Shown one piece after another: positions 1-64,000 of a stretch of DNA of 64,000 nucleotides. The translations under genes and the position numbers were made by a program. How positions within the stretch are numbered: position 1 is the stretch's first letter; every line of letters begins with the position of its first letter. This stretch comes from an uncultured Solirubrobacteraceae bacterium (lineage in GTDB: Bacteria; Actinomycetota; Thermoleophilia; Solirubrobacterales; Solirubrobacteraceae): NCBI GenBank assembly GCA_963816955.1, contig CAWFME010000007.1:16883-80882 (forward strand), given 5' to 3'. The notes under the pieces were generated by a model. The model was not told where the DNA came from. It was given only the letters and a program-made list of their open reading frames with translations, and did not search any database.

Positions 1-173
1 ACGCCCGCGATCCCGGGCACGATGATCTCGAGGTCGTCGCGGCGGGCGGCGAACACGGCGCCGAACAGCGCCAGCAGCAGCAGCGGCAGCAGGAAGTTGA
101 AGAACGCGGCCGTCGGGTTGCGCCAGAACATCCGGCGCTCGAGCCGGAACTGGTGCCAGGCCAGCGCCATCAT
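1..173 (-). CDS. ABC-2 type transporter permease, 5' fragment (gene continues beyond window start)
   Basis: Reverse-strand translation from ATG 171-173 gives MMALAWHQFRLERRMFWRNPTAAFFNFLLPLLLLALFGAVF, a hydrophobic ABC-2 permease-like N-terminus. Its ATG overlaps the TGA (170-172) of the upstream ATPase gene (ATGA coupling). Confidence 0.6.
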   Translation of the reverse strand, partial: MMALAWHQFRLERRMFWRNPTAAFFNFLLPLLLLALFGAVFAARRDDLEIIVPGIAG

Positions 174-1045
174 GCGACCGCGGGCTCCGGCTCGGGCTGC
201 TCGGCCGTCAGCTCCAGGTAGACGTCCTCGAGGCTCGGGCGGCTGACGGAGAGCTCCTCCAGCCGCTCGCCGCGGGCCAGCGCGGCGGTGGTGGCCTCGT
301 GCAGGAGCGTCGTCGGGTCCTCGGTGACGACGTCGACCTGCTCCGCGCCGACCCGGTAGCTCACCCGGTAGCGGGCCGCGCCGGCGATCAGCTCCCCCGG
401 CGGGCCCTCGGCGAGGATGCGGCCGTCCTTGACGATCGCCACGCGGTCGGCCAGCGCCTGCGCCTCGTCGAGGTAGTGGGTGGTGAGCAGCACGGTCTTG
501 CCGAGCGCGCGCAGCGCGCGCACGACCTCCCACGCGGCGCGCCGCGCCGCGGGGTCGAAGCCGGTGGTCGGCTCGTCGAGGAAGATCAGCTCGGGGTCGC
601 CGACGAGCGCCAGCGCGAGGTCCAGCCGCCGCCGCTGGCCGCCCGAGAGCGTGCGCGCGCGGCGGTCGGCCGCCTCCTGGAGCCCCGTCAGCGCGAGCGT
701 GTCCTCGACCGCGCGGGGCGCCGGGTACAGGCGCGCGAAGTGCTCGAGCGTCTCGCGCACGGTCAGGTGGGGGTAGGTGCCGCAGCTCTGCAGGACGATG
801 CCGACGCGGCTGCGCAGCTCGGCTGCCCGCCGCGCGGGGTCGTGCCCGAGCACGGAGACCTCGCCGCCGTCGCGGTGGCGGTGGCCCTCGAGGATCTCGA
901 CGGTCGTCGTCTTGCCGGCTCCGTTGGGCCCCAGCAGGCCGTAGACCTCGCCCCGGCGGACCGAGAACGAGAGGCCGCGAACCGCCTCGTGGGCGCCGTA
1001 GGCCTTTGACAACTCGTTCACAACGATGGCGGGCTGCGCCGTCAC
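170..1045 (-). CDS. ABC transporter ATP-binding protein (DrrA/ABC-2 exporter type)
   Basis: 291-aa ORF with Walker A GPNGAGKTT, ABC signature LSGGQRRRL and Walker B LIFLDEPTTGFD. Confidence 0.9.
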   Translation of the reverse strand: MTAQPAIVVNELSKAYGAHEAVRGLSFSVRRGEVYGLLGPNGAGKTTTVEILEGHRHRDGGEVSVLGHDPARRAAELRSRVGIVLQSCGTYPHLTVRETLEHFARLYPAPRAVEDTLALTGLQEAADRRARTLSGGQRRRLDLALALVGDPELIFLDEPTTGFDPAARRAAWEVVRALRALGKTVLLTTHYLDEAQALADRVAIVKDGRILAEGPPGELIAGAARYRVSYRVGAEQVDVVTEDPTTLLHEATTAALARGERLEELSVSRPSLEDVYLELTAEQPEPEPAVA

Positions 1046-1071
1046 GCTCCCATCATGGCAACCTCCTGCCC

Positions 1072-1962
1072 ATGCTCTGCGGCTGCATCGACATCGGCTC
1101 GAACACCACGCGCGTGCTCGTCGCCGAGGCGAGCGACGGCCGGCTCGTCGAGGTGCTGCAGCGCCGGGCGTTCACGCGGATCGGCAAGGGGCTGGTTCCG
1201 GGGGCCGCGATCCCGCGCGCGAAGATCGAGGAGGTGGCCGCCGTCGTGGCCTCCCACCGCGAGCTCGCCGAGCTGGCCGGGGCAGACCCGGTCCGGACCG
1301 TCGCGACCGCGGCGATCCGCTCCGCCTCCAACCGCGACGAGTTCGTCGAGGTCGTCAGCGAGCGCGGCGGGGTGGAGGTCTCCATCCTCGAAGGCGAGGA
1401 GGAGGCCCGGCTCGCCTTCCTGGGCGCCACGCGCACGCTCGGGCAGCGGCTCGAGGGCCGCGTCGGCGTCGTCGACGTCGGCGGCGGCTCCACGGAGATC
1501 GCCGTCGGCACGGTCGAGGGCGGCGTCTCGTGGTGGGCCTCGTTCCGGCTCGGCTCCGGCCACCTGGCCGACGAGCACCTGCGCTCGGACCCGCCGACGG
1601 CCGTCGAGCTCGCCCTGATGCGCGAGTACGCGGACGAGGTGCTCGACACGATCGAGGTGCCGCGCCCCGGCGCGGCCGTGGCGGTCGGCGGCAGCGCGGC
1701 GTCGCTGCGGCGCCTCGTCGGCGGCACGCTCGGCGGCGACGCGCTGCAGCGCGCGCTCGGCGTGCTCTCGGAGGCGCCGGTGGGCGAGGTCGCCGAGCGC
1801 TTCTCGCTCGACCCCGAGCGCGTCCGCCTGATGCCCGCCGGCCTCGTGATCCTGGCGGCCGCGACGCAGTGCCTCGGCTGCACGCTGACGATCGGCAACG
1901 GCGGCCTGCGCGAGGGCGTGCTGCTCGAGCTCGCCGGTGGCATCATCGGGGGCGACGCATGA
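1072..1962 (+). CDS. ppx: Ppx/GppA family phosphatase (short, single-domain form)
   Basis: Frame of ORF 1006..1962. CIDIGSNTTRVLVAE and VVDVGGGSTE are ASKHA/Ppx-GppA phosphate-binding motifs. ATG 1072 is preferred because the upstream extension is junk-like and overlaps the divergent ATPase start. The TGA overlaps the ppk ATG. Confidence 0.8.
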   Translation: MLCGCIDIGSNTTRVLVAEASDGRLVEVLQRRAFTRIGKGLVPGAAIPRAKIEEVAAVVASHRELAELAGADPVRTVATAAIRSASNRDEFVEVVSERGGVEVSILEGEEEARLAFLGATRTLGQRLEGRVGVVDVGGGSTEIAVGTVEGGVSWWASFRLGSGHLADEHLRSDPPTAVELALMREYADEVLDTIEVPRPGAAVAVGGSAASLRRLVGGTLGGDALQRALGVLSEAPVGEVAERFSLDPERVRLMPAGLVILAAATQCLGCTLTIGNGGLREGVLLELAGGIIGGDA

Positions 1963-4070
1963 CCGACGTGACCACCGTCCCGGAGGACGCCGGGATCGAT
2001 CTCGACGATCGCGGCCTGTACTTCAACCGCGAGCTGTCGTGGCTGCAGTTCAACGCGCGGGTGCTGGAGCTCGCCGAGGACGCCGGCGTCCCGCTGCTGG
2101 AGCGCGTGAAGTTCTGCGCGATCGCCTCCTCGAACCTCGACGAGTTCTTCATGGTCCGCGTGGCCGGGCTGCACGACCAGATCGACGCCGGGATCGAGAC
2201 GCCGCTGCAGGACGGGCGCACGCCGACGGAGACGATCGCCGTCATCCGCGACACCGTGCGCGAGCACATGACCCGCCAGGGCACGCTGCTGGACCGCGAC
2301 CTGCGGCCGGCGCTGGCCGAGCACGGCATCCGGATCGTCGGCGTCGGCGAGGTCAGCGCGGAGGAGCGGGCCGCGCTCGACGAGCGCTTCCGCCGCCAGA
2401 TCTTCCCCGTCCTGACGCCGCTGGCGGTCGGGCTCGGGCGCCCGTTCCCCTACATCTCCAACCTCTCGCTCTCGCTCGGCGTGGTCGTGCGCGACCCGGT
2501 CGGCGGGATGGAGGCGTTCGCGCGCGTGAAGGTGCCGACGGAGATGCTCCCGCGCTTCGTACCGGTCGGCGACAGCAAGACGTTCGTCCCGCTCGAGGAC
2601 CTGATCGCCAAGAACCTCGACGCGCTGTTCCCGGGCATGGAGATCGTCGACCACGCGGTCTTCCGGGTCACGCGCGACGCCGACTTCACGGCCTCCGACG
2701 AGGCCGACGACCTCGTGCGCGCGGTCGAGGACGAGCTGCGCCGGCGGCGCTTCGGCGAGGTCGTGCGCGTGGAGGTCTCGGCCTCCATGAGCGCCGCGAT
2801 GCGCGAGCAGATCGTCGCCTCCCTGGCCGCCGAGGACGAGGACGTCTTCGAGGCGCCGGGGCTGCTGGACCTCGAGGACCTCTGGGACATCGTCGGCGTG
2901 TCCGGGCACGCGGACCTGCGCGACAGGCCGTGGTCGCCGGTCACGCAGCCGCGGCTGCAGCCCGACGAGGACGAGGAGCCCGACGTGATGGCCGCCATGC
3001 GCAAGGGCGACATCCTGCTCCACCATCCCTACGACTCCTTCAACACGTCCGTCGAGCGCTTCGTCGAGCAGGCGGTGGCCGACCCGGACGTGCTCGCGAT
3101 CAAGCAGACCGTGTACCGCACGAGCGACGACTCGCCGCTGGTGCCGGCGCTGATCCGCGCCCGCGAGCGCGGCAAGCAGGCCGTCTGCGTGGTGGAGGTC
3201 AAGGCGCGCTTCGACGAGCGCGCGAACATCCAGTGGGCGCGCTCGCTCGAGCAGGCCGGCGTGCACGTCGTGCACGGCCTGCCGGCGCTCAAGACGCACG
3301 CCAAGTGCCTGCTGATCATCCGCCGCGAGGGCGACGGCGTGCGCCACTACGTGCACGTCGGGACGGGCAACTACCACCCCAAGACGGCCCGCCTGTACAC
3401 GGACTTCGGCTTGCTCACCTGCGACGAGGAGATCGGCGCCGACGTCGCCGACATGTTCAACTTCCTCACGGGCTTCGCCCGCCCGCGCGCCTACCGCCAG
3501 GTGCTCGTGGCGCCGGCGCACCTGCGCGATGCGATCCTCGCCGAGATCGAGGCCACGATCGACGCCCGCAAGGACGGCCGCCGCGGGCGGATCCGGATGA
3601 AGATGAACTCGCTCGTGGACCGCCGCTGCATCCAGGCGCTCTACCGCGCCTCGCAGGCCGGGGTGGAGGTCGAGCTCAACGTGCGCGGGATCTGCTGCCT
3701 GCGCCCGGGCGTCGACGGTGTCTCGGAGAACATCCGCGTCACGTCGGTCGTCGGGCGTTTCCTCGAGCACTCGCGCATCTACGCCTTCGAGCGCGAGGAG
3801 GGCTGTACGGTCTACATCGGCTCGGCCGACCTGATGCCGCGCAACCTCGACACCCGCGTGGAGCTGCTCACCCCGGTGCGCGACCCGGCGCTGCGCGATG
3901 ACCTGATCGACGCGCTGGACCGCTGCATCGCCGACGACACGAACGCCTGGGAGCTGCGCGAGGACGGCAGCTGGGAGCGGCGCAGCGCCGATCCGGACGA
4001 GCCGCGCAGCGCCCACCGGGAGCTGATGGACCGCCATGCGGCCCGCGCTGCCGAGGCGCAGCAGACCTAG
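1959..4070 (+). CDS. ppk: polyphosphate kinase 1
   Basis: From ATG 1959 (ATGA overlap with ppx): MTDVTTVPEDAGIDLDDRGLYFNRELSWLQFNARVLELAED, and the C-terminal HSRIYAF and GSADLMPRNL blocks typical of PPK1. The 5' part of ORF 1026..4070 is an Arg-rich alternate frame of ppx. Confidence 0.95.
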   Translation: MTDVTTVPEDAGIDLDDRGLYFNRELSWLQFNARVLELAEDAGVPLLERVKFCAIASSNLDEFFMVRVAGLHDQIDAGIETPLQDGRTPTETIAVIRDTVREHMTRQGTLLDRDLRPALAEHGIRIVGVGEVSAEERAALDERFRRQIFPVLTPLAVGLGRPFPYISNLSLSLGVVVRDPVGGMEAFARVKVPTEMLPRFVPVGDSKTFVPLEDLIAKNLDALFPGMEIVDHAVFRVTRDADFTASDEADDLVRAVEDELRRRRFGEVVRVEVSASMSAAMREQIVASLAAEDEDVFEAPGLLDLEDLWDIVGVSGHADLRDRPWSPVTQPRLQPDEDEEPDVMAAMRKGDILLHHPYDSFNTSVERFVEQAVADPDVLAIKQTVYRTSDDSPLVPALIRARERGKQAVCVVEVKARFDERANIQWARSLEQAGVHVVHGLPALKTHAKCLLIIRREGDGVRHYVHVGTGNYHPKTARLYTDFGLLTCDEEIGADVADMFNFLTGFARPRAYRQVLVAPAHLRDAILAEIEATIDARKDGRRGRIRMKMNSLVDRRCIQALYRASQAGVEVELNVRGICCLRPGVDGVSENIRVTSVVGRFLEHSRIYAFEREEGCTVYIGSADLMPRNLDTRVELLTPVRDPALRDDLIDALDRCIADDTNAWELREDGSWERRSADPDEPRSAHRELMDRHAARAAEAQQT

Positions 4071-4112
4071 CCCTCCGGGGGGCGGGCCACACGTCAGACG
4101 CGGGTTAGCCGC

Positions 4113-4640
4113 ATGTTCTGGGCACCGGTGTTCCGGGAGCATCTTGCCGTGACGCCAGAACTGCTCCCCGAGGTGCTGGCGGACCACCTTGACCGGCTCT
4201 ATCGCGCCGCCTGGGCCATGTGCGGCTCGCGCGAGGACGCCGAGGACCTCGTGCAGGAGACCTACGCGCGGGTGCTCGCCAAGAAGCGCGTGATCGCCAC
4301 GGACGCCGACGCGCTGCCGTACCTGCTCACCGTCCTGCGCAACACGTTCCGCTCCTCCCTGCGCACCCGCTCGCGGCGCCCGCGCACGTCGACGATCGAC
4401 GACGCCTCAGAGCAGGTCCTCGCCGCCCCGGCCGCCAAGGGCCCGCAGGCGATCGTCGAGGCCCGCGCCGTGTTCGCCGCGATCGCCGCCCTGCCCGGCG
4501 ACCAGCGCGACGTGGTCGCCGCGGTCGACGTGGCGGGCCTGTCCTACGCCGAGGCCGCCGAGACGCTCGGCGTGCCGACGGGGACGGTCATGAGCCGCCT
4601 GCACCGCGGGCGCTCGCGCGTCGCGGCCGCCGTGGCCTAG
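4113..4640 (+). CDS. ECF-type RNA polymerase sigma factor
   Basis: Region 2 (DAEDLVQETYARVL) and region 4 HTH (LSYAEAAETLGVPTGTVMSRLHRGR) signatures. The start could instead be the in-frame GTG at 4149. Confidence 0.85.
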   Translation: MFWAPVFREHLAVTPELLPEVLADHLDRLYRAAWAMCGSREDAEDLVQETYARVLAKKRVIATDADALPYLLTVLRNTFRSSLRTRSRRPRTSTIDDASEQVLAAPAAKGPQAIVEARAVFAAIAALPGDQRDVVAAVDVAGLSYAEAAETLGVPTGTVMSRLHRGRSRVAAAVA

Positions 4641-4698
4641 GAGTCCGACGAAGACGACCTCGGCCGTCCTGGCCGTGGCGGGGTTCTTCGTCGGGCTC

Positions 4699-5484
4699 CT
4701 AGAAGTCGACGTCGCCCTGGCCCTTCCAGGCGGCCAGCTCGAGCAGCTGGTCGCGCGGCACGTTGATGGCCGACAGGACGCAGGTGCGGCCCTTGCGCCG
4801 CCAGGTGACGGCGAGCCGGCCGTCGTCCTCGAACGAGCGCAGCTCGGTGTCCTCGAGCTCCGTGCGGTCGGCGCCGGGCGGCCAGGCGAGCTGCTCGCCG
4901 TCGACGATCGTGTACGCGATCCGCCGGCCCTCGCGGCGGTAGAAGACGGTCTTGGTGTCGCGCCCGCCGATCTCGTCGGTGCGCACGCCCTCGGCCTCCC
5001 AGGCGAACTTGCCCTCGTAGTTGGGGAAGCGCACGTCGTCGACCTCGTTGCGCAGCAGCCGCGGCTGGCTCGGGTCGAGCTGCGCGGCGGCGACGGGCGC
5101 GCGGGTCGCGGCGGCGAGCACCTCGGCGGTCGCCGGCCCGCCGCTGAACGCGACGACGATCGCGACGGCCGCCGCGGCGGCCACGGCGAGCCCCGCGCTC
5201 GGCAGCCAGCCCCAGCCCCGGCGGCGCTCCCGGCGGCGCGGCGCGGGCTCGCCGCGCTCCAGCTCCCCGATCCGCGCCCGCAGCGCCAGCGGCGCGGAGA
5301 CCGACTCCGCCGCCGTCGTGATCGCCGCCAGGCCCGCGCGCTGGTGCTCCAGCGCCGCCGCCAGCACCGGCTCGCGCGCCAGCCGCGCCTCGAGCGCGCT
5401 GCGCTCCGCGGGCTCCAGCAGCCCGTCCGCGTATGCGGCGAGCGCGGCCTCGTCGGCTTCGGACATCGGGGTGTGTTCGGTCAT
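4699..5484 (-). CDS. anti-sigma-factor-like single-pass membrane protein
   Basis: N-terminus AALAAYADGLLEPAERSALEARLAREP resembles an anti-sigma domain without the H-x3-C-x2-C zinc site. Central TM segment LPSAGLAVAAAAAVAIVVAF, then an extracytoplasmic C-domain. GC3-rich codons. Convergent with the ECF sigma gene. Confidence 0.6.
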   Translation of the reverse strand: MTEHTPMSEADEAALAAYADGLLEPAERSALEARLAREPVLAAALEHQRAGLAAITTAAESVSAPLALRARIGELERGEPAPRRRERRRGWGWLPSAGLAVAAAAAVAIVVAFSGGPATAEVLAAATRAPVAAAQLDPSQPRLLRNEVDDVRFPNYEGKFAWEAEGVRTDEIGGRDTKTVFYRREGRRIAYTIVDGEQLAWPPGADRTELEDTELRSFEDDGRLAVTWRRKGRTCVLSAINVPRDQLLELAAWKGQGDVDF

Positions 5485-5548
5485 GTGCCGTTCGAACAGT
5501 AAGACGCCGGAACGGCGCCGGATATTCCGCCGTTACGCTGACGATGCC

Positions 5549-6148
5549 ATGGAACGTGAGGCCCTGCTGAGCGGAGCGGTCCACCCGGGCGGGCGCGCGC
5601 CCGCGCCGGGCCGGCTCGCGCTCGTGCAGATGCTCGTCAACACGGTCGACCGCGAGCACGGCCCCGACCTGCTCGACGACGTCGCGGGCCTCGGCGACTG
5701 GCTGCTGGCGCGCGGGCTGCTGGAGCCGGGCGCGGGGTGGGTGGGGACGGTGTCCATCGGCGACCTGGAGGCGGCTTGGGAGCTGCGCGAGGCGCTGCGC
5801 TCGCTCCTGCACGCCAACAACGGCGCGCCGGAGGAGCCCGGGGCGCGCGCCGCGCTCGAGGCGGCGGCCGCGCGCGCGGAGCTGCGGCCCTCGTTCCCGT
5901 CCGAGGGGCCCGAGCTCGTCCCGGCACGTGGCGGCGTGGAGGGCGCGCTGGGGCGCGTCGTCGCCGCGGCGTTCGCGGCGATGCTCGACGGCAGCTGGGC
6001 GCGCCTGAAGGCGTGCCCGCGCGACGTCTGCGGCTGGGCGTTCTACGACCGCTCCAGCAACGCGAGCGCCACCTGGTGCTCGATGGCGGTCTGCGGGGGG
6101 CGCGTGAAGGCGGGCGCGTACTACCGCCGCCGCCGGGCGGGCGGCTGA
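5549..6148 (+). CDS. ABATE/CGNR zinc-finger domain protein
   Basis: From ATG 5549. C-terminal CPRDVCGWAFYDRSSNASATWCSMAVCGGRVKAGAYYRRRR matches the CGNR zinc-finger pattern (C-x4-C ... C-x4-CG-x-R-x-K). The upstream part of ORF 5021..6148 is antisense to the anti-sigma gene. Confidence 0.85.
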   Translation: MEREALLSGAVHPGGRAPAPGRLALVQMLVNTVDREHGPDLLDDVAGLGDWLLARGLLEPGAGWVGTVSIGDLEAAWELREALRSLLHANNGAPEEPGARAALEAAAARAELRPSFPSEGPELVPARGGVEGALGRVVAAAFAAMLDGSWARLKACPRDVCGWAFYDRSSNASATWCSMAVCGGRVKAGAYYRRRRAGG

Positions 6149-6190
6149 CACCGCACGTGCGGGCGCCGCCCCCCAGCTAGGCTGCTCGCC

Positions 6191-6331
6191 GTGTCGGCGG
6201 TCTTCGTGGTCAGCTCGCTCGTGGTCTACGTCGCGGGGCTCCTCCTGCTCGCGTGGGAGGGCCGCCGCGACCTCGCGATCCTGCTCGCGGCGGTGGGCGG
6301 GGTCGCGCTCAGCATCGCGACGCTGCCGTAG
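6191..6331 (+). CDS. small two-TM membrane protein (46 aa), hypothetical
   Basis: GTG 6191 to TAG 6329-6331: VSAVFVVSSLVVYVAGLLLLAWEGRRDLAILLAAVGGVALSIATLP. Strongly GC3-biased codons. Too short for the ORF track. Confidence 0.4.
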   Translation: MSAVFVVSSLVVYVAGLLLLAWEGRRDLAILLAAVGGVALSIATLP

Positions 6332-6332
6332 G

Positions 6333-6695
6333 ATGGCCCACATGGATTTCCTCATCGAGCACGATCCGCTCGAGAACGCCCATCTGGTCACCGCGTCGGG
6401 CGAGCTCGACGTGGCGGCCGCGCCGCAGCTGTCGGCGATCCTGACGATGGGCGCGGCGAGCTCGCAGCCCGTGGTCGTGCTCGACATGGGTGGCGCGACG
6501 TTCATCGACTCGACGGCGTTGGGCGTCGTCATCCGCTCCGCCGACCAGCTCACGGGCGCCGGCAAGCGCCTGTTCATCGTCGCGCCCGAGGGGCCGGTCA
6601 GCCGGCTGCTCGAGCTGACCAACCTCAAGCAGCACTTCTCGGTCTACCAGGACCGCGACGAGGCGATCTCGGCCGCCTCGGTCCCCGCCGGCTGA
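6333..6695 (+). CDS. STAS-domain anti-sigma-factor antagonist (SpoIIAA-like)
   Basis: 120 aa. The stretch VVLDMGGATFIDSTALGVVI contains the conserved DST/phosphorylatable-Ser region of SpoIIAA/RsbV-type proteins. Confidence 0.85.
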   Translation: MAHMDFLIEHDPLENAHLVTASGELDVAAAPQLSAILTMGAASSQPVVVLDMGGATFIDSTALGVVIRSADQLTGAGKRLFIVAPEGPVSRLLELTNLKQHFSVYQDRDEAISAASVPAG

Positions 6696-6854
6696 GAACC
6701 GGCCCGGGCAACCCCCGGGGCGCCGCCCCCCAGGACGCGGGTCCGCCCCGTTTCCGGGCCGGCCGCGACGCGAGAGGCTCACTCGACATCCGATCGAAGG
6801 GGCCTCTCCACCCATGACCGTCCTGCTTCAGCCCGAGCCGAGCGCCGCCACCCC

Positions 6855-7127
6855 GGGCTCGACTACCTGTCGCGCCGGCCGGACGTCGATCCGGATCGCA
6901 TCGGCGGCTTCGGGCTCTCGCTCGGGATCGCGCCGCGGCCCGTGCTGCTCGTGGCGAGCGGCGCCCTCCACGAGATCCCCACCAACCGGGTCTACGCGGA
7001 ACACGGCGGCCCGACGACCGAGCTGCTGGAGCTGCCGTCCGCGGGGCACACCGGCGGTCTGCGCAAGCTCGGTGCCGAGTACGAGCAGCCCGTGATGGCG
7101 TTCCTCGACCGCGCGCTCGGCCTCTGA
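6855..7127 (+). pseudogene. alpha/beta hydrolase relic (5'-truncated, internally deleted)
   Basis: The frame of ORF 6942..7127 read upstream gives GLDYLSRRPDVDPDRIGGFGLSLG (G-x-S-x-G nucleophile elbow). This runs directly into PVLLVASGALHEIP...ELLELPSAGHTGG...FLDRALGL (the catalytic His region). The whole N-terminal half and the segment between nucleophile and acid/His are missing, and there is no start codon. Confidence 0.5.
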
Positions 7128-7229
7128 GACCGCGGTCGCCGATGACCCACCGAGTTCCGGTGCGCCAGGCGCCTGCAGGATCGCGCCCATCGCCCACGGC
7201 AACTCCGGAAACCTGTTCGTATCGGACGG

Positions 7230-8078
7230 ATGGCACGGATCGCCTTCGCCGTCGTCGCGCTCGCGCTGCTCTGCGCCGCCGCCCCGGCCTCCGCCAGGGT
7301 CTCGGCGGACACCGCCGCGCTGCAGGTGGCGCTGCGGGCGAAGGGGCTCTACGGCGGGACGGTGGACGGGATCGCCGGGCCGGGCACGCGCGCCGCGGTG
7401 CGCGCCCTGCAGGCGCGGCGCGGGCTCGGGGTCGACGGCATCGCCGGGCCGCGGACCCGGCGGGCGCTCGGCCGCCGCGGGCGGCCGCGGCTCGGGTCGC
7501 GGGCGCTGGCGGCGCCCGCGCGGGGCTGGGACGTCGCCGCGCTGCAGTTCCTGCTCGCCCGCCACGGCTTCCCGTCCGGGCCGGTCGACGGCGGGCTCGG
7601 CGCGCGCACCGACGCGGCGCTGCGGCGCTTCCAGGCGTGGGCGGGGCTCGGCGCCGACGGCGTCGCCGGGCCGGCCACGCTCGCGGCGCTGCGGCGCGGC
7701 CCGCCGCGCTCGATCCTGCGCTTCCTGCCGCCGCTCGCCACCGCTGTCGGCGACCGCTTCGGCCCGCGCGGCGCCATGTTCCACACGGGCCAGGACTACC
7801 CCGCCCCGACCGGCAGCCGCGTGGCCGCGGCTGGGCGCGGCTGCGTGCAGTCGATCGGCTGGCAGGACGGCTACGGGCGGGTCGTCGTCATCCGCCACAG
7901 GCTCGGCATGACGAGCTGGTACGCCCACCTGAGCCGGATCGACGTCCCGCGCGGGCGCTGCGTGGTGGCCGGCGACCGGATCGGCGCCGTCGGCGCGACG
8001 GGCCGCGCCAGCGGCCCGCACCTGCACTTCGAGCTGCGCGTCCGCGGCGCCGCCGTGGACCCGCGAACGGGGCTGTAA
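7230..8078 (+). CDS. secreted M23 family metallopeptidase with peptidoglycan-binding repeats
   Basis: Signal peptide MARIAFAVVALALLCAAAPASA. PG_binding_1-like repeats (GLYGGTVDGIAGPGTRAAVRALQ, GVDGIAGPRTRRAL, GPVDGGLGARTDAALRRFQ, GADGVAGPATLAAL). M23 motifs HTGQDY and GPHLHFE. Confidence 0.9.
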   Translation: MARIAFAVVALALLCAAAPASARVSADTAALQVALRAKGLYGGTVDGIAGPGTRAAVRALQARRGLGVDGIAGPRTRRALGRRGRPRLGSRALAAPARGWDVAALQFLLARHGFPSGPVDGGLGARTDAALRRFQAWAGLGADGVAGPATLAALRRGPPRSILRFLPPLATAVGDRFGPRGAMFHTGQDYPAPTGSRVAAAGRGCVQSIGWQDGYGRVVVIRHRLGMTSWYAHLSRIDVPRGRCVVAGDRIGAVGATGRASGPHLHFELRVRGAAVDPRTGL

Positions 8079-8085
8079 GCCCGGT

Positions 8086-9333
8086 TTAGTCCGACAGCGT
8101 CGCCGTCGCGCCGCGCTCCTTGACCCACTGGCCGATCAGGCCGCGGAAGTGGCCCATGAAGCGGTCGTGCTCGTGCGGCGGGTAGGTCTCGCGGACGGTG
8201 CGCACGAGCAGCCGGTCGAACTCGGCCGATGTGATCCACTCGAGCACCAGCTCGTCGACGTGGGCCAGCCGGGAGTCGCAGAAGTCGCGGTAGCGGTCGA
8301 CCTCGAAGTAGTCGTCGGCCAGCTCGCGGTACGCGGCGAGCTTCTCCTCGTAGCTGAGGTCCTCGCGGTCGCCGACCTCGAAGTAGCGCCGGGTGTCGAG
8401 GTCCAGGCGCGGCTCGCGGCCGGTGATCACGCAGAACGCGCACCACTTCAGCAGCGCGCTCATCGCCCAGGGGAAGTAGTAGTGCAGGCTCGTCAGGGCG
8501 ACGTCCGGGGATGCGTTCGCGTAGTCGATCGGGTGCGCCTCGGTGCCGCGCACGAGCGTCTCGCAGGAGTTGAACTCCCAGCGGAAGAACGCGTTGATCA
8601 GCCGCGAGATCGTCACGACCTCCTCGCCGACCTCGGGCGAGAGGAAGTCGTGGCTGACCGCGTAGCGGTCGTGCATCGGCTCCCCCGGCCGGAAGTCCAT
8701 GACCATCGTCTCGGCGCCGATGCTCAGCGAGCGCGCGAACACGTCGAATCCGTCGACCGCCGCCTGCAGGTGCATCAGCCGCTGGCCGGACTCGTCGTAG
8801 GCGCGGTGCAGCTCGCCCGAGTCGCGGATGTGGCTGACCCCGACCCACTGGCCGCCGTCGTAGGGCTTCATGAACAGCGGGTAGCCGATCTGCTCGGCGA
8901 TCGCGTCGAGGTCGAACGGCCGGTTGTACTTCGCCGCCGTGTAGGCGAAGCGCGCATTGTCGGGCGGGTTCTTGTGCGGGACCAGGACGGTCTGCGGCAC
9001 CTTCAGCCCGAGCCGCAGCATCGCGCAGTAGGCCGCGTGCTTCTCCATCGACTGGAACGTGAACGGGCTGTTGAGCAGGTACACGTCGTCCATCAGCGCG
9101 ACCTTCTTGAGCCACTCGCGCGGCAGGAAGTACCAGTAGGCGAGCCGGTCGACGACAAGGTCGTAGCGCGGCTTGTCGCGCAGGTCGAACGGCTCCATCG
9201 TGATCCGCTCGGTGTTGACGCGGTGCGTGACGCCCCCGGCGTCCTCGACCGGCCCGAGCCGCGACATCAGCGTCTCGAAGGCCGTCGGCCAGTCCTCCTC
9301 CGTGCCCAGCAGCAATCCGACGAGGTGATCCAT
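8086..9333 (-). CDS. ATP-grasp superfamily protein, function unknown
   Basis: From ATG 9331-9333 (MDHLVGLLLGTEEDW). FMKPYDGGQWVGVSHIRD and surrounding blocks resemble ATP-grasp ligases. The ATG overlaps the TGA of the upstream esterase gene. The N-terminal extension of ORF 8086..9957 is Arg-rich junk. Confidence 0.75.
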   Translation of the reverse strand: MDHLVGLLLGTEEDWPTAFETLMSRLGPVEDAGGVTHRVNTERITMEPFDLRDKPRYDLVVDRLAYWYFLPREWLKKVALMDDVYLLNSPFTFQSMEKHAAYCAMLRLGLKVPQTVLVPHKNPPDNARFAYTAAKYNRPFDLDAIAEQIGYPLFMKPYDGGQWVGVSHIRDSGELHRAYDESGQRLMHLQAAVDGFDVFARSLSIGAETMVMDFRPGEPMHDRYAVSHDFLSPEVGEEVVTISRLINAFFRWEFNSCETLVRGTEAHPIDYANASPDVALTSLHYYFPWAMSALLKWCAFCVITGREPRLDLDTRRYFEVGDREDLSYEEKLAAYRELADDYFEVDRYRDFCDSRLAHVDELVLEWITSAEFDRLLVRTVRETYPPHEHDRFMGHFRGLIGQWVKERGATATLSD

Positions 9334-10076
9334 CAGCAGAACCGTGGCAGATGATGGGCCAGTTGTGCCTGCCAGGACGGCCAATCGTGTGGAACGTCGT
9401 GGCCCCAGAGGTCGAGCTCGCAGCGGATCCCCTTCTCGCCGAGCAGGCCGGCGAGCGCGCGGGAGCTGGGCAGTGCGCCCGTACTGTCCTCCCACATGCC
9501 CTGACCGCACACGAGCAGCACGCTCAGCCGCGAGCGCAGCCAGTCCAGGTGGCCGCCGCCCGCGTGGGCGAGCGAGTCGAACGGGTTGTTGAAGAAGGCG
9601 GCGTCGCCGCGGTCGCCCCAGCCGTCCCAGGTCGACGGGTCGTAGTTGCCGGAGAAGCCGAGCGCCAGCGGGAAGACGTCCGCCCGCCGCAGCGCGACGT
9701 TGACGGCGTGGAAGGCCCCGAGGCTGACGCCGAAGGCGGCGATCTCCTGGCCGCCGCTGTCGGCGTGGATCCAGGGGACGACCTGCTCGAGGATCCAGGA
9801 CTCGTAGCGCTCGTGGGCGCGGGCGCGGTCCTCGAGCGGGATCGAGCTGTTCGACCACGACGCCCCGTCGAAGGAGTCGACGCAGTAGAGCTTTGCGCGG
9901 CCGGCGTCGATCAGCTCCGACAGCGCGCCGACCACCCCGCGGTCGGCGTACTCCCACGCGTTGCCGCGCTCGGCCGGGAAGGCCAGGAACGGCCGGCCCC
10001 AGTGGCCGTAGGCGACGACGTTGCCCGGCGCGCCGATGGCGGGCGAGTACAGCTCGGTGTGGCGGACGTCTACCAC
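9333..10076 (-). CDS. esterase-family alpha/beta hydrolase (esterase D / enterochelin-esterase-like)
   Basis: From GTG 10074-10076 (overlaps the TAG of the upstream gene). Nucleophile elbow AAFGVSLGAFHA (G-x-S-x-G) and a C-terminal HDWPSW block. Confidence 0.75.
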   Translation of the reverse strand: MVDVRHTELYSPAIGAPGNVVAYGHWGRPFLAFPAERGNAWEYADRGVVGALSELIDAGRAKLYCVDSFDGASWSNSSIPLEDRARAHERYESWILEQVVPWIHADSGGQEIAAFGVSLGAFHAVNVALRRADVFPLALGFSGNYDPSTWDGWGDRGDAAFFNNPFDSLAHAGGGHLDWLRSRLSVLLVCGQGMWEDSTGALPSSRALAGLLGEKGIRCELDLWGHDVPHDWPSWQAQLAHHLPRFC

Positions 10077-11056
10077 AGCCCCTCCAGCAGCCCGGTGAGG
10101 TGGGGGTCCAGCGCGTCGCGCCAGGCCGTGTAGTTGTGCAGGTCGCCGAGCTCGTGCAGCTGCTCGCCGAGCGCGGCGGCCATCTCGCGGTTGTTGTGGA
10201 TGTTCTCCTCGCCGGCGCCGCAGGTGAGCACGGCCGGGGCCGCGCCGGTCCCGCGGCCGCCCCCGAGCACCTCCGCCACGAACGCGGTCACGCGCGCCCA
10301 GCGCGAGAACCCGCGCTCCTGGATGTCGTGCTCGGGCGTGAAGAAGCTGCCCGACTGCAGGAACAGCCCGGCGAAGGTGTTCGGGTGGCGGTGCTGGGCG
10401 TGCAGCATCGCCAGCGCGCCGAGCGAGGCGCCGATGGCCACTGGCGCGCCGCGCACGGCGACCTCCGCGGCGACGGCGGGCAGCACGCCGCGCACGAGCG
10501 CCCCCGCGTACAGCGGCGAGGCCGAGTACCACTCGTTGCGCGCGCCCGGCGCGACGAGCGCGAGCCGGTGCGGCGGCAGCGTGCCGCTCGCGATCATCGC
10601 GGCGCTGTAATCCGTGAGCCCGGCCAGCTCGGCGTACTCGGGCCCGTCGTTGGCGACCAGCAGCGGCAGCGGCTCGGTGTCCTTCGCGTCCGCGGGGCTC
10701 CAGATGCGCACGTCCACGTCGGTGCCGAGCCCGCGGCCGGGCGCCACGAGCGCGCGCTCGGCGCCCTCCGCGCGCGGCGCGTCGAGCCAGGCCGGCGGCT
10801 CGTAGCCCTCCAGCAGCAGGACGGACTTGTCCCCGAACGCGCCGGGGGCGCGCAGCGGGTTGTCGGGGTCGCAGACGACCTCGCTGCCGCCGTCGGCGTG
10901 CACCAGCTCGAGCTGGTACTCCAACCGCGCGACCGGCGCCGCCCCGAGGTCGAGCGTCCAGTCCTCGCCGTCCCGCTCGTAGTCGAGCGCGGCGAGGTCC
11001 GAACGCAGCCGCACGGCCGAGTAGCGCTCTTCAGGATCGGCGAGACGCAACAGCAC
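10070..11056 (-). CDS. esterase-family alpha/beta hydrolase with N-terminal beta-sandwich (enterochelin-esterase-like)
   Basis: 328 aa. Nucleophile elbow AIGASLGALAML, an N-terminal domain preceding the hydrolase fold, and a C-terminal HNYTAWRD block. Confidence 0.75.
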   Translation of the reverse strand: MLLRLADPEERYSAVRLRSDLAALDYERDGEDWTLDLGAAPVARLEYQLELVHADGGSEVVCDPDNPLRAPGAFGDKSVLLLEGYEPPAWLDAPRAEGAERALVAPGRGLGTDVDVRIWSPADAKDTEPLPLLVANDGPEYAELAGLTDYSAAMIASGTLPPHRLALVAPGARNEWYSASPLYAGALVRGVLPAVAAEVAVRGAPVAIGASLGALAMLHAQHRHPNTFAGLFLQSGSFFTPEHDIQERGFSRWARVTAFVAEVLGGGRGTGAAPAVLTCGAGEENIHNNREMAAALGEQLHELGDLHNYTAWRDALDPHLTGLLEGLW

Positions 11057-11059
11057 GCG

Positions 11060-13039
11060 CTACCAATGCACGCCCTTCATGAGGTGCGACAGGGCGACCG
11101 CCTCGCCGGAGGCGCGCTCGTTCTCGTCCTTCTTGCCGCTCGCGGCGGCCGACTCGGGGAAGACGTTGTAGGCCATGTGCAGGATCTGGTCGACGGCCTT
11201 GGGCGCCAGCGCGTAGAGCACCTCGCCGAACGTCCCCAGCCGGGTGTTGATCTGCTTCGGCTTGGACCGGATCGCCTCGCAGATCAGGTCGGCCGCCTCG
11301 TCGGGGGAGATCGTCGGGAACGAGTCGTAGAGCTTGGTCGGCGCGATCATCGGCGTCCGCACGAGCGGCATGTGGATCGTGGTGAACGTGATGTTGTCGC
11401 CGATCGTCTCACTCGACACCACCCGCGTGAATGCGTCGAGCGCCGCTTTGGACGCGACGTAGGCGCTGAAGCGGGGCGGGTTGGTCTGCACGCCGATCGA
11501 GGAGACGTTGACGATGTGGCCGAACCTGCGCTCCTTCATGTGCGGCAGCAGCGCGAGGATCAGCTTGATCGTGCCCAGGTAGTTGAGCTTGACCGTCCGC
11601 TCGTAGTCGTGGAAGCGGTCGATCGAGAGCATCACGGAGCGGCGGATCGAGCGGCCCGCGTTGTTGACGAGCATGTCGACGGCCGCGTGGTCGGAGAGGA
11701 TCTGCTCGACGGCGGCGTCGATCGAGTCGTTGTCGGAGAGGTCCGCCGTGTAGACGTGGGCCGTGCCGCCGCGCGACTCGATCTCCTTCTGGACCTCCTC
11801 GAGCTTGTCGCGCGAGCGGGCGACCAGGATCGGGACGCCGCCCGCCGCCGCGATCTTGACCGCGGCCGCGCGGCCGATGCCGCTCGACGCCCCCGTGATG
11901 ACCACCGTGCGGCCGTTGACGGCGCCCTCGAACGAGCGGTCCCTGAACAGGTCCGGGTCGAGGTTGCGCTCCCAGTAGTCCCACAGCTTGTATGCGTAGG
12001 AGTCCAGCGCGGGCAGCTCGATCCCCGTGCCCGACAGCGCGCGCTGGGTGTCGCGGGCGTCGAACTTGGCGGTGAAGGCGACGTCCTGCAGGATCTCGTC
12101 GGGGATCCCGAGGTCGGCGAGCACGGACTTGCGCACGCCCTTGAGCGCCGGGATCTGCATCGCGTAGCTGAGGACGCCCTTCGGGAGCATGTCCGTGAGC
12201 TTCTTGTCGACGCGCATGACCGACTGCGGCGCGTGGCCGGCGCGGGCGAACGTGTTCATCGCCTCGCCGGCGCGGATGCCCTTCGGGTCGACGACGTGGA
12301 ACGCCTGCCCGTCGTAGCCCTCCTCGTGGGCGATGTGGTCGATCGCCGCGGCGACGTAGTCGACCGGCACGAGGTTGGTCCAGCCCCACTCGATCGAGAC
12401 CAGCGGCGCCCACTGCGGCAGCGCGTTGCGCAGCTTCTGCAGGACCTTGAAGAAGTAGTAGGGCCCGTCGATCTTGTCCATCTCGCCGGTCTTGGAGTTG
12501 CCGACGACGACCGCGGGGCGGTACACCCGCCACGCGCCCTGGACCTTCTCGCGGACGATCTTCTCCGACTCGTACTTCGTCCGGTGGTAGGGCGTGTGCA
12601 GCTCCTGGCCCTCGTCGAACATGTCCTCGGTGAAGTGGCCCTTGTAGCGGCCGGCCACGGCGACGGAGGAGACGTGCTGGAAGACCCCCGCGCCGAGCTC
12701 GTTGGCGAGCTGGACGGCGTTCTGGGTCCCGCCGACGTTGAGCAGCGCGTTCTGCGTCTCGTCGGCGGTCATGTCATAGATCGCGGCGAGGTGGAAGAAG
12801 TGCTCGACGCCCGCGAGCTTCTCCCGGTCCTCCTCGGAGACGCCGAGCAGCGGCTCGGAAAGGTCCCCCGTGACGGGCTTGATCCGTTCCCCGCCGCTTC
12901 CCCAGCGCTCGATCAGCGCGTCCAGCTTCTCGCGCGAGCCCTCGCGGACGAGCACGTGGACGTCGCCCTCGCGCTCGAGCAGCCGTTCGACCAGATGGCG
13001 GCCGATGAATCCGGTCGCGCCGGTCACGAAGTAGCTCAC
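11060..13039 (-). CDS. bifunctional fatty acyl-CoA reductase-like protein (NAD-binding reductase domain + SDR domain)
   Basis: 659 aa. N-terminal YFVTGATGFIGRHL Rossmann motif and YHRTK active-site motif. C-terminal VVITGASSGIGRA with YVASKAA (SDR Y-x3-K). The architecture matches mycobacterial Acr-type fatty acyl-CoA reductases. Strong RBS GAGGAGGAG upstream. Confidence 0.85.
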   Translation of the reverse strand: MSYFVTGATGFIGRHLVERLLEREGDVHVLVREGSREKLDALIERWGSGGERIKPVTGDLSEPLLGVSEEDREKLAGVEHFFHLAAIYDMTADETQNALLNVGGTQNAVQLANELGAGVFQHVSSVAVAGRYKGHFTEDMFDEGQELHTPYHRTKYESEKIVREKVQGAWRVYRPAVVVGNSKTGEMDKIDGPYYFFKVLQKLRNALPQWAPLVSIEWGWTNLVPVDYVAAAIDHIAHEEGYDGQAFHVVDPKGIRAGEAMNTFARAGHAPQSVMRVDKKLTDMLPKGVLSYAMQIPALKGVRKSVLADLGIPDEILQDVAFTAKFDARDTQRALSGTGIELPALDSYAYKLWDYWERNLDPDLFRDRSFEGAVNGRTVVITGASSGIGRAAAVKIAAAGGVPILVARSRDKLEEVQKEIESRGGTAHVYTADLSDNDSIDAAVEQILSDHAAVDMLVNNAGRSIRRSVMLSIDRFHDYERTVKLNYLGTIKLILALLPHMKERRFGHIVNVSSIGVQTNPPRFSAYVASKAALDAFTRVVSSETIGDNITFTTIHMPLVRTPMIAPTKLYDSFPTISPDEAADLICEAIRSKPKQINTRLGTFGEVLYALAPKAVDQILHMAYNVFPESAAASGKKDENERASGEAVALSHLMKGVHW

Positions 13040-13090
13040 CGCGTTCTCCTCCTCGGACCCTGCATGGGTCCGGGAGCCTAACTGCCCGCG

Positions 13091-13564
13091 TCAGCCGGCG
13101 CTGAGCCTCCAGCCCCCGGCCTCGCGCACGAGGGGCTGGCGCGAGTCGCGCGCGCCGTCGCGCTCGGAGGCGGTGATGCGCGCGACCGCGCGGTCGCCGC
13201 TGACCGAGATCGAGCGGATAGCGATGCCGTACTGCGGGCCGCCCTCGTCGATCCGGGGCGCCACGAGGTGGCGGGCGCAGCTGCCGCCCGCCGCTTCGAC
13301 GCGCGCGAGCACCGCCCGGGCGAGCAGGTCGCGGCAGATCGTGCGCGCGTCGCCGGCGCGCACCGCGGCGGCGTAGCGCCGCAACGTGGCTGCGATCGCC
13401 CTGCCCTCGGGGCCGCTCGTCGCGGCAGGATCGGCCGCGGGCGCGGCGGTGGCGGTCGGGGTGGAGGTCGCCGTCGGCGTCGCGCTCGCCGCCGGGCGCG
13501 CGTCGCCGTCGCCGCAGCCCGCGAGCGCGGCGGCGGCCAGGACGGCGATCAGCATGCGAGGCAT
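13091..13564 (-). CDS. lipoprotein, hypothetical (NTF2/SnoaL-like by appearance)
   Basis: Lipobox LAGC after the signal peptide MPRMLIAVLAAAALAGC, then a Thr/Pro/Ala linker and a small globular domain. Confidence 0.6.
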   Translation of the reverse strand: MPRMLIAVLAAAALAGCGDGDARPAASATPTATSTPTATAAPAADPAATSGPEGRAIAATLRRYAAAVRAGDARTICRDLLARAVLARVEAAGGSCARHLVAPRIDEGGPQYGIAIRSISVSGDRAVARITASERDGARDSRQPLVREAGGWRLSAG

Positions 13565-13623
13565 CCAGTGGAAGGCTAGGGGCCCCGGGACGGTCCCAGA
13601 CGCGAAGTTGAGCCTTCGAGCCC

Positions 13624-15177
13624 ATGTGGCGGCGGGTGGCCGGTGCGAGCCTTCGGCCCGTGCGGCGCGCGCGCGGAGAGCTGGGCCAGACGGCGGTCGA
13701 GTACGGGGGCATCCTGGCGGTGATCGCGGTCGTCTTCGTGGCGCTGTTCGCCACGCCGCTCGGCGACGACGTGTCCTGCACGGCGCAGCGCGCCGTCGCC
13801 CAGGTGCTCGACTCGGACCCGCCCGGGTGTGCCGGCGGCGGGGGCGGGGAGGGGCGGGCGGCCACGGGCGACCCGGACGCGGACACGGACGGCGACGGCG
13901 TCCCGGACGCGGCCGAGCGCGAGGCCGGCACGGACCCGGCGAAGGCCGACAGCGACGGCGACGGGCTCAGCGACCGCGAGGAGCTCGAGCTCGGCACGAA
14001 CCCGACGGCCGTCGACACGGACGGCGACGGCGCGCTCGACGGGCAGGAGCTCGAGGCCGACTCGGATCTGTTCGCGACCGACACGGACGGCGACGGCCAC
14101 CCCGACGGGGACGACGGCGACCCGCTCACCTACGACGGCGGCGCCGACGACGCCGTCGCGGGCTTCGTCTGCGGCGACTCGTCCGCGCTGTTCTGCCCGG
14201 ACGAGGACGCGGGGTCGCGCGGCACTACGGAGTACATCTTCGGCCAGATCGCGAGCGGGCTGCTCGCGCTGGGCGACGTCCGCGACGGCATCGACGCGCT
14301 CGCGAGAGGGAAGTTCGGCGACGCGTTCTGGGCCGCGGTGGGCATCGTCCCCGCCGTCGGCGACGCGGCCAAGATCGGCAAGAAGGTCCGCGACCTCGTC
14401 AAGAGGTTCCCCGGCCGACGCGCGGAGGCCATGGGGGTCATCTTCAAGCTGTTCCCTGAAGGGAAGCTGCGCCAGGTCGCGCTCGACGCGGCGACCGACG
14501 GCGGCTACAGCGCGCTGAAGTCGAAGGGGCTCGGCGACGACGCGATCAGGCGGCTGGCGGAGAAGGGCAACGACCTCCGGCGGCTCGCCGACAACGCGCG
14601 CCTGGGCTCGCGCACGCTCGACCCGACCGAGGCGAAGGCGATCGACGGCGCGGTCGCCCAGCACTGGCCGAGCGCCGCGATGCGCTCGGAGGCCTACGGC
14701 GTCGAGACGGCGCTGGCGGAGCTGCGGCGCAACCCGAACATCGAGATCCTCCACACGGGCCGGCCGGGCCCGGGCAAGCCGGTCAACGGCCCCGACATCG
14801 TCGCCTATGACCGTTCCACGGGGCGGACGATCGTCGTCGAGGCCAAGAACACGGACGGCGGCAAGCCGCTCTCGCGCACGCGGCTTCGCTCCACCGCCGG
14901 CGGGCAGCGGGTCACGCAGACCTCGCCGGACTGGCTGCGCAACAACCCGGAGCGCTACCTGAAGGCGCTGCGCCAGTCGCCCGACGCCGGCGACCGCGAG
15001 GCCGCGCGCCGGCTCGAGGACATCATCGACGACGCCGACCCCTACGACGTCGTGGTCGTCGGCAGCAGGCCGAACGGGCAGGGCGGCTACGGTACGCGCG
15101 TGGACGACGCGGTCGGCGAGATCCGGGCGGGCGGGCAGGTTCAGGACGTGCAGGTCATCGACGTGCAGCGGCCCTAG
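13624..15177 (+). CDS. polymorphic-toxin-like protein: Flp-prepilin-type leader + TSP3 repeats + pre-toxin linker + PD-(D/E)xK nuclease-like C-terminus
   Basis: aa 21-45 G/QTAVEYGGILAVIAVVFVALF give the Flp G-x4-EY motif plus a hydrophobic helix. aa 83-166 hold four or more D-x-D-x-DG-x-x-D repeats. aa 236-254 WAAVGIVPAVGDAAKIGKK are pre-toxin TG-like. aa 355-408 SEAYGVE...GPDIVAYDRSTGRTIVVEAK give the E...PD-x15-E-x-K pattern. Confidence 0.7.
   Translation: MWRRVAGASLRPVRRARGELGQTAVEYGGILAVIAVVFVALFATPLGDDVSCTAQRAVAQVLDSDPPGCAGGGGGEGRAATGDPDADTDGDGVPDAAEREAGTDPAKADSDGDGLSDREELELGTNPTAVDTDGDGALDGQELEADSDLFATDTDGDGHPDGDDGDPLTYDGGADDAVAGFVCGDSSALFCPDEDAGSRGTTEYIFGQIASGLLALGDVRDGIDALARGKFGDAFWAAVGIVPAVGDAAKIGKKVRDLVKRFPGRRAEAMGVIFKLFPEGKLRQVALDAATDGGYSALKSKGLGDDAIRRLAEKGNDLRRLADNARLGSRTLDPTEAKAIDGAVAQHWPSAAMRSEAYGVETALAELRRNPNIEILHTGRPGPGKPVNGPDIVAYDRSTGRTIVVEAKNTDGGKPLSRTRLRSTAGGQRVTQTSPDWLRNNPERYLKALRQSPDAGDREAARRLEDIIDDADPYDVVVVGSRPNGQGGYGTRVDDAVGEIRAGGQVQDVQVIDVQRP
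13870..14121 (+). repeat. in-frame thrombospondin type-3-like calcium-binding repeats inside the toxin gene
   Basis: DPDADTDGDGVPDAAE / DPAKADSDGDGLSDREE / NPTAVDTDGDGALDGQE / FATDTDGDGHPDGDD. Confidence 0.75.
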
Positions 15178-15179
15178 CG

Positions 15180-15827
15180 ATGGCGTGGCCACCCACCCGC
15201 GAGGCCCTCGAGCGTGCCCGCGAGGAGCTGGAGCAGCGGGTCGCCGAGCGCCCGAGGGCGCGGCTGCTCGAGCCCCTGGCGCGCACCCACCGCTGGCTCG
15301 ACGAGCGCGAGGCGGCCTCGCGGCGCTTCCGCGAGGCGGCGGACGACGTCGAACGCGTGCTGGAGCGCCACGGCCGCGAGGACGCGTCGCGGATCGCGCA
15401 GGTCGGCTCCCTGCTGTGGCGGGCTGCGGAGGAAGACCTCGCGCAGCCGTGGCTGCAGCGCGCGCTTCGCGCCGGCCCGGCGCGCGACGCCGCCGCCGAG
15501 CTGCACTACCTGGCCGGGGCCTTCGGGCCGGCCGCCGCGCTCGCGCGCGAGGCCTCCGAGGACCCCGACGATCGCCCGTACCCGCGGGCGGAGGCGATCG
15601 AAGTGCTCGCGATCGCCCGGCGCGACGCCGACGGCGACCGGGCCACCCGCGCCCGCGAGGTGTTCGCAGACCTCATCCACCGGGAGCGGACGCCGCCCTA
15701 CGAGGAGTCCGGCTCGGCGGGGCTGTCGCTGTTCGACTGGTTCGAGGAGGCGGCGCTGATCGAGGCCTCGCTGCACGAGGAGCGCCAGCCGGACCACGCG
15801 GCGCTGCTGGGCCTGCTCGGCGGCTAG
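15180..15827 (+). CDS. candidate cognate immunity protein (all-alpha, cytoplasmic), hypothetical
   Basis: The ATG lies 3 nt after the toxin TAG. 215 aa, Ala/Glu/Arg/Leu-rich helical, with no signal peptide or TM. The call rests on position immediately 3' of a toxin module only. Confidence 0.45.
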   Translation: MAWPPTREALERAREELEQRVAERPRARLLEPLARTHRWLDEREAASRRFREAADDVERVLERHGREDASRIAQVGSLLWRAAEEDLAQPWLQRALRAGPARDAAAELHYLAGAFGPAAALAREASEDPDDRPYPRAEAIEVLAIARRDADGDRATRAREVFADLIHRERTPPYEESGSAGLSLFDWFEEAALIEASLHEERQPDHAALLGLLGG

Positions 15828-17512
15828 CGGACCTGCACGCGCACGGTCCGGGTGGCGCCCGTCTCGTACGGGAAGCCGGGCGCGCGGCGGATACGCGCGC
15901 GGAACACGAACAGGCGCCCGCGCGAGCCCGCGGAGCGGAACCGGTAGCGGCCCTGGAAGGAGCCGCGGCGGTTCGTCGTCGCGTCCGCGAACGCCTGGAA
16001 GCGCCGCGCGCCGCGCAGCTTGCCCTGGAGGACGATCGGCACTCCGGCGCGGCGGACGCCTCTCAGGCGCCCGCTCAGGCGGACGGAGCGGCCGACGGCC
16101 GTCGCGCGCGGACGGACCCGCAGCGTGGCGGCGGCCCGCGCCTTCAGCGTCAGGTAGCCGTTGGCGGCGAAGCGGGCGTCGTTGGCCCGCGCGCGCCAGG
16201 CGAACTGGAGCTGGCGCGACGCCTTCGCCCGCACGGTCACGCGGAACGAGCCGTCGGACCGGGTGAGGATGCCGCGGCGGTCGATCGCCCCGGCTCCCTG
16301 GCGCAGGTCGCGCGTGAGCAGGCGAAGCTCGGCGCCGGCGATCGGGTTGCCGTCGGCGTTGATCAGCCGGCCGCGGATGCCCACCTTGCGGTTCTGGCGG
16401 ACGGTCTGGCGCGGGCGCTTGGTGTTGGAGAAGCGCAGGATCACGCGCGCGGGCTCCTTGCCGCCGGTGCCGTTCGGGGCGCCGCGGTCGGACGGCGTGA
16501 TCACGTCGACGGTGTAGGGCCCGCGGTCGACGACGTTGCCGCCCGCGTCGATGAAGCGGATCACGAGCGTCCGGCGGCCGACCTGCAGCGAGCTTGCGCG
16601 GAGCGTCTCGCGGCTCAGGTCCGGGCACGGCTTGGCGAGCCGGGACGAGCACGTGGCGCCACGGTCCGTGCGCTGCTCGCCCGCCTCGTAGGTGAAGCCC
16701 ACGTCGTAGTCCTCCGCGCCGACGACCCGCGGGCCGGCCGGGTCGGTGAGGTCGACGATCTCCACGCGCTCGATGCCCGCGTTGTCGGCCGCGGACACGG
16801 TCACCGGGTCCGAGCCGTCGCGATAGCCGCCTGCGAGCAGGCCGTCCGCCTCGACGGAGGCGCTCGACGGAGGCGTCGGGTCGGAGACCGTGACCTTCGC
16901 GCCGTAGAAGACGTTGTAGATCCGCCCGCCCGGGCCGACCTGGCACGGGGCGGTGTTGCGGCGGTAGCAGCCCACTCGCAGCAGCAGCGTCCGGCCGTCG
17001 TTGCGGTAGGCGGTCAGGGCGGGGAAGCTCGCGCGGGTGACGGTGGCGCGGGCGAGGCGCGTCGGGTTGGCGTACCAGCTGCGCTGCGCGGTGAGCCGGG
17101 AGCGGGTGGCGTCCTCGTAGTCGCCGGCGCCGGCGAAGACGACGTTCCCGAGCTGGTAGAGCGTGAAGAACGGGCGCGTCCCCGACACCGCCGGGTTGCC
17201 GTAGTCGAGCTGCCGGCTCAATGAGAAGTCGGTGATCGCCGTCCCGGCCGGGCTCGTGAACGTCAGGCCGGCGATCGCACCCGCCGCCGAGCGGGTGCCG
17301 GCGTCGACCCGGATCCCGATCAGCTGGCTCGCTCCCGGGCAGGTCGTGTCGACGACGATCCCGGGGCTCGCGAGCGCCGACCACGAGCGGTTGTCGAAGA
17401 CGGTGCCCGCCGAGTTGCAGAAGTGGACGTCGTAGGTGCCGGCTTGGGCGGGCGCGGCGAGCGCGAGCGCGGCGACGGGGGCCGCGGCCGCGGCGAGCAG
17501 GCGCCGCCTCAA
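15824..17512 (-). CDS. secreted multidomain protein, paralog A (Cys-rich N-domain, Ig-like middle, two CarboxypepD_reg-like C-domains)
   Basis: A TTG start at 17510-17512 overlaps the TGA of paralog B (TTGA). It gives (M)RRRLLAAAAAPVAALALAAPAQA/GTYDVHFC, a signal peptide parallel to that of paralog B. The upstream 500 codons of ORF 15824..19099 are an alternate frame of paralog B. Confidence 0.7.
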   Translation of the reverse strand: MRRRLLAAAAAPVAALALAAPAQAGTYDVHFCNSAGTVFDNRSWSALASPGIVVDTTCPGASQLIGIRVDAGTRSAAGAIAGLTFTSPAGTAITDFSLSRQLDYGNPAVSGTRPFFTLYQLGNVVFAGAGDYEDATRSRLTAQRSWYANPTRLARATVTRASFPALTAYRNDGRTLLLRVGCYRRNTAPCQVGPGGRIYNVFYGAKVTVSDPTPPSSASVEADGLLAGGYRDGSDPVTVSAADNAGIERVEIVDLTDPAGPRVVGAEDYDVGFTYEAGEQRTDRGATCSSRLAKPCPDLSRETLRASSLQVGRRTLVIRFIDAGGNVVDRGPYTVDVITPSDRGAPNGTGGKEPARVILRFSNTKRPRQTVRQNRKVGIRGRLINADGNPIAGAELRLLTRDLRQGAGAIDRRGILTRSDGSFRVTVRAKASRQLQFAWRARANDARFAANGYLTLKARAAATLRVRPRATAVGRSVRLSGRLRGVRRAGVPIVLQGKLRGARRFQAFADATTNRRGSFQGRYRFRSAGSRGRLFVFRARIRRAPGFPYETGATRTVRVQVR

Positions 17513-19194
17513 CGGACCCGCACCCTCGCGATCCGCGAGTAGCCGCCCCAGTAGGCGTAGCCGCTGTCGCGCTCGATCTTGATCCGGAACTGGAACGTGC
17601 GGCCGCGCGAGGACGGGTCGCGGAAGACGTAGCTGACGCGGAACCGGCCGTCGCGGCCGATCGTGCCGTCGGCGAAGGTGCGGAAGCGCCCGCGCTTGCC
17701 CGGCCGGCCCTGGGCGACGATGTCGACGCTGCGCCGCGGGCGCTTGCCGGCGAGCCGGCCCGTGAGCCTCACCCGCTGGCCGACGCGGACGCTGTGGGGA
17801 CGCGGCCGGATCGTCGCCGTGGCGCGCGCGAGCAGCGTCACGTAGCCGTTGGCGGCGTAGCGGACGTCGTTGACGTGCGAGGCCCAGGCGAACTGGTACA
17901 GCCGCGAGGCGTAGGCGGTGGCGCGGTAGCGGAACCGGCCCTCGCCGTCCGTCGTCACATAGGAGCGCAGCTTCGCCTCGTCGTCGTCGATGTCGCGCGT
18001 GAGCACGGCGACGCGCGCGTTCGCGATCGGTTGGCCGCCGGCGTTGAGCAGCTGGCCGGCGACGTCGGCCTTGGAGAGGAAGCCGATCGTGCGTCGCGTG
18101 CGGCTGTTGCCGCGCGTGAAGCGGGCGGTGATCGTGGCCGGCTCGGTGGCGTTGGCGCCGTTGAGGGCGCCGCGATCGGACGGGCTCGCGACCTCGGCCT
18201 CGTAAGGGCCGCGCTCGACGACGTTGCGGCCGGCGTCGTAGGCCCGCACGAGCAGCTTGCGCCGGCCGGCCTGCAGCGAGGTCGGGCGCAGCGTCTCCCC
18301 GTAGGAGAGCTGCGGGCACGGGGAGGCGAAGCGGAAGCTGCAGCTCGCGCCGCGGTCGGTCTGCACGCCGCCCGCGTCCGTGTCGTAGTCCTCGGCGCCG
18401 ACGACGGTCGGCGTGCCGGTGACGTCGACGATCTCGACCCGGCGGATGCCGGAGGGGTCCGAGACCTTCACGCGCACGGGGTCGGAGCCGTCGACCCGGC
18501 CGCCGCGCAGCAGGCCGTCGGCGTCGACGGTGAGGTCGCGCGGCGCGGCGGGATCGTTGACGTCGATCTCCGCGCCGCGGATGTTGTTGGCGATGTGCGC
18601 GGCGCCGGTCGAGCTGCACGGCGTGCCGCGCTGCGTGCAGCCGATCCGCACGGTCAGGCTGCGGGCGCCTCCCTGATATGAGGCGAGCGCGGGGAAGCTG
18701 GCCCGGGACACGGTCACGATGCCCGTGTCGGCGTTGCCCTCCGGATAGCCGTACCAGCGCCCCTGGCCGTTGAGCCGGTTGCGCGTGCCGTCGGGGTAGT
18801 TGCCCGCGCCCTCGATCGCGGTCCCGCCGAGCGCGGTGATCACGTGGTAGCGGTGCGTGCCGTCCTGCGTCGGGTTGCGGAAGATGATCCGCTTCGTCAG
18901 CCGGAAGTCGGAGATCGAGGTCCCGGACGGGGTCCGGAACTGCAGCGAGGCCTGGGCCCCGTCGGCGGTGCGGCCACCCGGCGTCTGGTTGAGGCCGATG
19001 TTGTCGTCGCCCGCGCAGTCCTGGTCGGCGGTGATCGAGTTCACGGGAGCGATCAGCTCCCACGAGCGGTTGTCCCAGCTGCGCCCGGCCGCGGTGCACG
19101 CGTACACCGTGTAGACGCCGGCCTGCGCCGGCGCCGCCGCCGCGAGCGCCACCAAGCTCCCGGCCAGCGCCGCGATGCCCCCTGTCCGTCTCAT
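17509..19194 (-). CDS. secreted multidomain protein, paralog B
   Basis: 561 aa. Signal peptide MRRTGGIAALAGSLVALAAAAPAQA/GVYTVYAC. Colinear with paralog A through shared blocks DRGA(T/S)CS, PSDRGA(P/L)NG, G(R/Q)L(I/L)NA(D/G)G(N/Q)PIA and FAWR/FAWA. Confidence 0.75.
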   Translation of the reverse strand: MRRTGGIAALAGSLVALAAAAPAQAGVYTVYACTAAGRSWDNRSWELIAPVNSITADQDCAGDDNIGLNQTPGGRTADGAQASLQFRTPSGTSISDFRLTKRIIFRNPTQDGTHRYHVITALGGTAIEGAGNYPDGTRNRLNGQGRWYGYPEGNADTGIVTVSRASFPALASYQGGARSLTVRIGCTQRGTPCSSTGAAHIANNIRGAEIDVNDPAAPRDLTVDADGLLRGGRVDGSDPVRVKVSDPSGIRRVEIVDVTGTPTVVGAEDYDTDAGGVQTDRGASCSFRFASPCPQLSYGETLRPTSLQAGRRKLLVRAYDAGRNVVERGPYEAEVASPSDRGALNGANATEPATITARFTRGNSRTRRTIGFLSKADVAGQLLNAGGQPIANARVAVLTRDIDDDEAKLRSYVTTDGEGRFRYRATAYASRLYQFAWASHVNDVRYAANGYVTLLARATATIRPRPHSVRVGQRVRLTGRLAGKRPRRSVDIVAQGRPGKRGRFRTFADGTIGRDGRFRVSYVFRDPSSRGRTFQFRIKIERDSGYAYWGGYSRIARVRVR

Positions 19195-19237
19195 CCGCTC
19201 GCTCTATACCCGGGCACTCCGGGAAGTTGCGCGGTGG

Positions 19238-19984
19238 CTAGACACCGGTTCCGGTGCCCGAGCGGCCCGCTCCGCCGGCGAAGCGGCCGGCGCCCTCGAT
19301 CGCGGTCCGCAGCACCTCCCGGCCGAGCTCGGCCTCGCGGGCCAGGCCGGCGGCCTCGAGCAGCGCGCGGCGGTCGGAGAGCATGGTGTCCTGCGGGAAC
19401 GCCGCGAGCCCCTCGGCCATCGCGAGCGCGCGCTTGACGTGCTCGCCGGCGGGGACGACCTCGGTCACGAGGCCGATCGCGTGCGCCTCGGCGGCCTCGA
19501 TCGTGCGGCCGGTGAGGATCAGGTCGAGCGCGCGGCCCTCGCCGACGATCCGCGGCAGCCGCTGGGTGCCGCCGTCGATCAGCGGGACGCCCCAGCGGCG
19601 CTCGGCGAACCCGAAGCGCGCGGCCTCCGTGGCCACGCGCAAGTCGCACCAGAGCGCGAGCTCGAAGCCCCCGGCCAGGCACCAGCCCGAGACGGCGGCG
19701 ATCGTCGGCTTCGGCGAGCTCAGGCGGGTGAAGCCGAGCGGGCCGCCCGGCGCGTCCGGGTCGAGCGTCTCGATCGCCTTGAGGTCCGCGCCCGCGCAGA
19801 ACGCCTGCTCGCCGGCGCCCGTGAGCACGAGCACGCGGGCAGCGTCGTCGGCGCAGAACGCCTCGAAGCCCTCGAGCAGCGCTGCGGCGGTGGCGCCGTC
19901 GACCGCGTTGCGGCGCTCGGGACGGTCGATCGTGAGCAGCGCCGCGGCCCCGCGGCGCTCGTACCTGATCGACGTGGCTACCAG
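19238..19984 (-). CDS. enoyl-CoA hydratase/isomerase (crotonase) family protein
   Basis: IRYERRGAAALLTIDRPERRNAV, FCAGADLK and GWCLAGGFELALWCD crotonase motifs. No ATG/GTG/TTG lies within about 40 codons upstream of IRYE, so the start is placed provisionally at CTG 19982-19984. Confidence 0.8.
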   Translation of the reverse strand: MVATSIRYERRGAAALLTIDRPERRNAVDGATAAALLEGFEAFCADDAARVLVLTGAGEQAFCAGADLKAIETLDPDAPGGPLGFTRLSSPKPTIAAVSGWCLAGGFELALWCDLRVATEAARFGFAERRWGVPLIDGGTQRLPRIVGEGRALDLILTGRTIEAAEAHAIGLVTEVVPAGEHVKRALAMAEGLAAFPQDTMLSDRRALLEAAGLAREAELGREVLRTAIEGAGRFAGGAGRSGTGTGV

Positions 19985-20256
19985 CCGCCGCGCTGGTCGG
20001 CGCGGGCCCGGCGGGCCTTCTCGGCGGCCTTGCGGCGGTCCTTCCGCTTGTCCAGCGTGGCCTGGAGCAGGCTCATCGTGAAGATGAACAGCGGGAAGAA
20101 CGCGATCAGGAAGAAGCCCGCGTTGGTGATGACCTTGTCGTTCGTCTCGCCCCACAGGCCCTCGCCGCCGTCGTGACCCTCGGAGGCCAGCGCGACCGGG
20201 GCGGTCAGGGCGAGCAGGGACACGGTCAGCAGGGCGGTGTGGAGGCTCCGGCGCAT
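19978..20256 (-). CDS. small secreted/membrane protein (92 aa), hypothetical
   Basis: Signal peptide MRRSLHTALLTVSLLALTAPVALA, a TM segment AGFFLIAFFPLFIFTMSLL and a Lys/Arg-rich tail. Excellent GC3 codon bias. Confidence 0.55.
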   Translation of the reverse strand: MRRSLHTALLTVSLLALTAPVALASEGHDGGEGLWGETNDKVITNAGFFLIAFFPLFIFTMSLLQATLDKRKDRRKAAEKARRARADQRGGW

Positions 20257-20285
20257 CGCCGCAAAGCTTACCTATCCTCGGGGTC

Positions 20286-22171
<1,886 letters not shown>

Positions 22172-22175
<4 letters not shown>

Positions 22176-22624
22176 ACCGGCAGCGGGCCTGGCGCCTTCA
22201 CGGTCCGCAGCGCGAAGTTCGAGCGCACGTCGGCGACGTTGGGCAGCTTGAGGAGCGTCTCGAACATCACCCGCTCGTAGTGGGCGAGGTCGGCGACCGC
22301 GACCTCGAGCAGGAAGTCGGCGGAGCCGGAGACGATGTGCGCGGCGACGATCTCCGGCGTCGCGTTGACCGCCTCGCTGATGGCGGCGGCGCTGCGGTCG
22401 GAGTGCCCGTCGACCTTGAGCTCGACGAACACCGTCATCGGGATCCCGACCTTCTGGCGGTCGAGCACGGCGCGGTAGCCGGCGATCACGCCGTCCTGCT
22501 CGAGCGCGCGCAGCCGCCGCAGGCACGGCGAGGGGGAGAGGTGCAGCCGCTCGGCCAGCGCCGCGTTGGAGATCCGTCCCTCCTCCTGCAGCACGGCAAG
22601 CATCTTGCGGTCAGTGGCGTCCAT
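22172..22624 (-). CDS. Lrp/AsnC family transcriptional regulator
   Basis: From ATG 22622-22624: MDATDRKMLAVLQEEGRISNAALAERLHLSPSPCLRRLRALEQDGVI (HTH_AsnC) followed by an RAM/AsnC_trans_reg domain. Divergent from the permease gene. Confidence 0.9.
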
Positions 22625-22697
22625 GGGGCAGATCATTGCGCACAAGGTCGTTGCAGGGGCTGGAAAGAGCACCAAATGCCCGTCGGTCGGCGAGATC

Positions 22698-24227
22698 ATG
22701 TCTCCCATGCTCTCCACCCGTTCCGCGACCGCGCTCTACGTCGGCGCCGTGCTCGGCCCCGGCGTGCTGATCCTGCCGTCGCTGGCCGCCGAGGCCGCCG
22801 GGCCGGCGTCGGTGCTCGCGTGGGCCGGGCTGCTCGCGCTGTCGGTGCCGCTGGCGATCGCGTTCGCGGTGCTCGGCGTGCGCCACCCGGAGGCGGGCGG
22901 GACCGCGGCGTACGCGCGCGCCGCCTTCGGGCGCCGCGCGGGCGCCGTGACCGGCTGGTGCTTCCTCGCCGGCGTGGTGCTCGGCGCGCCGGCCGTCGCG
23001 ATGGTCGGCGGCTTCTACGTCGCCGAGCTGCTCGGCGCGGGCCGCGAGGCCGCGGTCGTCGCCGGGGCGGGCATGATCGCGGCGGTCGTGGCCGCCAACG
23101 CGCGCGGCGTGCACACCACCGCGCGGCTGCAGCTCGCGCTCGCCGCGGTGCTCGCCGCGCTGCTGCTCGTCGCGGTCGTCAGCGCGCTGCCGGAGAGCCG
23201 CGCGGAGCACTGGACCCCGTTCGCGCCGCACGGCTGGGGCGCGGTCGGCACGGCCGCGAGCCTGCTGATGCTCTCGTTCATCGGCTGGGAGGCCGTCTCG
23301 CACCTCGCGGGCGAGCTGCGCGACCCGGCGCGCCAGCTCCCGCGCGCGATCTTCGCCGCGCTCGCGATCGTCGTCGTGCTCTACCTCGGGCTCGCGGTCG
23401 CCACGATCGGCGTGCTCGGCACCGCCGGGCGGGTGGGGACGGTTTCCAACGTGCCGCTCGCCGACCTGATGGCCGCCGGCCTCGGCTCGGCCGGCCGCTC
23501 CGTCACCGCCGGGCTCGCCGTGCTCCTGACCATGGGCGCCATGAACGCCTACGTCGCGGCGGCGGTGCAGCTCGCGGGCGCCCTGGCGGACGAGGGCTCG
23601 GCGCCGGCCGGCTTGCGGCGCCCGCGCGTGGCGCTCGGCCTGTTCGCGGCCGTGGGCGCGGCGCTGCTCGTGCCGCTCGGGTTCGACGCCGTGGGGGTCG
23701 ACGGGCTCGTGCGGGCCTGCAGTGCGGCCTTCGTGGCGGTCTACGTCGCCGCCACCGCCGCGGGCGTCCGGCTGCTCGACGGCTTGGCTCGGGCGGCCGC
23801 CGGGGTCGCGTTCGTGGCGGTGGCGGTCGTGTTCGCGTTCAGCGGGGTGTATGTGGTGGTCCCGGCGGTGGTCGCGCTCGTCGCGCTTACGGCAACGGCG
23901 CTGGGTGGGGGAGCGAGGGTGCGTTCTGGCCGGTGGGGTGCTGGGGGCGAAGCGGATCAGCAGCTCCTCGCCGGACGCGTGGCGCCCGACGATCTTGTCG
24001 AAGATCGCCTTGTTGACCCCGTCGGCGGGGTCGACGACCCAGCGCATGTGCGCGCCGTGGGCGACGCCCATGCCGGCGGCCTTCATCTCCGCGACGATCG
24101 CCTCGTACTTCTCCTGGCCGAGCGGGGTGCCGTCGGCGTTGCGGATGTCGAAGATGTCGTGGTCGCCGCTGAACGGCGGCGAGCAGCTGGTCGCCGCGCG
24201 AGGTCCTCGGGGCGCGCGCCGAGATAG
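22698..24227 (+). CDS. APC-superfamily amino acid permease (3' end uncertain)
   Basis: About 12 hydrophobic segments from ATG 22698 to roughly 23900. Codon quality collapses after ...VVALVALTATAL. No stop occurs in this frame until 24225-24227, so the last ~100 codons are antisense read-through of the neighbouring degraded gene and probably not native. Confidence 0.75.
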   Translation: MSPMLSTRSATALYVGAVLGPGVLILPSLAAEAAGPASVLAWAGLLALSVPLAIAFAVLGVRHPEAGGTAAYARAAFGRRAGAVTGWCFLAGVVLGAPAVAMVGGFYVAELLGAGREAAVVAGAGMIAAVVAANARGVHTTARLQLALAAVLAALLLVAVVSALPESRAEHWTPFAPHGWGAVGTAASLLMLSFIGWEAVSHLAGELRDPARQLPRAIFAALAIVVVLYLGLAVATIGVLGTAGRVGTVSNVPLADLMAAGLGSAGRSVTAGLAVLLTMGAMNAYVAAAVQLAGALADEGSAPAGLRRPRVALGLFAAVGAALLVPLGFDAVGVDGLVRACSAAFVAVYVAATAAGVRLLDGLARAAAGVAFVAVAVVFAFSGVYVVVPAVVALVALTATALGGGARVRSGRWGAGGEADQQLLAGRVAPDDLVEDRLVDPVGGVDDPAHVRAVGDAHAGGLHLRDDRLVLLLAERGAVGVADVEDVVVAAERRRAAGRRARSSGRAPR

Positions 24228-24410
24228 AGGTCCTCCTGGGAGACCGTCTTGACCTTCAGGTCCTCGATCTTCGGCACGGCGCCCTGCTCGAGCCGGTCCG
24301 GGGCGTCGACGTTGGTCGGGCGGACGTCGATCTCGACGCCGGAAGATGTCCACGATCCGCCGCTCGTCGCCCGCGAACAGCACCTGCGAGCCGAGCAGCT
24401 CGACGATCAC
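23887..24410 (-). pseudogene. disrupted gene of unknown function (at least 3 frameshifts)
   Basis: The GTG at 24408-24410 overlaps the TGA of the upstream small ORF. Coding-quality segments lie in different frames. These are VIVELLGSQVLFAGDERRIVDIF, then GVEIDVRPTNVDAPDRLEQGAVPKIEDLKVKTVSQEDLYLGARPEDL, then SGDHDIFDIRNADGTPLGQEKYEAIVAEMKAAGMGVAHGAHMRWVVDPADGVNKAIFDKIVGRHASGEELLIRFAP, then QHPTGQNAPSLPHPAPLP ending at TAA 23887-23889. Confidence 0.5.
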
Positions 24411-24623
24411 TCGACGTCGGCGCGCATGGCCTCCTTGGCCATCTCGTCCGCGACCGGCGTGGCGGCCGGCTCGCGCTGCAGCAGGGAGGCCACGGCCTGG
24501 TTGCCGGCGGAGCGCTGGAGCGCGATCAGCTCGGCGTGCCGCGGCGGCAGCGATCGGCTGGGAGACCGCCTCCGCTTCCCGCGCGTCCGTGTCGCGAGCC
24601 GTCCGTGTCCGCCGATCCGTCAC
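24407..24623 (-). pseudogene. small ORF carrying the LQRSAGN-x-AV motif (one frameshift)
   Basis: The GTG 24621-24623 frame gives (M)TDRRTRTARDTDAREAEAVSQPIAAAAA. The +1 frame continues HAELIALQRSAGNQAVASLLQREPAATPVADEMAKEAMRADVE, ending at TGA 24407-24409. Confidence 0.45.
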
Positions 24624-24674
24624 CGTCGGCGCGAAATTTGCCGGGCCCTGCCGCCGCCGTCCATTCGGGTGGCT

Positions 24675-25550
24675 CTAGTTGCCGGTGCGCGTCCGGGCAG
24701 CCACTGCGGCACCCGGGTCGTCCGCGAACACGCCGTCGACCCCGAGCGCGAGGAAGCGGTCGAGCTCCTCGTCGCCGCTGAGGCCCGCCGGGAGGAACGC
24801 CGGCTCGGGCCGGAACGTCCACGGGTGCACGAGCAGCCCGGCGGCGTGGGCGTCGACCACGAGCGAGGTCGGCTCGTCCAGCCGGCCGTCCGCATCGCGC
24901 GGGATCACCTGGTCCTTGTGCGGGCCGATCGCGTCCGCGTAGGCGGCGATCGCGGCGAGGTCCGGGGCCGCGCCCGCCGTCAGCCGCACGAGCGGATGGG
25001 TGCCGCGCAGCTCGCGCAGGTTGCCCTCCTCGAAGGACTGGATGAAGACGGGGCCGGCGAAGCCCTCGAGCGCGGCGAGCAGCGGCGGCTCGAGCGCCAG
25101 GCCCAGCGCGGCGAAATGCGCGGGGTGCTTCGTCTCGGGATACACGCCGACGCCGGCCCGGGCGGCGAGCGCGACGACCTCCTCCAGCGTCGGGATCCCG
25201 AAGCGCCCGTCGTGGGCGACCCCACGCAGCTCGGGCAGCCGCTCGCGCGCCCGCAGCGTGCGCAGCTCGTCGAGCGTGAAGTCCTCGGTGAACCAGCCCT
25301 CCAGGCGCTTGCCGCCGACGTCCTTGGCCGTCCGGCGGCCGGCGAACTCGGGCCGGGCGGCGACGTCGGTGGTCGCGGAGATCTCGTTGTCGTGGCGCGC
25401 GACGAGCCGCCCGTCGCGCGTGGCGACCACGTCGGGCTCGATGAAGTCGGCGCCGAGGTCGATCGCGAGCTCGTAGGCCGCGAGCGTGTGCTCGGGCCGG
25501 TGGGCGGAGGCGCCGCGGTGGGCGATCACGATCGGCATCGCGTCGTTCAC
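24675..25550 (-). CDS. glycerophosphodiester phosphodiesterase
   Basis: PIVIAHRGASAHRPEHTLAAYELAIDLGADFIEPDVV matches the GDPD active-site region (HRG, E-x-D). 291 aa. The start may be the second Met (MPIVIAHRG). Confidence 0.9.
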   Translation of the reverse strand: MNDAMPIVIAHRGASAHRPEHTLAAYELAIDLGADFIEPDVVATRDGRLVARHDNEISATTDVAARPEFAGRRTAKDVGGKRLEGWFTEDFTLDELRTLRARERLPELRGVAHDGRFGIPTLEEVVALAARAGVGVYPETKHPAHFAALGLALEPPLLAALEGFAGPVFIQSFEEGNLRELRGTHPLVRLTAGAAPDLAAIAAYADAIGPHKDQVIPRDADGRLDEPTSLVVDAHAAGLLVHPWTFRPEPAFLPAGLSGDEELDRFLALGVDGVFADDPGAAVAARTRTGN

Positions 25551-25618
25551 AACATCAGAACAGGCGCTTCACGGGTCCGTAACCGGCTGCGGCCGCCGCG
25601 GCGGAAGGCTCCGTCGCG

Positions 25619-25847
25619 ATGCAGACGGGCACCGCCACCGGCGAGGTCATCAGGGCGGGGAGCTGGAGATCAGGCCCTCGGAGTACCTGGCGCTCGCGGG
25701 CGGCCGGGCCCTGACGATCTCGCTCAAGCAGCTGGAGCTGCTGGCCGCCTGCCGGGATGGACGTTCATCCACACGCACTTCGGGTTCGGCTACCGGTTCC
25801 AGCCCGAGCGTTCACACGTCTTTCACAACACGGCCACAGGTCGGTAA
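25619..25847 (+). pseudogene. relic of an OmpR-family response regulator DNA-binding domain
   Basis: GEVIRAG, then GELEIRPSEYLALAGGRALTISLKQLELLAA, then PGWTFIHTHFGFGYRFQPE lie in three frames, with about 50 codons missing between the second and third. Compare the intact paralog AGELEIRQDQFQAFAAGRNVDLTRREFELIALL ... DWRYIHTHFGIGYRFDPE at 30418..31188. Confidence 0.6.
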
Positions 25848-25905
25848 CAGGAGCGGGGCTTGCCCTTGCGAGCCTCGCTCTCGACGAATGAAGAGAGAGG
25901 GAACG

Positions 25906-26871
25906 ATGACAACTTCCAAGACGCTCCTGCCCGCGCTCGCGCTGGCACTGGCGCTCGGCGTCGCCGCGTGCGGCTCCGATGACGAGGGCACCGCGTCCGG
26001 CAGCGGTGGCGGTGGCGGCGATCAGGCCCTGTCGGGCAAGATCGCGATCGACGGCTCCTCCACGGTCGCGCCGTTCGCGCAGGCGGCCGCCGAGCTGTTC
26101 AACGAGGAGAACCCCGACGTGCAGATCACGGTCGGTGCCTCCGGCACCGGCGGCGGCTTCGAGAAGTTCTGCGCCGGTGAGACCGATATCTCCGACGCCT
26201 CGCGTCCGATCAAGGACGACGAGGAGGTCCCCGTCTGCGAGAAGAACTCGGTCTCCTACGGCGAGGTCCAGATCGCCAACGACGGCATCGCGGTCGTGAC
26301 CAACAAGGCGCTCGCCGTCGACTGCCTCACCACCGACGAGCTCAAGCAGATCTGGAACAAGGGCTCGAAGGTCAAGAGCCTCGCCGAGGTCAAGCCGGAT
26401 CTCCCGGACACGGAGCTTTCGCTCTACGGGCCGGGCACCGACTCCGGCACGTTCGACTTCTTCACCGACGAGATCAACGGCGAGGAGGGCGTCACCCGCG
26501 AGGACTACGAGCCCTCCGAGGACGACAACCAGCTCGTCACCGGCGTCGAGGGTGACGACGGCGGCCTCGGCTACTTCGGCTTCTCCTACTACGAGGGCGC
26601 GCAGGACCAGCTCAACCTGGTCGGCGTGGACGCCGGCGACGGCTGCGTGAAGCCGAGCGCCGAGACGATCCAGGACGGCTCCTACAAGCCGCTGGCCCGC
26701 CCCCTGTTCATGTACCCGAGCTCGAAGGCGGTCGCCCGCCCCGAGGTCAAGGCGTTCATGGAGTTCGTGGTCGCCAACCAGGCCGACATCGCGGACGCCG
26801 CGAAGATCGTGCCGCTGACGGACGAGCAGGCCACCAAGGCGAAGTCCGACCTGCAGGCCGCCCAGCAGTGA
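25906..26871 (+). CDS. pstS: phosphate ABC transporter substrate-binding lipoprotein PstS
   Basis: ATG 25906 lies downstream of a GAGAGGG RBS. Lipobox [17 protein letters not shown] and [12 protein letters not shown] are PstS/PBP-like-2 motifs. Confidence 0.95.
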
Positions 26872-27785
26872 CATCCCTCGCGTACACCCGTACGCGCCGC
26901 AGCGTCGGCGAGCAGGCCGTCAGATACGGCCTGTTCGCCGCCGCGGCGGTCTCCATCCTCACGACCGTGCTGATCGTGCTCTCGCTGCTGCGGGAGACGA
27001 TCGCGTTCTTCGGCGACGTCCCGATCGGCGACTTCCTGTTCGGCACCAAGTGGACGCCGCTGCTGGCCGGCGACCAGCAGTCCTTTGGCGTGATCCCGCT
27101 GCTGACGGGCACGCTGTACCTGACCGCGATCGGCCTCGTCGTCGCGATCCCGCTCGGCCTGCTGGCGGCGATCTACCTCGCCGAGTACGCGCCGCAGCGC
27201 GTGCGCAAGGTCGTCAAGCCCGTGCTCGAGCTGCTGGCCGGCGTCCCGACGATCGTCTTCGGCTACTTCGCCCTCGTCTTCTTCACCCCCGAGGTGCTGC
27301 GCGGCGTCCTCGGGCTCGAGGTCAACCAGTTCAACGCGCTCTCGGCCGGGATCATCCTCGGCCTGCTCGTTCTGCCGACGATCGCGTCGGTCGCCGAGGA
27401 CGCGCTGTCCGCCGTGCCCGCCTCGCTGCGCGAGGGCGCGTTCGGCCTCGGCGCGAGCAAGCTGCAGGTCTCGCTGCGGGTCGTCTTCCCGGCCGCCCTC
27501 TCGGGCGTCGTGGCGGCGCTGATCCTCGGCGCTTCGCGCGCGATCGGCGAGACCGTGATCATCCTCGTGGCCGGCGGTCAGGTCGCTCGTCTGGGCGTCG
27601 ACCCGACGGAGGGCTATCAGTCGATGGCCGCGTTCATCGCGGCCACCTCGCGCGGGGACATCCCGACGGGCTCGATCAAGTTCGAGACGATCTTCGTGGT
27701 CGGCATGCTCCTCTTCGTCATCACGCTCGCGCTGAACGCGCTGTCGATCCGGCTCGTCAACCGCTACCGCCAGGTCTACGAGTGA
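26868..27785 (+). CDS. pstC: phosphate ABC transporter permease PstC
   Basis: GTG 26868 overlaps the pstS TGA. Six TM segments. EAA-like loop EDALSAVPASLREGAFGLGASKLQ. Confidence 0.95.
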   Translation: MTSLAYTRTRRSVGEQAVRYGLFAAAAVSILTTVLIVLSLLRETIAFFGDVPIGDFLFGTKWTPLLAGDQQSFGVIPLLTGTLYLTAIGLVVAIPLGLLAAIYLAEYAPQRVRKVVKPVLELLAGVPTIVFGYFALVFFTPEVLRGVLGLEVNQFNALSAGIILGLLVLPTIASVAEDALSAVPASLREGAFGLGASKLQVSLRVVFPAALSGVVAALILGASRAIGETVIILVAGGQVARLGVDPTEGYQSMAAFIAATSRGDIPTGSIKFETIFVVGMLLFVITLALNALSIRLVNRYRQVYE

Positions 27786-28693
27786 CCGGCTTGCCCATCG
27801 CATCGATGGCGCGCCCGCAGGAGACAGCCCTGCCCCGTCCGTCGACCCGGGCCCGGATCGCCGACCTCCTCTTCCGCGCGGTCATGTACCTGTCGATCGC
27901 GGTCGGGTTCCTCGGGCTCGGCGCGATCCTCTTCGACGTCGCGCGCGACGGGCTGCCGCGGCTGTCGGTGGACTTCATCACCAACTTCCCGTCGCGGATC
28001 ATCCCGGAGCGCTCGGGCATCCAGTCCGCGCTCGTAGGGACGCTGTACCTGATGGCGATCTGCGCGGTGCTCGTGGTGCCGCTCGGCGTCGCCACGGCCG
28101 TCTACCTCGAGGAGTACGCCGACCGCCGCAAGTGGTTCAACCGGCTGATCGAGGTCAACATCCAGAACCTCGCGGCGGTGCCCTCGGTCGTCTACGGCAT
28201 CCTCGGGCTGGCGTTCATCGTGCGCGGCCCGCTCTCGATGGGGCGGGTCCTGCTGGCGGGCGGCATCACGCTCTCGCTGCTGGTCCTGCCCGTGGTGATC
28301 ATCGTCGCCCGCGAGGCGATCCGGGCCGTCCCGCCGTCGATCCGCGAGGGCTCGATGGCGCTCGGGGCGACCCAGTGGCAGACGATCTGGAAGCAGGTCC
28401 TGCCGGGCTCGGTGGCCGGCATCGCGACGGGCGTGATCCTCGCGCTCTCGCGCGCCATCGGCGAGACGGCGCCGCTGCTGATCATCGGCGCGGCCGTCTC
28501 CCCGCGCTTCAACCCGTCAGGGCTGTTCGAGTCCTTCACGGCGCTCCCGATCCAGATCTTCAGCTGGACGACGGACGCCGACCGGGAGTTCGTGAGCGCG
28601 GCGGCCGGGGCGATCCTCGTCCTGATGCTGCTGCTCGTGCTCATGAACTCCGTCGCGATCTTCCTCAGGAACCGCTATGAGCAGAAGTGGTGA
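27782..28693 (+). CDS. pstA: phosphate ABC transporter permease PstA
   Basis: GTG 27782 overlaps the pstC TGA (alternative ATG at 27806). [24 protein letters not shown] permease loop. The 5' part of ORF 27050..28693 is an alternate frame of pstC. Confidence 0.93.
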
Positions 28694-29582
28694 TGACCCG
28701 ATGTCAGAGAAGCTGAGCGCCCGCCCCGAGGCGTCCACCCCCAGCACCGGACGGCGTTTCGAGCCCGCCCGGGCCGCCGCGCCCGACGGGGCGGTGGCCG
28801 TAGCGGAGCCGATCTTCGACGTCAGCGAGGTGAACGTCTTCTATGGCGAGCATCGCGCTATCCGCGACGTCACGCTGAGCATCCAGCGCAACGAGATCAC
28901 CGCGCTGATCGGCCCGTCGGGCTGCGGCAAGTCGACCTTCATCCGCTGCCTGAACCGGATGAACGACCTGATCCCGACCGCGCGGGTGGACGGCCACGTC
29001 GTCTACCACGGCGAGGACCTCTACGACGCGCAGATCGACCCCGTCCAGGTGCGCAAGCGGATCGGCATGGTCTTCCAGAAGCCGAACCCGTTCCCGAAGT
29101 CGATCTACGACAACATCGCCTTCGGCCCGCGCGTGATCGGGATGAAGGGCGACATGGACGAGATCGTGGAGTCCGCCCTGCGCCGCGCGGCGCTCTGGGA
29201 GGAGACCAAGGACCGCCTGAAGACCAACGCCTTCGGGATGTCCGGCGGCCAGCAGCAGCGCCTGTGCATCGCCCGCGCGCTCGCCACGGAGCCCGACGTG
29301 CTGCTGATGGACGAGCCGTGCTCCGCGCTGGACCCGATCTCCACGGGGCGGATCGAGGACCTGATGATGGAGCTCAAGGAGAACTACTCGATCGTCATCG
29401 TCACCCACAACATGCAGCAGGCCGCGCGCGTGTCGGACATGACCGCGTTCTTCACGGTCGAGCTCGACGAGACGGCGAAGGCCCGCACGGGCCACGTGGT
29501 CGAGTACGACGTGACGGACAAGATCTTCACGAACCCCGAGGACAAGCGCACCGAGGACTACGTCACGGGCAAGTTCGGCTGA
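28677..29582 (+). CDS. pstB: phosphate ABC transporter ATP-binding protein PstB
   Basis: [34 protein letters not shown] and [12 protein letters not shown]. The start is 28677 or ATG 28701. Confidence 0.95.
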
Positions 29583-30265
29583 TGGCACGCGAGGCGCACC
29601 GGCTCCGCTTCCAGGACGAGCTGCGCACGCTCGAGGACCAGGCGCTCGGCGCGCTGGACCTCGTCCTGACGGCGCTCGACCGCACGCTCGAGGCGCTCGA
29701 GCACCAGGACATCGAGCTCGCCTCGGTCGTGGTCGCCGACGACGACCGCCTCGATGGCCGCTACCTGGAGGTCCACCAGGGGCTGCTGTCGCTGCTCGCG
29801 CTGCAGGCGCCCGTGGCCGGCGACCTGCGGGTCGTGGCGGCGCTGCTGCACGTGATCCGCTGTGCGGAGCGGATGGGCGACCAGTGCGTGAACATCGCGA
29901 AGCTCCTGCCGATCGTGGGCCACGACGCGCCGGTCGACGAGCAGATGCGCACCAAGATCGCCAGGATGGGCGTGCTCGCGCGCTCCGAGGTCGAGCAGGC
30001 CAAGCAGGCGTTCCTGTCGCGCGACGTGGACCTCGCCCAGGACCTCGTGCGCCAGGACGAGGCCGTCAACAAGCTCAACCGCGAGTGCTTCCAGCGCGCG
30101 GTCGAGACCGGCGGAGACGTCGACGCCCGCGAGTGGGCGATGACGATGATGCTCGTGTCGCGCGCGCTCGAGCGGATCGGCGACAACGCCGTGGACATCG
30201 GCGAGCAGGTCGCGTTCGTGGTCACGGGGCTGTTCCGGGAGTTCTCGGACGCCTCGCGCGCCTAG
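29582..30265 (+). CDS. phoU: phosphate signaling complex protein PhoU
   Basis: ATG 29582 overlaps the pstB TGA by 1 nt. Two PhoU repeats with ERMGDQCVNIA and ERIGDNAVDIG motifs. Confidence 0.93.
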   Translation: MAREAHRLRFQDELRTLEDQALGALDLVLTALDRTLEALEHQDIELASVVVADDDRLDGRYLEVHQGLLSLLALQAPVAGDLRVVAALLHVIRCAERMGDQCVNIAKLLPIVGHDAPVDEQMRTKIARMGVLARSEVEQAKQAFLSRDVDLAQDLVRQDEAVNKLNRECFQRAVETGGDVDAREWAMTMMLVSRALERIGDNAVDIGEQVAFVVTGLFREFSDASRA

Positions 30266-30417
30266 CGGCGCCGCGGCCCGCCCGTGCCGGGCGGCCGCTC
30301 CCGCCCGCTCCGCGCGGCCCTCCTGCCCGCGGTTTGCGGGCGAGTTGTGACCATCCTGTTACGCGTGGGGGGATTTCGGGCCCGGCCGTCGTCGCTCGGC
30401 ACTATCCTGCGTGGCAG

Positions 30418-31188
30418 ATGACCCCGACGCCGTCACCGGCCCGGATCGCCGTCCTCGACAACGATTCCGGCTTCGTGCAGGTCCTCACCAAGCGGCTCGA
30501 GGCCGCCGACTGGCAGTACCGCGTCCTCGCCTCGCCGGTCCCGCTCGACGTGCTGATCTCGATGCGGCTCAACGCCCTCGTGGTCGACCCTGCCGTGCTC
30601 GGCCCGGCCGCCTGGAGCTACCTCGAGAAGCTCTGCGCCCGGCTCCCGCAGCTCGGCGTCGTCGTGTGCACCGGCCAGTCGACCGTCGCCCAGCGCGTGC
30701 GCGGGCTGCGGCTCGGCGCCGACGACTGGGTCACCAAGCCGTGCCACCCGGAGGAGGTCATCGCACGCGCGGAGGCCGTCATCCGGCGCCGCCGGCGGGC
30801 CGAGATGCGCGCGGACGCCGAGCCCGTGGTGGCCGGCGAGCTGGAGATCCGCCAGGACCAGTTCCAGGCCTTCGCCGCCGGCCGCAACGTGGACCTCACC
30901 CGCCGCGAGTTCGAGCTGATCGCTCTGTTGAGCGGCCTCGGCGGCCAGGTCATCCCGCGCGAGGAGATCTACGAGCGGGTCTGGGGCTACGCGATGGTCC
31001 ACGGGGACCGCTCCGTGGACGTGTTCGTGCGCAAGCTGCGCCAGAAGCTCGAGAAGGTCTCGCCGGACTGGCGCTACATCCACACGCACTTCGGGATCGG
31101 CTACCGGTTCGACCCCGAGCCCGTCGAGGGCAGCGCGGCGGCATTGCCCGCGCCTCACGCCGCGGTCCCCGAGCCCGTCCACGCGTAG
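30418..31188 (+). CDS. OmpR/PhoB-family response regulator (orphan, no adjacent histidine kinase)
   Basis: Receiver domain (IAVLDND, ALVVDPA, VVCTGQ, GADDWVTKP) plus winged-helix output (LTRREFELIALL, VDVFVRKLRQKL, HTHFGIGYRF). Confidence 0.88.
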   Translation: MTPTPSPARIAVLDNDSGFVQVLTKRLEAADWQYRVLASPVPLDVLISMRLNALVVDPAVLGPAAWSYLEKLCARLPQLGVVVCTGQSTVAQRVRGLRLGADDWVTKPCHPEEVIARAEAVIRRRRRAEMRADAEPVVAGELEIRQDQFQAFAAGRNVDLTRREFELIALLSGLGGQVIPREEIYERVWGYAMVHGDRSVDVFVRKLRQKLEKVSPDWRYIHTHFGIGYRFDPEPVEGSAAALPAPHAAVPEPVHA

Positions 31189-31212
31189 CCGCAGCGGGGT
31201 ATCCTCGGCGAC

Positions 31213-31581
31213 GTGGGCCCCGACCGCCGCACGCACCTCCGCAACGTCGCGATCATCGTCCTGCTCGCGGTGGTGGTCTGGCAGGTCCCGGGCGGCGACC
31301 GCGCGGGCTCGACGATCGCCAACCTGCTGTCGCTCATCTTCATCGGCGGCATCCTCTTCCTCGGCTACCGGCTCTACATGGAGAACCGAGAGACCATCTT
31401 CGGCCTCGAGGAGCGCCAGCGGGGCGTGCTCTACGCCGGCGCGGCGCTGATCGCGATCACGCTCGTCGCCACCAGCCGGATGTGGGGCGCCGGCGGCATC
31501 GGCGCGCTCGTGTGGCTGATGATGCTCGGGGCGGGCGTCTACGCCATCGTGGGCGTCTGGCGCGCGTACCGCGAGTACTAG
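31213..31581 (+). CDS. integral membrane protein (4 TM), hypothetical
   Basis: 122 aa with four hydrophobic segments and GC3-rich codons. GTG start. Confidence 0.6.
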   Translation: MGPDRRTHLRNVAIIVLLAVVVWQVPGGDRAGSTIANLLSLIFIGGILFLGYRLYMENRETIFGLEERQRGVLYAGAALIAITLVATSRMWGAGGIGALVWLMMLGAGVYAIVGVWRAYREY

Positions 31582-31637
31582 CCCCCGCTCTGCCCGCCCC
31601 CGCTCGTGCGGTTCCGCGGGTTAGGCGTGGTCAGGCT

Positions 31638-31686
31638 GCCGAGTGGCATCTGAGTCGCGGTATGCGCGACGGAGGTGCCACTCGGC
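31638..31686. other. two-tier perfect hairpin in the AT-richer intergenic region upstream of the Tad-like genes
   Basis: GCCGAGTGGCA (31638-31648) pairs with TGCCACTCGGC (31676-31686). The loop contains a nested GTCGCG-gtatg-CGCGAC hairpin. No U-tract follows. Confidence 0.5.
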
Positions 31687-31785
31687 GCGTCTAGCGGGTC
31701 TCGGTGTCCATTTGGTTGCAGTTTCCTTGCGGACTCGTGACGTTCGCGTCTAGTTCTGTTCTGGTTTTCGCGCGACGGTGGCGCG

Positions 31786-32117
31786 GTGCATTCGGAGAAC
31801 GGACAAGCCGCGGTCGAGCTGGCGGCGCTGTTGCCGTGGGTGGCCGCGGTGCTGCTCGTCGCGTGGCAGCTCGTGGTGGCCGGCGACGCGCACTCCTCGG
31901 CGGCGGTCGCGGCTCGCGCCGCCGCGCGCGCCGCAGCGTCGGTGACGACCCGGCGACCGCCGCACGTGCCCGGCTCCCGCAGCACCTGCGCCACGGGCTG
32001 CGCGTGCGCTCCCGGGCTGACGGCACCGTGTCGGTGTCCGTGCGCGTTCCGGCGCTCGCGGCCGCGCTCGACCTCGGCCGCGTCCGCGCCGAAGCCTCCC
32101 TGGGGGCGATGCCATGA
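31786..32117 (+). pseudogene. TadE-like pseudopilin, apparent -1 frameshift near 31925-31940
   Basis: The frame from GTG 31786 gives (M)HSENGQAAVELAALLPWVAAVLLVAWQLVVAGDAHSSAAVAARAAARAAA. The paralog-like C-terminus SVGDDPATAARARLPQHLRHGLRVRSRADGTVSVSVRVPALAAALDLGRVRAEA lies in the frame ending at TGA 32115-32117. The switch falls in a GCCGCGCGCGCCGC tract. Confidence 0.55.
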
Positions 32118-33136
32118 CCGGCGAGCGCGGCCAGGCCACGGTCGAGCTCGCGGCCCTGCTGCCGTTGCTGGCGGTGATCGCCCTTGCGGCCTACGCGCTG
32201 CTCGCGGGCCTGGCGGCCGGCGAGCAGGCCGGCGTGGCAGCCGAGGCCGGCGCGATCGCGCTGCTCCAAGACCGCGACCCCGTGGCCGCAGCCCGCGCCG
32301 CGCTGTCCGACGGCACGCGCGCGTCGGTGCGCGTGGAGGGCCGCCGAGTCAGCGTCGCCGTACGCCCGCGGGTCCCGCTCGTCGCGCGGCTCCTGCGCAC
32401 GCGGGTCACCGCCGCACGCCGGACCGGAGCCCGCGCCGTGAGCCTCCGTGCCCGTGCTCTCGACTACTTCGTCGAGCCCCGCACGCCTGCTGAGGCCGGC
32501 GCCTACGTCGCTCCAGCACCTGCGGCGCCGGCGGCGCCGCATGCGCAGGCCGCCACGCGGTTCCCGCTGCGGGCGGCGGTGCTCGGCTCGCCTGCCGATG
32601 GAGTGCCGATCGGCGCGCTGCTCGCGAACGCGCTGCGCTCCGCGGCGGGCGCATCGACGGCGGTGCTGGCGGTGTGGGCTCCGGATGTGCGACCGCCGGC
32701 CTTCCGGGGCGGCCCGGCGACGCTGGCCGCGTCACGGCTCGCCGCACGGTTGTCGGCCCGCGGGCTCTCCGCAGCGGGCCGTGGGCGGTTGGCGTGGATG
32801 GCGCTCGACGACCATCCAGTCGCCGCAGCGGTGGCGGCCCGGCGGGCGGCGGGCGCGGTCGATGTCCCGCTCGTGGTCGTGCTGGCGGGCCCGCGCTGCG
32901 ACGTCGTCGAGGGCGTCCTCGCGGAGCAGGACCTCGTGGTCGTCGCCTGCGCCGAGTCGGACGGAGCGCTGGCCCGGCTCGCCGTCGCGGGCTGCGCCAC
33001 GGCGGCGCTCGCCTGCGCGCCTCCGCCGCCCGGCCCGTCGCGCTGGCTCGCTCGCTCCGGCCTCGCCGGCGCTCGCGGGCTCCCCGCCCAGGTCCGTTCG
33101 CTGGTCGGCGCGCTCGGTTCTGAGGCCGCATGGTGA
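32114..33136 (+). CDS. TadE-like pseudopilin with C-terminal degenerate ParA/CpaE(TadZ)-like domain (or two unresolved in-frame genes)
   Basis: N-terminus MTGERGQATVELAALLPLLAVIALAAYALL has the G-x4-E prepilin-like motif. From about aa 109 (in-frame GTG 32438) a Rossmann-like pattern follows (RAAVLGSPADGVPIGALLANAL, AVLAVWAPD, VPLVVVLAGPRCDVV, DLVVVACAESDGALARL). It resembles MinD/ParA topology but lacks a Walker A lysine motif. Confidence 0.55.
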   Translation: MTGERGQATVELAALLPLLAVIALAAYALLAGLAAGEQAGVAAEAGAIALLQDRDPVAAARAALSDGTRASVRVEGRRVSVAVRPRVPLVARLLRTRVTAARRTGARAVSLRARALDYFVEPRTPAEAGAYVAPAPAAPAAPHAQAATRFPLRAAVLGSPADGVPIGALLANALRSAAGASTAVLAVWAPDVRPPAFRGGPATLAASRLAARLSARGLSAAGRGRLAWMALDDHPVAAAVAARRAAGAVDVPLVVVLAGPRCDVVEGVLAEQDLVVVACAESDGALARLAVAGCATAALACAPPPPGPSRWLARSGLAGARGLPAQVRSLVGALGSEAAW

Positions 33137-34407
33137 GCATGCGCGGGCAGGCGTCGATCGTGCTCGTCGGCGGGCTCGCCGCGATCCTCGTCGGAGCGCT
33201 CGTGCTCGGGATGGTGGCCCGTGCGCTGGGACGCGAGGGCGCGGCTCAGCGCGCGGCGGACCTGTCGGCGCTCGCGGGCGCCCGGGCGATGCGGGAGGCG
33301 TATCCGCGGCTGTTCGAGCCGGCGATGTTCGACGGCCGCCCGAACCCGCGGCATCTCGACCGGGCGGCGTATCTCGAGCTGGGGAGCGCCGCCGCTCGCG
33401 CCGCGGCGCGCGGGAACGGCACCGTGGTGAGCGAGCTGGCGTTCCCGGACGCCTCGTCGTTCGCGCCGGTGCGGATTCGCGTCGCGGTGCGCGAGCGGAT
33501 CGCGATCGAGCGCGGCCGGGAGCGCCGCGCGGTCGGCGTGGGGGCGAGCGCCGTCGCGGAGCTCTCGCCGCTCGGGCCGGGAGGATTGCCGGCCGGCGGC
33601 GGCTACGACGGCCCGCTGGAGCACCGCCAGGGCAAGCCGATGCGGCCGGACGTCGCGCGGGCGTTCGACCGGATGGAGCGTGCCGCCCGCGCGGACGGCG
33701 TGTCGCTGTTGATCGCCAGCGCGTACCGCTCCGACGCCGAGCAAGAGATCCTCTGGCGCCGCAACCCGGACCCCCGCTGGGTCGCCCGGCCCGGCGAGTC
33801 GCTGCACCGTCACGGCACCGAGCTCGACCTCGGCCCGCCCGCGGCTCATGCGTGGCTCGCGGCCCATGCGGAGGCGTTCCACTTCGTCCAGCGCTATCCC
33901 CACGAGAAATGGCATTACGGCTACACGCTCAACGCGCGATCCACGCCCCGGGGCGCGGGAGACGGTCGCGCGATCCCGAGCTTCGTGCCCGGGCGCTTCG
34001 CACCGGCGCTGGCGCGCGCGGCGCAGCGCTGGAACGTGTCCGCCGCGCTGCTCGCGGCGCAGCTGTACGCGGAGAGCAACTTCAATCCGTTCGCGACCAG
34101 CCCTGTGGGCGCGCAGGGCATCGCGCAGTTCATGCCGGAGACCGCTCGCGCGATGGGGCTCGACGATCCCTTCGACGCACCCGAGGCGATCGATGCCCAG
34201 GCCCGGCTGATGCGCGACCTGCTGCGGCGCTTCGCCGCCGTCCCGCTCGCGCTGGCCGCGTACAACGCCGGCCCCGGGCCGGTGGAGGCGTGCGGCTGCG
34301 TGCCGCCGTACCCCGAGACGCGCGGCTACGTCGCCCGCATCCTCGGGCTGCTCGGCGGGATGGGTGAGCTCGGCCGCGGCGAGCTCGTGGTGAGGCTTGT
34401 GAAGTGA
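33130..34407 (+). CDS. TadG-like N-terminal anchor fused to VanY-type (M15B) D,D-carboxypeptidase and SLT lytic transglycosylase domains
   Basis: aa 5-55 RGQASIVLVGGLAAILVGALVLG...AAQRAADLSALAGARA are Tad/TadG-like. aa 195-265 SAYRS..Q, ESLHRHGTELDL and HEKWHYGY carry the M15B zinc and catalytic motifs. aa 300-385 LYAESNFNP, GAQGIAQFMP and AAYNAGPG are the SLT motifs with the catalytic Glu. Confidence 0.8.
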   Translation: MVSMRGQASIVLVGGLAAILVGALVLGMVARALGREGAAQRAADLSALAGARAMREAYPRLFEPAMFDGRPNPRHLDRAAYLELGSAAARAAARGNGTVVSELAFPDASSFAPVRIRVAVRERIAIERGRERRAVGVGASAVAELSPLGPGGLPAGGGYDGPLEHRQGKPMRPDVARAFDRMERAARADGVSLLIASAYRSDAEQEILWRRNPDPRWVARPGESLHRHGTELDLGPPAAHAWLAAHAEAFHFVQRYPHEKWHYGYTLNARSTPRGAGDGRAIPSFVPGRFAPALARAAQRWNVSAALLAAQLYAESNFNPFATSPVGAQGIAQFMPETARAMGLDDPFDAPEAIDAQARLMRDLLRRFAAVPLALAAYNAGPGPVEACGCVPPYPETRGYVARILGLLGGMGELGRGELVVRLVK

Positions 34408-34432
34408 TCAGCAGGGGCGTAGCATTCGTCAC

Positions 34433-34552
34433 ATGGCCGCGCTGTTCGCCATCGGCGGCGTCGTCGGGATCTGCATCCTCGGCTACTTCTTCGGCGCCGA
34501 GTCGAGGCCGGACTTCCTCGACCCGCGTCACAAGACCGGCCGCTGGATCTGA
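34433..34552 (+). CDS. small membrane protein (39 aa), hypothetical
   Basis: ATG 34433 to TGA 34550-34552: MAALFAIGGVVGICILGYFFGAESRPDFLDPRHKTGRWI. One TM segment and GC3-rich codons. Too short for the ORF track. Confidence 0.4.
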   Translation: MAALFAIGGVVGICILGYFFGAESRPDFLDPRHKTGRWI

Positions 34553-34575
34553 GCCGACCGCCGGCCCCTCCTATC

Positions 34576-35082
34576 TTGTCGTGCGGGATGCCCGATCCCG
34601 TCGTCATCACGTATCTGGAGCTCGCGCCGGAGGACCCGGTCGTCGCGCCGTCGCGGCCCGCGCCGGCCGGCTTCTCGACCCGCGAGGTACACGACCACGC
34701 CATCAACCGGGAGCTCTACCGCCGCGTCGGCGCGGACTACCAGTGGGTCGACCGCCTGACCTGGAACGACGAGCGCTGGGCCGGCTACGCCGCCCGGGTC
34801 GAGACCCACGTCGTCGAGCTGGACGGCCGCACCGCGGGCTACTACGAGATCGAGCTCGACTCGACGGGGTCGGCGAAGATCGCGCTGTTCGGCCTGCTCG
34901 AGGAGTTCCAAGGCATCGGCCTCGGCGGCCACGCCCTGACCGCCGCGCTCACCCGCGCCCGCGAGCTGCGCCCGCGCGTGTGGCTGACGACGTGCACGCT
35001 CGACGGCCCGTACGCGCTGCCGAACTACCACGCCCGCGGGATGCGGTCGTTCCGCACCGCGACGCTGCCGGCGCCGGTCTGA
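34576..35082 (+). CDS. GNAT family N-acetyltransferase
   Basis: LLEEFQGIGLGGHALTAAL matches the acetyl-CoA-binding Q/R-x-x-G-x-G/A motif. 168 aa (alternative start ATG 34588). Confidence 0.8.
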   Translation: MSCGMPDPVVITYLELAPEDPVVAPSRPAPAGFSTREVHDHAINRELYRRVGADYQWVDRLTWNDERWAGYAARVETHVVELDGRTAGYYEIELDSTGSAKIALFGLLEEFQGIGLGGHALTAALTRARELRPRVWLTTCTLDGPYALPNYHARGMRSFRTATLPAPV

Positions 35083-35150
35083 GCTCGGAGCCGTTACCAC
35101 CCGGTGAAGGCCCGGCAGGACCGCGGCCGGACCGTGGTGAAGTCCGACCC

Positions 35151-36062
35151 GTGCACACCGAACAGAACACGAGGGGCGCGGGGGTCGTGCCCCGCGACGT
35201 CATCGACGTCGCCATGGAGGCGGCGCTCAGCGCGGGCGCCGAGCTGACCGAGCGCTACGGCCGCCCGCCGCGCGGGCTCGGCGCCAAGCAGGGGCCGGCC
35301 GACCTCGTCTCGGACGCCGACCGCGCCGCGGAGGCCGCGATCGCCGCGGTCCTCGCCCGCCGCCGGCCCGACGACGGGCTGCTGGGCGAGGAGGGCACCG
35401 CGAACCGCGAGGGGACGACCGGCCTGCGCTGGGTCGTCGACCCGCTCGATGGCACCGTCAACTACCTGAGCGGCATCCCGCTGTGGTGCGTGAGCATCGC
35501 GTGCGAGGACGCCGCGGGCACGCTCGCCGGCGTCGTCCACGACCCGCTCCGCGGGCACACGTTCGCGTCCGTCCGCGGAGGCCCGGTGCGAATCGACGCC
35601 CCGCGCGTCCGCGTGCACGTCGAGGACGACCTCGCAGCGGCGGTCATCGCGGGCGGGATCGCCTGCGCCGCCGAGGAGGAGGCCAAGCGCGCCGCCAAGC
35701 TCGAGAAGAGGCTGTTCAGCCGCGTCGGGTCCCGTCGGGCGCTCGGCACGGCCGCGCTCGAGCTCGCCTGGGCCGCCGCCGGGCGGATCGACGTCGTCTA
35801 CCACGAGCAGCGCATCCACCCGTGGGACGTCGACGCCGGCCTGTTCATCTGCCAGCGCGCCGGGCTGCGCGTGCACCGGCTCGGGCCGCTCGAGCCCGAG
35901 CTGGCGCCCCGCTACCTGGCCGCGCCGCCCGGCCTGGCGGCCGAGGTGCTCGAGCTCGTCGGCCCGTCCGCGAAGGAGCGCCGCCGCCGCGCCGCCGAGC
36001 GCCCGCCACTGAGCGCGACGCGAGTGGCCGAGGTGATGCGCCGCCGCCGCGAGGAGGGCTAG
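35151..36062 (+). CDS. inositol monophosphatase family protein
   Basis: LLGEEG, WVVDPLDGTVNY and HPWDVDAG IMPase motifs. The start is GTG 35151 or GTG 35187. The upstream part of ORF 34404..36062 is non-coding or an alternate frame. Confidence 0.88.
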   Translation: MHTEQNTRGAGVVPRDVIDVAMEAALSAGAELTERYGRPPRGLGAKQGPADLVSDADRAAEAAIAAVLARRRPDDGLLGEEGTANREGTTGLRWVVDPLDGTVNYLSGIPLWCVSIACEDAAGTLAGVVHDPLRGHTFASVRGGPVRIDAPRVRVHVEDDLAAAVIAGGIACAAEEEAKRAAKLEKRLFSRVGSRRALGTAALELAWAAAGRIDVVYHEQRIHPWDVDAGLFICQRAGLRVHRLGPLEPELAPRYLAAPPGLAAEVLELVGPSAKERRRRAAERPPLSATRVAEVMRRRREEG

Positions 36063-36073
36063 GCACTCGGCGA

Positions 36074-37111
36074 TTACGCCGGCGTTGCTGCGAGCGCGGA
36101 GCGGACCGCCGAGACGGCGGCGTCGACGTCGTCGGCGGTCACGTCGAGATGCGTGACCGCCCGCACCGTGCGCGGCCCGAGCGCGCCCATCTTCACGCCC
36201 GCATCGGCGAGCTCGGCCACCAGCGCCGGTGCGTCGGCCACCGAGAAGACGACGATGTTCGTCGTCACCTCGGCCGCGTCGATGACCACGCCCGGAACGT
36301 CCGCCAGCCCGCGTGCGAGCGTGGCCGCCAGGGCGTGGTCGTCGGCCAGCCGCTCCACGTGATGGTCGAGCGCGTACAGCGCGCCCGCGGCCACGATCCC
36401 CGCCTGGCGCATCGCGCCGCCCCACATCTGCTTGTAGCGCCACGCCTCGTCGATCAGCTCGCGCGAGCCCGCCAGGCACGCGCCGACCGGCGCGCCCAGG
36501 CCCTTCGAGAAGTCGACCCAGGCCGTGTCGAAGCCGGCGGCCCACGAGGCGGCGTCCAGGCCGGACGCCACGACCGCGTTCATCAGCCGCGCGCCGTCCA
36601 TGTGCAGCCGCAGGCCGGCGTCGCGCGCGACCTCGACCACCTCGGAGAGCTGCTCGCGCGGCCACACGTGCCCGCCCGCCAGGTTCGTCGTCTGCTCAAC
36701 GGACACCAGCCGCGAGCGCGGCAGGTAGCGGTCGCCGGCGGGGCGCAGCGCGTCCCGCAGGGCGCCGGCCGTGAACATCCCGCGCTCGCCGTCCAGCGGG
36801 CACAGGACGGCGCCGGACAGCGCGGCGGGCCCGCCCGCCTCGGCGATCACGGGGTGCGAGCGGCGGTGCAGGTAGACCTCGTCGCCGCCCGTCCCGATGT
36901 GCAGCCGGAACGCGATCGCGTTGCACATCGTCCCGCTCGGCAGGAACACGGCCGCCTCGAACCCGAGCAGCGACGCCACCCGCGAGCAGAGCTCGTTGAC
37001 CGTCGGGTCGGCGAAGGACTGCTCGTCGCCGACCTCGGCGGTGGCCATCGCCTCGCGCATCGCGGGCGTCGGCCGCGTCTGGGTGTCCGAGTAGAGGTTG
37101 ACCGCGGTCAC
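36074..37111 (-). CDS. low-specificity threonine aldolase / beta-eliminating lyase family (PLP-dependent)
   Basis: From GTG 37109-37111 (GTGA overlap with the upstream gene): VNLYSDTQTRPTPAMREAMATAEVGDEQSFADPTVNEL, and the DFSKGLGAP PLP-lysine region. Confidence 0.85.
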   Translation of the reverse strand: MTAVNLYSDTQTRPTPAMREAMATAEVGDEQSFADPTVNELCSRVASLLGFEAAVFLPSGTMCNAIAFRLHIGTGGDEVYLHRRSHPVIAEAGGPAALSGAVLCPLDGERGMFTAGALRDALRPAGDRYLPRSRLVSVEQTTNLAGGHVWPREQLSEVVEVARDAGLRLHMDGARLMNAVVASGLDAASWAAGFDTAWVDFSKGLGAPVGACLAGSRELIDEAWRYKQMWGGAMRQAGIVAAGALYALDHHVERLADDHALAATLARGLADVPGVVIDAAEVTTNIVVFSVADAPALVAELADAGVKMGALGPRTVRAVTHLDVTADDVDAAVSAVRSALAATPA

Positions 37112-38061
37112 GCGACCACCGAGGGGGCGAGCTCGCGGCCGATCAGCTCGACCGTCTCGAGGTCCGTGTGCAGCAGGTGCTGGAGCATGACGCGCGACAA
37201 CCCGGCCGCGCGCAGCGCCACCAGCCGATCGACCACCTCCTCGACCGTGCCGACGATCCACTGGGGCGGCGGCGAGACGAGCCAGGCGTCGACGTCGCGC
37301 GACGGATCGCCCATCGCGTGGGCCAGCGCCGCGGCCTTCTCGCGCAGCTGCTCGCGGTCGAGCCCGACCAGGAAGCCCGTCATCAGCGAGAACGGGATCG
37401 GCTCGCGGCCCGCCTCGAGGCACGCGGCGTCGACGGCCGCCTTGCGCGCGCGCACCTCCTCCACGGAGGCGAACGGCGTGTTGTACTCGTCGGCCCAGCG
37501 CGCGGCCAGCGCGGCGCTGCGCGGCCCGGCGTTCCCGCCCATCAGCAGCGGCGGGTGCGGCTGCTGCAGCGGCCGCGGCTGCGCGTCGAGGCCGGCCAGC
37601 TCGTAGTGCTCGCCGGAGAAGGAGAACGACGGCGCAGTCCACGTCCCATGGATGATCTCGAGCTGCTCGGCGAGCACGTCCATCCGCTCCCGCACGGGAG
37701 GGAACGCAAAGCCGAAGGCGCGGTGCTCGGCCTCGTGCCAGCCCGCGCCGAGCCCGAGCTCCACGCGCCCGCCGGACACGTGGTCGGCGGTGGCGACGAC
37801 CTTCGCCAGCTCGGAGGGATGGCGGAACGTCGCCGGCGACACCAGCGTGCCGAGCCGCAGCGTCGTGGTGACGGCGGCGAGCGCGTTGATGGTGGCCCAG
37901 GCGTCGAGCGAGCCCCGCTCGGGGTGCTGCCCGTCCAGGTTGAGGTAGTGGTCGGAGCGGAACAGCGCCGGGACGCCGTGCGCCTCGCAGGCCTTGGCGA
38001 GCGCGAGCCAGTCCTCCCAGCTCACGCCCTCCTGGCCCTCGATCATCAGGCAGAGATCCAC
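37108..38061 (-). CDS. LLM-class (luciferase-like) F420-dependent oxidoreductase
   Basis: 317 aa. SDHY, RVELGLGAGW and the overall TIM-barrel LLM pattern. Confidence 0.85.
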   Translation of the reverse strand: MDLCLMIEGQEGVSWEDWLALAKACEAHGVPALFRSDHYLNLDGQHPERGSLDAWATINALAAVTTTLRLGTLVSPATFRHPSELAKVVATADHVSGGRVELGLGAGWHEAEHRAFGFAFPPVRERMDVLAEQLEIIHGTWTAPSFSFSGEHYELAGLDAQPRPLQQPHPPLLMGGNAGPRSAALAARWADEYNTPFASVEEVRARKAAVDAACLEAGREPIPFSLMTGFLVGLDREQLREKAAALAHAMGDPSRDVDAWLVSPPPQWIVGTVEEVVDRLVALRAAGLSRVMLQHLLHTDLETVELIGRELAPSVVA

Positions 38062-38120
38062 CCGAGGAGGGTAGGCGCGCCGGCCGGGACGTGCCCGGCC
38101 GGCGCCGTACCCCGTTGGGC

Positions 38121-39062
38121 CTAGCGGTGCCTGCGGGACTTGCTCTTGAACACGTTGAACGCCGGACGCGGGCTGCTGTCCGGGTTCACGAGGCCCGCGT
38201 CGAAGCGGGCGCTCGGGTCGGCGCCGAAGAACGAGTACACGAACAGGCGCGTGATCTTCGAGCGCATGCCGCGACGCCGCGTGTCGTAGCGGTTCACGAG
38301 CCGGAACATGCCCCTCGTACGCGACGCGGCGCGCGAGGTCGAGCGCTTGAAGCTCGGCAGGAGCTTCACGATGCCGCCCGTCTCGGTCAGCCAGACCTCA
38401 CCCGGGACGGACCGCAGCATCTGCTTCGTGTAGCGGGTGCGCTTGCGGTTGACGTCGCCGTAGTTGTGCAGGCCCCACAGCTTCGGCTTGCCCTTGGCGT
38501 AGCGCTTGAACTTCGCGAGGTAGCGGGACATGTTGCCCGTGTCGAGCATGTCGGCCGCCATCGCGCGGAACCTCTTGCGGCCCGTGTACCTGCGCAGCAC
38601 GTTGTAGTAGCCGGCCGCCTTCTTCGGGCTCTTGAACGTCGGCTGGGACTTGTGGTTGATCTCGTTCCAGGCCGAGTAGGTCCGCACCCACGGGAACGCC
38701 TTGTCGAAGGCGAGGAAGGCCTTGCGGTAGGCCTTCGCGCTCGGGGCGCGGCACGCCCTCTTCTTCGAGTACCGGCCACTGGGCAGGTAGCAGCCGCGCC
38801 GGGCCGTGAACGTGACGAGCACGTCCTGCCTGGCCCCGCGGGCGCGGTTCATGTAGGCGAAGACCTCGGCCCGCTGGGCGGCGTGCTTGTTGTAGTCCCA
38901 CGGCACGAGATAGCGGACGCGCTTGAGCTTCAGGGACTGCCATGAAGCGGTGTCGAACATCTGCGGGTTCTGCTCGCCCAGGCCGACCCGGTACTTCGCG
39001 CTCGCAGGAGCGGCGACGAACAGGGACAGCAGGGCAGCGATAACGGTCAGACGGATTGTCAT
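38121..39062 (-). CDS. secreted clan GH-A-like glycoside hydrolase, very basic
   Basis: Signal peptide MTIRLTVIAALLSLFVAAPASA. YSAWNEINH is an acid/base N-E motif and EVWLTETGG a nucleophile T-E-x-G motif. Unusually Lys/Arg/Tyr/Phe-rich and visibly less GC-rich than its neighbours. Confidence 0.6.
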   Translation of the reverse strand: MTIRLTVIAALLSLFVAAPASAKYRVGLGEQNPQMFDTASWQSLKLKRVRYLVPWDYNKHAAQRAEVFAYMNRARGARQDVLVTFTARRGCYLPSGRYSKKRACRAPSAKAYRKAFLAFDKAFPWVRTYSAWNEINHKSQPTFKSPKKAAGYYNVLRRYTGRKRFRAMAADMLDTGNMSRYLAKFKRYAKGKPKLWGLHNYGDVNRKRTRYTKQMLRSVPGEVWLTETGGIVKLLPSFKRSTSRAASRTRGMFRLVNRYDTRRRGMRSKITRLFVYSFFGADPSARFDAGLVNPDSSPRPAFNVFKSKSRRHR

Positions 39063-39135
39063 GCCACCCGGAACAGGAGCGAGGCCCCGTAGTTGCGTAA
39101 AGGGAGGCTTAAGACTGGGCGCCGCCTAGCATCAG

Positions 39136-41046
39136 ATGCAGAGTTCGATGGCAGTGGACGCCGCATCCGAAGCAGATCGCCGCGCCGCGCGGCTCACGGA
39201 GCAGCGTCGCGCCCTTCCCGATCAGCCGGGGGTCTACCTGTTCCGCGACGAGCGCGGGCGCGTGATCTACGTGGGCAAGGCGAAGTCGATCCGCAAGCGG
39301 GTCGCGAGCCACTTCTCCAACCCTGCGCAGTACGGGACGACGGCGCTCACCGACGAGATCGACCACATCGAGTCGCTCGCCGTCGCCACGGAGTCCGAGG
39401 CGCTGCTCACCGAGCAGACGTTCATCAAGCAGTACAAGCCGCGCTTCAACATCCGGCTGCGCGACGACAAGTCCTATCCCTACATCGCGATCAGCCTGGA
39501 CGAGGACTTCCCGCGGGTGTACTTCACGCGCGAGCGCCACCGCCGCAACCGCGCCTACTTCGGGCCCTACTCGAGCGCCAAGCGCGTGCGCGGCACGCTG
39601 GACCTGCTGGGCAAGGTCTTCCTGTTCCGCTCCTGCGAGGGCCCCGAGCCCGGCCGCCACTCCGGCTCGCCGTGCCTGGACTACTACATCAAGCGCTGCG
39701 GGGCGCCCTGCGTCGGCTACGTCTCCAAGGAGGAGTACCGCGAGGGCATCAACGGCGTGATGGCGTTCCTGTCGGGGCGCTTCAAGGAGATCGAGCGCGA
39801 CCTCGAGCGCAGGATGTACTTCCACGCCGGCGAGCAGGACTACGAGCAGGCGACGATCGAGCGCAACCGGCTGCAGTCGGTGCGCGCGCTGCTGGAGCGC
39901 CAGCGCGTCGCCAACGAGGGCGCCGGCACCTACGACGCGGTCGCCGTCGACGTGGACGGCACGGAGGCCAACGCGCAGGTCTTCCAGGTCCGCGACGGCG
40001 TCCTCAGCGACCGCCAGTCGTTCTACCTCGACAACCAGGCCGAGCAGGGCACGGCGATGGTCGGCGAGGAGTTCATCCTGCAGTACTACGCCAGCGCGCT
40101 GTCGATCCCGGCGCTGATCGTGGTCCAGGGCGCGCTGGCGGACGGCTCCGAGCTGCCGATCCTCGCCGAGATCCTGTCCGAGCGCCGCGGCGGCCCGGTG
40201 GAGATCCGCGCCTCCGAGCGCGGCGGCAAGCGCCGCATCCTCGAGCTCGCCGAGCGCAACGCCCGGCTCGCGCTCGATCAGGAGAAGCTCAAGGTCGAGC
40301 GCCGCCGCCAGCAGCGCGTCGACGCCCTCGACGGGCTCCAGAGGGCGCTCCGGCTCGACTCGCTGCCGCTGCGGATCGAGTGCTTCGACATCTCGCACCT
40401 CGGCGGCACCCACACGACCTCCTCGATGGTCGTCTTCGAGGGCGGCGCTGCGAAGAAGTCGGATTATCGAAGGTTCAACATCCGCGAGGTCGAGCCCGGC
40501 GACGATTACGGCGCCATGGCAGAGGTCCTGGGTCGCCGCTACGCGCAGTGGGAGAAGCAGAACGAGCGGTCCCCGTACGACGCCGACCGCGACGCGTCGT
40601 TCGCGGCGCTGCCCAACGTCGTCGTGATCGACGGCGGGAAGGGCCAGCTCGCCGCCGGCCTGGAGCCGCTGCAGGGCTTCCGCGACCGCGGCGTGACGGT
40701 CGTCTCGCTGGCCAAGCGCATCGAGGAGGTCTTCCTGCCGGGCGTGACCGACCCGATCGTGCTCCCGCACGACACGCCGGAGCTGCAGCTGCTCCAGCGC
40801 GTCCGCGACGAGGCGCACCGCTTCGCGATCACCCACCACCGGATCCGCCGCGACAAGGCGATGACGGAGTCGATCATGGACGACCTGCCCGGCATCGGCC
40901 CGGCGCGCAAGCGCGCGCTGCTCAAGCACTTCGGCTCGCCCGAGGCGGTGCTGGCCGCGTCTCGCGAGGAGCTCGAGCGCGTGCCGGGCTTCCCGCAGAA
41001 GGTCGCGCGGGGGCTCTATGCCCACCTGAACAAGACGGGCCGATAG
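39136..41046 (+). CDS. uvrC: excinuclease ABC subunit C
   Basis: GIY-YIG N-terminus (PGVYLFRDERGRVIYVGKAKSIRKRV), a UVR domain, an endonuclease V-like domain and a C-terminal (HhH)2 (LPGIGPARKRALLKHFGS). Confidence 0.95.
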   Translation: MQSSMAVDAASEADRRAARLTEQRRALPDQPGVYLFRDERGRVIYVGKAKSIRKRVASHFSNPAQYGTTALTDEIDHIESLAVATESEALLTEQTFIKQYKPRFNIRLRDDKSYPYIAISLDEDFPRVYFTRERHRRNRAYFGPYSSAKRVRGTLDLLGKVFLFRSCEGPEPGRHSGSPCLDYYIKRCGAPCVGYVSKEEYREGINGVMAFLSGRFKEIERDLERRMYFHAGEQDYEQATIERNRLQSVRALLERQRVANEGAGTYDAVAVDVDGTEANAQVFQVRDGVLSDRQSFYLDNQAEQGTAMVGEEFILQYYASALSIPALIVVQGALADGSELPILAEILSERRGGPVEIRASERGGKRRILELAERNARLALDQEKLKVERRRQQRVDALDGLQRALRLDSLPLRIECFDISHLGGTHTTSSMVVFEGGAAKKSDYRRFNIREVEPGDDYGAMAEVLGRRYAQWEKQNERSPYDADRDASFAALPNVVVIDGGKGQLAAGLEPLQGFRDRGVTVVSLAKRIEEVFLPGVTDPIVLPHDTPELQLLQRVRDEAHRFAITHHRIRRDKAMTESIMDDLPGIGPARKRALLKHFGSPEAVLAASREELERVPGFPQKVARGLYAHLNKTGR

Positions 41047-41129
41047 GTGTCCGAGACGTGCGTGATGATGGTTTCGCCTGCCAGGCGAGCGAGCTCCTTC
41101 GTCGCCGCTCGCCTTCGGCGACGTTACTC

Positions 41130-42026
41130 ATGAACGGCTCGCGGCAGTCCCATCTCGAGGACCTGGTGGTCATCTCCGGACTCTCCGGCGCGGGGAAGTC
41201 GTCGGCGATGAACGTCTTCGAGGACGCGGGGTACTTCTGCGTCGACAACCTGCCGGCGGAGATGATCCGCTCGCTGGCGGAGCTGTTCCGCCACCCGGGC
41301 TCGAAGGTCGAGCACGCCGCCGTCGTGTGCGACTCCCGCGGCGGCGTGTACCTGTCGGCGCTCGCGGGCGTGATCGACGAGCTCGCGGAGACCGACGTGC
41401 CGTTCCGCGTCGTCTACCTCGAGGCGGACGAGCAGACGCTGATCGACCGCTACAAGGAGACCCGCCGCCGCCATCCGCTCGCGCCGCAGGGCAACGTGGC
41501 CGACGGCATCCACTCCGAGATGGCGCTGCTGGCGCCGGTCAAGGAGCGGGCGGACATCTGCATCGACACCTCGGGGCTGAGCCCGGCCGGGCTGCGGCGC
41601 AAGGTCGCCGAGGAGCTGCTCGAGCCCACGCACACGGGCAAGCTGGCGGTCACGTTCACCTCGTTCGGGCACAAGCACGGCCCGCCGCGCGACGCCGACC
41701 TCGCCTTCGACGTTCGCTTCCTGCCCAACCCGCACTACGAGGCGGACCTGCGGCCGCTGACCGGCTTCGACGAGCGCGTCGTCGCCTACGTCGGGCGCGA
41801 CGGCCGCCTGGAGGAGTTCTACGAGCGGATCCTGCCGCTGCTCGAGTACCTGCTGCCCCAGTACGTCGCCGAGGGCAAGGCGCACCTCGTCGTCGCGATC
41901 GGCTGCACGGGCGGGCGGCACCGCTCCGTGGCGATCGCCGAGCATCTCGCCGCGCGCTTCCGCGGCGTGCCGGACTACTTCGTGGAAGTTCAGCACCGCG
42001 ACGTGGACCGCCTGCCGGTCCGCTAG
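41130..42026 (+). CDS. rapZ: RNase adapter protein RapZ (YvcJ family P-loop NTPase)
   Basis: From ATG 41130: VVISGLSGAGKSSAMNVFEDAGYFCVDNLP, FDVRFLPNPH and CTGGRHRSV motifs. Confidence 0.92.
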   Translation: MNGSRQSHLEDLVVISGLSGAGKSSAMNVFEDAGYFCVDNLPAEMIRSLAELFRHPGSKVEHAAVVCDSRGGVYLSALAGVIDELAETDVPFRVVYLEADEQTLIDRYKETRRRHPLAPQGNVADGIHSEMALLAPVKERADICIDTSGLSPAGLRRKVAEELLEPTHTGKLAVTFTSFGHKHGPPRDADLAFDVRFLPNPHYEADLRPLTGFDERVVAYVGRDGRLEEFYERILPLLEYLLPQYVAEGKAHLVVAIGCTGGRHRSVAIAEHLAARFRGVPDYFVEVQHRDVDRLPVR

Positions 42027-44219
<2,193 letters not shown>

Positions 44220-44223
<4 letters not shown>

Positions 44224-44996
44224 GCACCCGTACCCCGTTCATCGCGGGGAACTGGAAGATGAACAAGACCATCGCCGAGGCGGAGGCGTTCATCGCCGCG
44301 CTGCTGCCGCAGGTCTACGACACCGAGGGCGTGGAGGTGGCGATCTGCCCGCCCTACCTCTCGCTGCAGGCGATGGTCGACTCCGCGCGCGGCTCGCGCG
44401 TCGGCGTCTACGCGCAGAACATGCACTTCAAGGACTCCGGCGCCTACACCGGCGAGGTGTCCGCCGCAATGCTGACCGAGATCGACGTGGACGGTGCCGT
44501 GCTCGGCCACTCGGAGCGGCGCGAGCACTTCGGCGAGACCGACAAGGCGCTGCAGGCGAAGGTGCCGGCCGCGCTGGAGGCCGGCCTGATCCCGATCCTG
44601 TGCGTGGGGGAGACGGAGGAGGAGCGCGAGCGCGGCGACACGGAGCGCAAGCTGCGCCACCAGGTGCAGGAGGCGCTCGACAAGGTGCCGATCGAGCGCC
44701 TGCCGGAGGTCGTGATCGCCTACGAGCCCGTGTGGGCGATCGGCACGGGGCTGACCGCGACGACCGAGCAGGCCCAGGACGCATGCGGCTTCGTGCGCGC
44801 GCTCGTCGAGGGCTTCGACAAGGCGGCCGGCCAGGCCGTGCGGATCCTCTACGGCGGCTCGCTGAAGCCCGAGGGGGCCGAGGAGCTGCTCTCGCTGCCC
44901 GACATCGACGGCGGGCTGATCGGCGGCGCGAGCCTCGATCCGGGCGACTTCGCCTCGATCGTGCAGACCGCGGCGAAGCTCGTCGCCACGGCATGA
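44220..44996 (+). CDS. tpiA: triose-phosphate isomerase
   Basis: GTG 44220 overlaps the pgk TGA. IAGNWKMN, GHSERR, AYEPVWAIGTG and YGGS motifs. Confidence 0.96.
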
Positions 44997-45147
44997 GCAG
45001 CACGACCGATCCGCCATTCCCGCGCCCCTGGACGGCGCGTCTGACGCTGCGGCGGATCGGCACCCGAGGGATCGCCAGTAACACCACTACTGGCTTCACC
45101 CTCGGGCACCGCCCGCCTTGGTCATACGCACCCCCAGGAGCACGGTG

Positions 45148-46657
45148 ATGGCGGATCGGCCGTGTCCCTGCGTCTGCCTCGTCGTCCTCGACGGCTGGGG
45201 GCTGGCGGCGGAGGGGCCCGGGAACGCGGTCGCGCTGGCGGACACGCCGGTGATGGACCGCCTCTGGGCCGAGCACCCGCACACCCAACTCACCGCCTGC
45301 GGAGAAAGCTGTCGGCCTGCCGGCGGGGCAGATGGGCAACTCGGAGGTCGGCCACCTCAACCTCGGCGCCGGCGCGATCGTCCCGCAGGACCTCGCGCGC
45401 ATCGACAAGGCGGTCGAGGACGGCACGCTGGGCGACAGCGAGACGCTGACGGAGCTGATGGACGGCGCGGAGCGCCTGCACCTGATCGGGCTGGTCTCCG
45501 ACGGCGGCGTGCACTCCTCCGACCGCCACCTGAAGGCGCTGATCGAGCTGGCCGCCTCCAAGGGCGTGCCCGACGTGATCGTGCACGCGTTCACGGACGG
45601 GCGCGACACCTCGCCGAAGGGCGGCGCGAAGTTCCTGGCCGAGGTCGAGAAGCTCGACGGCGCGCGCGTCGGCTCCGTGATCGGGCGCTACTTCGCGATG
45701 GACCGCGACGGCCGCTGGGACCGGATCCAGAAGGCCTACGACCTGCTCGTGCACGGCAAGGGCGAGCACAGCGCCGACAGCGCCGAGCAGGCGGCGAAGG
45801 ACGCCTACGAGCGCGACGAGACCGACGAGTTCATCACCGCGACCGTGGTCGGCGAGGACACGCAGATCCGCGCGGGCGACGCCGTGCTCGGCTTCAACTT
45901 CCGGCCCGACCGCATGCGCGAGATCACGCGCGCGCTGGCCGAGGACGGCTTCGACGAGATCGACCGCGGAGGCGGCGCCGTCGTCGAGCGCTACGCGACG
46001 CTGGCGGAGTACGACGAGGACTGGGACTACCCCGTCGTGTTCCCGCCCGAGCGCCCGGCGGTCACGCTCGCGCAGGTGATCGCCGACCGCGGCCTCAAGC
46101 AGCTGCACGTTGCGGAGACGGAGAAGTACCCGCACGTGACGTACTTCTTCAACGGCGGCGAGGAGGACGAGCACGAGGGCGAGACGTTCAAGCTCGTGCC
46201 CTCCCCGCGCGATGTGCCGACCTACGACCACAAGCCGGAGATGAGCGCCTACGAGGCGACGGACGCCTTCGTGGAGCGCTTCGAGGCCGATGAGCCCGCG
46301 TTCGCGATCATCAACTTCGCCAACGCCGACATGGTCGGCCACACGGGCGTGATCGAGGCCGCCGTGAAGGCGGTCGAGGCCGCCGACGAGTGCCTCGGGC
46401 GGGTGATCGAGACCGTCCACGCCGCCGGCGGCGCCTGCATCGTCACCGCCGACCACGGCAACGCGGACGAGATGCTCGAGGAGGACGGGTCGCCTGACAC
46501 CGCGCACTCGCTGAACCCGGTGCCTTTCGTCGTCACGGCCGGCGCGGACGCGCTCGACGGGGAGGGGATCCTCGCCGACGTCGCCCCGACGGCGCTCGCG
46601 CTGCTGGGGATCGAGCAGCCGCCGGAGATGACCGGCCGCTCACTTCTCCTCACCTGA
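45148..46657 (+). CDS. gpmI: 2,3-bisphosphoglycerate-independent phosphoglycerate mutase, apparent +1 frameshift at the A-run 45305-45307
   Basis: AGGAG RBS 7 nt upstream of ATG 45148. The N-terminal 53 codons (VVLDGWG...LTACGE) are in one frame. AVGLPAGQMGNSEVGHLNLGAG and the rest (ORF 45332..46657) are in the +1 frame. Removing one A from GGAGAAAGCT restores the conserved CGEAVGLP junction. Confidence 0.9.
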
Positions 46658-46721
46658 AGGGCCTGTCCCCATATTTGCGGATGCAAGTACCTTTGGGTGG
46701 CGGGTAGTCTTTGGGGTTCCG

Positions 46722-47246
46722 ATGAGCACCAGCACCACACCCGACACGCCCCTCGCCACCTCCGCGGAGATCCCGCTGCGCGAGCTGGCGCCCGCCGAGC
46801 TCGGCGCGTGGCGCGGCATGCTGCGCGTGCACAGCGCGCTCGTGAAGGCGCTCGATGCGGAGCTGATCGCCGTGCACGGGCTGCCCCTGACCTCCTACGA
46901 GGTCCTGATCAACCTGCAGGCGGCGGCCGGCCGCCGGCGGCGCATGGCCGAGCTGGCCGACGGCGTGCTGCTCAGCCGCTCCGGCACGACCCGCCTGGTC
47001 GACCGCCTCGAGCGCGACGGCCTGCTCGAGCGCGATACGTGCGACTCCGACGGCCGCGGCTGCTTCGCGGTGCTGACCGATCGCGGCGAGGAGCTCCTCA
47101 CGAAGGCGCGGGCGACCCACCTGGAAGGCGTGCGCGAGCGGTTCCTGCGCCACTTCGAGCCCGCCGAGCACGAGCAGATGGCCGCCTGGTGGAACCGGGT
47201 GCTGCCCGGCGCCGCGGACGTCACAGATCTCAGTCGCTCAGACTGA
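46722..47246 (+). CDS. MarR family transcriptional regulator
   Basis: Winged-HTH LPLTSYEVLINLQAAAGRRRRMAELADGVLLSRSGTTRLVDRLERDGL. Confidence 0.88.
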   Translation: MSTSTTPDTPLATSAEIPLRELAPAELGAWRGMLRVHSALVKALDAELIAVHGLPLTSYEVLINLQAAAGRRRRMAELADGVLLSRSGTTRLVDRLERDGLLERDTCDSDGRGCFAVLTDRGEELLTKARATHLEGVRERFLRHFEPAEHEQMAAWWNRVLPGAADVTDLSRSD

Positions 47247-47280
47247 GATACTTGACATCCGCGCACTGAGATCTCATACT
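47227..47280 (+). promoter_or_regulatory. hsp20 promoter (TTGACA-17-CATACT) flanked and overlapped by ACTGAGAT operator repeats
   Basis: ATCTCAGT (47227-34) N7 ACTGAGAT (47242-49) is a perfect inverted repeat. The -35 TTGACA is at 47252-57, followed by a 17-nt spacer containing a third ACTGAGAT (47265-72) inside the 10-bp palindrome TGAGATCTCA (47267-76). The -10 CATACT is at 47275-80. Confidence 0.6.
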
Positions 47281-47323
47281 GCGCGGCAGTTCGTGATCCA
47301 CTCTTCCTGACGGAGGTTTCGCC

Positions 47324-47797
47324 ATGACCATCGTTCGCTGGGAGCCGCTGCGCGAGCTGGGCACGCTGCAGTCCGAGATGAACCGCCTCTTCAACACCGT
47401 CTTCGACGGCCCGACGCCGACCGGCAACACGATGCGCCGCTGGATGCCGGCGATGGACCTGCTCGAGTCGGGCGACGACTTCGTGCTCAGGGCCGACCTG
47501 CCCGGCATGAGCGAGGAGGACGTCACGATCGAGCTCGAGGACTCGACGCTCACGATCTCGGGTGAGCGCAAGGCCGAGCACCGCGGCGAGGGCGAGGGCT
47601 ACTACCGCGTCGAGCGCTCGACGGGCTCGTTCTCGCGCTCGCTCACGCTGCCCAAGGGCGTCGACCCCGAGGCCGTGAGCGCGAGCTTCGACCGCGGCGT
47701 GCTCGAGGTGCGCATCCCCAAGCCGGCGGAGCGCAAGCCGCGCCGGATCTCGATCGGCGGCAACGAGCCCGCCGCCATCGAGGGCAGCGCGGCCTAG
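47324..47797 (+). CDS. Hsp20/alpha-crystallin family small heat-shock protein
   Basis: MDLLESGDDFVLRADLPGMSEEDVTIELEDSTLTISGERK...SFSRSLTLPKGVDPEAVSASFDRGVLEVRIPK matches the alpha-crystallin domain. Confidence 0.93.
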   Translation: MTIVRWEPLRELGTLQSEMNRLFNTVFDGPTPTGNTMRRWMPAMDLLESGDDFVLRADLPGMSEEDVTIELEDSTLTISGERKAEHRGEGEGYYRVERSTGSFSRSLTLPKGVDPEAVSASFDRGVLEVRIPKPAERKPRRISIGGNEPAAIEGSAA

Positions 47798-47809
47798 CTC
47801 ATGCCCCAG

Positions 47810-47840
47810 GGGGCGGAGGGCCGACTAGGCTCTCCGCCCC
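47810..47840 (+). terminator. hairpin downstream of hsp20 (weak intrinsic-terminator candidate)
   Basis: GGGGCGGAG (47810-18) pairs with CTCCGCCCC (47832-40) around a 13-nt loop. Only TT follows, and the tgt TTG start abuts it. Confidence 0.35.
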
Positions 47841-49050
47841 TTGTCGTCCCTGCAGATCCACACCCGCGCGCCGGACTCGCTGGCCCGCACCGGCACGCTG
47901 AAGCTCGCCCACGGCGAGGTGCGCACGCCCGCGTTCGTGCCGCTCGCGACCAAGGCCGTCGTCAAGACGCTCGAGGTGCGCGAGGCCGCCGAGCTGGGCT
48001 ACGACATGGTGCTCGGGAACACGTTCCACCTGTTCCTGACGCCCGGCCACGAGCTGATCCGCGAGCTCGGGGGCCTGCACCGCTTCCAGGCCTGGGACCG
48101 CCCGATCATCACCGACTCCGGCGGCTTCCAGGTCTTCTCGATGGGCCATGGCGCCGTCGCCGACGAGATCAAGGGCCGCTCGGCGCAGTCGGGCGGCGGC
48201 GAGCGCGCCGGGGCGATCCTCTCGATCGAGGAGGAGGGCGTGACGTTCCGCTCCTACCTCGACGGCACGCCCAAGTTCATGGGGCCGGAGACCTCGATGG
48301 AGGTGCAGGCGGCGCTCGGCTCGGACATCGCGCTGGTCTTCGACGAGTGCACGCCGTTCAACGTCGACCGCGAGTACACGGCGCGCTCGACGGAGCGCAC
48401 GCACCGCTGGCTCGACCGCTGCCTGGCCTGGCACGCCGAGCACGGGCCGGAGGGCCAGATCGTCTACGGGATCGTGCAGGGCGGAGTGGAGGAGGAGCTG
48501 CGGCGCGCGTCCGCGCAGCAGGTGGCGGCGCGCGACGTCGGCGGGATCGCGATCGGCGGCACGCTCGGCGAGGACAAGGACCAGATGTTCGAGGTCGTCG
48601 CGTGGGCGGTCGACGAGCTGCCGGAGGGGCTGCCGCGGCACCTGCTCGGGATCGGCGAGGTCGACGATCTCGTGCGCGGCGTCGAGCTGGGGATCGACAC
48701 GTTCGACTGCGCGATGCCGACGCGGATCGGCCGCCACGGGATGGCGGTGGTCCCGGACCCGGCCAAGCGCTGGCGCGTCGACCTCGCGAAGGCGCGCTGG
48801 CGCACGGCCGACGAGCCGCTGCTGGCGGGCTGCCCGTGCCCGGCCTGCGCCCACGGCTACAGCCGCGCCTACCTGCACTACCTGCTGCGCGCCCGCGAGC
48901 AGACCGTCCAGCGGCTGCTGACGATCCACAACCTCGCCTACCTGCAGCGGCTGATGGCCGGGCTGCGGGCGGCGATCGACGCCGGCACGCTGCCCGAGGC
49001 CGCGGCGGCGGTGCGCGCCGGGCGCGGCGCCCTGGGAGCTGCCCGGCTAG
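47841..49050 (+). CDS. tgt: tRNA-guanine transglycosylase (queuine tRNA-ribosyltransferase), apparent +1 frameshift near 49020-49030
   Basis: TTG start. VLGNTFHL, DSGGFQV, DECTP, GGLAIGE-like IAIGGTLGE and the zinc site CPCPAC...H. The annotated frame has no stop until 50501 (antisense read-through). The +1 frame ends ...APWELPG-TAG at 49048-49050. Confidence 0.88.
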
Positions 49051-50428
49051 ACGGAGCCCGCGCACGATCAGCGCGAGCGCGACCAGCAGCAACACGAGGA
49101 GCACGACCGCGAGGATCCGCGGCCCCCAGACCTGGAGCGCGCCGCGGTGGTCGAGCGTCGCGATCGCGTCCTCGCCGAGCAGCCGCCCGGCGTACGCGCC
49201 CGGCTCGGGCCGCGTCGCCGGCGCCTGCGCCCGGGCGGGCGGAACCGGCTTGGGCGCGGCCGGCGGCGCCGGCGCGGCCTCGGTGGGCTGCGTGGCCTCC
49301 GCCTCGGCCGCCGTGGGAACCTCGGGCTCGGCGTCTTCGGGCGGCGGTGCGGGCTTCTCGCGCGGGATCAGGCGGACGGCGGGGCCGGGCTTCGAGGGGG
49401 CCGGCGACCTTGCGTGGGGCCTCCGGCGCGTGCTCGCCGTCGGCGGCGGCCTGCGCGTCGGCGGCGATCCGCGCACCCGGGCGGCGGCTCGCGGCGCGCA
49501 GGCGCTCGACCTCCGCGGCGGAGCGCCGCGCGGCCTGGCGCAGCTTGGCGATCTCGGCGAGCGCCTCCTCGTGCTTCTCGCGCAGCTCCTCGAGCGCCTG
49601 CACGGCGCCGGCGCGCTCGTCCTGCAGGCGGTCGGCCTCCTCGGCGGCGGAGCGCAGCCGCTCGGCCTCTCCGCCGACCTCCTCGGCCCGCTCGCGCTCG
49701 CGGGCCAGCGCGGCACGCGCCTCGGCCTCGGAGGCGCCCATGCGGGTCAGCTGCTCGCCCTGGCTCTCGCGCACGCTCGTGAGCTCCTCGCGCAGGCGCC
49801 GGGCCTCGTCCTCGAGCAGCTCCGCGCGCCGGGAGGACTCGCCCGCGCGCGCCTCGAGCGCCTCCAACCGCTCACCGGCCTCGCGGGCCTCAGAGCGCGC
49901 GGCGCGCAGCTCCTCCTCGTGGCGGGCCCGGATCCGGCCCAGCTCCGCGCGCGCGCCGGCGAGGTCGCGCTCGAGCTGCTGGCGGGAGCCGCCGGCCGCG
50001 CGCAGCACCGGCTCGGCGGACGATTCGGGCGGGGCCACGAACCTCGGCGGCTTGGGGGGTGCGGCGGCCGTCGACATCCTCGGCGTGCTCTCGGCCTTGT
50101 GGCGGCCGCGCGGCCCCTGGCCGCCGGGCGGCGGCAGGTCCACGGTGAGCGCGCCGACCTCCAGCTCGGCGTCCCCGACGTCCTCGTGCGCGCCCTCCCA
50201 CGGGAAGGCGGCGATCCACGCGGTGCCCTCGTCGGCCATCCAGGGCTTGTGGTCGAGCACCGCCAGCAGCCGGCGGCGCCCGCCGGCGACCTGGACGGTC
50301 AGCACGGGGCGCACGAAGCGCCGGCCGCGCACGCCGAACCAGCGGCCCTCGACCTCGAGCCGGCCGTCCTCGGACCACTGGAAGCGGTCGAGCTCGAACC
50401 CGGTCTGCTCGGGAGCGACGGTGCTCAT
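49047..50428 (-). CDS. tail-anchored coiled-coil protein (small N-terminal beta domain, long coiled coil, Pro-rich linker, C-terminal TM), two apparent frameshifts
   Basis: ATG 50426-50428 overlaps the kinase TGA. The MSTVAPEQTGFELDRFQWSEDGRLEVEGRW domain and an ER/AL-rich heptad region lie in the ORF 48938..51361 frame. KPGPAVRLIPREKPAPPPEDAEPEV...ILAVVLLVLLLVALALIVRG lies in the ORF 48358..49716 frame (switch near the G5 run 49396-49400). A further +1 shift at CCC 49057-59 would end the protein at TAG 49047-49049. Confidence 0.6.
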
Positions 50429-51648
50429 CGGGTGTTGTCCTCGATCAGGCCCTTCACCTCGTCCACGGCGTCTTGCACCTGGCCCTGCACGTCGCGCTTG
50501 AGCTGGACGCCCTGCTGGACCGTGTCCTGTGCGGCCTGGTAGACCGCGATCCCGCCGGCGATCAGCGCGAGCACGAGGAGCAGCCCGATCCACAATCGCA
50601 TACCCGAGCCGCGTCTGCGTGCAGGTGGGGGAGCGGAGCGGCGGCGGGAGGGCGGCGCGGGCTCGGCGCGGCGGCGGCGCGCCGGGGCCTCCTCGATCGG
50701 CTCCATCCGGCGGCGCGGCCGCTCCCGCGGCGGCATCGCGGTGGTGGCCTGGGTGCCCGCCAGCATCCGGGTGGCCTCCGTCTCGTCCATCGCCCAGGTG
50801 CTTTCCGTGTCGCGGGCGGGAGCCCTTCCCTGCAAGGCCTCGCCCAGCGCGTGCTCCATCTCGCCGGCGTCGGCGTAGCGATGCTCGGGGTCGCGGTGCA
50901 GGGCGACCATGATCGCCTCCGCGAGCGCGGGGGGCACGTCGGCGTTCAGCTCGTCCAGGCGCGGGGGCGGAGAGGTCTCCTGCAGGCGGGCCAGGTCGGT
51001 CAGGGAGGCCGCCTCGTAGGGCAGCCGCCCCGCGAGCAGCTGGTAGGCGACCACGCCGAGCGCGTAGAGGTCGCTCGCCGGGCCGGCCGGCTCGCCCCGG
51101 GCCTGCTCTGGCGAGAGGTAGGCGGCGGTCCCGAGCACGGAGCCGGCCTTGGTGATGTCGGACTGCTCGGCGGCCTTGGCGATGCCGAAGTCCGCCAGCT
51201 TGACCGCGTTGTCGCGGCTGCGCAGGAGGTTGCCGGGCTTGACGTCGCGGTGCACGACGCCGTTGCGGTGGGCGTAGTCGAGCCCGCGGCAGGCCTGCGC
51301 GAGCACGTTGACCGCGTCGCGGTTGCCGAGCGGGCCATGGTCGCGCAGGATCTCCGCGCACGACTCGCCGTCGACGAACTCCATGACGATGTAGTTGCGC
51401 GCCGTCGCCTCGTCGAGCCCGAAGTCGAAGACCTGGACGATGTTGGGGTGCACGAGCCGGGCGGCCGCGAGCGCCTCGCGCCGGAAGCGCGAGACGAAGC
51501 TCGAGTCCTCGGCCAGGTGCTCAGCGAGCAGCTTGACCGCGACGTAGCGCTCCAGCCGCGTGTCGAACGCGAGCTGGACGGTCGCCATGCCGCCGACTCC
51601 GAGCCGGCGGTCCAGCTTGTAGCGGTCTGCGAAGAGCTCGTCGGTCAT
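50425..51648 (-). CDS. Hanks-type serine/threonine protein kinase with C-terminal TM anchor
   Basis: GVGGMATV glycine loop, VAVK, HRDVKPGNLL, DFGIA and SPEQ motifs. A Pro/Arg-rich linker, then TM LWIGLLLVLALIAGGIAVY and a short extracellular tail. Confidence 0.93.
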   Translation of the reverse strand: MTDELFADRYKLDRRLGVGGMATVQLAFDTRLERYVAVKLLAEHLAEDSSFVSRFRREALAAARLVHPNIVQVFDFGLDEATARNYIVMEFVDGESCAEILRDHGPLGNRDAVNVLAQACRGLDYAHRNGVVHRDVKPGNLLRSRDNAVKLADFGIAKAAEQSDITKAGSVLGTAAYLSPEQARGEPAGPASDLYALGVVAYQLLAGRLPYEAASLTDLARLQETSPPPRLDELNADVPPALAEAIMVALHRDPEHRYADAGEMEHALGEALQGRAPARDTESTWAMDETEATRMLAGTQATTAMPPRERPRRRMEPIEEAPARRRRAEPAPPSRRRSAPPPARRRGSGMRLWIGLLLVLALIAGGIAVYQAAQDTVQQGVQLKRDVQGQVQDAVDEVKGLIEDNTR

Positions 51649-52124
51649 TCGCCGTCGTCCTCGGGTGCAATCACACCGCCGTCGCCCGGAGGTTCCACCG
51701 TGGGCTCAGGCGTGGGCGTCTCGGTGGGCTCTGGCGTGGGCGTCTCGGTCGGCTCGGGCGTGGGCGTCTCGGTCGGCGAGGGCGTGGGCGTCTCCGTGGC
51801 CGACGGCGTCGGCGTCGGCGTCTCCTCGGCCTTGCAGTCGTTGTCGATGCGGTCGTCGATGTGCGTGAGCCAGTCGCGGATGTTGCGCTTGAGGTCGGTG
51901 TCGACGCGCCGCGGAAGCTCGCTCACCTGCTGGTTCGCGGCCTGGATCGCGGCCTTGGCCTTGGCCGTGTCGTTGTCGTCGCAGGCGGCCTGGATCTCGT
52001 CGATCGTCGACGTGAGCGCGCTCGCGCGGGTCTGGGGGATGAGCTCGGGGTCCTCACTACCGCAGCCGGCCAGGGGAACGGCCACCAGCAACAGGCCGAG
52101 CGCAAGGGTGGGGCGGCGTGGCAT
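51645..52124 (-). CDS. lipoprotein with C-terminal Thr/Pro/Glu repeat tail, hypothetical
   Basis: From ATG 52122-52124: MPRRPTLALGLLLVAVPLAGC (lipobox), a helical domain, then ETPTPSPTETPTPEPTETPTPEPTETPTPEPT. The TGA overlaps the kinase ATG. Confidence 0.7.
   Translation of the reverse strand: MPRRPTLALGLLLVAVPLAGCGSEDPELIPQTRASALTSTIDEIQAACDDNDTAKAKAAIQAANQQVSELPRRVDTDLKRNIRDWLTHIDDRIDNDCKAEETPTPTPSATETPTPSPTETPTPEPTETPTPEPTETPTPEPTVEPPGDGGVIAPEDDGE
51703..51798 (-). repeat. four tandem 24-nt in-frame repeats encoding the (E)TPTPEPT units
   Basis: Plus-strand units are GGCTCAGGCGTGGGCGTCTCGGTG, GGCTCTGGCGTGGGCGTCTCGGTC, GGCTCGGGCGTGGGCGTCTCGGTC and GGCGAGGGCGTGGGCGTCTCCGTG. Confidence 0.85.
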
Positions 52125-52177
52125 GCGCCGATCCAGGCTAGCGGGACGAGGGGTCGCCCCGAGCCGCTTAACCGGCC

Positions 52178-52909
52178 TTATTGCCCGCGCTCGAGGCGCT
52201 CGGCGAGCGAGTCCGGCAGGTTGGCGGCGCGGATCGCCGCCTGGGCGCCCGCGATGTCGTACTCCGCCCGGCGGTAGCTCGCGGTCCAGCGGTCCGTGTC
52301 GAGCAGCAGCCAGGCGGCCCGCGGGTCGCCGTCGCGCGGCTGCCCCGTCGAGCCGGGGTTGATCAACCACTGGCCGGCGCCGAGGTCCAGCTCGGAGCCC
52401 TCCTTGCGGGTCGTCCCGGAGGCGGGCGTGCCCTCCTGGCGGTCGAACGACAGCGCCACGTGCGAGTGGCCGATCAGCGAGACCCGGAAGTCGGTCACGT
52501 CGAAGCACAGCTCGGCGGTCAGCCCGGACAGGACGTACTCCCAGACCGGGTCGCGCGGGGAGGCGTGGAAGAGCCCCACGCCCTGCGCGCTGCCCTCGGG
52601 CTTGAGCGAGAGCAGGAACTCGCGCGTCTCGGGGGCGATCACCTCGCGCGTCCAGGTCGCCGCGAGCGCGGCCCCGCGCGAGAACTCCTCCAGCGAGAGC
52701 ACGTCGACGACCGCCAGGTCGTGGTTGCCGGCCAGGCAGACGCTGCAGTGGCGGCGCGCCAGCTCGACGGAGGCGTCCGGGTCCCCGCCGTAGCCCACGA
52801 GGTCGCCGAGGCACCAGAGCTCCTCGGCGCCGTCCTGCTCGGCGGCGTCGATCACGGCCTCGAAGGCGTGGCGGTTCCCGTGGATGTCCGTGGCTATCGC
52901 GACCCGCAT
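52178..52909 (-). CDS. metallophosphoesterase family protein
   Basis: DIHGN, GDLVGYG, GNHD and GHSH calcineurin-like phosphoesterase motifs. Confidence 0.88.
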   Translation of the reverse strand: MRVAIATDIHGNRHAFEAVIDAAEQDGAEELWCLGDLVGYGGDPDASVELARRHCSVCLAGNHDLAVVDVLSLEEFSRGAALAATWTREVIAPETREFLLSLKPEGSAQGVGLFHASPRDPVWEYVLSGLTAELCFDVTDFRVSLIGHSHVALSFDRQEGTPASGTTRKEGSELDLGAGQWLINPGSTGQPRDGDPRAAWLLLDTDRWTASYRRAEYDIAGAQAAIRAANLPDSLAERLERGQ

Positions 52910-52929
52910 GGCGGCGTATCGTCTATTCG

Positions 52930-54135
52930 GTGCCGGTGCGGCTCCGCCTTCCCATCGCCATCGTCGCTGCGCTGGTGGTGGCGGAGGCCGCGGTCCTGAT
53001 CATGCGGCCGCGTGGTCTCATCGAGCCCCTCGACGTCGCGCCGCGAGCCTACTTCAGCGCGGCGCAGATCGAGAAGGCCGAGGTGTTCCGCTCCGGCCAG
53101 CTGTGGCTCTTCGCCGCCCGCAGCGCGATCGAGCTGGGCCTGCTCGTGCTCGTCACCGCCCGCCCGCCGCGGGCGCTGTTGCTGCGGCGCCGTCGGGGAG
53201 TCCTCGCGGGCGCCGCGGCCGCCGCGGCGCTCTCCGTGGCGCTTTCGGCGGCCACGCTGCCCGTGCGGGCGGTCGCCCGCGAGCGGGCGAAGGATGTCGG
53301 CCTGGTGACCCAGGACTGGGTCGGCTACGCCGGCGACGTGGCCAAGAGCACGGCGATCGGCGCTGTGCTGGCGGGCGCGGGCGGCGCGCTGCTGGTGTTC
53401 GGCATGCGCCGCTTCGGCCGCGGCTGGTGGGCGCCGGCGGCCGCCGTGGTGGTCGCCTTCGGCGTCGCCACGACGTACCTGACGCCGATCGTGCTCGACC
53501 CGCTGTTCAACAAGTTCACCCCGCTGCCGGAGGGCCCGACGCGCTCGACCGTCCTCACGCTGGCGCGCGAGGCCGGCGTCGACGTCGGTCAGGTCTACGA
53601 GATGGACGCCTCGCGCCGCACGACCGCCGCCAACGCCTACGTGACCGGCATCGGGCGCACCAAGCGCGTGGTCATCTACGACACCCTGCTGGATCGCTTC
53701 TCGCCCGGCGAGGTGCGGCTCGTGCTCGCGCACGAGCTCGGCCACGTCCACCACCGCGACGTGCCCCACGGGCTGCTCTACCTGCTGCTCGTGGCGCCGT
53801 TCGGGATGCTCGCCGCCGCGCGGCTGGGGGAGCGGCTGGCGCCGCGCGACTCGCTCGCCACCGCCGCCGCGGTGCCGGCCGTCGTGCTCGCGGTGGGCCT
53901 GGTCGCGCCCGCGATCACCGTCATCTCCAACCAGCTCTCGCGCGGGGTGGAGCAGCGCGCGGACCAGTTCTCGCTCGAGCTCGCGGGCGAGCCGCGCACG
54001 TTCATCGGCTTCCAGGAGAGGATCTCGCTCACCAACGTCTCCGACCCGGACCCGCCGGCGCTCGTGCGCTTCCTGCTCGGCACCCACCCGAGCACGATCG
54101 AGCGGATCGGCCTGGCGGAGCGCTTCGACCGCTAG
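52930..54135 (+). CDS. M48 family (Ste24/HtpX-like) membrane metalloprotease
   Basis: GTG start. Multiple TM segments, HELGHVHHRD (the HExxH zinc motif) and a downstream EQRADQFS. Confidence 0.88.
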   Translation: MPVRLRLPIAIVAALVVAEAAVLIMRPRGLIEPLDVAPRAYFSAAQIEKAEVFRSGQLWLFAARSAIELGLLVLVTARPPRALLLRRRRGVLAGAAAAAALSVALSAATLPVRAVARERAKDVGLVTQDWVGYAGDVAKSTAIGAVLAGAGGALLVFGMRRFGRGWWAPAAAVVVAFGVATTYLTPIVLDPLFNKFTPLPEGPTRSTVLTLAREAGVDVGQVYEMDASRRTTAANAYVTGIGRTKRVVIYDTLLDRFSPGEVRLVLAHELGHVHHRDVPHGLLYLLLVAPFGMLAAARLGERLAPRDSLATAAAVPAVVLAVGLVAPAITVISNQLSRGVEQRADQFSLELAGEPRTFIGFQERISLTNVSDPDPPALVRFLLGTHPSTIERIGLAERFDR

Positions 54136-54151
54136 GAGCCTTGACAGACTC

Positions 54152-54451
54152 CTAGTCGGGCGGCCGCGGGGGCGTCTCGGGGAGGTTCTTGATCCCCTCG
54201 GTGGTGCGCCACTTGGACCAGTTGTCCTCCATGGCGTCGAGCAGCTCGCGGAAGAAGCGGGGCGAGAGGTTCAGCCGCGTCACCACCACGCCCGGCACCT
54301 CGCCCTCCTCGACCTCGTGGTCGACGCGCGCGAACGTGATCGAGAACTCGTAGTCGGAGTGGGCGACGTTGGCGAAGTTCGCGTAGTGGCCCGCCATCAT
54401 CTCCGGCGTGGTGTGGAGGTTGAACTGGCGGTCGTCGCCGGCGTCGCTCAC
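54152..54451 (-). CDS. DUF3467-like small protein
   Basis: From GTG 54449-54451: GHYANFANVAHSDYEFSITFARVD... is a conserved family pattern. The rest of ORF 54152..55270 is antisense to rlmH/argS. Confidence 0.7.
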   Translation of the reverse strand: MSDAGDDRQFNLHTTPEMMAGHYANFANVAHSDYEFSITFARVDHEVEEGEVPGVVVTRLNLSPRFFRELLDAMEDNWSKWRTTEGIKNLPETPPRPPD

Positions 54452-54472
54452 GGTCCGCCTAGTATCGCGCAG

Positions 54473-54880
54473 GTGCGCTACACCGTGCTGGCCGTCGGGA
54501 AGGTGAAGCCGCCCTACGCCGACGACGTCGCGCACTACGAGCGGCTGCTGGCCCGCCAGGCCCGCGTCGAGGTGGTCGAGGTGGCCGACGACGACGCGGT
54601 CGCCCGCCGGATCCCCGAGCGCGCGTACGTGTCGCTGCTCGACGACCGCGGCAAGGCGTACGACTCCGAGGCGTTCGCGCGCTGGCTCGAGGAGCGCCGC
54701 CAGGCCGGCCGCGACGTCTGCTTCGTCGTCGGAGGGCCCTACGGCACGGAGCTGGACCGCTGCGACCACCGGCTGTCGCTGGGCCCGATGACGCTCCCGC
54801 ACCAGCTCGCGCGGGTGGTGCTGCTCGAGCAGCTCTTCCGCGCCCACAAGATCCTCGCGGGCGAGCCGTACCATCATTGA
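54473..54880 (+). CDS. rlmH: 23S rRNA (pseudouridine1915-N3)-methyltransferase RlmH
   Basis: From GTG 54473: VLAVGKVK...YERL, LDDRGK, FVVGGPYG and LSLGPMTLPHQLARVVLLEQLFRA (SPOUT knot). Confidence 0.9.
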   Translation: MRYTVLAVGKVKPPYADDVAHYERLLARQARVEVVEVADDDAVARRIPERAYVSLLDDRGKAYDSEAFARWLEERRQAGRDVCFVVGGPYGTELDRCDHRLSLGPMTLPHQLARVVLLEQLFRAHKILAGEPYHH

Positions 54881-54881
54881 C

Positions 54882-56510
54882 GTGACGCCGATCGAGGACC
54901 TCCGCGCCGCCGTCGAGGCGGCCGCCGCCGACCTACGCAACGGCGGCCCGGCGCCGAGCAGCGCGCCGACGCTCGAGCGCCCGAAGAAGGCGGGCTTCGG
55001 CGACTTCTCGACGAACGCGGCGATGCTGCTCGCGCCGGCGCTGAAGGCGCCGCCGCGCGAGATCGCGGAGAAGCTCGGCGCCGCGCTGCAGGCGCGGCTG
55101 GGCGCGCAGGTCGAGCGGGTGGAGGTCGCCGGCCCCGGTTTCCTGAACATCTTCCTCGCCGACGACTGGTACACGGAGGCCGCGGGCGTCATCCTCGCCG
55201 CCGGCGACGCGTATGGCGGCCACACGGCTGACCCGCCGGAGAAGGTCCAGGTCGAGTTCGTCTCCGCCAACCCGACCGGCCCGCTGACCGCCGCCTCCGG
55301 CCGCCACGCGGCCTACGGCGACGCGCTGCTGCGCCTGTTCCGCTTCCAGGGCCACGAGGTCGAGGGCGAGTACTACTTCAACGACGCCGGCGGGCAGATC
55401 ACCCGGTTCGGAGCGTCGATCGTGGCCCGCGCGCGCGGGGAAGAGCCCCCCGAGGACGGCTATCAGGGCGAGTACGTCGCGGAGCTCGCCGCACAGATCC
55501 CGGGCGCCGCAGAGATGGACCCCGAGAAGGCGGCCGCCGCCGGCGTGGAGCTGACGATGGGCCGGATCCGCGAGACGCTCGCCGGCTACCGGGTGGAGTT
55601 CGACAGCTGGTTCCTCGAGCGGACGCTGCACGAAGGCGACCCGACCCCGGTCCAGGCCGCGCTGGCGAGCCTGCCGGAGGGGACGACGTACCGCGCCGAT
55701 GAGGCCGTCTGGCTGCGCACGAAGGAGCTCGGCCGCGACAACGAGGACCGCGTGGTCGTGCGCCGCACGGGCGAGCCGACCTACTTCGCGTCCGACATCG
55801 CCTACCTGCGGTCCAAGCTCGACCGCGGCTTCGACCGCTTCTTGATCGTGCTCGGCTCCGACCACCACGGCTACATCGCGCGGATGAAGGGCGCCGTGGC
55901 GGCGCTCGGCGGCGACCCCGCGCAGCTCGAGATCCCGCTGCTGCAGTTCGTGCACATCGTCGAGAAGGGCGAGAAGGCGTCGATGTCCAAGCGGCGCGGC
56001 GACTTCATCACGCTCGACGAGCTGATCTCCGAGATCGGGGTCGACGCGGCGCGCTTCTTCATGCTCCAGCGCTCGCACGACTCCACGGTCGACCTCGACC
56101 TGGACCTCGCGCGCGAGCAGTCCGCCGAGAACCCCGTCTACTACGTGCAGTACGCCCACGCCCGGATCGCCAGCATCCTCGAGCGCATCGGCGCCGAGCG
56201 GGTCGAGCGGGCGCTGGCCGACGCGCCCTCCGGGCTCGAGCTGCACCCGGCCGAGCGCGACCTGGTGCGCAAGCTGCTCACGTTCCCGGCCGAGGTCGGG
56301 GAGGCCGCCGCGCGGCGCGCGCCGCACCGGATCGCCACGTACGCGCTCGAGCTCGCTCAGGCCTTCGCGGCCTTCTACCGCGATTGCCCGGTCAAGGACG
56401 CCGAGCCCGAGGCGCTGAAGTCCTTCCGAATCGGGCTGTCGCTCTCCACCAAGCGGACGCTCGCCCGCGCGCTGGACCTGCTCGGGGTCAGCGCTCCCGA
56501 GTCGATGTAG
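54882..56510 (+). CDS. argS: arginine--tRNA ligase
   Basis: SANPTGPLTAASGRHA is a HIGH-type region. Also DHHGYI and a C-terminal DALR anticodon-binding domain (VYYVQYAHARI). Confidence 0.95.
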   Translation: MTPIEDLRAAVEAAAADLRNGGPAPSSAPTLERPKKAGFGDFSTNAAMLLAPALKAPPREIAEKLGAALQARLGAQVERVEVAGPGFLNIFLADDWYTEAAGVILAAGDAYGGHTADPPEKVQVEFVSANPTGPLTAASGRHAAYGDALLRLFRFQGHEVEGEYYFNDAGGQITRFGASIVARARGEEPPEDGYQGEYVAELAAQIPGAAEMDPEKAAAAGVELTMGRIRETLAGYRVEFDSWFLERTLHEGDPTPVQAALASLPEGTTYRADEAVWLRTKELGRDNEDRVVVRRTGEPTYFASDIAYLRSKLDRGFDRFLIVLGSDHHGYIARMKGAVAALGGDPAQLEIPLLQFVHIVEKGEKASMSKRRGDFITLDELISEIGVDAARFFMLQRSHDSTVDLDLDLAREQSAENPVYYVQYAHARIASILERIGAERVERALADAPSGLELHPAERDLVRKLLTFPAEVGEAAARRAPHRIATYALELAQAFAAFYRDCPVKDAEPEALKSFRIGLSLSTKRTLARALDLLGVSAPESM

Positions 56511-56648
56511 CCAGGCCGTTCTCGTAGGCGTAGACGGCCGCCTGGGCGCGGTTGACGGCGGCTCGGTAGGAGGGTGAGCGAGCGTCCGAACCGCCCCGAT
56601 CTCCCTCGCTCCCCTACCCAGCGCCGTTGACGTTCGGCGAACGAGCGG

Positions 56649-57395
56649 TCACAGCTCGCCGAAGATGTTCAACCCGACCGAGTCCAGCGCCTGCTGGGCC
56701 TCGATGTTGAGCTGGGTCAGCTCGCCCGTGAAGAGCAGGATGCCCATCGCGATCAGGACGACCCCCGAGACCGCCGTGACGACCAGGTAGCGGTCGCGCA
56801 GCCAGCGGAACGCGGCCGTGGCGCGGGTGAAGGCCACGGCGGTGAGCAGGAACGGGACGGCCAGGCCGAGCGAGTAGAAGAGCAGCAGGATGCCGCCCTT
56901 GGCGACGGTGTCCGAGACCGAGGCGGCGGTGAGGATCGAGCCCAGCGTGGGGCCCACGCACGGCGTCCAGGCGAACGCGAACGCCGCTCCCGCCACGAGC
57001 GGGCCGCCCGAGCCGGCGCGGGCGATCAGCGCCTCCGGGCGCCACTCGCGGTTGAGCCGGTCCACGAACGGCGTGAGCAGGAAGAACACGCCGAGCGCGA
57101 TGATCACCGCGCCCGCGACCTTGTCGAGCGTGCCGCGCCCGTCGCGCAGCACGGAGCCGAGCCCGGTCGCGGTCATGCCGAGCGCCACGAACACGACCGT
57201 GAAGGCGGCGCAGAAGACCAGCGCGGGCAGCAGGATCCGGCTCATCCGCCGGTCGCCGTCCTTGATCTCGGTCAGCGAGACGCCTGACACGGCCGACAGG
57301 TAGCCGGGCACGAGCGGCAGCACGCACGGGGAGATGAAGGACACGAAGCCGACGGCGAACGCCGCGATGACCGTGGTGTCGACGCCGCCGCTCAT
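56649..57395 (-). CDS. ccdA: cytochrome c biogenesis thiol:disulfide transporter CcdA
   Basis: FISPCVLPLVPGY and WTPCVGP conserved Cys motifs. Six TM segments. Confidence 0.9.
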   Translation of the reverse strand: MSGGVDTTVIAAFAVGFVSFISPCVLPLVPGYLSAVSGVSLTEIKDGDRRMSRILLPALVFCAAFTVVFVALGMTATGLGSVLRDGRGTLDKVAGAVIIALGVFFLLTPFVDRLNREWRPEALIARAGSGGPLVAGAAFAFAWTPCVGPTLGSILTAASVSDTVAKGGILLLFYSLGLAVPFLLTAVAFTRATAAFRWLRDRYLVVTAVSGVVLIAMGILLFTGELTQLNIEAQQALDSVGLNIFGEL

Positions 57396-57841
57396 CGGTC
57401 GTACGCGGCCATGTCGGCGTCGAGCCGGCGGCGGTCCTCGGGGTCGAGCTCAGGCCCCTCGGGGGCGGGCTCCTCGTCGCGGCGGCCGCGCCAGCGCAGC
57501 GCCGCCACGCCGACGCCCAGCAGCGCGATGAGCGACAGCAGCCCGGGCACGAGCCAGGCGGCCACGTCGAAGCCCCCGCCCTCGGGGACCGCGAGCACCT
57601 TCGGCCCGTACTCCTCGACGAGCGCGGCCTTGATCTCGGGCTTGCTCTTGCCCTCGGCGATCCGGCGGCGGATGAACTCGCGCTCGCGGTCGGCGACGGG
57701 CGAGGTGGACACGTTCAGCGCGGTGCCGCACTCCACGCACATCACCTCGTCCTCGACGTCGGGCAACGTCGTCTTGGGCTCCGCGGCGAGCGCCACCGGA
57801 GCCAGCAGGAGCGCGAGCAGCAGTCCGAGCGCGAGCCTCAC
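57392..57841 (-). CDS. ccmH: cytochrome c maturation protein CcmH/NrfF-like
   Basis: Signal peptide. The region MCVECGTALNVSTSPVADREREFIRRRIAEGKSKPEIKAALVEEYG is colinear with E. coli CcmH LRCPQCQNQNLVESNSPIA...GKS..QI. C-terminal TM. The TGA overlaps the ccdA ATG. Confidence 0.8.
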   Translation of the reverse strand: MRLALGLLLALLLAPVALAAEPKTTLPDVEDEVMCVECGTALNVSTSPVADREREFIRRRIAEGKSKPEIKAALVEEYGPKVLAVPEGGGFDVAAWLVPGLLSLIALLGVGVAALRWRGRRDEEPAPEGPELDPEDRRRLDADMAAYDR

Positions 57842-57882
57842 GCCGTCCAGCGTATCCCGCTCCGGTTAGAATCCCGGGACCC

Positions 57883-57954
57883 GCGGGCGTTGTCCAATGG
57901 CTAAGACGGTGGCTTCCCAAGCCACAAATGGGGGTTCGATTCCCCTCGCCCGCT
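57883..57954 (+). tRNA. tRNA-Gly (anticodon CCC)
   Basis: Manual cloverleaf. Acceptor GCGGGCG/CGCCCGC, anticodon stem GTGGC/GCCAC with loop TTCCCAA, T-arm GGGGG-TTCGATT-CCCCT and discriminator T. No CCA is encoded. Close to E. coli tRNA-Gly(CCC). Confidence 0.92.
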
Positions 57955-58004
57955 TCGAGCCCGCCCGGTGGGGCGGAGGCCGTCCGGGAGTGCCGGCGGC
58001 CCCG

Positions 58005-58244
58005 CTACCAGGCCTGCGGCGTGCCGCAGTGCGCGCAGCACGGCGACGCGGTGACCTCGCCGGTCCAGGCGAAGCCGCACTCGCAGGAGTACAGCGCGCG
58101 GTCCTCGACGCCGCTGCCGCGGCGGGCGCGGACCTGCGAGACCGGGAGGGAGGCGCGCCGCTCGGTCGCGCGGCGGGCGGGAGCTGGGGCCTTGCTGCGG
58201 CGCTGGGAGCGCTTGAGTGTCTTGGTCTTGGTGGTGAGCTGCAT
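58005..58244 (-). CDS. small basic zinc-ribbon protein, hypothetical
   Basis: 79 aa. A Lys/Arg-rich N-terminus and a C-terminal CECG-x14-CCAHCG four-Cys ribbon. Confidence 0.5.
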   Translation of the reverse strand: MQLTTKTKTLKRSQRRSKAPAPARRATERRASLPVSQVRARRGSGVEDRALYSCECGFAWTGEVTASPCCAHCGTPQAW

Positions 58245-58389
58245 CAGGTCCGTCTGATGGGAGTAACGCCAGAGTGCCTACAAGGTTTCTCGGAAGTGGT
58301 CGGCATCCCTTTAGATCCTGTTAACGAGCAGTGGACGAACGACTGGGCGCGGCCGCATCGTGACCCTGCGGACGGGATCGCCATAATCG

Positions 58390-58797
58390 GTGGCGATGGA
58401 TCCCAGCCGCAAGCGCAAGGTCCGCTTCGTGGTGGCGCTCAGCGTCGCCGTGTTGCTGGCCGGAGCCCTCGTCTACACGAGCTTCTCCGCGTCCAGCGAG
58501 GCGCGCACGCCGAGCCAGCTGATGGCGGGCGCGGAGTCCGGCAAGGTCTACAAGCTCACGGGCAAGGTCGAGCCGGGCTACACCCGCAAGGGCACGACGA
58601 CGTACTTCCGGGTGCGCGATCGCGCCGGGAAGGGCTCGGTGCCGGTCTCCTACGAGGGGACGCTGCCCGACCCGTTCCGCGAGGGCCGCGAGGTGATCGT
58701 CAGCGTCCGCCGGCAGGGCGGGAGCTTCGTCGGCGAGCGGGGCTCGCTGATCACCAAGTGCCCGTCGAAGTTCACCGCCGAGCAGAACAAGACCTGA
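58390..58797 (+). CDS. ccmE: cytochrome c maturation heme chaperone CcmE, Cys-type variant
   Basis: N-terminal TM anchor, an OB-fold (VYKLTGKV...FRV, LPDPFREGREVIV), and a C-terminal LITKCPSKFT where the canonical protein has LAKHDENY. Confidence 0.88.
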   Translation: MAMDPSRKRKVRFVVALSVAVLLAGALVYTSFSASSEARTPSQLMAGAESGKVYKLTGKVEPGYTRKGTTTYFRVRDRAGKGSVPVSYEGTLPDPFREGREVIVSVRRQGGSFVGERGSLITKCPSKFTAEQNKT

Positions 58798-58811
58798 TGG
58801 TGGGCGCCTAA

Positions 58812-60993
<2,182 letters not shown>

Positions 60994-60998
60994 GATAG

Positions 60999-61271
60999 AT
61001 GGCACTCGAGCTCCTGGTCGTCCTCGTCGTCCTGGCGCTGATCGTGCTGGTCGTCAGCGCGCCCCTGCGCCGCCCCGGCGCCGCCGACGCGGAGGAGAGC
61101 GCCGAGCGCGCCGAGCTCGAGGCCGCGCGCGAGGCCAAGTACCGAGAGATCCGCGACGCCGACCTCGACCACCGCACGGGCAAGCTCTCCGACGCCGATT
61201 GGCGCGCCCAGGACCGCGCGCTGAGAGCGGAGGCCGTGGAGATCCTGCGCCGGCTCGACGAGCTCGGCTAG
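60999..61271 (+). CDS. small N-terminally anchored coiled-coil protein, likely co-transcribed with ccmF
   Basis: 90 aa. TM LELLVVLVVLALIVLVVSA, then a charged helical region. Confidence 0.55.
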   Translation: MALELLVVLVVLALIVLVVSAPLRRPGAADAEESAERAELEAAREAKYREIRDADLDHRTGKLSDADWRAQDRALRAEAVEILRRLDELG

Positions 61272-62632
61272 AGCGAGACGGTGATCGTGTAGCGCCCGTC
61301 GCCGGGGGTCAGCTGCGGCGACGTGCTGTTGAACGGCGACATGAAGCCATGGCCGACCTCCCAGCGCTCCTTGGTCACGTACAGCTCGACCTTGAGCACG
61401 GTCCCGGCCTGGATGTTGGCGGCCGACCCGAACGCGTCGGCCCAGGAGAGCGACAGCGACGTGCTCTCGCCGCTGTTGAGGCGGAGGCCGCTCTCGCTCT
61501 TGATCAGTTGCCCGTCGCGCAGGACGCTGGCGCTCAGGATGTCCTTGCCGAAGTTCACGTGCGTGGTGTCGCAGTTGATGTCGACGGTCACGCTCGGCGC
61601 CTTGGAGTCCAGCGCGGCGCAGATGTTCTGGTAGGAGAGCTGGTCGAACTGGCGGGCCTTGCCGATCCAGTTGAGCAGCTCCTTCGGTGAGCGCTTCATC
61701 GCCTCGGCCGGGGTCGAGAAGCCCTCGAAGACGTCGCCGCTGCCGGGCCGCAGGCTCCAGTCCTTCTCGCCCAGCGAGGTGTCGGGCCCGTCCTTGAGCA
61801 GGTCCTGCACCTCCTTGCTCTGCACGGCCTTGCCGGCGCCGTTGAGCGACTGGTCGACCTTCATGTCCCACGGGACCGACCAGTCGAACGCCCGCAGGGT
61901 CCAGACCGCGGCGTCCTTCTTGACGGCGACGCCGAGCTTGAACTGGTCGGAGCCGACGAACTCGGTCAGGCGCCCGTCGTCCTCCTTGGCCGGGAGCGTG
62001 AAGCCGGGCTGGTCGTGGGCGACGGGGTCGGTCTCGGCCGGGCTGCCGGCCACGTTCTCGTCGTTGATCGAGCCGGGCGGCCAGTAGAACGGCGGGAACA
62101 CGCGCTTGTTGATCTTCGAGTCGTCGTTGGGGTCGCTGACGGCGTCGTAGGCCTTCTTGTGGGCCTCGCGCGGCTCCGAGGTGATGTCGCCGGCCGGGTC
62201 GCCGCCGCGGCGGTAGACCGCGCCGCGCGTGGACGTGACGAGGTTCTGCACGAAGCCGAAGTTCTGGGAGCCGCCGAGCGTCTTGCCCTCCTGCAGCCAG
62301 ACCTTCGCCGGCGTGTACTTGACGTCGGGCGACTCCGCGCGCACGCCGTCGCCGTCGGGCTTGGCCGTGACGTTGCCGCCCACCTGCGGATCGCCGCCGG
62401 AGACGCCGAAGTCGCCCGGCCCCGCCACCGGGGTCTTCTCCTTCTCCTGGCGCTGGAGCAGCGTGGTCACCGCGCTGTTGCCCGCGCTGCGCTGCATCGA
62501 GAGCACCCGGGCCGGCGTCATCGGGCCGGCGAGCAGCGCACCCAGCGGCGCGCCGCCGCCACCGCCCACGGCGGGCGCCGCGGCGGGCGCGGCGACCTCG
62601 GGCTGCGGGACCGCGGCGTGCTCGGACTCCAC
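61268..62632 (-). CDS. hypothetical protein with N-terminal LQRSAGN-x-AV motif and unknown ~390-aa C-terminal region
   Basis: 454-aa ORF. The N-terminus is Ala/Pro/Gly-rich with no signal peptide or TM, then VLSMQRSAGNSAVTTLLQRQEKEK. The remainder is rich in Lys/Asn/Ser/Asp/Phe/Trp with visibly lower GC3 than its neighbours. Confidence 0.7.
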   Translation of the reverse strand: MESEHAAVPQPEVAAPAAAPAVGGGGGAPLGALLAGPMTPARVLSMQRSAGNSAVTTLLQRQEKEKTPVAGPGDFGVSGGDPQVGGNVTAKPDGDGVRAESPDVKYTPAKVWLQEGKTLGGSQNFGFVQNLVTSTRGAVYRRGGDPAGDITSEPREAHKKAYDAVSDPNDDSKINKRVFPPFYWPPGSINDENVAGSPAETDPVAHDQPGFTLPAKEDDGRLTEFVGSDQFKLGVAVKKDAAVWTLRAFDWSVPWDMKVDQSLNGAGKAVQSKEVQDLLKDGPDTSLGEKDWSLRPGSGDVFEGFSTPAEAMKRSPKELLNWIGKARQFDQLSYQNICAALDSKAPSVTVDINCDTTHVNFGKDILSASVLRDGQLIKSESGLRLNSGESTSLSLSWADAFGSAANIQAGTVLKVELYVTKERWEVGHGFMSPFNSTSPQLTPGDGRYTITVSL

Positions 62633-62681
62633 CCGGGCGAGCCTATAGGGACCGGGCCGCCTGTTCTAGACTTGCGCCCCG

Positions 62682-62906
62682 ATGCTCGAAACCGTGCTCT
62701 CGGTCCTGCAGGTCTTCATCGCCGTCATCCTGATCCTGCTGATCCTCCTCCACTCGGGGAAGGACGCGGGGATGTCCGGCGCCTTCGGCGTCGGCACCGC
62801 CGGCGGCTCCACGGGCGGCTCGCTGATGGAGCGCAACCTGGACCGCTGGACGATCCTCTTCGCGGTCGTGTTCGTCGCGAACACGATCGCGCTGCTGAAG
62901 GTCTAG
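62682..62906 (+). CDS. secG: preprotein translocase subunit SecG
   Basis: 74 aa with two TM segments. LLILLHSGKDAGMSGAFG is the conserved SecG motif. Confidence 0.9.
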   Translation: MLETVLSVLQVFIAVILILLILLHSGKDAGMSGAFGVGTAGGSTGGSLMERNLDRWTILFAVVFVANTIALLKV

Positions 62907-62919
62907 CGGCGCTACGCGC

Positions 62920-63916
62920 TCACAGCGCGTCGCCGTACAGGGTGCGCAGCTCCGCGCGGTCCGCGCGCGGCGGCGTGAGGTCGAGCTCGGGGCGCTCGGC
63001 GGCGGCGTCCGCGCACGCGTCGAGCGCCGCGGCGTCGACGCCCGCCTCGGCCAGCCGGGTCGCGCCGGTGCGAGCGCACAGCTTCGCCGCGATCTCCGCG
63101 GGGTCGCCGCCCATCGTCTCGCCGAGCCGCTCGATCCAGACCGGGAAGCGCCAGCGCGAGCGCGCCCAGCGTGTAAGGGAGCATGATCGCGTTCGCGGGC
63201 CCGTGGCCGACCCCGGCGAGCCGCACGAGCGTCTGCGAGAGCACGTGGTGCAGCCCGTAGACCGTCGAGTCGATCGTGTAGCCGGCCAGCAGCGCCCCCA
63301 GCGCCAGGGCGTCGCGGTCGGGGCCGCCGTTGCGCGGCCAGGCGCCGACGAGCAGCCGCGCGGCCTCGAGCGCCGCCAGCGTGGAGACCGGATTGGCACG
63401 TGGCGTGCACGGGCCCTCGGCGGCGTGGCCGAGCGCGTTGAGCGCGCTCGCGGCCAGCTCGGGCTCGGGCTGCGACGCCGACAGCCCCGGGTCGTTGACG
63501 ACGACGGCCGGGCGCACGTTGACCGAGCCCCGGGGCGCGTCCGCCGCCTGCCGGTGCACGCGCGTCATCTCGGCGCCGGACAGCGTCGTCGGGATCGCCA
63601 TCGCCCGCGCCTTGCCGCCCGAGGCGCCCGCGAGCGCCTTCGCGACGTCGACCACGCGGCCGCCGCCGAGCGCCACCAGCCGGTCGTGGGAGAGCGTGCC
63701 GAGCAGCTCGCCGGCCAGCTCGTCGACGCGCCCGGGCGCGACGTCGATCACCGTCTCGGCCGCCTCGACGACGTCCGGCGCGGCCGCGCGGGCGCGCTCC
63801 GTGGTGAGCAGCGCGTAGCCCGGGCCGCCGAGCACGCCGACCGCCTCGGCGGCCGTGCCGCGCCCGAAGCGGATCGTCCGCTCGCCGTCGTGCCAGGTGA
63901 AGCTCCTCTGATTCAC
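62920..63916 (-). CDS. iron-containing alcohol dehydrogenase / maleylacetate reductase-like protein, apparent +1 frameshift near 63150
   Basis: GTG 63914-63916. ALGGGRVVDVAKA, IPTTLSGAEM and GLHHVLSQTL motifs in the ORF 62912..63916 frame. The plausible C-terminus FPVWIERLGETMGGDPAEIAAKL...LRTLYGDAL lies in the ORF 62920..63399 frame. Confidence 0.75.
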
Positions 63917-63929
63917 CCGCGGACGGATA

Positions 63930-64000
63930 TCACGCCTCGCCGCGCCGCAGCCACGCGGCCAGGAACGGCTCGGCGATCCGGACGAGCCCGCGGTCGCGGA
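63930..64000 (-). CDS. 3' end of an unidentified gene (continues beyond window end)
   Basis: The reverse frame reads ...RDRGLVRIAEPFLAAWLRRGEA and ends at TGA 63930-63932, with GC3-rich codons. Too short to name. Confidence 0.35.
   Translation of the reverse strand, partial: RDRGLVRIAEPFLAAWLRRGEA

Follow-up and report, generated by a model that had tools for sequence, protein, structure and literature searches.

A probable polymorphic-toxin-type protein of Solirubrobacterales with a Flp pilin module at its N-terminus

Flp pilins are small proteins of 40–70 mature residues encoded in tad operons, and polymorphic toxins are sorted by their route of export, namely Sec, T5SS, T6SS, T7SS and others. 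One gene in the DNA analysed here raises the question of whether a Flp pilin can serve as the trafficking domain of such a toxin. The gene lies in a 64-kb stretch from an uncultured Solirubrobacteraceae bacterium, referred to as a whole as the window, and its product begins like a Flp pilin and ends in a nuclease-like domain. We favor the reading, at a probability of roughly 0.6, that this is a polymorphic-toxin-type protein with a complete Flp (type IVc, Tad) pilin as its trafficking domain, encoded in a toxin/immunity module and exported by the mechanism proposed below.

A three-gene locus in Solirubrobacterales

The toxin gene (13624–15177, forward strand) encodes 517 aa. The open reading frame reported in the first-pass annotation is present and has a coding-type GC3 of 0.97 in its frame, and the motifs listed there are all real, apart from small slips of numbering. 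A GTG at 13660 is an alternative start that would give a protein of 505 aa with a leader of nine residues (MRRxRxxxG), and most homologs have a short and basic leader of this form. More than 80 full-length homologs were found in metagenome-assembled and isolate genomes of Solirubrobacterales; one homolog, P0055, comes from the cultivable S. ginsenosidimutans (Solirubrobacter). In the alignment A1, which holds 30 full-length homologs with identity down to 49%, the residues G21, Q22, E26, E356, E361, G389-P390-D391 and E406-A407-K408 are invariant. This invariance indicates that the motifs are not chance matches.

Divergent from the toxin gene is a small lipoprotein gene (13091–13564, reverse strand) for a 157-aa protein with a signal peptide and a lipobox Cys, which gave weak matches to LPAM_1, SnoaL-like and Rv0361-C-terminal. 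Six other loci (L001, L002 and L008–L011) have a lipoprotein homolog in the same position and orientation, with identities of 41–80%. In L003 and L004 the toxin is of VWA-type and no such gene stands beside it; the lipoprotein gene is a conserved partner of the Flp-headed form only. We read the locus as a toxin/immunity module of three genes kept in Solirubrobacterales, in which the lipoprotein gene points leftward and the toxin gene and a candidate immunity gene point rightward. A scan for promoters and terminators from 13000 to 16100 gave nothing useful.

In searches of Pfam and NCBIfam with the toxin and 30 homologs, TSP3 alone was significant; there was no match to PT-TG or Tox-REase, and Flp_Fap remained below threshold. 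A sequence search of the PDB with the toxin gave nothing significant, only weak matches to Tad pilins and Hjc in the right register. That Pfam matches besides TSP3 fall below threshold could speak for chance resemblances in a high-GC ORF, or for an annotation artefact, but this explanation is hardly credible, since it is already contradicted by the number of full-length homologs, the invariant motifs, a confident structure model and the synteny of the three genes in seven loci.

The Flp pilin module

The protein begins with a class III (prepilin-type) leader (13624–13686, forward strand; aa 1–21), which ends at the invariant G21 with a predicted cleavage between G21 and Q22. The mature Flp pilin module (13687–13830, forward strand; aa 22–69) follows. 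It comprises QTAVEY, some 20 residues of hydrophobic helix, a second helix that is short, and two conserved cysteines, C52 and C69. The Flp motif had been placed at aa 17–45; the motif is there, but RGELG/QTAVEYGGILAVIAVVFVALF spans aa 17–42. After G21/Q22 come E26-Y27 and then the hydrophobic GGILAVIAVVFVALF, which is the arrangement of a prepilin-type signal. The pattern G-[QASTEN]-x3-E with a hydrophobic stretch within the first 80 residues was found in 66 homologs and in the window protein. Among homologs, position 27 varies between Y, L, W, F and V, whereas the G, Q and E are invariant. A Tat signal peptide was considered and rejected, as was a normal Sec signal with its AxA site, since no conserved cleavage motif follows the helix and G/Q...E is invariant. 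TadE-like ORFs with G/QAxVE leaders are also present in the same window.

Over 34 aa, the pilin module shares 74% identity with P0264, an 89-aa Flp pilin of a Tad locus whose gene neighbours are RcpC, a ParA-like ATPase, T2SSE and T2SSF. Against a profile of 48 short Flp pilins that covered just the part downstream of the searched motif, the toxin N-terminus scored 26.2 bits, and 1100 shuffled sequences all scored 2.5 bits or less. The Pfam model Flp_Fap (PF04964), which had been named as a check, gave 15.7 bits (E 0.013) and did not reach its gathering threshold of 32.2. P0264 likewise falls below this threshold with 21.6 bits, although it is a bona fide tad-locus pilin, and the Flp_Fap model therefore under-detects this lineage. 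A word-indexed search with the 59-aa N-terminus returned only three matches, P0264 among them. AlphaFold2 (AF2) modelled helices at aa 23–42 and aa 50–62, and weak PDB matches of the module were to the Tad pilins 8u1k and 8u2b. As judged from sequence, the first 60 or so residues of the toxin are a whole Flp pilin module, leader included, which goes beyond the Flp-type N-terminus noted at first. The module shares with Flp/Fap pilins such as Caulobacter PilA (8u1k) and P0264 the basic leader, G/xxxxEY, the hydrophobic helix and a short C-terminal helix. It differs from them in bearing a passenger of about 450 aa and in being encoded outside a tad operon. With about 496 residues, the mature toxin greatly exceeds every known Flp pilin in length, and in size and location it is not a Flp pilin of the usual kind.

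Stalk, pre-toxin linker, nuclease-like tail and downstream gene

The pilin module is followed by four bacterial thrombospondin type 3 repeats (13876–14118, forward strand; aa 85–165), which are of the Ca-binding type that had been noted in the first reading and match Pfam TSP3_bac with E 4.7e-15. All four carry D-x-D-x-D-G, and three of them fit the fuller D-x-D-x-D-G-x2-D-x2-E. These repeats probably form an extended stalk.

Next comes a linker module of about 160 aa (14125–14598, forward strand; aa 168–325) with C183/C191, VGDxRD, VPxxGDxxK and a helical ALDxA...GxxD...L; WAAVGIVPAVGDAAKIGKK lies at aa 236–254. A word-indexed search with the linker profile found two fragments only and was uninformative. 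An exhaustive HMMER profile search of 1.84e9 proteins placed the linker in 190 proteins, ahead of tails from at least 10 families. It is common to more than 60 other large proteins with Sec signals, whose C-terminal tails are of at least 10 kinds. PT-HINT directly follows the linker in P0180, and the gene after that of the linker-bearing P0113 is Imm26. Because the linker is shared by so many secreted proteins with different tails, one of them PT-HINT and one partnered by Imm26, comparison of these proteins identifies it as a genuine pre-toxin module. The first-pass annotation had called it pre-toxin-TG-like, and was right about the pre-toxin role but not about PT-TG. None of 30 family members matched Pfam PT-TG (PF14449), even at E values as high as 10, and the VPxxGDxxK motif only resembles PT-TG.

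The C-terminal nuclease-like toxin domain (14599–15177, forward strand) comprises aa 326–517 and the stop codon. Its predicted catalytic residues are E356, E361, D391, E406 and K408 (14689–14847, forward strand), all five of them invariant in A1. In the alignment A7, which takes in distant VWA-type relatives, E361, D391, E406 and K408 are invariant and E356 is nearly so (at least 90%). The pattern had been given earlier as E(355)...P390-D391-x15-E406-x-K408. The PD and ExK elements are present as described, but residue 355 is Ser, the Glu being E356, and the gap between D391 and E406 is 14 residues; E361 is a second invariant Glu near E356. The AF2 model of the tail (pLDDT 93.6) has an alpha-beta-beta-beta-alpha-beta core, in which D391 lies just before the strand 392–396 and E406-x-K408 closes the strand 401–408. 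In a Foldseek search with the domain-only model, the best PDB match was the Hachiman nuclease HamA (8vxy), with a modest E of 2.4e-3, a probability of 0.99 and a TM-score of 0.52; the full-length model gave a weaker match to HamA (E 0.02). Hjc matched weakly (E 0.09) with E..PD..ExK aligned, and Mrr_cat was a weak match (E 0.054) in one family member. The modelled core bears out the proposed PD-(D/E)xK nuclease-like tip, with the HamA match pointing the same way, and in the model the tail has the PD-(D/E)xK fold. The Tox-REase families of Pfam, which had been named as a possible source of support, gave no match to the tail.

As modelled, the tail has the core fold and the E...PD...ExK of HamA, archaeal Hjc and Tox-REase. 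Unlike these nucleases, the tail has an extra helical insertion between strands 3 and 4 and belongs to no Pfam REase family by sequence profile, and it is only about 10% identical to HamA. The toxin gene product is probably a DNA-cutting toxin.

A candidate immunity gene (15180–15827, forward strand) begins 2 nt past the toxin stop codon. It encodes a helical, TPR-like protein of 215 aa with no signal peptide, no hydrophobic segment and a weak match to TPR_12. Homologs of this gene follow the same nuclease tail in the six loci that share the lipoprotein gene and likewise in L003 and L004, where the toxin is of VWA-type; the other tails, in L005 and L006, have no such homolog behind them. Different genes, one of which is Imm26, sit behind other linker-borne tails. 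The gene thus accompanies the nuclease tail even on unrelated N-terminal architectures, as expected of an immunity gene. The small downstream gene had already been seen as part of a toxin layout, and its co-variation with the tail on Flp-type and VWA-type proteins agrees with that view. From its distribution, 15180–15827 probably acts as an immunity gene, and its product may neutralise the toxin.

Homologs with a shared N-terminus and differing C-termini had been proposed as a sign of polymorphism. Every complete Flp-headed family member in Solirubrobacterales has one and the same tail, so the Flp-headed family is conserved rather than polymorphic, and no orphan toxin/immunity cassettes or paralogs were found in the 64-kb window. 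Polymorphism of the kind known from such toxins is seen in the linker, a shared pre-toxin region before different tails, and in the adjoining downstream gene, which co-varies with the toxin domain. The toxin gene is single-copy, its tail is fixed, and it is kept across the order under apparent purifying selection. These features would also suit a protein that is no weapon, a pilus or surface nuclease for degradation of extracellular DNA or for DNA uptake, with the product of 15180–15827 as an intracellular inhibitor or chaperone. Natural transformation in Micrococcus luteus is reported to require Flp pili (PMC4322843), which lends this alternative some weight. We nevertheless regard it as improbable, since the linker also occurs on proteins with PT-HINT, with an Imm26 neighbour and with many alternative nuclease-like tails, and the downstream gene changes in step with the tail on proteins whose N-terminal architectures are unrelated, in the way that immunity genes do.

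Export route and relation to known systems

No tad gene or prepilin peptidase lies within 10 kb of the toxin gene, either here or in the four annotated relatives L001, L002, L140 and L141, and a single query, the A24 peptidase of L048, had no homolog in the 64-kb window. A metagenome scan revealed other long Flp-headed proteins with different tails, one of which is Pfam Tox-REase-5 (E 6e-17). Three contigs of one such Flp-headed family have a Peptidase_A24 gene no more than about 2 kb from the toxin gene. Separately, five contigs of this family extend downstream of the toxin gene, and in these the downstream genes change together with the tails. The toxin/immunity pair might be the same while its Flp-like segment is a mere signal-anchor, uncleaved or cleaved by a peptidase; the toxin would then be exported by Sec as a membrane-tethered or shed surface protein, and a Tad pilus would play no role. 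This would account for the absence of tad genes near the toxin gene in the five annotated contexts, for the ordinary Sec signal peptides on relatives with the same linker and tail, and for a passenger that is very large for a Flp subunit. However, a plain anchor needs no invariant G(-1), Q(+1) and E(+5), the homology covers the whole length of the pilin including the second helix, and the sister family just described has a prepilin peptidase gene close to its toxin gene. We therefore consider a signal-anchor rather unlikely.

Under the favored reading, with the complete pilin as trafficking domain, the preprotein would insert into the membrane and a TadV/CpaA-type prepilin peptidase would cleave it after G21. 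The hydrophobic helix of the mature pilin would then anchor the toxin in the membrane, or the Tad machinery would lift the toxin into or onto the Flp filament, most plausibly at its tip. The Ca-binding TSP3 stalk and the disulfide-stabilised linker would hold the PD-(D/E)xK nuclease outward. The nuclease would kill neighbour cells that have no cognate immunity protein, while the helical product of 15180–15827 would shield the producer in its cytoplasm. The toxin may thus be exported by, or displayed on, a Tad pilus.

The order of parts, with a trafficking domain, repeats, a pre-toxin region, a C-terminal nuclease and an immunity gene directly behind, is the same as in the Gram-positive polymorphic toxins of Sec-, LXG/T7SS- and WapA-type (Zhang et al. 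2012, PMC3482391). Proteins that carry PT-HINT, have an Imm26 partner or bear one of at least 10 other tails contain a linker homologous to the one here. In contrast to those toxins, the trafficking domain here would be a Flp pilin, which brings a class III signal, all complete members of the family have one tail, and there are no orphan cassettes in the window. The words pilin, Flp and prepilin do not occur in the founding survey of polymorphic toxins (PMC3482391), in keeping with the earlier remark that Flp/Tad-type prepilin leaders are not known among the described trafficking domains. No paper describing a fusion of a Flp pilin or prepilin with a polymorphic toxin was among the top-ranked results of our literature search. 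The protein appears to be a new variant of a polymorphic toxin, with a Flp-pilin route that is unreported in the literature searched.

A functional module is likewise grafted on a pilin module, with a proposed location at the tip, in the modular type IV pilins PilB and PilC of S. sanguinis (PMC8179133) and in the Tad tip minor pilins TadG/KilN (PMC12075869). These differ in that their modules are of T4a-type or TadE/F/G-type with a globular pilin domain and carry adhesin or unknown modules, and no report links any of them to a toxin domain with an immunity gene. If our reading is true, the protein would be the first modular pilin on a minimal Flp scaffold. Tad-like Kil pili carry out contact-dependent killing in Myxococcus, and no toxin has yet been linked to it (PMC8460266, PMC12075869). 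The pilin–toxin fusion is a concrete and testable model of pilus-borne killing, and the module is easy to test because it is compact, with a 517-aa toxin, a 215-aa candidate immunity protein and clear point mutants.

Our data suggest that Tad/Flp pili, or the enzyme that processes them, export toxins of bacterial warfare. If this is true, a class III prepilin or Flp pilin head would mean a further export route for toxins, by way of the Tad/type IVc machinery or at any rate of its peptidase. A broader and still doubtful possibility is that Flp pilin modules are a general trafficking domain of polymorphic toxins in monoderm Actinomycetota. The fused toxins would be matured by prepilin peptidase and become part of Tad pili or be attached to them; the pilus might then be an organelle of contact-dependent toxin delivery, comparable to CDI but in Gram-positive bacteria, and might explain how Tad-like Kil pili kill. 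If the favored reading holds, the Tad pili of soil Actinomycetota would gain a function besides adhesion.

Predicted toxin gene, nuclease-fold tail and downstream partner

The open reading frame at 13624-15177 (+), encoding 517 amino acids, has a third-position G+C of 0.97, as in a genuine gene, in a window of approximately 73% G+C. Every motif listed in the first-pass annotation was found in the protein: a G/QTAVEY motif with a hydrophobic stretch (aa 17-42), four D-x-D-x-D-G repeats (aa 85-165; Pfam TSP3_bac, E 4.7e-15), WAAVGIVPAVGDAAKIGKK (aa 236-254), and P390-D391 and E406-x-K408 in the tail. Two details required correction: the glutamate is E356 (residue 355 being serine), and the spacing between D391 and E406 is 14 residues. 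An alternative GTG start at 13660 would give a 9-residue leader, MRRxRxxxG, the form found in most homologs.

A domain model of the tail (aa 326-517; pLDDT 93.6, pTM 0.90) has a helix with E356 and E361 followed by three strands, with D391 before strand 2 and E406-x-K408 at the end of strand 3. The closest PDB structure (E 2.4e-3, probability 0.99, TM 0.52) is HamA, the PD-(D/E)xK nuclease of the defence system Hachiman, and a restriction enzyme is also among the matches, below HamA. A profile search of PDB sequences aligned E..PD..ExK with that of an archaeal Hjc-type resolvase (E 0.09). The PD-(D/E)xK fold proposed for the tail is well supported by the predicted structure, and no named Tox-REase family was supported.

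A profile of aa 168-517, run exhaustively against 1.84e9 representative proteins, gave 580 matches. The linker (aa 168-325) and nuclease form the C-terminal end of many 800-1450-aa proteins with Sec signals and VWA, TSP3 or Ig-like domains. The linker alone was matched in 68 proteins, in which a tail of approximately 150-330 aa other than this nuclease comes after it; clustering placed these tails in at least 10 families, several of which have a D...ExK-like or GIY-YIG-like motif of their own. Two hallmarks of polymorphic toxin systems, the PT-HINT and Imm26 families, occur alongside the linker. Protein P0180 has the order VWA, TSP3, linker, PT-HINT and tail, and in P0113 the linker precedes a GIY-YIG-like tail, with an Imm26 gene next downstream. 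Our data indicate that the linker is a predicted pre-toxin module within a polymorphic-toxin architecture, as had been proposed; it does not match Pfam PT-TG, the family suggested for it. The same nuclease tail also ends two 768-880-aa proteins without signal peptides (P0181 and P0186). Their N-termini resemble helical secretion domains of the T7SS type (WXG/LXG-like), which would give this toxin domain a third route of export.

Two nucleotides separate the toxin stop codon from the ORF at 15180-15827 (+), whose 215-aa product is helical, weakly TPR-like and without a signal peptide. Its homologs follow the toxin in all Flp-headed loci examined with downstream sequence (L001, L002, L008-L011), and are also found downstream of two VWA-type proteins with the same nuclease tail (L003, 28% identity over 173 aa, E 1e-7; L004, 34% over 62 aa). 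Downstream genes at loci with other tails are unrelated to it. Since its homologs track the nuclease tail on both protein types, by distribution this ORF behaves as the putative immunity partner expected by the first-pass annotation. A lipoprotein gene (13091-13564, -; 157 aa), divergent from the toxin gene, is kept solely with the Flp-headed form. Flanking genes vary between lineages, so that the lipoprotein, toxin and downstream genes persist as a three-gene unit. Directly downstream of the candidate immunity gene, two tandem paralogous secreted proteins of approximately 550 aa each are encoded on the opposite strand (15824-17512 and 17509-19155, both -); they have weak CarboxypepD_reg matches, no others, and are missing from the otherwise syntenic L001.

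The Flp pilin head

Three independent results show that the homology of the N-terminus, a predicted whole Flp pilin, is real despite a sub-threshold score for Pfam Flp_Fap (E 0.013; 15.7 bits against 32.2). A G-[QASTEN]-x3-E leader with a hydrophobic stretch behind it stands at the start of 66 homologs and of the window protein, and large relatives without this leader have ordinary Sec signal peptides instead. A query with the first 59 residues found P0264, an 89-aa protein with 74% identity over 34 aa. It is encoded in a Tad locus alongside RcpC/CpaB, a ParA-like ATPase, T2SSE (TadA/CpaF) and T2SSF (TadB/C), and by frame analysis its gene is short and separate. This Tad-locus pilin itself reaches only 21.6 bits, and therefore the Flp_Fap model is insensitive in this lineage. 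A scan of metagenomes for GQTA[AV]EYxG gave 48 distinct short pilins of 40-56 aa past the glycine, many of them adjoining a PF13400 (TadE/G-like) gene. A profile built solely from the sequence after the searched motif matches residues 31-63 of the window protein at 26.2 bits (family median 27.4), against a maximum of 2.5 bits for composition-preserving shuffles (n=1100). The Flp-type head of the first-pass annotation is supported.

The locus of P0264 (L007 1-12500) contains RcpC, ParA-like, T2SSE and T2SSF genes, a histidine kinase/response regulator pair and the Flp gene, after which comes a VWA protein that has a signal peptide itself. Assembly frameshifts have probably fragmented many of the genes in L007.

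Conservation of the family and other Flp-headed proteins

Among 5.8e9 proteins searched, over 80 are full-length homologs (46-89% identity across 94-100% of length), from genomes of Solirubrobacteraceae, Solirubrobacter and Patulibacter and from soil metagenomes. Invariant in a 30-sequence alignment are G21, Q22 and E26, the cysteines C69, C183 and C191, the VGDxRD and VPxxGDxxK motifs, and E356, E361, G389-P390-D391 and E406-A407-K408; a fourth cysteine, C52, is almost invariant (≥90%). The C-terminus is conserved at least as strongly as the remaining protein. By the test set in the first-pass annotation, whether homologs differ in their C-termini, the Flp-headed family itself is therefore not polymorphic. 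In one relative (L141 13337-14529), the toxin module is followed, approximately 2 kb downstream, by DsbA-like and VKOR genes; this may bear on the four conserved cysteines or be a coincidence.

Approximately 20 of the metagenomic GQTA[AV]EYxG matches extend 185-678 aa past the glycine and fall into at least 7 families. L075/L114 and L072/L077 combine a short leader and TSP3 repeats with a tail that shows no relation to that of the window protein; one of these tails is weakly similar to CdiA-CT RNase A. Six soil metagenome contigs (L034, L048, L051, L057, L060 and L088) share a Flp motif and central domain with at least 3 different C-termini, one of which is Pfam Tox-REase-5 (E 5.9e-17). In the five of these contigs that extend past the toxin gene, the genes downstream co-vary with the tail, one being weakly Imm52. 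L048, L051 and L060 also have Peptidase_A24 and DUF192 genes no more than approximately 2 kb from the toxin gene. The leader of this family is atypical: an internal RWRRDEG/QTAVEY lies behind a conserved N-terminal domain of 4 TM segments in the same frame, and a Gly/Thr-rich spacer, the central domain and the tail come after it. These proteins make it more plausible that Flp-type signals, prepilin peptidase and polymorphic toxins are functionally linked; for the window's gene this evidence is indirect. In L104 and L105, the Flp motif and a passenger of approximately 447 aa come after a polytopic membrane region of more than 340 aa in the same frame; this region contains an ELVLRG-like stretch and may be a CPBP-type protease.

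Tad-type genes and the overall reading

Three consecutive TadE-like ORFs with leaders of the G/QAxVE kind span 31786-34407 (+). The ORFs from 31786 (G/QAAVELAALLP; Pfam TadE, E 1.5e-3) and 32114 (ERG/QATVELAALLP) are followed by one at 33130-34407, which combines a Rv3654c-type TadE-like N-terminus (TIGR03816, E 7.5e-5) with VanY D,D-carboxypeptidase and SLT lytic transglycosylase domains and looks like a pseudopilin-headed peptidoglycan hydrolase. The genome is therefore predicted to make further Tad-type class III substrates. No tadA/B/C genes were found near 31786-34407, no tad genes in any toxin-module neighbourhood compared between lineages, and no homolog of the L048 Peptidase_A24 protein across the 64-kb window.

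The words pilin, Flp and prepilin are all absent from a 2012 survey of how polymorphic toxins are trafficked (PMC3482391). Modular type IV pilins are already known; they were catalogued through a T4a-type N-terminal signature, and the described examples bear adhesin or lectin modules (PMC8179133). Contact killing in Myxococcus is mediated by Tad tip complexes, made up of minor pilins that are TadE/F/G-like and have variable domains; no toxin has yet been linked to these pili (PMC8460266, PMC12075869). A Flp pilin-toxin fusion with an immunity gene was not described among the top-ranked full-text literature matches.

The core of the first-pass annotation, a Flp-type head, polymorphic-toxin architecture, nuclease-fold tail and immunity-like partner, is supported; a PT-TG linker, Tox-REase membership and tail polymorphism in the Flp-headed family are not. 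We estimate a probability of about 0.75 that the two genes are a nuclease toxin/immunity pair, and the head is probably a peptidase-processed Flp module. A Tad pilus may display or deliver the toxin, a step that we infer and consider less likely than not.

Follow-up and report, generated by a model that had tools for sequence, protein, structure and literature searches.

Results and discussion

What is a set of pilin-like genes, joined to cell-wall hydrolases, doing where no Tad secretion machinery is encoded nearby? The question is raised by a locus within 64,000 nucleotides of DNA (hereafter the window) from an uncultured Solirubrobacteraceae bacterium, which a sequence-only reading had described as a Tad-like pseudopilin and cell-wall-hydrolase module made of three consecutive overlapping genes with prepilin-like N-termini. 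The region is a four-gene operon on the + strand, encoding TadE1, TadE2, a protein that we call X and a TadG-like pilin–hydrolase fusion. The three N-termini are present as quoted, NGQAAVELAALLP at 31786 (TadE1), RGQATVELAALLP at 32114 (TadE2) and RGQASIVLVGGL at 33130 (the hydrolase gene), and are conserved, though the number of genes is four rather than three; the overall description, of putative minor pilins with one fused to cell-wall hydrolases, is borne out.

A compact operon at a fixed core-genome position

The junctions TadE1/TadE2, TadE2/X and X/hydrolase all overlap (ATGA, GTGA and 7 nt, respectively), consistent with an operon, and the overlapping stop and start codons are also kept in relatives, the ATGA between TadE1 and TadE2 in nearly all of them. 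The operon is kept in every soil Solirubrobacteraceae genome examined. Across 29 distinct related Solirubrobacteraceae loci the gene order is the same in all 29, and the operon always has pstSCAB-phoU, a response regulator gene and the gene of a 122-aa membrane protein upstream of it. Each genome locus holds one copy at this core position, in a housekeeping setting between pst-phoU and uvrC-gap-pgk, and neither variable alternative tips nor an adjacent immunity-like gene were found in the related loci compared.

The OmpR-type response regulator (30418..31188, + strand; Pfam Trans_reg_C and Response_reg), directly downstream of pstSCAB-phoU, is conserved next to the operon and may act as a regulator. 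Between it and TadE1 is the 122-aa multi-pass membrane protein (31213..31581, + strand), which has no significant Pfam match and, at 52-92% identity, is found in this place at 28 of the 29 loci. The remaining one, L026, is a contig of 2.4 kb that starts inside TadE1. The membrane protein is likewise a conserved neighbour, with its membership in the module uncertain. The intergenic leader upstream of the operon (31582..31785, + strand) includes, about 30 nt ahead of the start of TadE1, a stretch of lower G+C content, GTCTAGTTCYGTTCTGG, that is conserved in the related loci L002 and L003 (alignment A1); neither a sigma-70-like promoter nor an intrinsic terminator was found. Beyond the operon, 25 nt after the hydrolase gene, a 39-aa hydrophobic ORF (34433..34552, + strand) is not detected in more distant related loci and has 97% identity in L002, where it is annotated as a gene.

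Two TadE-type minor pilins, frameshifted in the window

TadE1 (31786..32117, + strand, ~110 aa) begins with the class III leader G/QAAVE followed by LP and a hydrophobic helix, and TadE2 (32114..32441, + strand, ~108 aa) carries a G/QATVE leader, with family matches among its orthologues. A class III leader requires Gly at -1, Glu at +5 and then a hydrophobic helix of ~20 residues. This leader, the L-P and the hydrophobic stretch are invariant in 40 TadE1/TadE2 orthologues, and G-Q-x3-E followed by L-P and a hydrophobic helix is invariant for both genes in at least 25 species-level relatives. With G, Q, E(+5) and L-P unchanged though the species are otherwise ~50% identical, the conservation of the leaders is far from chance. 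The Pfam TadE profile (PF07811) is matched by 23 of the 40 orthologues (E<=0.01, best E 1.3e-8) and the NCBIfam model TadE_Rv3655c (NF041390) by 22 of the 40, in alignments that span near full model length and score below the 40-bit cut-off. Once repaired, the window's TadE1 reaches 21.4 bits against Pfam TadE (cut-off 22.9), while its intact L002 orthologue exceeds the cut-off at 25.6 bits; the merged TadE2-X ORF, as it stands in the window, gives no match to the TadE family profile. The genes tadA, tadB and tadC, expected alongside in a tad locus, do not accompany TadE1 and TadE2 in the window or within 10 kb at the 29 related loci. The identification of TadE1 and TadE2 as Tad-type minor pilins is supported at the level of sequence. 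As for the concern that the N-termini might be ordinary signal anchors, the invariant Gly, Gln and Glu(+5) speak against it for TadE1 and TadE2.

In the window's copy both genes are interrupted. Compared with L002 and L003, TadE1 is missing one base between 31938 and 31939, which moves its reading from frame 1 to frame 3, and TadE2 carries an additional base near 32414, leading to read-through into X and a merged 340-aa ORF; the ancestral TadE2 C-terminus (...AGPEPAP, then stop) can still be read in the other frame, ending at 32441. The 340-aa "second gene" of the sequence-only reading is really TadE2 run together with the separate 232-aa X, whose GTG start at 32438 overlaps the TadE2 stop. 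Two single-base indels within ~480 nt, in adjacent small genes, exceed the expectation from a uniform error rate, and one could propose that the frameshifts are real and the module is decaying in this organism, with TadE1 and TadE2 reduced to pseudogenes or switched off by slippage. We consider this improbable, since frameshifts also affect CcmF, iPGM and a small regulator gene of the window, split genes occur throughout the related long-read MAG loci, the halves of each TadE gene are 79-93% identical to the intact L002 genes (79-91% for both TadE1 halves) with no further decay, and the TadE1/TadE2 stretch is the most G+C-rich in the window. Judged by the intact relatives and the frameshifted CcmF and iPGM, the indels are probably errors of long-read assembly.

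A TadG-like domain fused to two wall hydrolases

The fourth gene (33130..34407, + strand) encodes a TadG-like pilin domain (aa 1-148), a VanY/M15B domain (aa 171-265) and an SLT domain (aa 295-386). Its leader retains G-Q and the hydrophobic helix, and Glu at +5 is never present in at least 25 species-level relatives; this third leader looks TadG/Rv3654c-like. The N-terminus weakly matches TIGR03816 (Rv3654c family), and the Pfam Tad profile (PF13400), recorded for several orthologues, scores 16.1 bits against a cut-off of 22.3. In the AF2 model, a long helix at residues 5-62, a second at 78-95 and three beta strands extending to residue 148 (pLDDT ~70-95) are predicted to form a pilin-like domain of helix plus beta sheet, as in the TadG fold, rather than a bare anchor.

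Both enzymatic domains exceed their curated cut-offs. VanY (PF02557) scores 58.1 bits against a cut-off of 25, with SxHxxGxxxD and ExxH motifs, and SLT (PF01464) 68.7 bits against 21.3, with the catalytic Glu-Ser and AYNxG motif. The 49 orthologues compared all retain H226, D233, E259 and H262, the ligand and catalytic residues of M15, along with S224 and the SLT motifs E315-S316 and Y378-N379-x-G381. Foldseek pairs the VanY domain with LdcB and VanY at probability 1.00, while the SLT domain aligns to solved transglycosylases, its best PDB match being a phage tape-measure transglycosylase. These hydrolase domains are the best conserved of the module, at 58-91% identity vs ~50% for TadE.

A MinD/ParA-like protein without a P-loop

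X (32438..33136, + strand) is a 232-aa soluble protein encoded as a separate gene in L001-L003. Its conserved N-terminal peptide (LRARAxxFVEP) is joined to the core domain by a Pro-rich linker that varies, and X has no signal peptide, no membrane helix and no sequence match in Pfam, NCBIfam or PDB. Its AF2 model (pLDDT 88.4) is matched by Foldseek to MinD (1hyq) and a ParA-family protein (3ea0) at probability 0.99 and to FlhG at 0.98, with further matches to FleN, Soj, BcsQ, NifH and MeaB, all weak by E-value (3e-3 to 7e-2; TM 0.3-0.47). According to the model, X would share the MinD/ParA (SIMIBI) fold that characterizes TadZ/CpaE. A Walker A is missing, and in alignments of 43 close and 26 diverse members of the family strand 1 is never followed by a GK[ST]-type loop; a receiver-like N-domain of the true TadZ kind is missing too, with only the short conserved peptide and linker preceding the core. 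The family comprises 759 clusters at E<=1e-3, and homologues that look like longer "fusions" result from frameshift read-through or an expanded linker.

The Tad engine and the 13.6-kb Flp-leader protein

No tadA/cpaF, tadB/C, tadV or short flp gene was found in the 64-kb window plus ~600 kb of related loci, nor was a TadA (T2SSE)-type Walker A present within 10 kb of the operon at any of the 29 distinct related loci. Among the window's coding ORFs, Walker A motifs belong only to ABC transporters, with RapZ added in a looser scan. The doubtful ORFs comprise an ATP-grasp-like protein (a weak match), esterases, Tgt, an M48 peptidase, a CGNR zinc-finger regulator and ORFs with no match, and the remaining genes are, by translation, recognisable housekeeping genes. 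A six-frame scan for G-x4-E-Y plus a hydrophobic helix identified a single site, at 13684, and no short Flp pilin; the sole other match in that scan was TadE2 at 32129 (G-x4-E-L), TadE1 being excluded by the filter. The sequence-only reading was therefore right that the window contains neither a Tad engine nor a short Flp pilin, and the separation from secretion ATPase and platform genes extends to the 10 kb around the operon at all 29 related loci. Its label "non-canonical" is only partly fair, on account of the hydrolase fusion and the P-loop-less MinD-like gene. As the engine genes are absent from the loci searched, the engine is assumed in what follows.

The site at 13684 lies in a 505-aa protein outside the operon (13660..15177, + strand), previously called a toxin, with a Flp-type leader, TSP3 repeats and a conserved C-terminal region that carries a GPD...EAK motif. 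Pfam identifies TSP3_bac (calcium-binding repeats) and, weakly, Flp_Fap (PF04964, 15.8 bits vs a cut-off of 32.2). In 25 homologues, G9, Q10, E14, P378, D379, E394, A395 and K396 are invariant or nearly so, and the family leader G/Q-x3-E-[Y/L/W] is invariant, such that this family could use the same prepilin peptidase. Flp major pilins are short (~50-80 aa), carry G/xxxxEY and score above the PF04964 cut-off; we rejected the 505-aa protein as one of them, as it has the leader but not the length or the score.

The earlier proposal went further, to a dispersed Tad-related system with this protein as its major subunit or cargo, and here the data led us elsewhere. The resemblance of its leader to those of TadE1 and TadE2, the automatic naming of one homologue as "Flp pilus assembly pilin", the lack of a short Flp pilin in the window and the commonness of both families in Solirubrobacteraceae all fit such a link, but co-presence within one bacterial family cannot discriminate. 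The protein lies 18 kb from the operon with unrelated genes between, and its size, TSP3 repeats and large C-terminal domain are not a major-pilin design. Neither tad genes nor the operon occur within 10 kb of its homologues in three contexts (L032, which keeps the same neighbourhood as in the window, and L031 and L034 of S. ginsenosidimutans, which differ), and no significant motif is shared between the upstream regions of the protein and the operon. We find the proposal very improbable.

Proposed function

We lean, at somewhat better than even confidence, toward the operon being an accessory minor-pilin set ("tip" or priming) of a Tad (type IVc) filament system, located apart from the motor. 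TadE1 and TadE2 would start out as prepilins, processed behind the conserved Gly by a TadV-type prepilin peptidase whose gene lies elsewhere. With the N-terminal pilin-like domain of the fourth protein, they could form a complex that primes filament assembly. The fourth protein would act as a TadG-type large minor pilin or as a membrane anchor, with the M15 peptidase and lytic transglycosylase as its modular C-terminus, and its hydrolases, at the assembly site or the filament tip, may locally cut the thick wall of a single-membrane bacterium for filament passage. M15B enzymes are typically carboxypeptidases that alone do not open the wall, which we count against this reading. On the cytoplasmic side, X might serve as a TadZ-like factor for docking or positioning, coupling the set to the machine or fixing its site. 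Another locus would encode the motor ATPase, the platform proteins, the peptidase and the major Flp pilin.

The same orphan position can be read differently, as a cell-wall remodelling module with no present-day filament, whose TadE/TadG-like N-termini are anchors left from a lost Tad system and whose MinD/ParA-like X directs the membrane-bound hydrolase to a site such as the pole or septum for growth or division. The lack of any engine gene in the window or within 10 kb at the 29 related loci, the housekeeping position between pst-phoU and uvrC-gap-pgk, the role of MinD/ParA-type proteins (to which X is tied by fold match) as positioning factors, and the higher conservation of the hydrolase domains than of TadE all agree with this. 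We nevertheless regard it as unlikely, if still credible. Gly(-1), Gln(+1) and Glu(+5) form the signature of proteins that a peptidase processes for filament assembly, and their invariance in two genes would be superfluous for a plain anchor. The hydrolase protein's N-domain has a pilin-like fold in its model, and the same genomes hold a second family whose Flp-type leader is invariant, which speaks for the presence of a prepilin peptidase.

A broader proposal can be made, in which a Tad filament with its own hydrolase tip or base, in the form of the pilin–hydrolase fusion, shares its machine and peptidase with large Flp-leader proteins such as the 13.6-kb TSP3/nuclease-like protein for effector delivery, and the hydrolase complex may drill the filament through the thick wall or lyse neighbours; we hold this to be rather doubtful. 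Purely offensive use, with a TadE1/TadE2/TadG-hydrolase complex on an extended Tad pilus cutting the wall of neighbouring cells on contact instead of that of the producer, seems quite improbable to us. It draws on Myxococcus, where dispersed TadE/F/G-like tip complexes, including a TadG-like protein with a modular C-terminus, are needed for contact-dependent killing (PMC12075869), on the intact catalytic residues of two wall hydrolases, and on the SLT domain's best PDB match to part of a wall-penetrating phage device. Yet the third protein lacks Glu5 in all species and fits a membrane anchor better than a filament subunit, the single copy at a fixed core position comes with no variable alternative tips or adjacent immunity-like gene, and there is no evidence of predation for the group.

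Relation to known systems

A close parallel to our preferred reading, an accessory minor-pilin set, is in Myxococcus, where three extra TadE/F/G-like "tip" clusters lie away from the Kil Tad machine and a large TadG-type pilin bears a modular C-terminal domain (PMC12075869). In both cases two small class III-leader pilin-like proteins accompany a large one with a modular C-terminus, and the pilin-like genes are encoded together and can stand apart from the machine genes. Unlike in the Kil clusters, where the module is an adhesin or a domain of unknown function, here it consists of two peptidoglycan hydrolases. Further differences are that a gene for a cytoplasmic MinD/ParA-like protein sits between the pilin genes and that a single copy occupies a fixed core-genome site, with the machine assumed. 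If correct, our reading would extend dispersed minor-pilin sets that customise Tad pili (PMC12075869) to actinobacteria.

Within actinobacteria, the distal ...tadE/F-tadG order resembles Mycobacterium tuberculosis Rv3660c-Rv3654c and Micrococcus luteus tad-1/tad-2 (PMC4322843, PMC9531140), and the best NCBIfam matches here are to the Rv3655c-type TadE and Rv3654c-type TadE-like models. [quoted passage not shown] In those two species the pilin-like genes directly follow tadZ/tadA/tadB/tadC/flp, whereas here they stand alone, and the Rv3654c-type protein, small in those clusters, is extended here by VanY and SLT. Actinobacterial TadE/F have been proposed to form a wall-spanning structure (PMC4322843), and how type IV filaments of monoderms cross the thick wall is an open question (PMC6916266). 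If the reading holds, the TadG-type pilin–hydrolase fusion, conserved across a whole bacterial family in an operon with two minor pilins, would be a concrete, testable answer in widespread soil bacteria; if the engine proves absent, the module would be a case of pilin parts reused as wall-enzyme anchors.

Wall hydrolases dedicated to a machine include VirB1 (type IV secretion), PleA (Caulobacter pili and flagellum), FlgJ (flagellum) and TagX (type VI), as well as CwlT/PrgK/TcpG of Gram-positive conjugation. In this group a lytic transglycosylase, often tethered to the membrane and accompanied by a peptidase domain, is encoded alongside parts of an envelope-spanning machine and opens the wall at that point, an arrangement that the fusion protein would share. 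To our knowledge, none of these enzymes is fused to a pilin-like domain, and we know of no dedicated wall hydrolase for the Tad system of a single-membrane bacterium.

X, for its part, is reminiscent of TadZ/CpaE, the MinD/ParA/FleN-type hub of Tad systems (PMC6668835 and its references 47 and 48), in being cytoplasmic, encoded among tad genes and predicted to adopt a MinD/ParA-like fold. It differs from TadZ/CpaE in having no Walker A, no receiver-like N-domain and no detectable sequence similarity, and it constitutes a family of its own. X would add a previously undescribed, P-loop-less MinD/ParA-like family to the Tad-associated repertoire.

Gene content and conservation of the operon

The prepilin-like N-termini quoted in the sequence-only reading lie at 31786, 32114 and 33130, in a region with 78% G+C in a window of ~73%. 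That reading had assigned them to three consecutive overlapping genes; the leaders are real and conserved, and comparison with three related contigs (L001–L003), for which genes were called independently, shows that the genes number four. These contigs carry a TadE-like gene (110–122 aa), a small gene (101–114 aa), a gene without any Pfam match (213–234 aa), and a gene for a VanY+SLT protein (426–436 aa), which correspond in the window to TadE1 (31786–32117), TadE2 (32114–32441), the 232-aa protein X (32438–33136), and TadG-VanY-SLT (33130–34407), all on the forward strand. The same comparison rules out a 340-aa ORF, in which TadE2 and X had been merged, as a single gene, with X starting at the GTG at 32438 and overlapping the ancestral TadE2 stop as GTGA.

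When aligned to the two closest relatives, L002 and L003, the window is one base short in TadE1, between 31938 and 31939, and one base long in TadE2, near 32414 and close to the gene end. The former spreads TadE1 over two frames, both parts of which are 79–91% matched to L002, and the latter abolishes the stop at 32441, giving read-through into X. Mid-gene frame changes are also found in CcmF (~60430), iPGM (~45300), and a small Trans_reg_C gene (25651–25844), in all of which the protein sequence goes on sensibly in another frame, which points to erroneous single-base indels introduced during assembly, and split genes occur throughout the related loci, which stem from soil MAGs assembled from long reads (the contig names are Flye-style). 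Because other genes in the window and in these loci are likewise frame-split, we consider it very likely that the TadE1 and TadE2 indels are assembly errors too, even though two indels within ~480 nt are more than a uniform error rate would predict. TadE2-X and X-TadG fusions were considered as real proteins and rejected, the longer homologues being frameshift read-throughs or expansions of a Pro-rich linker; the apparent fusions of X to TadE2 or TadG in databases are frameshift artefacts.

The surrounding genes were identified by a codon-position gene call and translations. Upstream of the operon lie pstS-pstC-pstA-pstB-phoU, an OmpR-type response regulator (30418–31188) and, between the regulator and TadE1, a 122-aa multi-pass membrane protein without family match (31213–31581). 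Downstream are a 39-aa ORF and genes for a GNAT acetyltransferase, an inositol monophosphatase, a threonine aldolase, a luciferase-like oxidoreductase, and a secreted glycosidase-like protein, as well as uvrC, rapZ, gap, pgk, and tpi. The 39-aa ORF (34433–34552), which is hydrophobic and directly follows the hydrolase gene, is 97% identical to a called gene in L002, and no counterpart was found in more distant related loci.

Scanning one genome per species with the X family yielded 27 loci, one of which (L029) duplicates the L001 contig; together with L001–L003 these give 29 distinct related loci. On every contig long enough to show it, the genes run pst-phoU, response regulator, 122-aa protein, TadE1, TadE2, X, and TadG-VanY-SLT, and the stop/start overlap of TadE1 and TadE2 is preserved in nearly all loci. 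The more distant L001, L012, and L018 have an insert of a few kilobases before the hydrolase gene, which in L001 contains two unrelated genes. All scanned loci are labelled Solirubrobacteraceae or Solirubrobacterales, except one labelled Acidobacteriota. This contig (L005, CAVUOF010000029.1) carries the response regulator, 122-aa protein, TadE genes, X, and hydrolase in full Solirubrobacteraceae synteny, and is probably mis-binned. The 122-aa membrane protein is present in essentially every related locus, the only one without it being a 2.4-kb contig that begins inside TadE1, and it may belong with either neighbour, the response regulator or TadE1. L012 also holds a second, partial VanY-SLT copy (14422–15149), ~3 kb downstream of its main hydrolase gene. 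In metagenomes, a distant X-family context was available for one member, on one 1.7-kb contig with nothing informative downstream.

Prepilin-like proteins and the pilin-hydrolase fusion

The leaders of TadE1 and TadE2 are constant across the related loci, with G-Q-x3-E followed by L-P and a hydrophobic helix. Pfam TadE is matched by 23 of 40 TadE1/TadE2 orthologues at E<=0.01 (best 1.3e-8), NCBIfam TadE_Rv3655c by 22 of the 40, and the Rv3654c-type model by 8; the L002 TadE1 orthologue scores above the Pfam gathering score, and the window's own TadE proteins score slightly below the cut-offs.

The fourth protein combines clear SLT (68.7 bits) and VanY (58.1 bits) matches with an N-terminus for which the PF13400 match is sub-threshold in the window and is recorded for several orthologues. 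The database includes a protein 100% identical to the window's copy, with no contig listed for either. Across 49 orthologues, no substitution affects the M15 zinc ligands and catalytic residues or the SLT Glu-Ser and AYNxG motifs. Among solved structures, the relatives are VanY/LdcB and soluble lytic transglycosylases, with a phage tape-measure protein as the best SLT match. The predicted structure shows, with good confidence, a long N-terminal helix (residues 5–62), then another helix and a sheet of three strands that extends to residue 148, so that the N-terminal part is modelled as pilin-like and more than a simple anchor; the VanY and SLT domains are poorly modelled because the alignment is shallow. 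A PDB fold search with the pilin-like domain returned VanY-type matches only, since the PDB offers no Tad minor pilin for comparison and confidence is low over the remainder of the model. In the related loci, the leader of this protein consists of G-Q and a hydrophobic helix, and position +5 is always hydrophobic, never Glu. The missing Glu5 favours an anchor retained at the filament base over a tip subunit, without settling the matter.

A MinD/ParA-like third protein

Profile searches of Pfam, NCBIfam, and the PDB gave no match to X, either alone or with 26 diverse members of its family, which comprises 759 clusters at 50% identity, and a fold search was the sole informative route to its identification. 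The model of X is confident (pLDDT 88.4), and its best fold matches are all SIMIBI NTPases (MinD, ParA-family ATPase, FlhG, FleN, Soj, BcsQ, NifH, and MeaB), with probabilities up to 0.99 and modest E-values and TM-scores. GK[S/T] is absent from the loop after strand 1 in every family member examined. X has no signal peptide and no membrane helix, and its layout includes an N-terminal peptide that is conserved and a Pro-rich linker that varies.

Absence of a Tad engine from the window and the related loci

Actinobacteria commonly carry Tad loci (PMC6668835). Six-frame translation of the window and of each of the 29 distinct related loci revealed no T2SSE-type Walker A motif, and a looser pattern retrieved only RapZ, ABC, and STAND proteins from the same set. 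Within coding ORFs of the window, Walker A motifs are confined to ABC transporters, and the doubtful ORFs are ATP-grasp-like (a weak match), esterases, Tgt, an M48 peptidase, a CGNR regulator, or without match. A leader scan of the window found no short Flp gene; its G-x4-E sites belong to TadE2 and to a gene at 13.6 kb only, TadE1 having been filtered out. These scans bear out the earlier statement that the window holds neither a Tad engine nor a short Flp pilin. Since no engine gene was seen in the 29 related loci either, the module is consistently orphan, and the earlier suggestion of a dispersed Tad-type set is supported. tadV is normally unlinked in Actinobacteria (PMC4322843). Literature searches on Tad systems or pili in Solirubrobacter, Conexibacter, or Thermoleophilia returned nothing relevant, and neither Solirubrobacter nor Conexibacter is among the genera in the supplements of a type IV filament survey.

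Possible role of the module

The gene set of the operon matches the TadE-TadF-TadG trio that ends tad loci. Myxococcus also has such trios in dispersed tip clusters, with a large TadG-like member displaying a modular domain (PMC12075869). We interpret the module as a set of Tad minor pilins, one of them fused to hydrolases, together with a MinD-like partner that lacks a P-loop, and we infer each of its functional steps. TadE1 and TadE2 would prime a Tad filament together with the fourth protein's pilin-like domain, while the M15 peptidase and lytic transglycosylase attached to that domain would open the thick wall at the priming spot, with X as a possible cytoplasmic coupling or positioning factor. 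Membrane-anchored two-domain hydrolases are known from Gram-positive conjugation systems, and the role proposed for the fusion parallels theirs, as well as that of VirB1, PleA, and FlgJ. The fusion also bears on an open question, the route of type IV filaments through the wall of monoderms (PMC6916266), and a study of M. luteus had suggested TadE/F as a possible wall-spanning accessory structure (PMC4322843).

The 13.6-kb Flp-leader protein

The protein at 13.6 kb (13660–15177, forward strand) was described earlier as a toxin that could be the major subunit or cargo of this system. Its 505 aa include an invariant Flp-type leader G/Q-x3-E (G/QTAVEY), calcium-binding repeats of the TSP3 type, and a C-terminal region that is conserved and bears a GPD...EAK motif, and its family is conserved at full length in Solirubrobacteraceae, including cultured Solirubrobacter (S. 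ginsenosidimutans). The GPD...EAK region is compatible with a PD-(D/E)xK nuclease fold, which would make the protein a putative nuclease; family searches gave no match for this reading. A partner gene of 207–303 aa follows in the window and in the three homologue contexts read, the window's partner being a TPR-like protein of 215 aa; the pair (13660–15827) is likewise conserved at full length in the family. One of these contexts (L032) retains the window's neighbourhood, and the two from S. ginsenosidimutans (L031 and L034) differ. In none of the three do tad genes or the operon lie within 10 kb of the homologue, and the sequences upstream of the operon and upstream of the 13.6-kb gene have only one 9-mer in common, on opposite strands, which is chance level. 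The proposed link to the operon thus found no support; the common leader type argues for a common prepilin peptidase and nothing more.

Upstream region and other features of the window

Promoter, terminator, and Rfam scans of the operon region returned nothing meaningful, and a sigma-70 consensus scan of the stretch upstream of TadE1 gave no match. A less G+C-rich stretch, GTCTAGTTC(C/T)GTTCTGG, lies ~30 nt upstream of the TadE1 start (31740–31785); it is conserved in L002 and L003 and may be a promoter or operator. The operon lies behind pstSCAB-phoU and the OmpR-type regulator throughout, in the window (25651–31188) as in every related locus; the regulator's receiver-domain match is weak, and it has no adjoining kinase. 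Control of the operon by phosphate supply is conceivable from this gene order, as a candidate mode of regulation.

Directly downstream of the Flp-leader gene pair, two overlapping paralogous genes on the reverse strand (15824–17512 and 17509–19155) encode secreted proteins of ~550 aa with weak CarboxypepD_reg-like matches only. A 454-aa protein without Pfam match, encoded at 61268–62632 on the reverse strand, contains SMQRSAGNSAV within its N-terminal region, followed by a long uncharacterised domain.

Follow-up and report, generated by a model that had tools for sequence, protein, structure and literature searches.

An enzyme-bearing minor-pilin-like protein of the Thermoleophilia may reveal how Tad-type pili traverse a thick Gram-positive wall

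INTRODUCTION

How filaments of the type IV class cross thick Gram-positive-type walls is unsettled. In Streptococcus sanguinis a separate hydrolase, LytF, promotes the extrusion of the Com pilus (PMC13192262), and according to a 2025 structural paper no peptidoglycan hydrolase or lytic transglycosylase is on record for Tad pili (PMC12307814). The question is raised again by a single gene in a soil actinobacterium of the class Thermoleophilia, found in a stretch of 64,000 nucleotides that was analysed as a whole (the window). A first-pass annotation described the product as a TadG-like anchor fused to a VanY-type (M15B) carboxypeptidase and an SLT lytic transglycosylase, and proposed a wall-breaching role in the passage of pili or toxins. 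Is this protein an enzyme that happens to be anchored in the membrane, or is it a pilus subunit that carries enzymes?

The natural points of comparison are TadG/CpaL of Caulobacter crescentus and KilN of Myxococcus xanthus, minor-pilin-like proteins that occupy the apical position in Tad (type IVc) pili (PMC13533445, PMC12075869, PMC12607857). CpaL/TadG and PilK/GspK have an N-terminal minor-pilin-like domain and no Glu5, and CpaL/TadG combines a dispensable middle of about 470 residues with a C-terminal strand that is needed for assembly (PMC13533445). Tad tip complexes have been described as a ‘TadG backbone with a C-terminal modular domain’ (PMC12075869), and recent work assigns the TadG-type subunit the apical place in the complex that primes the filament (PMC13533445, PMC12075869).

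RESULTS

Two enzyme domains in one reading frame

The features of the locus are collected in Table 1. The fusion ORF has the coding signature expected in a genome of 75% G+C (GC3 0.92, GC2 0.56) and is a genuine gene. Its true start may be the GTG at 33133, where start and preceding stop share the sequence GTGA in the same way as in L089, a relative with 91% identity.

Table 1. Features of the fusion locus in the window, and the TadG-related protein encoded on contig 4
Feature	Coordinates	Strand	Evidence or remark
122-aa membrane protein ORF	31213..31581	+	No Pfam or NCBIfam family match
First TadE-like minor-pilin gene, leader ...NG/QAAVE (slash, leader junction)	31786..32117	+	Pfam TadE PF07811, E 0.0015 on N-terminal part
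Second TadE-like minor-pilin gene, leader ...RG/QATVE	32114..32441	+	Leader in ORF translation and motif scans
Gene X, about 232 aa	32438..33136	+	In frame with second TadE-like gene here
Fusion gene	33130-34407	+	Uninterrupted 425-aa ORF
Fusion residues 1-62, short leader, G6-Q7, long hydrophobic-to-amphipathic helix (pilin alpha-1)	33130..33315	+	AlphaFold2, alignment, PF13400
Fusion residues 63-147, globular pilin-like head, helix 78-95 on three-stranded sheet	33316..33570	+	AlphaFold2, hhalign
Fusion residues 164-265, VanY-type (MEROPS M15B) zinc peptidase domain	33619..33924	+	PF02557, invariant residues, PDB profiles, Foldseek
Fusion residues 288-410, SLT (GH23) lytic transglycosylase domain	33991..34359	+	PF01464, invariant residues, PDB profiles, Foldseek
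Fusion residues 419-423, extreme C-terminal beta-strand (x-E-V-R-L-V-x)	34384..34398	+	Alignment, AlphaFold2
39-aa single-helix membrane ORF, just downstream of fusion	34433..34552	+	Coding-type GC3 phase
TadG-related protein of contig-4 tad locus	G000:C4:904932-906362	-	Passes PF13400

Both enzyme domains pass their Pfam cut-offs with ease: VanY PF02557 scores 58.1 bits over residues 171-265 (cut-off 25 bits) and SLT PF01464 scores 68.7 bits over residues 295-386 (cut-off 21.3 bits). The first-pass annotation had placed three parts in this one ORF, and that description holds, with VanY and SLT above threshold and the N-terminus related to TadG by the family-level evidence given below.

Each diagnostic motif that had been named for M15B and SLT is present, and an alignment of 46 orthologs (49-74% identity) was used to check for the loss of conservation that would speak against catalysis; all the catalytic residues are conserved. 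In the M15B domain the invariant positions are S197 and R200 of the SAYRS motif (substrate-binding), the zinc ligands H226 and D233 of S-x-H-x-x-G-x-E-x-D (His-x6-Asp), and, in E-x-W-H, the catalytic E259, W261 and the distal zinc ligand H262. In the SLT domain the catalytic E315-S316 and the GIAQFMP segment (G330-P336) are invariant, as are Y378, A380 and G381 of AYNAG, while N379 is conserved in at least 90% of sequences. Judged from the sequences, the joint presence and invariance of all these motifs is far beyond chance.

The M15B domain matches the PDB profiles of VanY, VanY-B and LdcB (7e-11 to 6e-9), with weaker matches to L-Ala-D-Glu endopeptidases (3e-5 to 4e-4), and its fold matches 6a6a and 5hnm at 1e-6 (Foldseek). 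The best PDB profile match of the SLT domain is the SLT domain of a phage tape-measure protein (9b45, 6e-17), with LtgA/Slt70 also matched, and its fold matches 5o1j at 2e-6. Fold and catalytic residues are thus shared with VanY-B and LdcB (PDB 5hnm, 6a6a, 4mph, 4ox3) on the one side and with Slt70 and LtgA (PDB 1qsa, 5o1j) on the other. However, these are single-function proteins, free or simply anchored, and none joins one of these two enzyme types to the other or to a pilin-like domain. The full architecture was also sought in phages, where none of 480 matching records covers 80% of the protein.

The claim that the protein cuts both glycan strands and stem peptides can be kept only in part. 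Both domains have their catalytic residues, but among solved structures the M15B domain stands closest to carboxypeptidases. Cutting stem peptides does not by itself amount to breaching the wall, because carboxypeptidases trim the ends and leave the cross-links in place.

More than an anchor

On the single sequence the Tad-type N-terminus falls short. Tad PF13400 matches residues 6-53 with 16.1 bits (E 0.014), below its cut-off of 22.3 bits, and NCBIfam TIGR03816 (Rv3654c TadE-like) is likewise below its cut-off at E 7.5e-5. At the level of the family the assignment stands: several orthologs carry PF13400 in precomputed Pfam annotation, and a profile-profile comparison (hhalign) of the first 150 or so residues with a TadG-related family that passes PF13400 gives 97.6% probability (E 4.5e-12). 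Because of this family-level evidence, homology to the TadG N-terminus is supported despite the failed threshold.

Residues 1-62 hold the QRAADL-x-AL-x-GA motif of PF13400, and G6, Q7, D44 and L45 are invariant in the 46 orthologs. In all 46 the residue at +5 is non-acidic (V, L, A or others) and never Glu, unlike the two TadE-like proteins encoded upstream, where Glu is present.

An AlphaFold2 model (overall pLDDT 84.8) has a 58-residue helix at 5-62, an alpha/beta head, two flexible linkers, both enzyme domains and a terminal strand. The head strands (99-104, 115-128 and 131-147) have pLDDT values mostly of 80-97, and the C-terminal strand, preceded by a variable Gly/Ala linker, reaches 91. 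R-L-V stands at the very C-terminus in 43 of the 46 orthologs; L423 never varies, and at least 90% of the sequences keep V421, R422 and V424.

The model therefore presents the N-terminal 150 or so residues as a predicted pilin-like lollipop, which would amount to a complete minor-pilin-like domain such as that of TadG/CpaL. Relatedness to TadG, as annotated, is borne out, but "anchor" understates a minor-pilin-like domain that is paired with a conserved C-terminal strand. An enzyme-bearing minor pilin is a better picture than an anchored enzyme.

A conserved operon with two TadE-like genes

The fusion is the last gene of an operon with a conserved order: two TadE-like genes, gene X (about 230 aa) and the fusion, with overlaps of stop and start codons between the genes. 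At 54 of 65 related loci the fusion is immediately preceded by two TadE-like genes with a G/Q-A-x-V-E leader (the slash marks the leader junction), which ties it genetically to tad-type genes. In L089 the four-gene order is intact and the genes are separate.

In the present assembly two single-base indels relative to L089, one in each TadE-like gene, lie within 500 bp; one causes a frameshift, and the other lets the reading frame continue into gene X. In the first TadE-like gene the coding sequence is split over two frames, with one base missing near 31938 and a GC3 frame switch at about 31900-31960; its ortholog in L089 is intact at 110 aa, and the DNA alignment has a 1-base gap in the window. 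Its stop overlaps the second start (ATGA at 32114-32117). In the second TadE-like gene one extra base near 32414 puts the native stop (TGA, 32439-32441) out of frame, and the ORF therefore reads on to 33136 (340 aa). In L089 the counterpart is a separate gene of 110 aa, and the alignment shows that the window has one base more than L089; at 54 of 65 related loci the corresponding gene ends about 105 aa past the Gly.

Gene X keeps its position and evolves fast in sequence. In L089 it is a separate gene of 233 aa that begins VSLRARALDYF, and many loci have an ORF of about 200-230 aa ending at the fusion start. None of five members searched has a Pfam match, no more than 8 of 28 sequences are joined by iterated HMM searching, and distant relatives carry a degenerate ParA/MinD-like P-loop (RCGTTT).

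Two small membrane proteins flank these genes. The 122-aa gene has a conserved place some 2 kb before the fusion gene, is recovered by tblastn ahead of the fusion ortholog at 58 of 80 related loci, is present at the same length in L089, and is separated from the first TadE-like gene by a 204-bp spacer of lower G+C; whether it belongs to the module is uncertain. The downstream 39-aa ORF, which may or may not be part of the module, is nearly identical in L089 and is a called gene there.

Spread, and a motor encoded elsewhere

The first-pass annotation implied an unusual architecture. It is not rare but a standard gene of the Thermoleophilia, to which the family is confined and in which it is widespread: species-level loci number at least 559, and clustering at 50% identity yields 263 clusters (E <= 1e-30). 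It is single-copy and nearly universal in the Solirubrobacterales, and cultured species such as Solirubrobacter deserti and Conexibacter arvalis carry it.

Being common and unlinked to tad genes would count against a role in a pilus. The architecture is indeed common; TadE-like genes adjoin it, but the Tad motor never does. In 80 loci, no T2SSE (Tad) ATPase, platform protein, Flp pilin or prepilin peptidase was found within 8 kb of the fusion, and both TadA genes of this genome lie on other contigs. In the closest relatives the fusion is preceded by pstSCAB-phoU and a response regulator, and followed by GNAT and inositol monophosphatase genes.

One of the two TadA genes lies on contig 2 in a locus with CpaB, TadA, TadB and TadC, where a search for a pilin or minor-pilin gene found none. 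Among the sampled Thermoleophilia genomes, each of the 17 that have the fusion also has a TadA 59-74% identical to the contig-2 TadA, while among genomes without the fusion this type is missing in 13 of 14 and any TadA in 7 of 14. Without regard to phylogeny, a Fisher test yields 7e-8 for the contig-2 type and 0.0013 for any TadA; shared ancestry of the sampled genomes inflates this co-occurrence. Within fusion-bearing families the fusion and TadA have been lost together (genomes G045, G145, G300 and G015). Only one A24 prepilin peptidase is recognisable in the genome, near type IVa pilus genes.

A second TadG-related protein with a wall-cutting module

Contig 4 has a complete tad locus (two TadE-like genes, TadA, TadB and a Flp pilin), which includes a TadG-related gene 2-3 kb from the two TadE-like genes and TadA. 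Its product is homologous to the fusion over the N-terminal 145 or so residues and also bears a glycan-cutting module, a terminal muramidase domain like PDB 8b2h (profile E 6e-11, fold TM 0.71). From its sequence it possibly has a LAS-type metallopeptidase motif as well (HYNHLHVD). There the likeness ends: its enzyme domains are unrelated in sequence to those of the fusion, with nothing significant by BLASTP, its gene sits inside a complete tad locus whereas the fusion gene does not, and the muramidase comes after an internal V-R-L-I strand whereas the strand of the fusion is terminal.

DISCUSSION

We favour, with rather more belief than doubt, the reading that the fusion is a TadG/CpaL-type minor-pilin-like subunit whose M15B and SLT module gives a Tad filament passage through the wall of the cell that makes it. 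The N-terminal helix would be inserted in the membrane and the remainder of the protein would lie outside. The protein would be the apical subunit because it is without Glu at +5, like PilK, GspK and CpaL, and by analogy it would join the two Glu5-bearing TadE-like proteins in the priming complex of a Tad (type IVc) filament, with its C-terminal strand folding back on its own pilin-like sheet. The replaceable middle module of the TadG type would here consist of two enzymes predicted to be active, an M15B zinc peptidase and, after it, an SLT lytic transglycosylase.

The host has no outer membrane, and such a complex would assemble at the membrane directly beneath the thick wall; both enzymes would therefore sit where the filament must pass. 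The transglycosylase domain would cut glycan strands, and the M15B domain would trim stem peptides, most likely by removing the terminal D-Ala, leaving a gap that could not then be re-cross-linked. The motor would be encoded elsewhere, most likely by the pilin-less CpaB-TadA-TadB-TadC locus of contig 2, because its TadA type co-occurs with the fusion gene. As for the passage of toxins, which had been offered beside that of pili, nothing in the analysis supports it.

The fusion resembles TadG/CpaL and KilN in several respects: a PF13400-type hydrophobic helix, no +5 Glu, a small head predicted to be pilin-like, a large replaceable module, a conserved extreme C-terminal beta-strand, and two small Glu5-bearing genes of the TadE/TadF type encoded with it. 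Being set apart from the motor genes is shared with the Myxococcus tip clusters. On the other hand, the module is enzymatic and not an adhesin or vWA-type module, the host is without outer membrane or secretin, the operon has an extra gene, X, that separates the large subunit from the TadE-like genes, and the association with a pilus is putative.

Wall-cutting enzymes with comparable tasks exist in other systems. The bifunctional hydrolases of Gram-positive conjugation, CwlT, PrgK and TraG (pIP501), join a glycan-cutting domain and a peptidase on a membrane anchor as the fusion does, with an NlpC/P60 or CHAP peptidase in place of M15B. VirB1, FlgJ, EtgA and related lytic transglycosylases (Koraimann 2003, as cited in PMC12307814) are also dedicated peptidoglycan cutters whose genes accompany those of a transport or filament apparatus. 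But the VirB1-type and conjugation hydrolases are separate accessory proteins with ordinary Sec anchors, while the enzymes of the fusion are built into a pilin-like subunit. Another is LytF, a peptidoglycan hydrolase proposed to help a type IV filament through a Gram-positive wall (PMC13192262); it is, however, a free secreted, competence-induced protein with Bsp and CHAP domains, neither fused to a pilin nor encoded with minor pilins.

Could the protein instead be a housekeeping enzyme that is independent of pili? It would then be a membrane-anchored, bifunctional remodeller of peptidoglycan in growth, division or wall maturation that has merely kept a pseudopilin-type signal-anchor, the TadE-like proteins being relics or partners outside any filament. 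That the gene never adjoins tadA, tadB or tadC fits this idea, as does its near-universal single-copy presence in the Solirubrobacterales, like that of a core wall enzyme, and M15B carboxypeptidases such as LdcB are themselves housekeeping enzymes. But a plain anchor needs no 150-residue pilin-like domain, invariant Gly-Gln or conserved C-terminal strand, and both TadE-like genes keep intact leaders across the order. The stable pst/phoU to GNAT/inositol monophosphatase neighbourhood, which also suits a housekeeping gene, is confined to close relatives, while the block of two TadE-like genes, gene X and fusion is kept much further. Finally, the sample has no fusion without TadA, and there are the joint losses within fusion-bearing families. 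We consider the housekeeping explanation unlikely.

Somewhat less probable still is a pilus whose tip enzymes are turned against other cells, attacking the walls of neighbours in killing, predation, DNA release or cell-cell fusion, like the Kil tips of Myxococcus. These Tad tips with exchangeable TadG/KilN modules kill on contact, and their clusters lie apart from the motor genes (PMC12075869). The enzymes of the fusion would likewise be the outermost module of a subunit that is apical for want of Glu5, the SLT domain has its best solved match in a phage tape-measure protein, and the window also encodes a Flp-pilin-headed protein, its leader motif seen in a motif scan. Against attack stand the absence of an evident immunity gene beside the fusion and the single conserved copy per genome, without any sign of tips that vary or are polymorphic. 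Applied to a Gram-positive wall from outside, moreover, an M15B carboxypeptidase with an SLT domain makes a weak killing pair, and a Gram-negative wall would be out of its reach. The Thermoleophilia are not known as predators.

The indels, if real, would mean that the complex could not form in this strain, but that decay has left an intact fusion no longer working with a filament is very improbable: the intact, separate genes of L089 and the GC3 frame switch in the first TadE-like gene agree with it, whereas each indel falls in a G+C-rich run (GCCGC...), as is typical when an assembly is in error, and the fusion ORF is intact with all its catalytic residues.

To return to the self-opening subunit, it allows a wider and much more speculative thought, which we would not expect to hold in full. 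The Tad filaments of wall-rich actinobacteria without an outer membrane might be born with an enzymatic drill head, an apical TadG-type subunit that cuts a channel through the cell's own wall and that, once outside, can act with the same tip on the walls of neighbours. Lineages would swap the hydrolases, M15B with SLT in one protein and a muramidase in another, and this would be a general and so far unrecognised type IVc solution in monoderms.

The fusion family is a concrete and testable candidate for the problem of the thick wall, and it is experimentally accessible because cultured species carry it. If the favoured reading is true, wall cutting would be built into the apical pilus subunit and not left to a recruited helper, and the ‘adaptable tip’ idea for Tad pili would extend from adhesins and prey recognition to enzymatic cargo. 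The fusion may thus reveal how Tad-type pili traverse the thick Gram-positive wall, and a conserved, unstudied gene of the Thermoleophilia, a group abundant in soil, would gain a function.

Results

Two predicted wall enzymes in one conserved gene

The fusion gene has a GC3 of 0.92, matching the third-position G+C that marks genuine genes of this window (~75% G+C). Its product was described in the first-pass annotation as a TadG-like anchor joined to a VanY (M15B) peptidase and an SLT transglycosylase. Both enzymes clear their Pfam cut-offs (SLT, PF01464, residues 295-386, 68.7 bits against 21.3; VanY, PF02557, residues 171-265, 58.1 bits against 25). Taken alone the Tad-type N-terminus does not (PF13400, residues 6-53, 16.1 bits against 22.3, E 0.014), its NCBIfam match to the Rv3654c TadE-like family is likewise sub-threshold (7.5e-5), and this third part stands on family-level evidence. 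The triple-domain finding is real and the first reading was largely right. We aligned the fusion with 45 orthologs from named genomes (49-74% identity), and the catalytic motifs that had been named for the two enzymes are all present and never vary among the 46 sequences: S197, R200, H226, D233, E259, W261 and H262 of M15B, and E315, S316, G330-P336, Y378, A380 and G381 of SLT. Foldseek and PDB profile searches match the peptidase fold to VanY-B and LdcB, and the transglycosylase fold to LtgA and Slt70. In these searches the M15B domain resembles carboxypeptidases most.

The architecture had been viewed as unusual. The protein database returns thousands of matches, the best 120 of which all have both VanY and SLT and are at least 70% identical, and scanning a single genome for each species gave at least 559 loci. 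Their labels are nearly all Thermoleophilia lineages (Solirubrobacterales, Solirubrobacteraceae, Thermoleophilaceae, Conexibacteraceae) or generic Actinomycetota, with one locus labelled Chloroflexia; cultured carriers include Solirubrobacter deserti and Conexibacter arvalis. Across 401 genomes of the phylum, full-length matches are confined to the class of the window, and outside it matches are limited to the SLT part. HMMER run exhaustively against 1.84 billion representatives gave 263 clusters at E <= 1e-30. The architecture is thus frequent within a single class and missing elsewhere; the fusion is a gene conserved throughout that class. Two genomes from the family of the window, G311 and G366, match the ortholog in two pieces, pilin-like plus VanY and then SLT, which points to either a frameshift or a naturally split gene.

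An origin as a phage or prophage lysin was rejected. Phage records contain no VanY plus SLT fusion and cover at most about a third of the protein, matching the SLT domain alone, mainly in tape-measure or Slt-like genes; the surroundings of the gene are chromosomal housekeeping genes.

Features of the fusion module, the predicted protein and related loci of the source genome (G000; C2 to C9 are its contigs) and of genomes G311 and G366
Feature	Position (strand)	Remarks
pstS-pstC-(pstA)-pstB, phoU, OmpR-type regulator		Upstream of module
Membrane protein	31213-31581 (+)	122 aa; between OmpR-type regulator and module
First TadE-like gene	31786-32117 (+)	Leader G/QAAVE
Second TadE-like gene	from 32114 (+)	Leader G/QATVE
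Gene X	32438-33136 (+)	~232 aa; fusion gene follows
Fusion gene	33130-34407 (+)	425 open codons
Membrane ORF	34433-34552 (+)	39 aa, single helix; MAALFAIGGVVGICILGYFFGAESRPDFLDPRHKTGRWI
GNAT acetyltransferase, inositol monophosphatase		Downstream of 39-aa ORF
N-terminal helix	fusion residues 5-62	58 residues; AlphaFold2
Second helix	fusion residues 78-95	AlphaFold2
Three-stranded sheet	fusion residues 99-147	AlphaFold2
Linker 1	fusion residues 150-156	Flexible; AlphaFold2
M15B domain	fusion residues 164-265	AlphaFold2
Linker 2	fusion residues 269-279	AlphaFold2
SLT domain	fusion residues 288-410	All-helical; AlphaFold2
Terminal strand	fusion residues 419-423	Five residues, confident (pLDDT 91); AlphaFold2
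PilB and PilT	contig 9	T2SSE genes
PilT-type ATPase	contig 5	T2SSE gene
Two TadA-type ATPases	contigs 4 and 2	T2SSE genes
Contig-2 Tad locus	G000:C2:42613-49295	CpaB, response regulator, histidine kinase, TadA, TadB, TadC
Contig-4 TadG-related protein	G000:C4:904932-906362 (-)	450 aa from internal Met
A24 prepilin peptidase	G000:C9:172838-173146 (-)	~11 kb from type IVa PilB/PilT
Flp-pilin-headed protein	window 13624-15177 (G000:C7:30566)	~500 aa; G/QTAVEYGGILAVIAV...
Flp-pilin-headed protein	G000:C5:648861 (-)	384 aa; G/QASLEYVGLLAVV...
Orphan Flp gene	G000:C4:522234
Two-piece orthologs	G311:C1:1575311-1576612; G366:C12:124216-125349

A predicted minor-pilin domain at the N-terminus

In the AlphaFold2 model, built on the 46-sequence alignment (mean pLDDT 84.8), the helices and sheet up to residue 147 form a predicted pilin-type lollipop. 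A Gly-Gln pair directly ahead of the hydrophobic stretch is invariant across the order in these 46 sequences, none of them has Glu at +5 from the Gly, and 43 of the 46 end in x-E-V-R-L-V-x after a variable Gly/Ala linker. Profile-profile comparison matches the first ~150 residues to the N-terminus of the family of the contig-4 TadG-related protein (97.6% probability, E 4.5e-12), a family that passes PF13400 at 31 bits and is named by NCBI 'pilus assembly protein TadG-related'. Since the single sequence fails PF13400, the TadG-type assignment comes from this family-level evidence. What had been taken for a mere anchor appears instead to be a TadG/CpaL-type minor-pilin domain.

The domain shared with the contig-4 protein is visible by profile-profile comparison alone; BLASTP between the two proteins found nothing. 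Paralogy between the two was rejected; their enzyme modules are unrelated. The C-terminal ~130 residues of the contig-4 protein match fungal muramidases (PDB 8b2h and 8b2e; profile E 6e-11, Foldseek TM 0.71), and the protein has a conserved internal V-R-L-I strand (residues 304-308) similar to the V-R-L-V strand at the end of the fusion. An H-x-H motif in the middle part of the contig-4 protein recalls LAS metallopeptidases and is possibly of this type; Foldseek gave no match for this domain, where the model is of low confidence.

The module and its neighbours

The genes of the module overlap at their stops and starts (ATGA at 32114, ATGGTGA at 33130). Two ORFs of ~105 residues with a G/Q-A-x-V-E leader precede the fusion in 54 of the 65 related loci that have enough upstream sequence, and this pair is separated from the fusion by an ORF of ~200-230 aa. 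In the window this ORF is gene X, whose position is kept while its sequence diverges fast (as in related loci L026, L029, L040 and L069). A P-loop-like G-x-x-R-C-G-T-T-T is kept in some distant orthologs and lost in others. We considered gene X as a relative of TadZ/CpaE (ParA/MinD): it has no Pfam match, and an iterated HMM search left the sequence groups unjoined. Gene X may be a ParA/MinD/TadZ-type protein in decay. The 122-aa membrane gene recurs in 58 of 80 loci from the whole order, ~2 kb ahead of the fusion. Its reading as a short prepilin peptidase found no support: it has no Pfam or NCBIfam match, and the only A24 peptidase of the genome is on contig 9. The 39-aa ORF lacks a pilin-type leader and differs by one residue in L089, a relative locus of 91% identity. 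A scan of 31100-34700 for sigma-70 promoters and intrinsic terminators found none, which is uninformative for a high-G+C actinobacterium.

L089 has the identical order as four intact, separate genes of 110, 110, 233 and 426 aa. Compared with it the window has two single-base indels, both within G+C-rich runs. One base is missing near 31938 (31900-31960), and the first TadE-like gene, intact at 110 aa in L089, is frameshifted. An extra base near 32414 (32405-32445) makes the second TadE-like gene overrun its TGA (32439-32441) and continue in frame with gene X as a single ORF of 340 aa. These could be assembly errors or real lesions or frameshifts. At the junction of the TadE-like gene and X, L089 (4225-4300) also has an extra ~30-45 bp resembling a direct repeat, absent from the window.

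A candidate motor elsewhere in the genome

The association with pili proposed in the first-pass annotation is borne out in part: the fusion is linked to tadE-like genes (54 of 65 loci) and not to a motor. There are no Tad motor genes beside it in the window, and a T2SSE ATPase within 8 kb was found in 0 of 80 related loci. The source genome has five T2SSE genes, all on other contigs. The tad locus on contig 4 is complete, with two TadE-like genes, TadA, TadB, an Flp pilin and a vWA protein, and the TadG-related protein lies 2-3 kb away. The contig-2 locus lacks genes for pilins and minor pilins and adjoins the mraZ-rsmH-ftsL-PBP cell-division cluster. We compared 31 other genomes from the class. 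All 17 fusion carriers have a TadA that shares 59-74% identity with the contig-2 type. In the 14 without the fusion, TadA is absent from seven and only 52-57% identical in six; the remaining one, fragmentary, has a partial contig-2-type TadA. The Fisher test gives 7e-8, a value that ignores shared ancestry, and four concordant absences fall within fusion-bearing families. We infer that the window module may supply minor pilins for a contig-2-type machine.

The genome's single recognisable A24 prepilin peptidase would be the one enzyme available for every Flp/TadE-type substrate. Two further large proteins open with a full Flp-pilin-type leader and helix, one of them in the window.

Discussion

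In Tad pili the tip complex consists of TadE, TadF and TadG, and a large TadG is a backbone presenting a modular domain (PMC12075869). CpaL/TadG corresponds to PilK/GspK: Glu5 is missing, the N-terminal domain is minor-pilin-like, the ~470 residues in the middle can be dispensed with, and assembly depends on the extreme C-terminal strand, which folds back to the N-terminal sheet (PMC13533445). In sequence and in the AlphaFold2 model the fusion shares the missing Glu5, the predicted minor-pilin-like N-terminal domain and a terminal strand, which by analogy may fold back in the same way, and two enzyme domains replace the middle module. Tad pili have no known wall hydrolase (PMC12307814). A precedent for the proposed role, a hydrolase assisting pilus exit in a Gram-positive species, is LytF of Streptococcus sanguinis, which is proposed to aid pilus extrusion (PMC13192262).

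By this analogy the fusion probably serves to open the wall for a Tad filament. Its lack of linkage to a Tad motor would also suit a housekeeping wall enzyme acting independently of pili, which we consider unlikely; such an enzyme leaves the conserved pilin-like domain with its leader junction, the terminal strand and the retained TadE-like genes unexplained. Less likely still is a contact weapon like the Kil tips of Myxococcus; no immunity gene is evident beside the fusion, and tip diversity is absent. Least probable is a module decaying in the strain of the window, which hinges on both indels being real.

If the fusion does open the wall, the priming complex that contains it would be assembled at the membrane, beneath the wall, and the enzymes on this apical subunit would therefore be placed at the exit of the filament to open the wall along its route. 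The SLT domain would cut glycan strands, while the M15B domain may remove the terminal D-Ala and so keep the opening from being re-cross-linked. With the muramidase match of the contig-4 protein and the SLT domain of the fusion, there is a predicted glycan-cutting module in each of the organism's two TadG-type proteins, one of which lies inside a tad locus.
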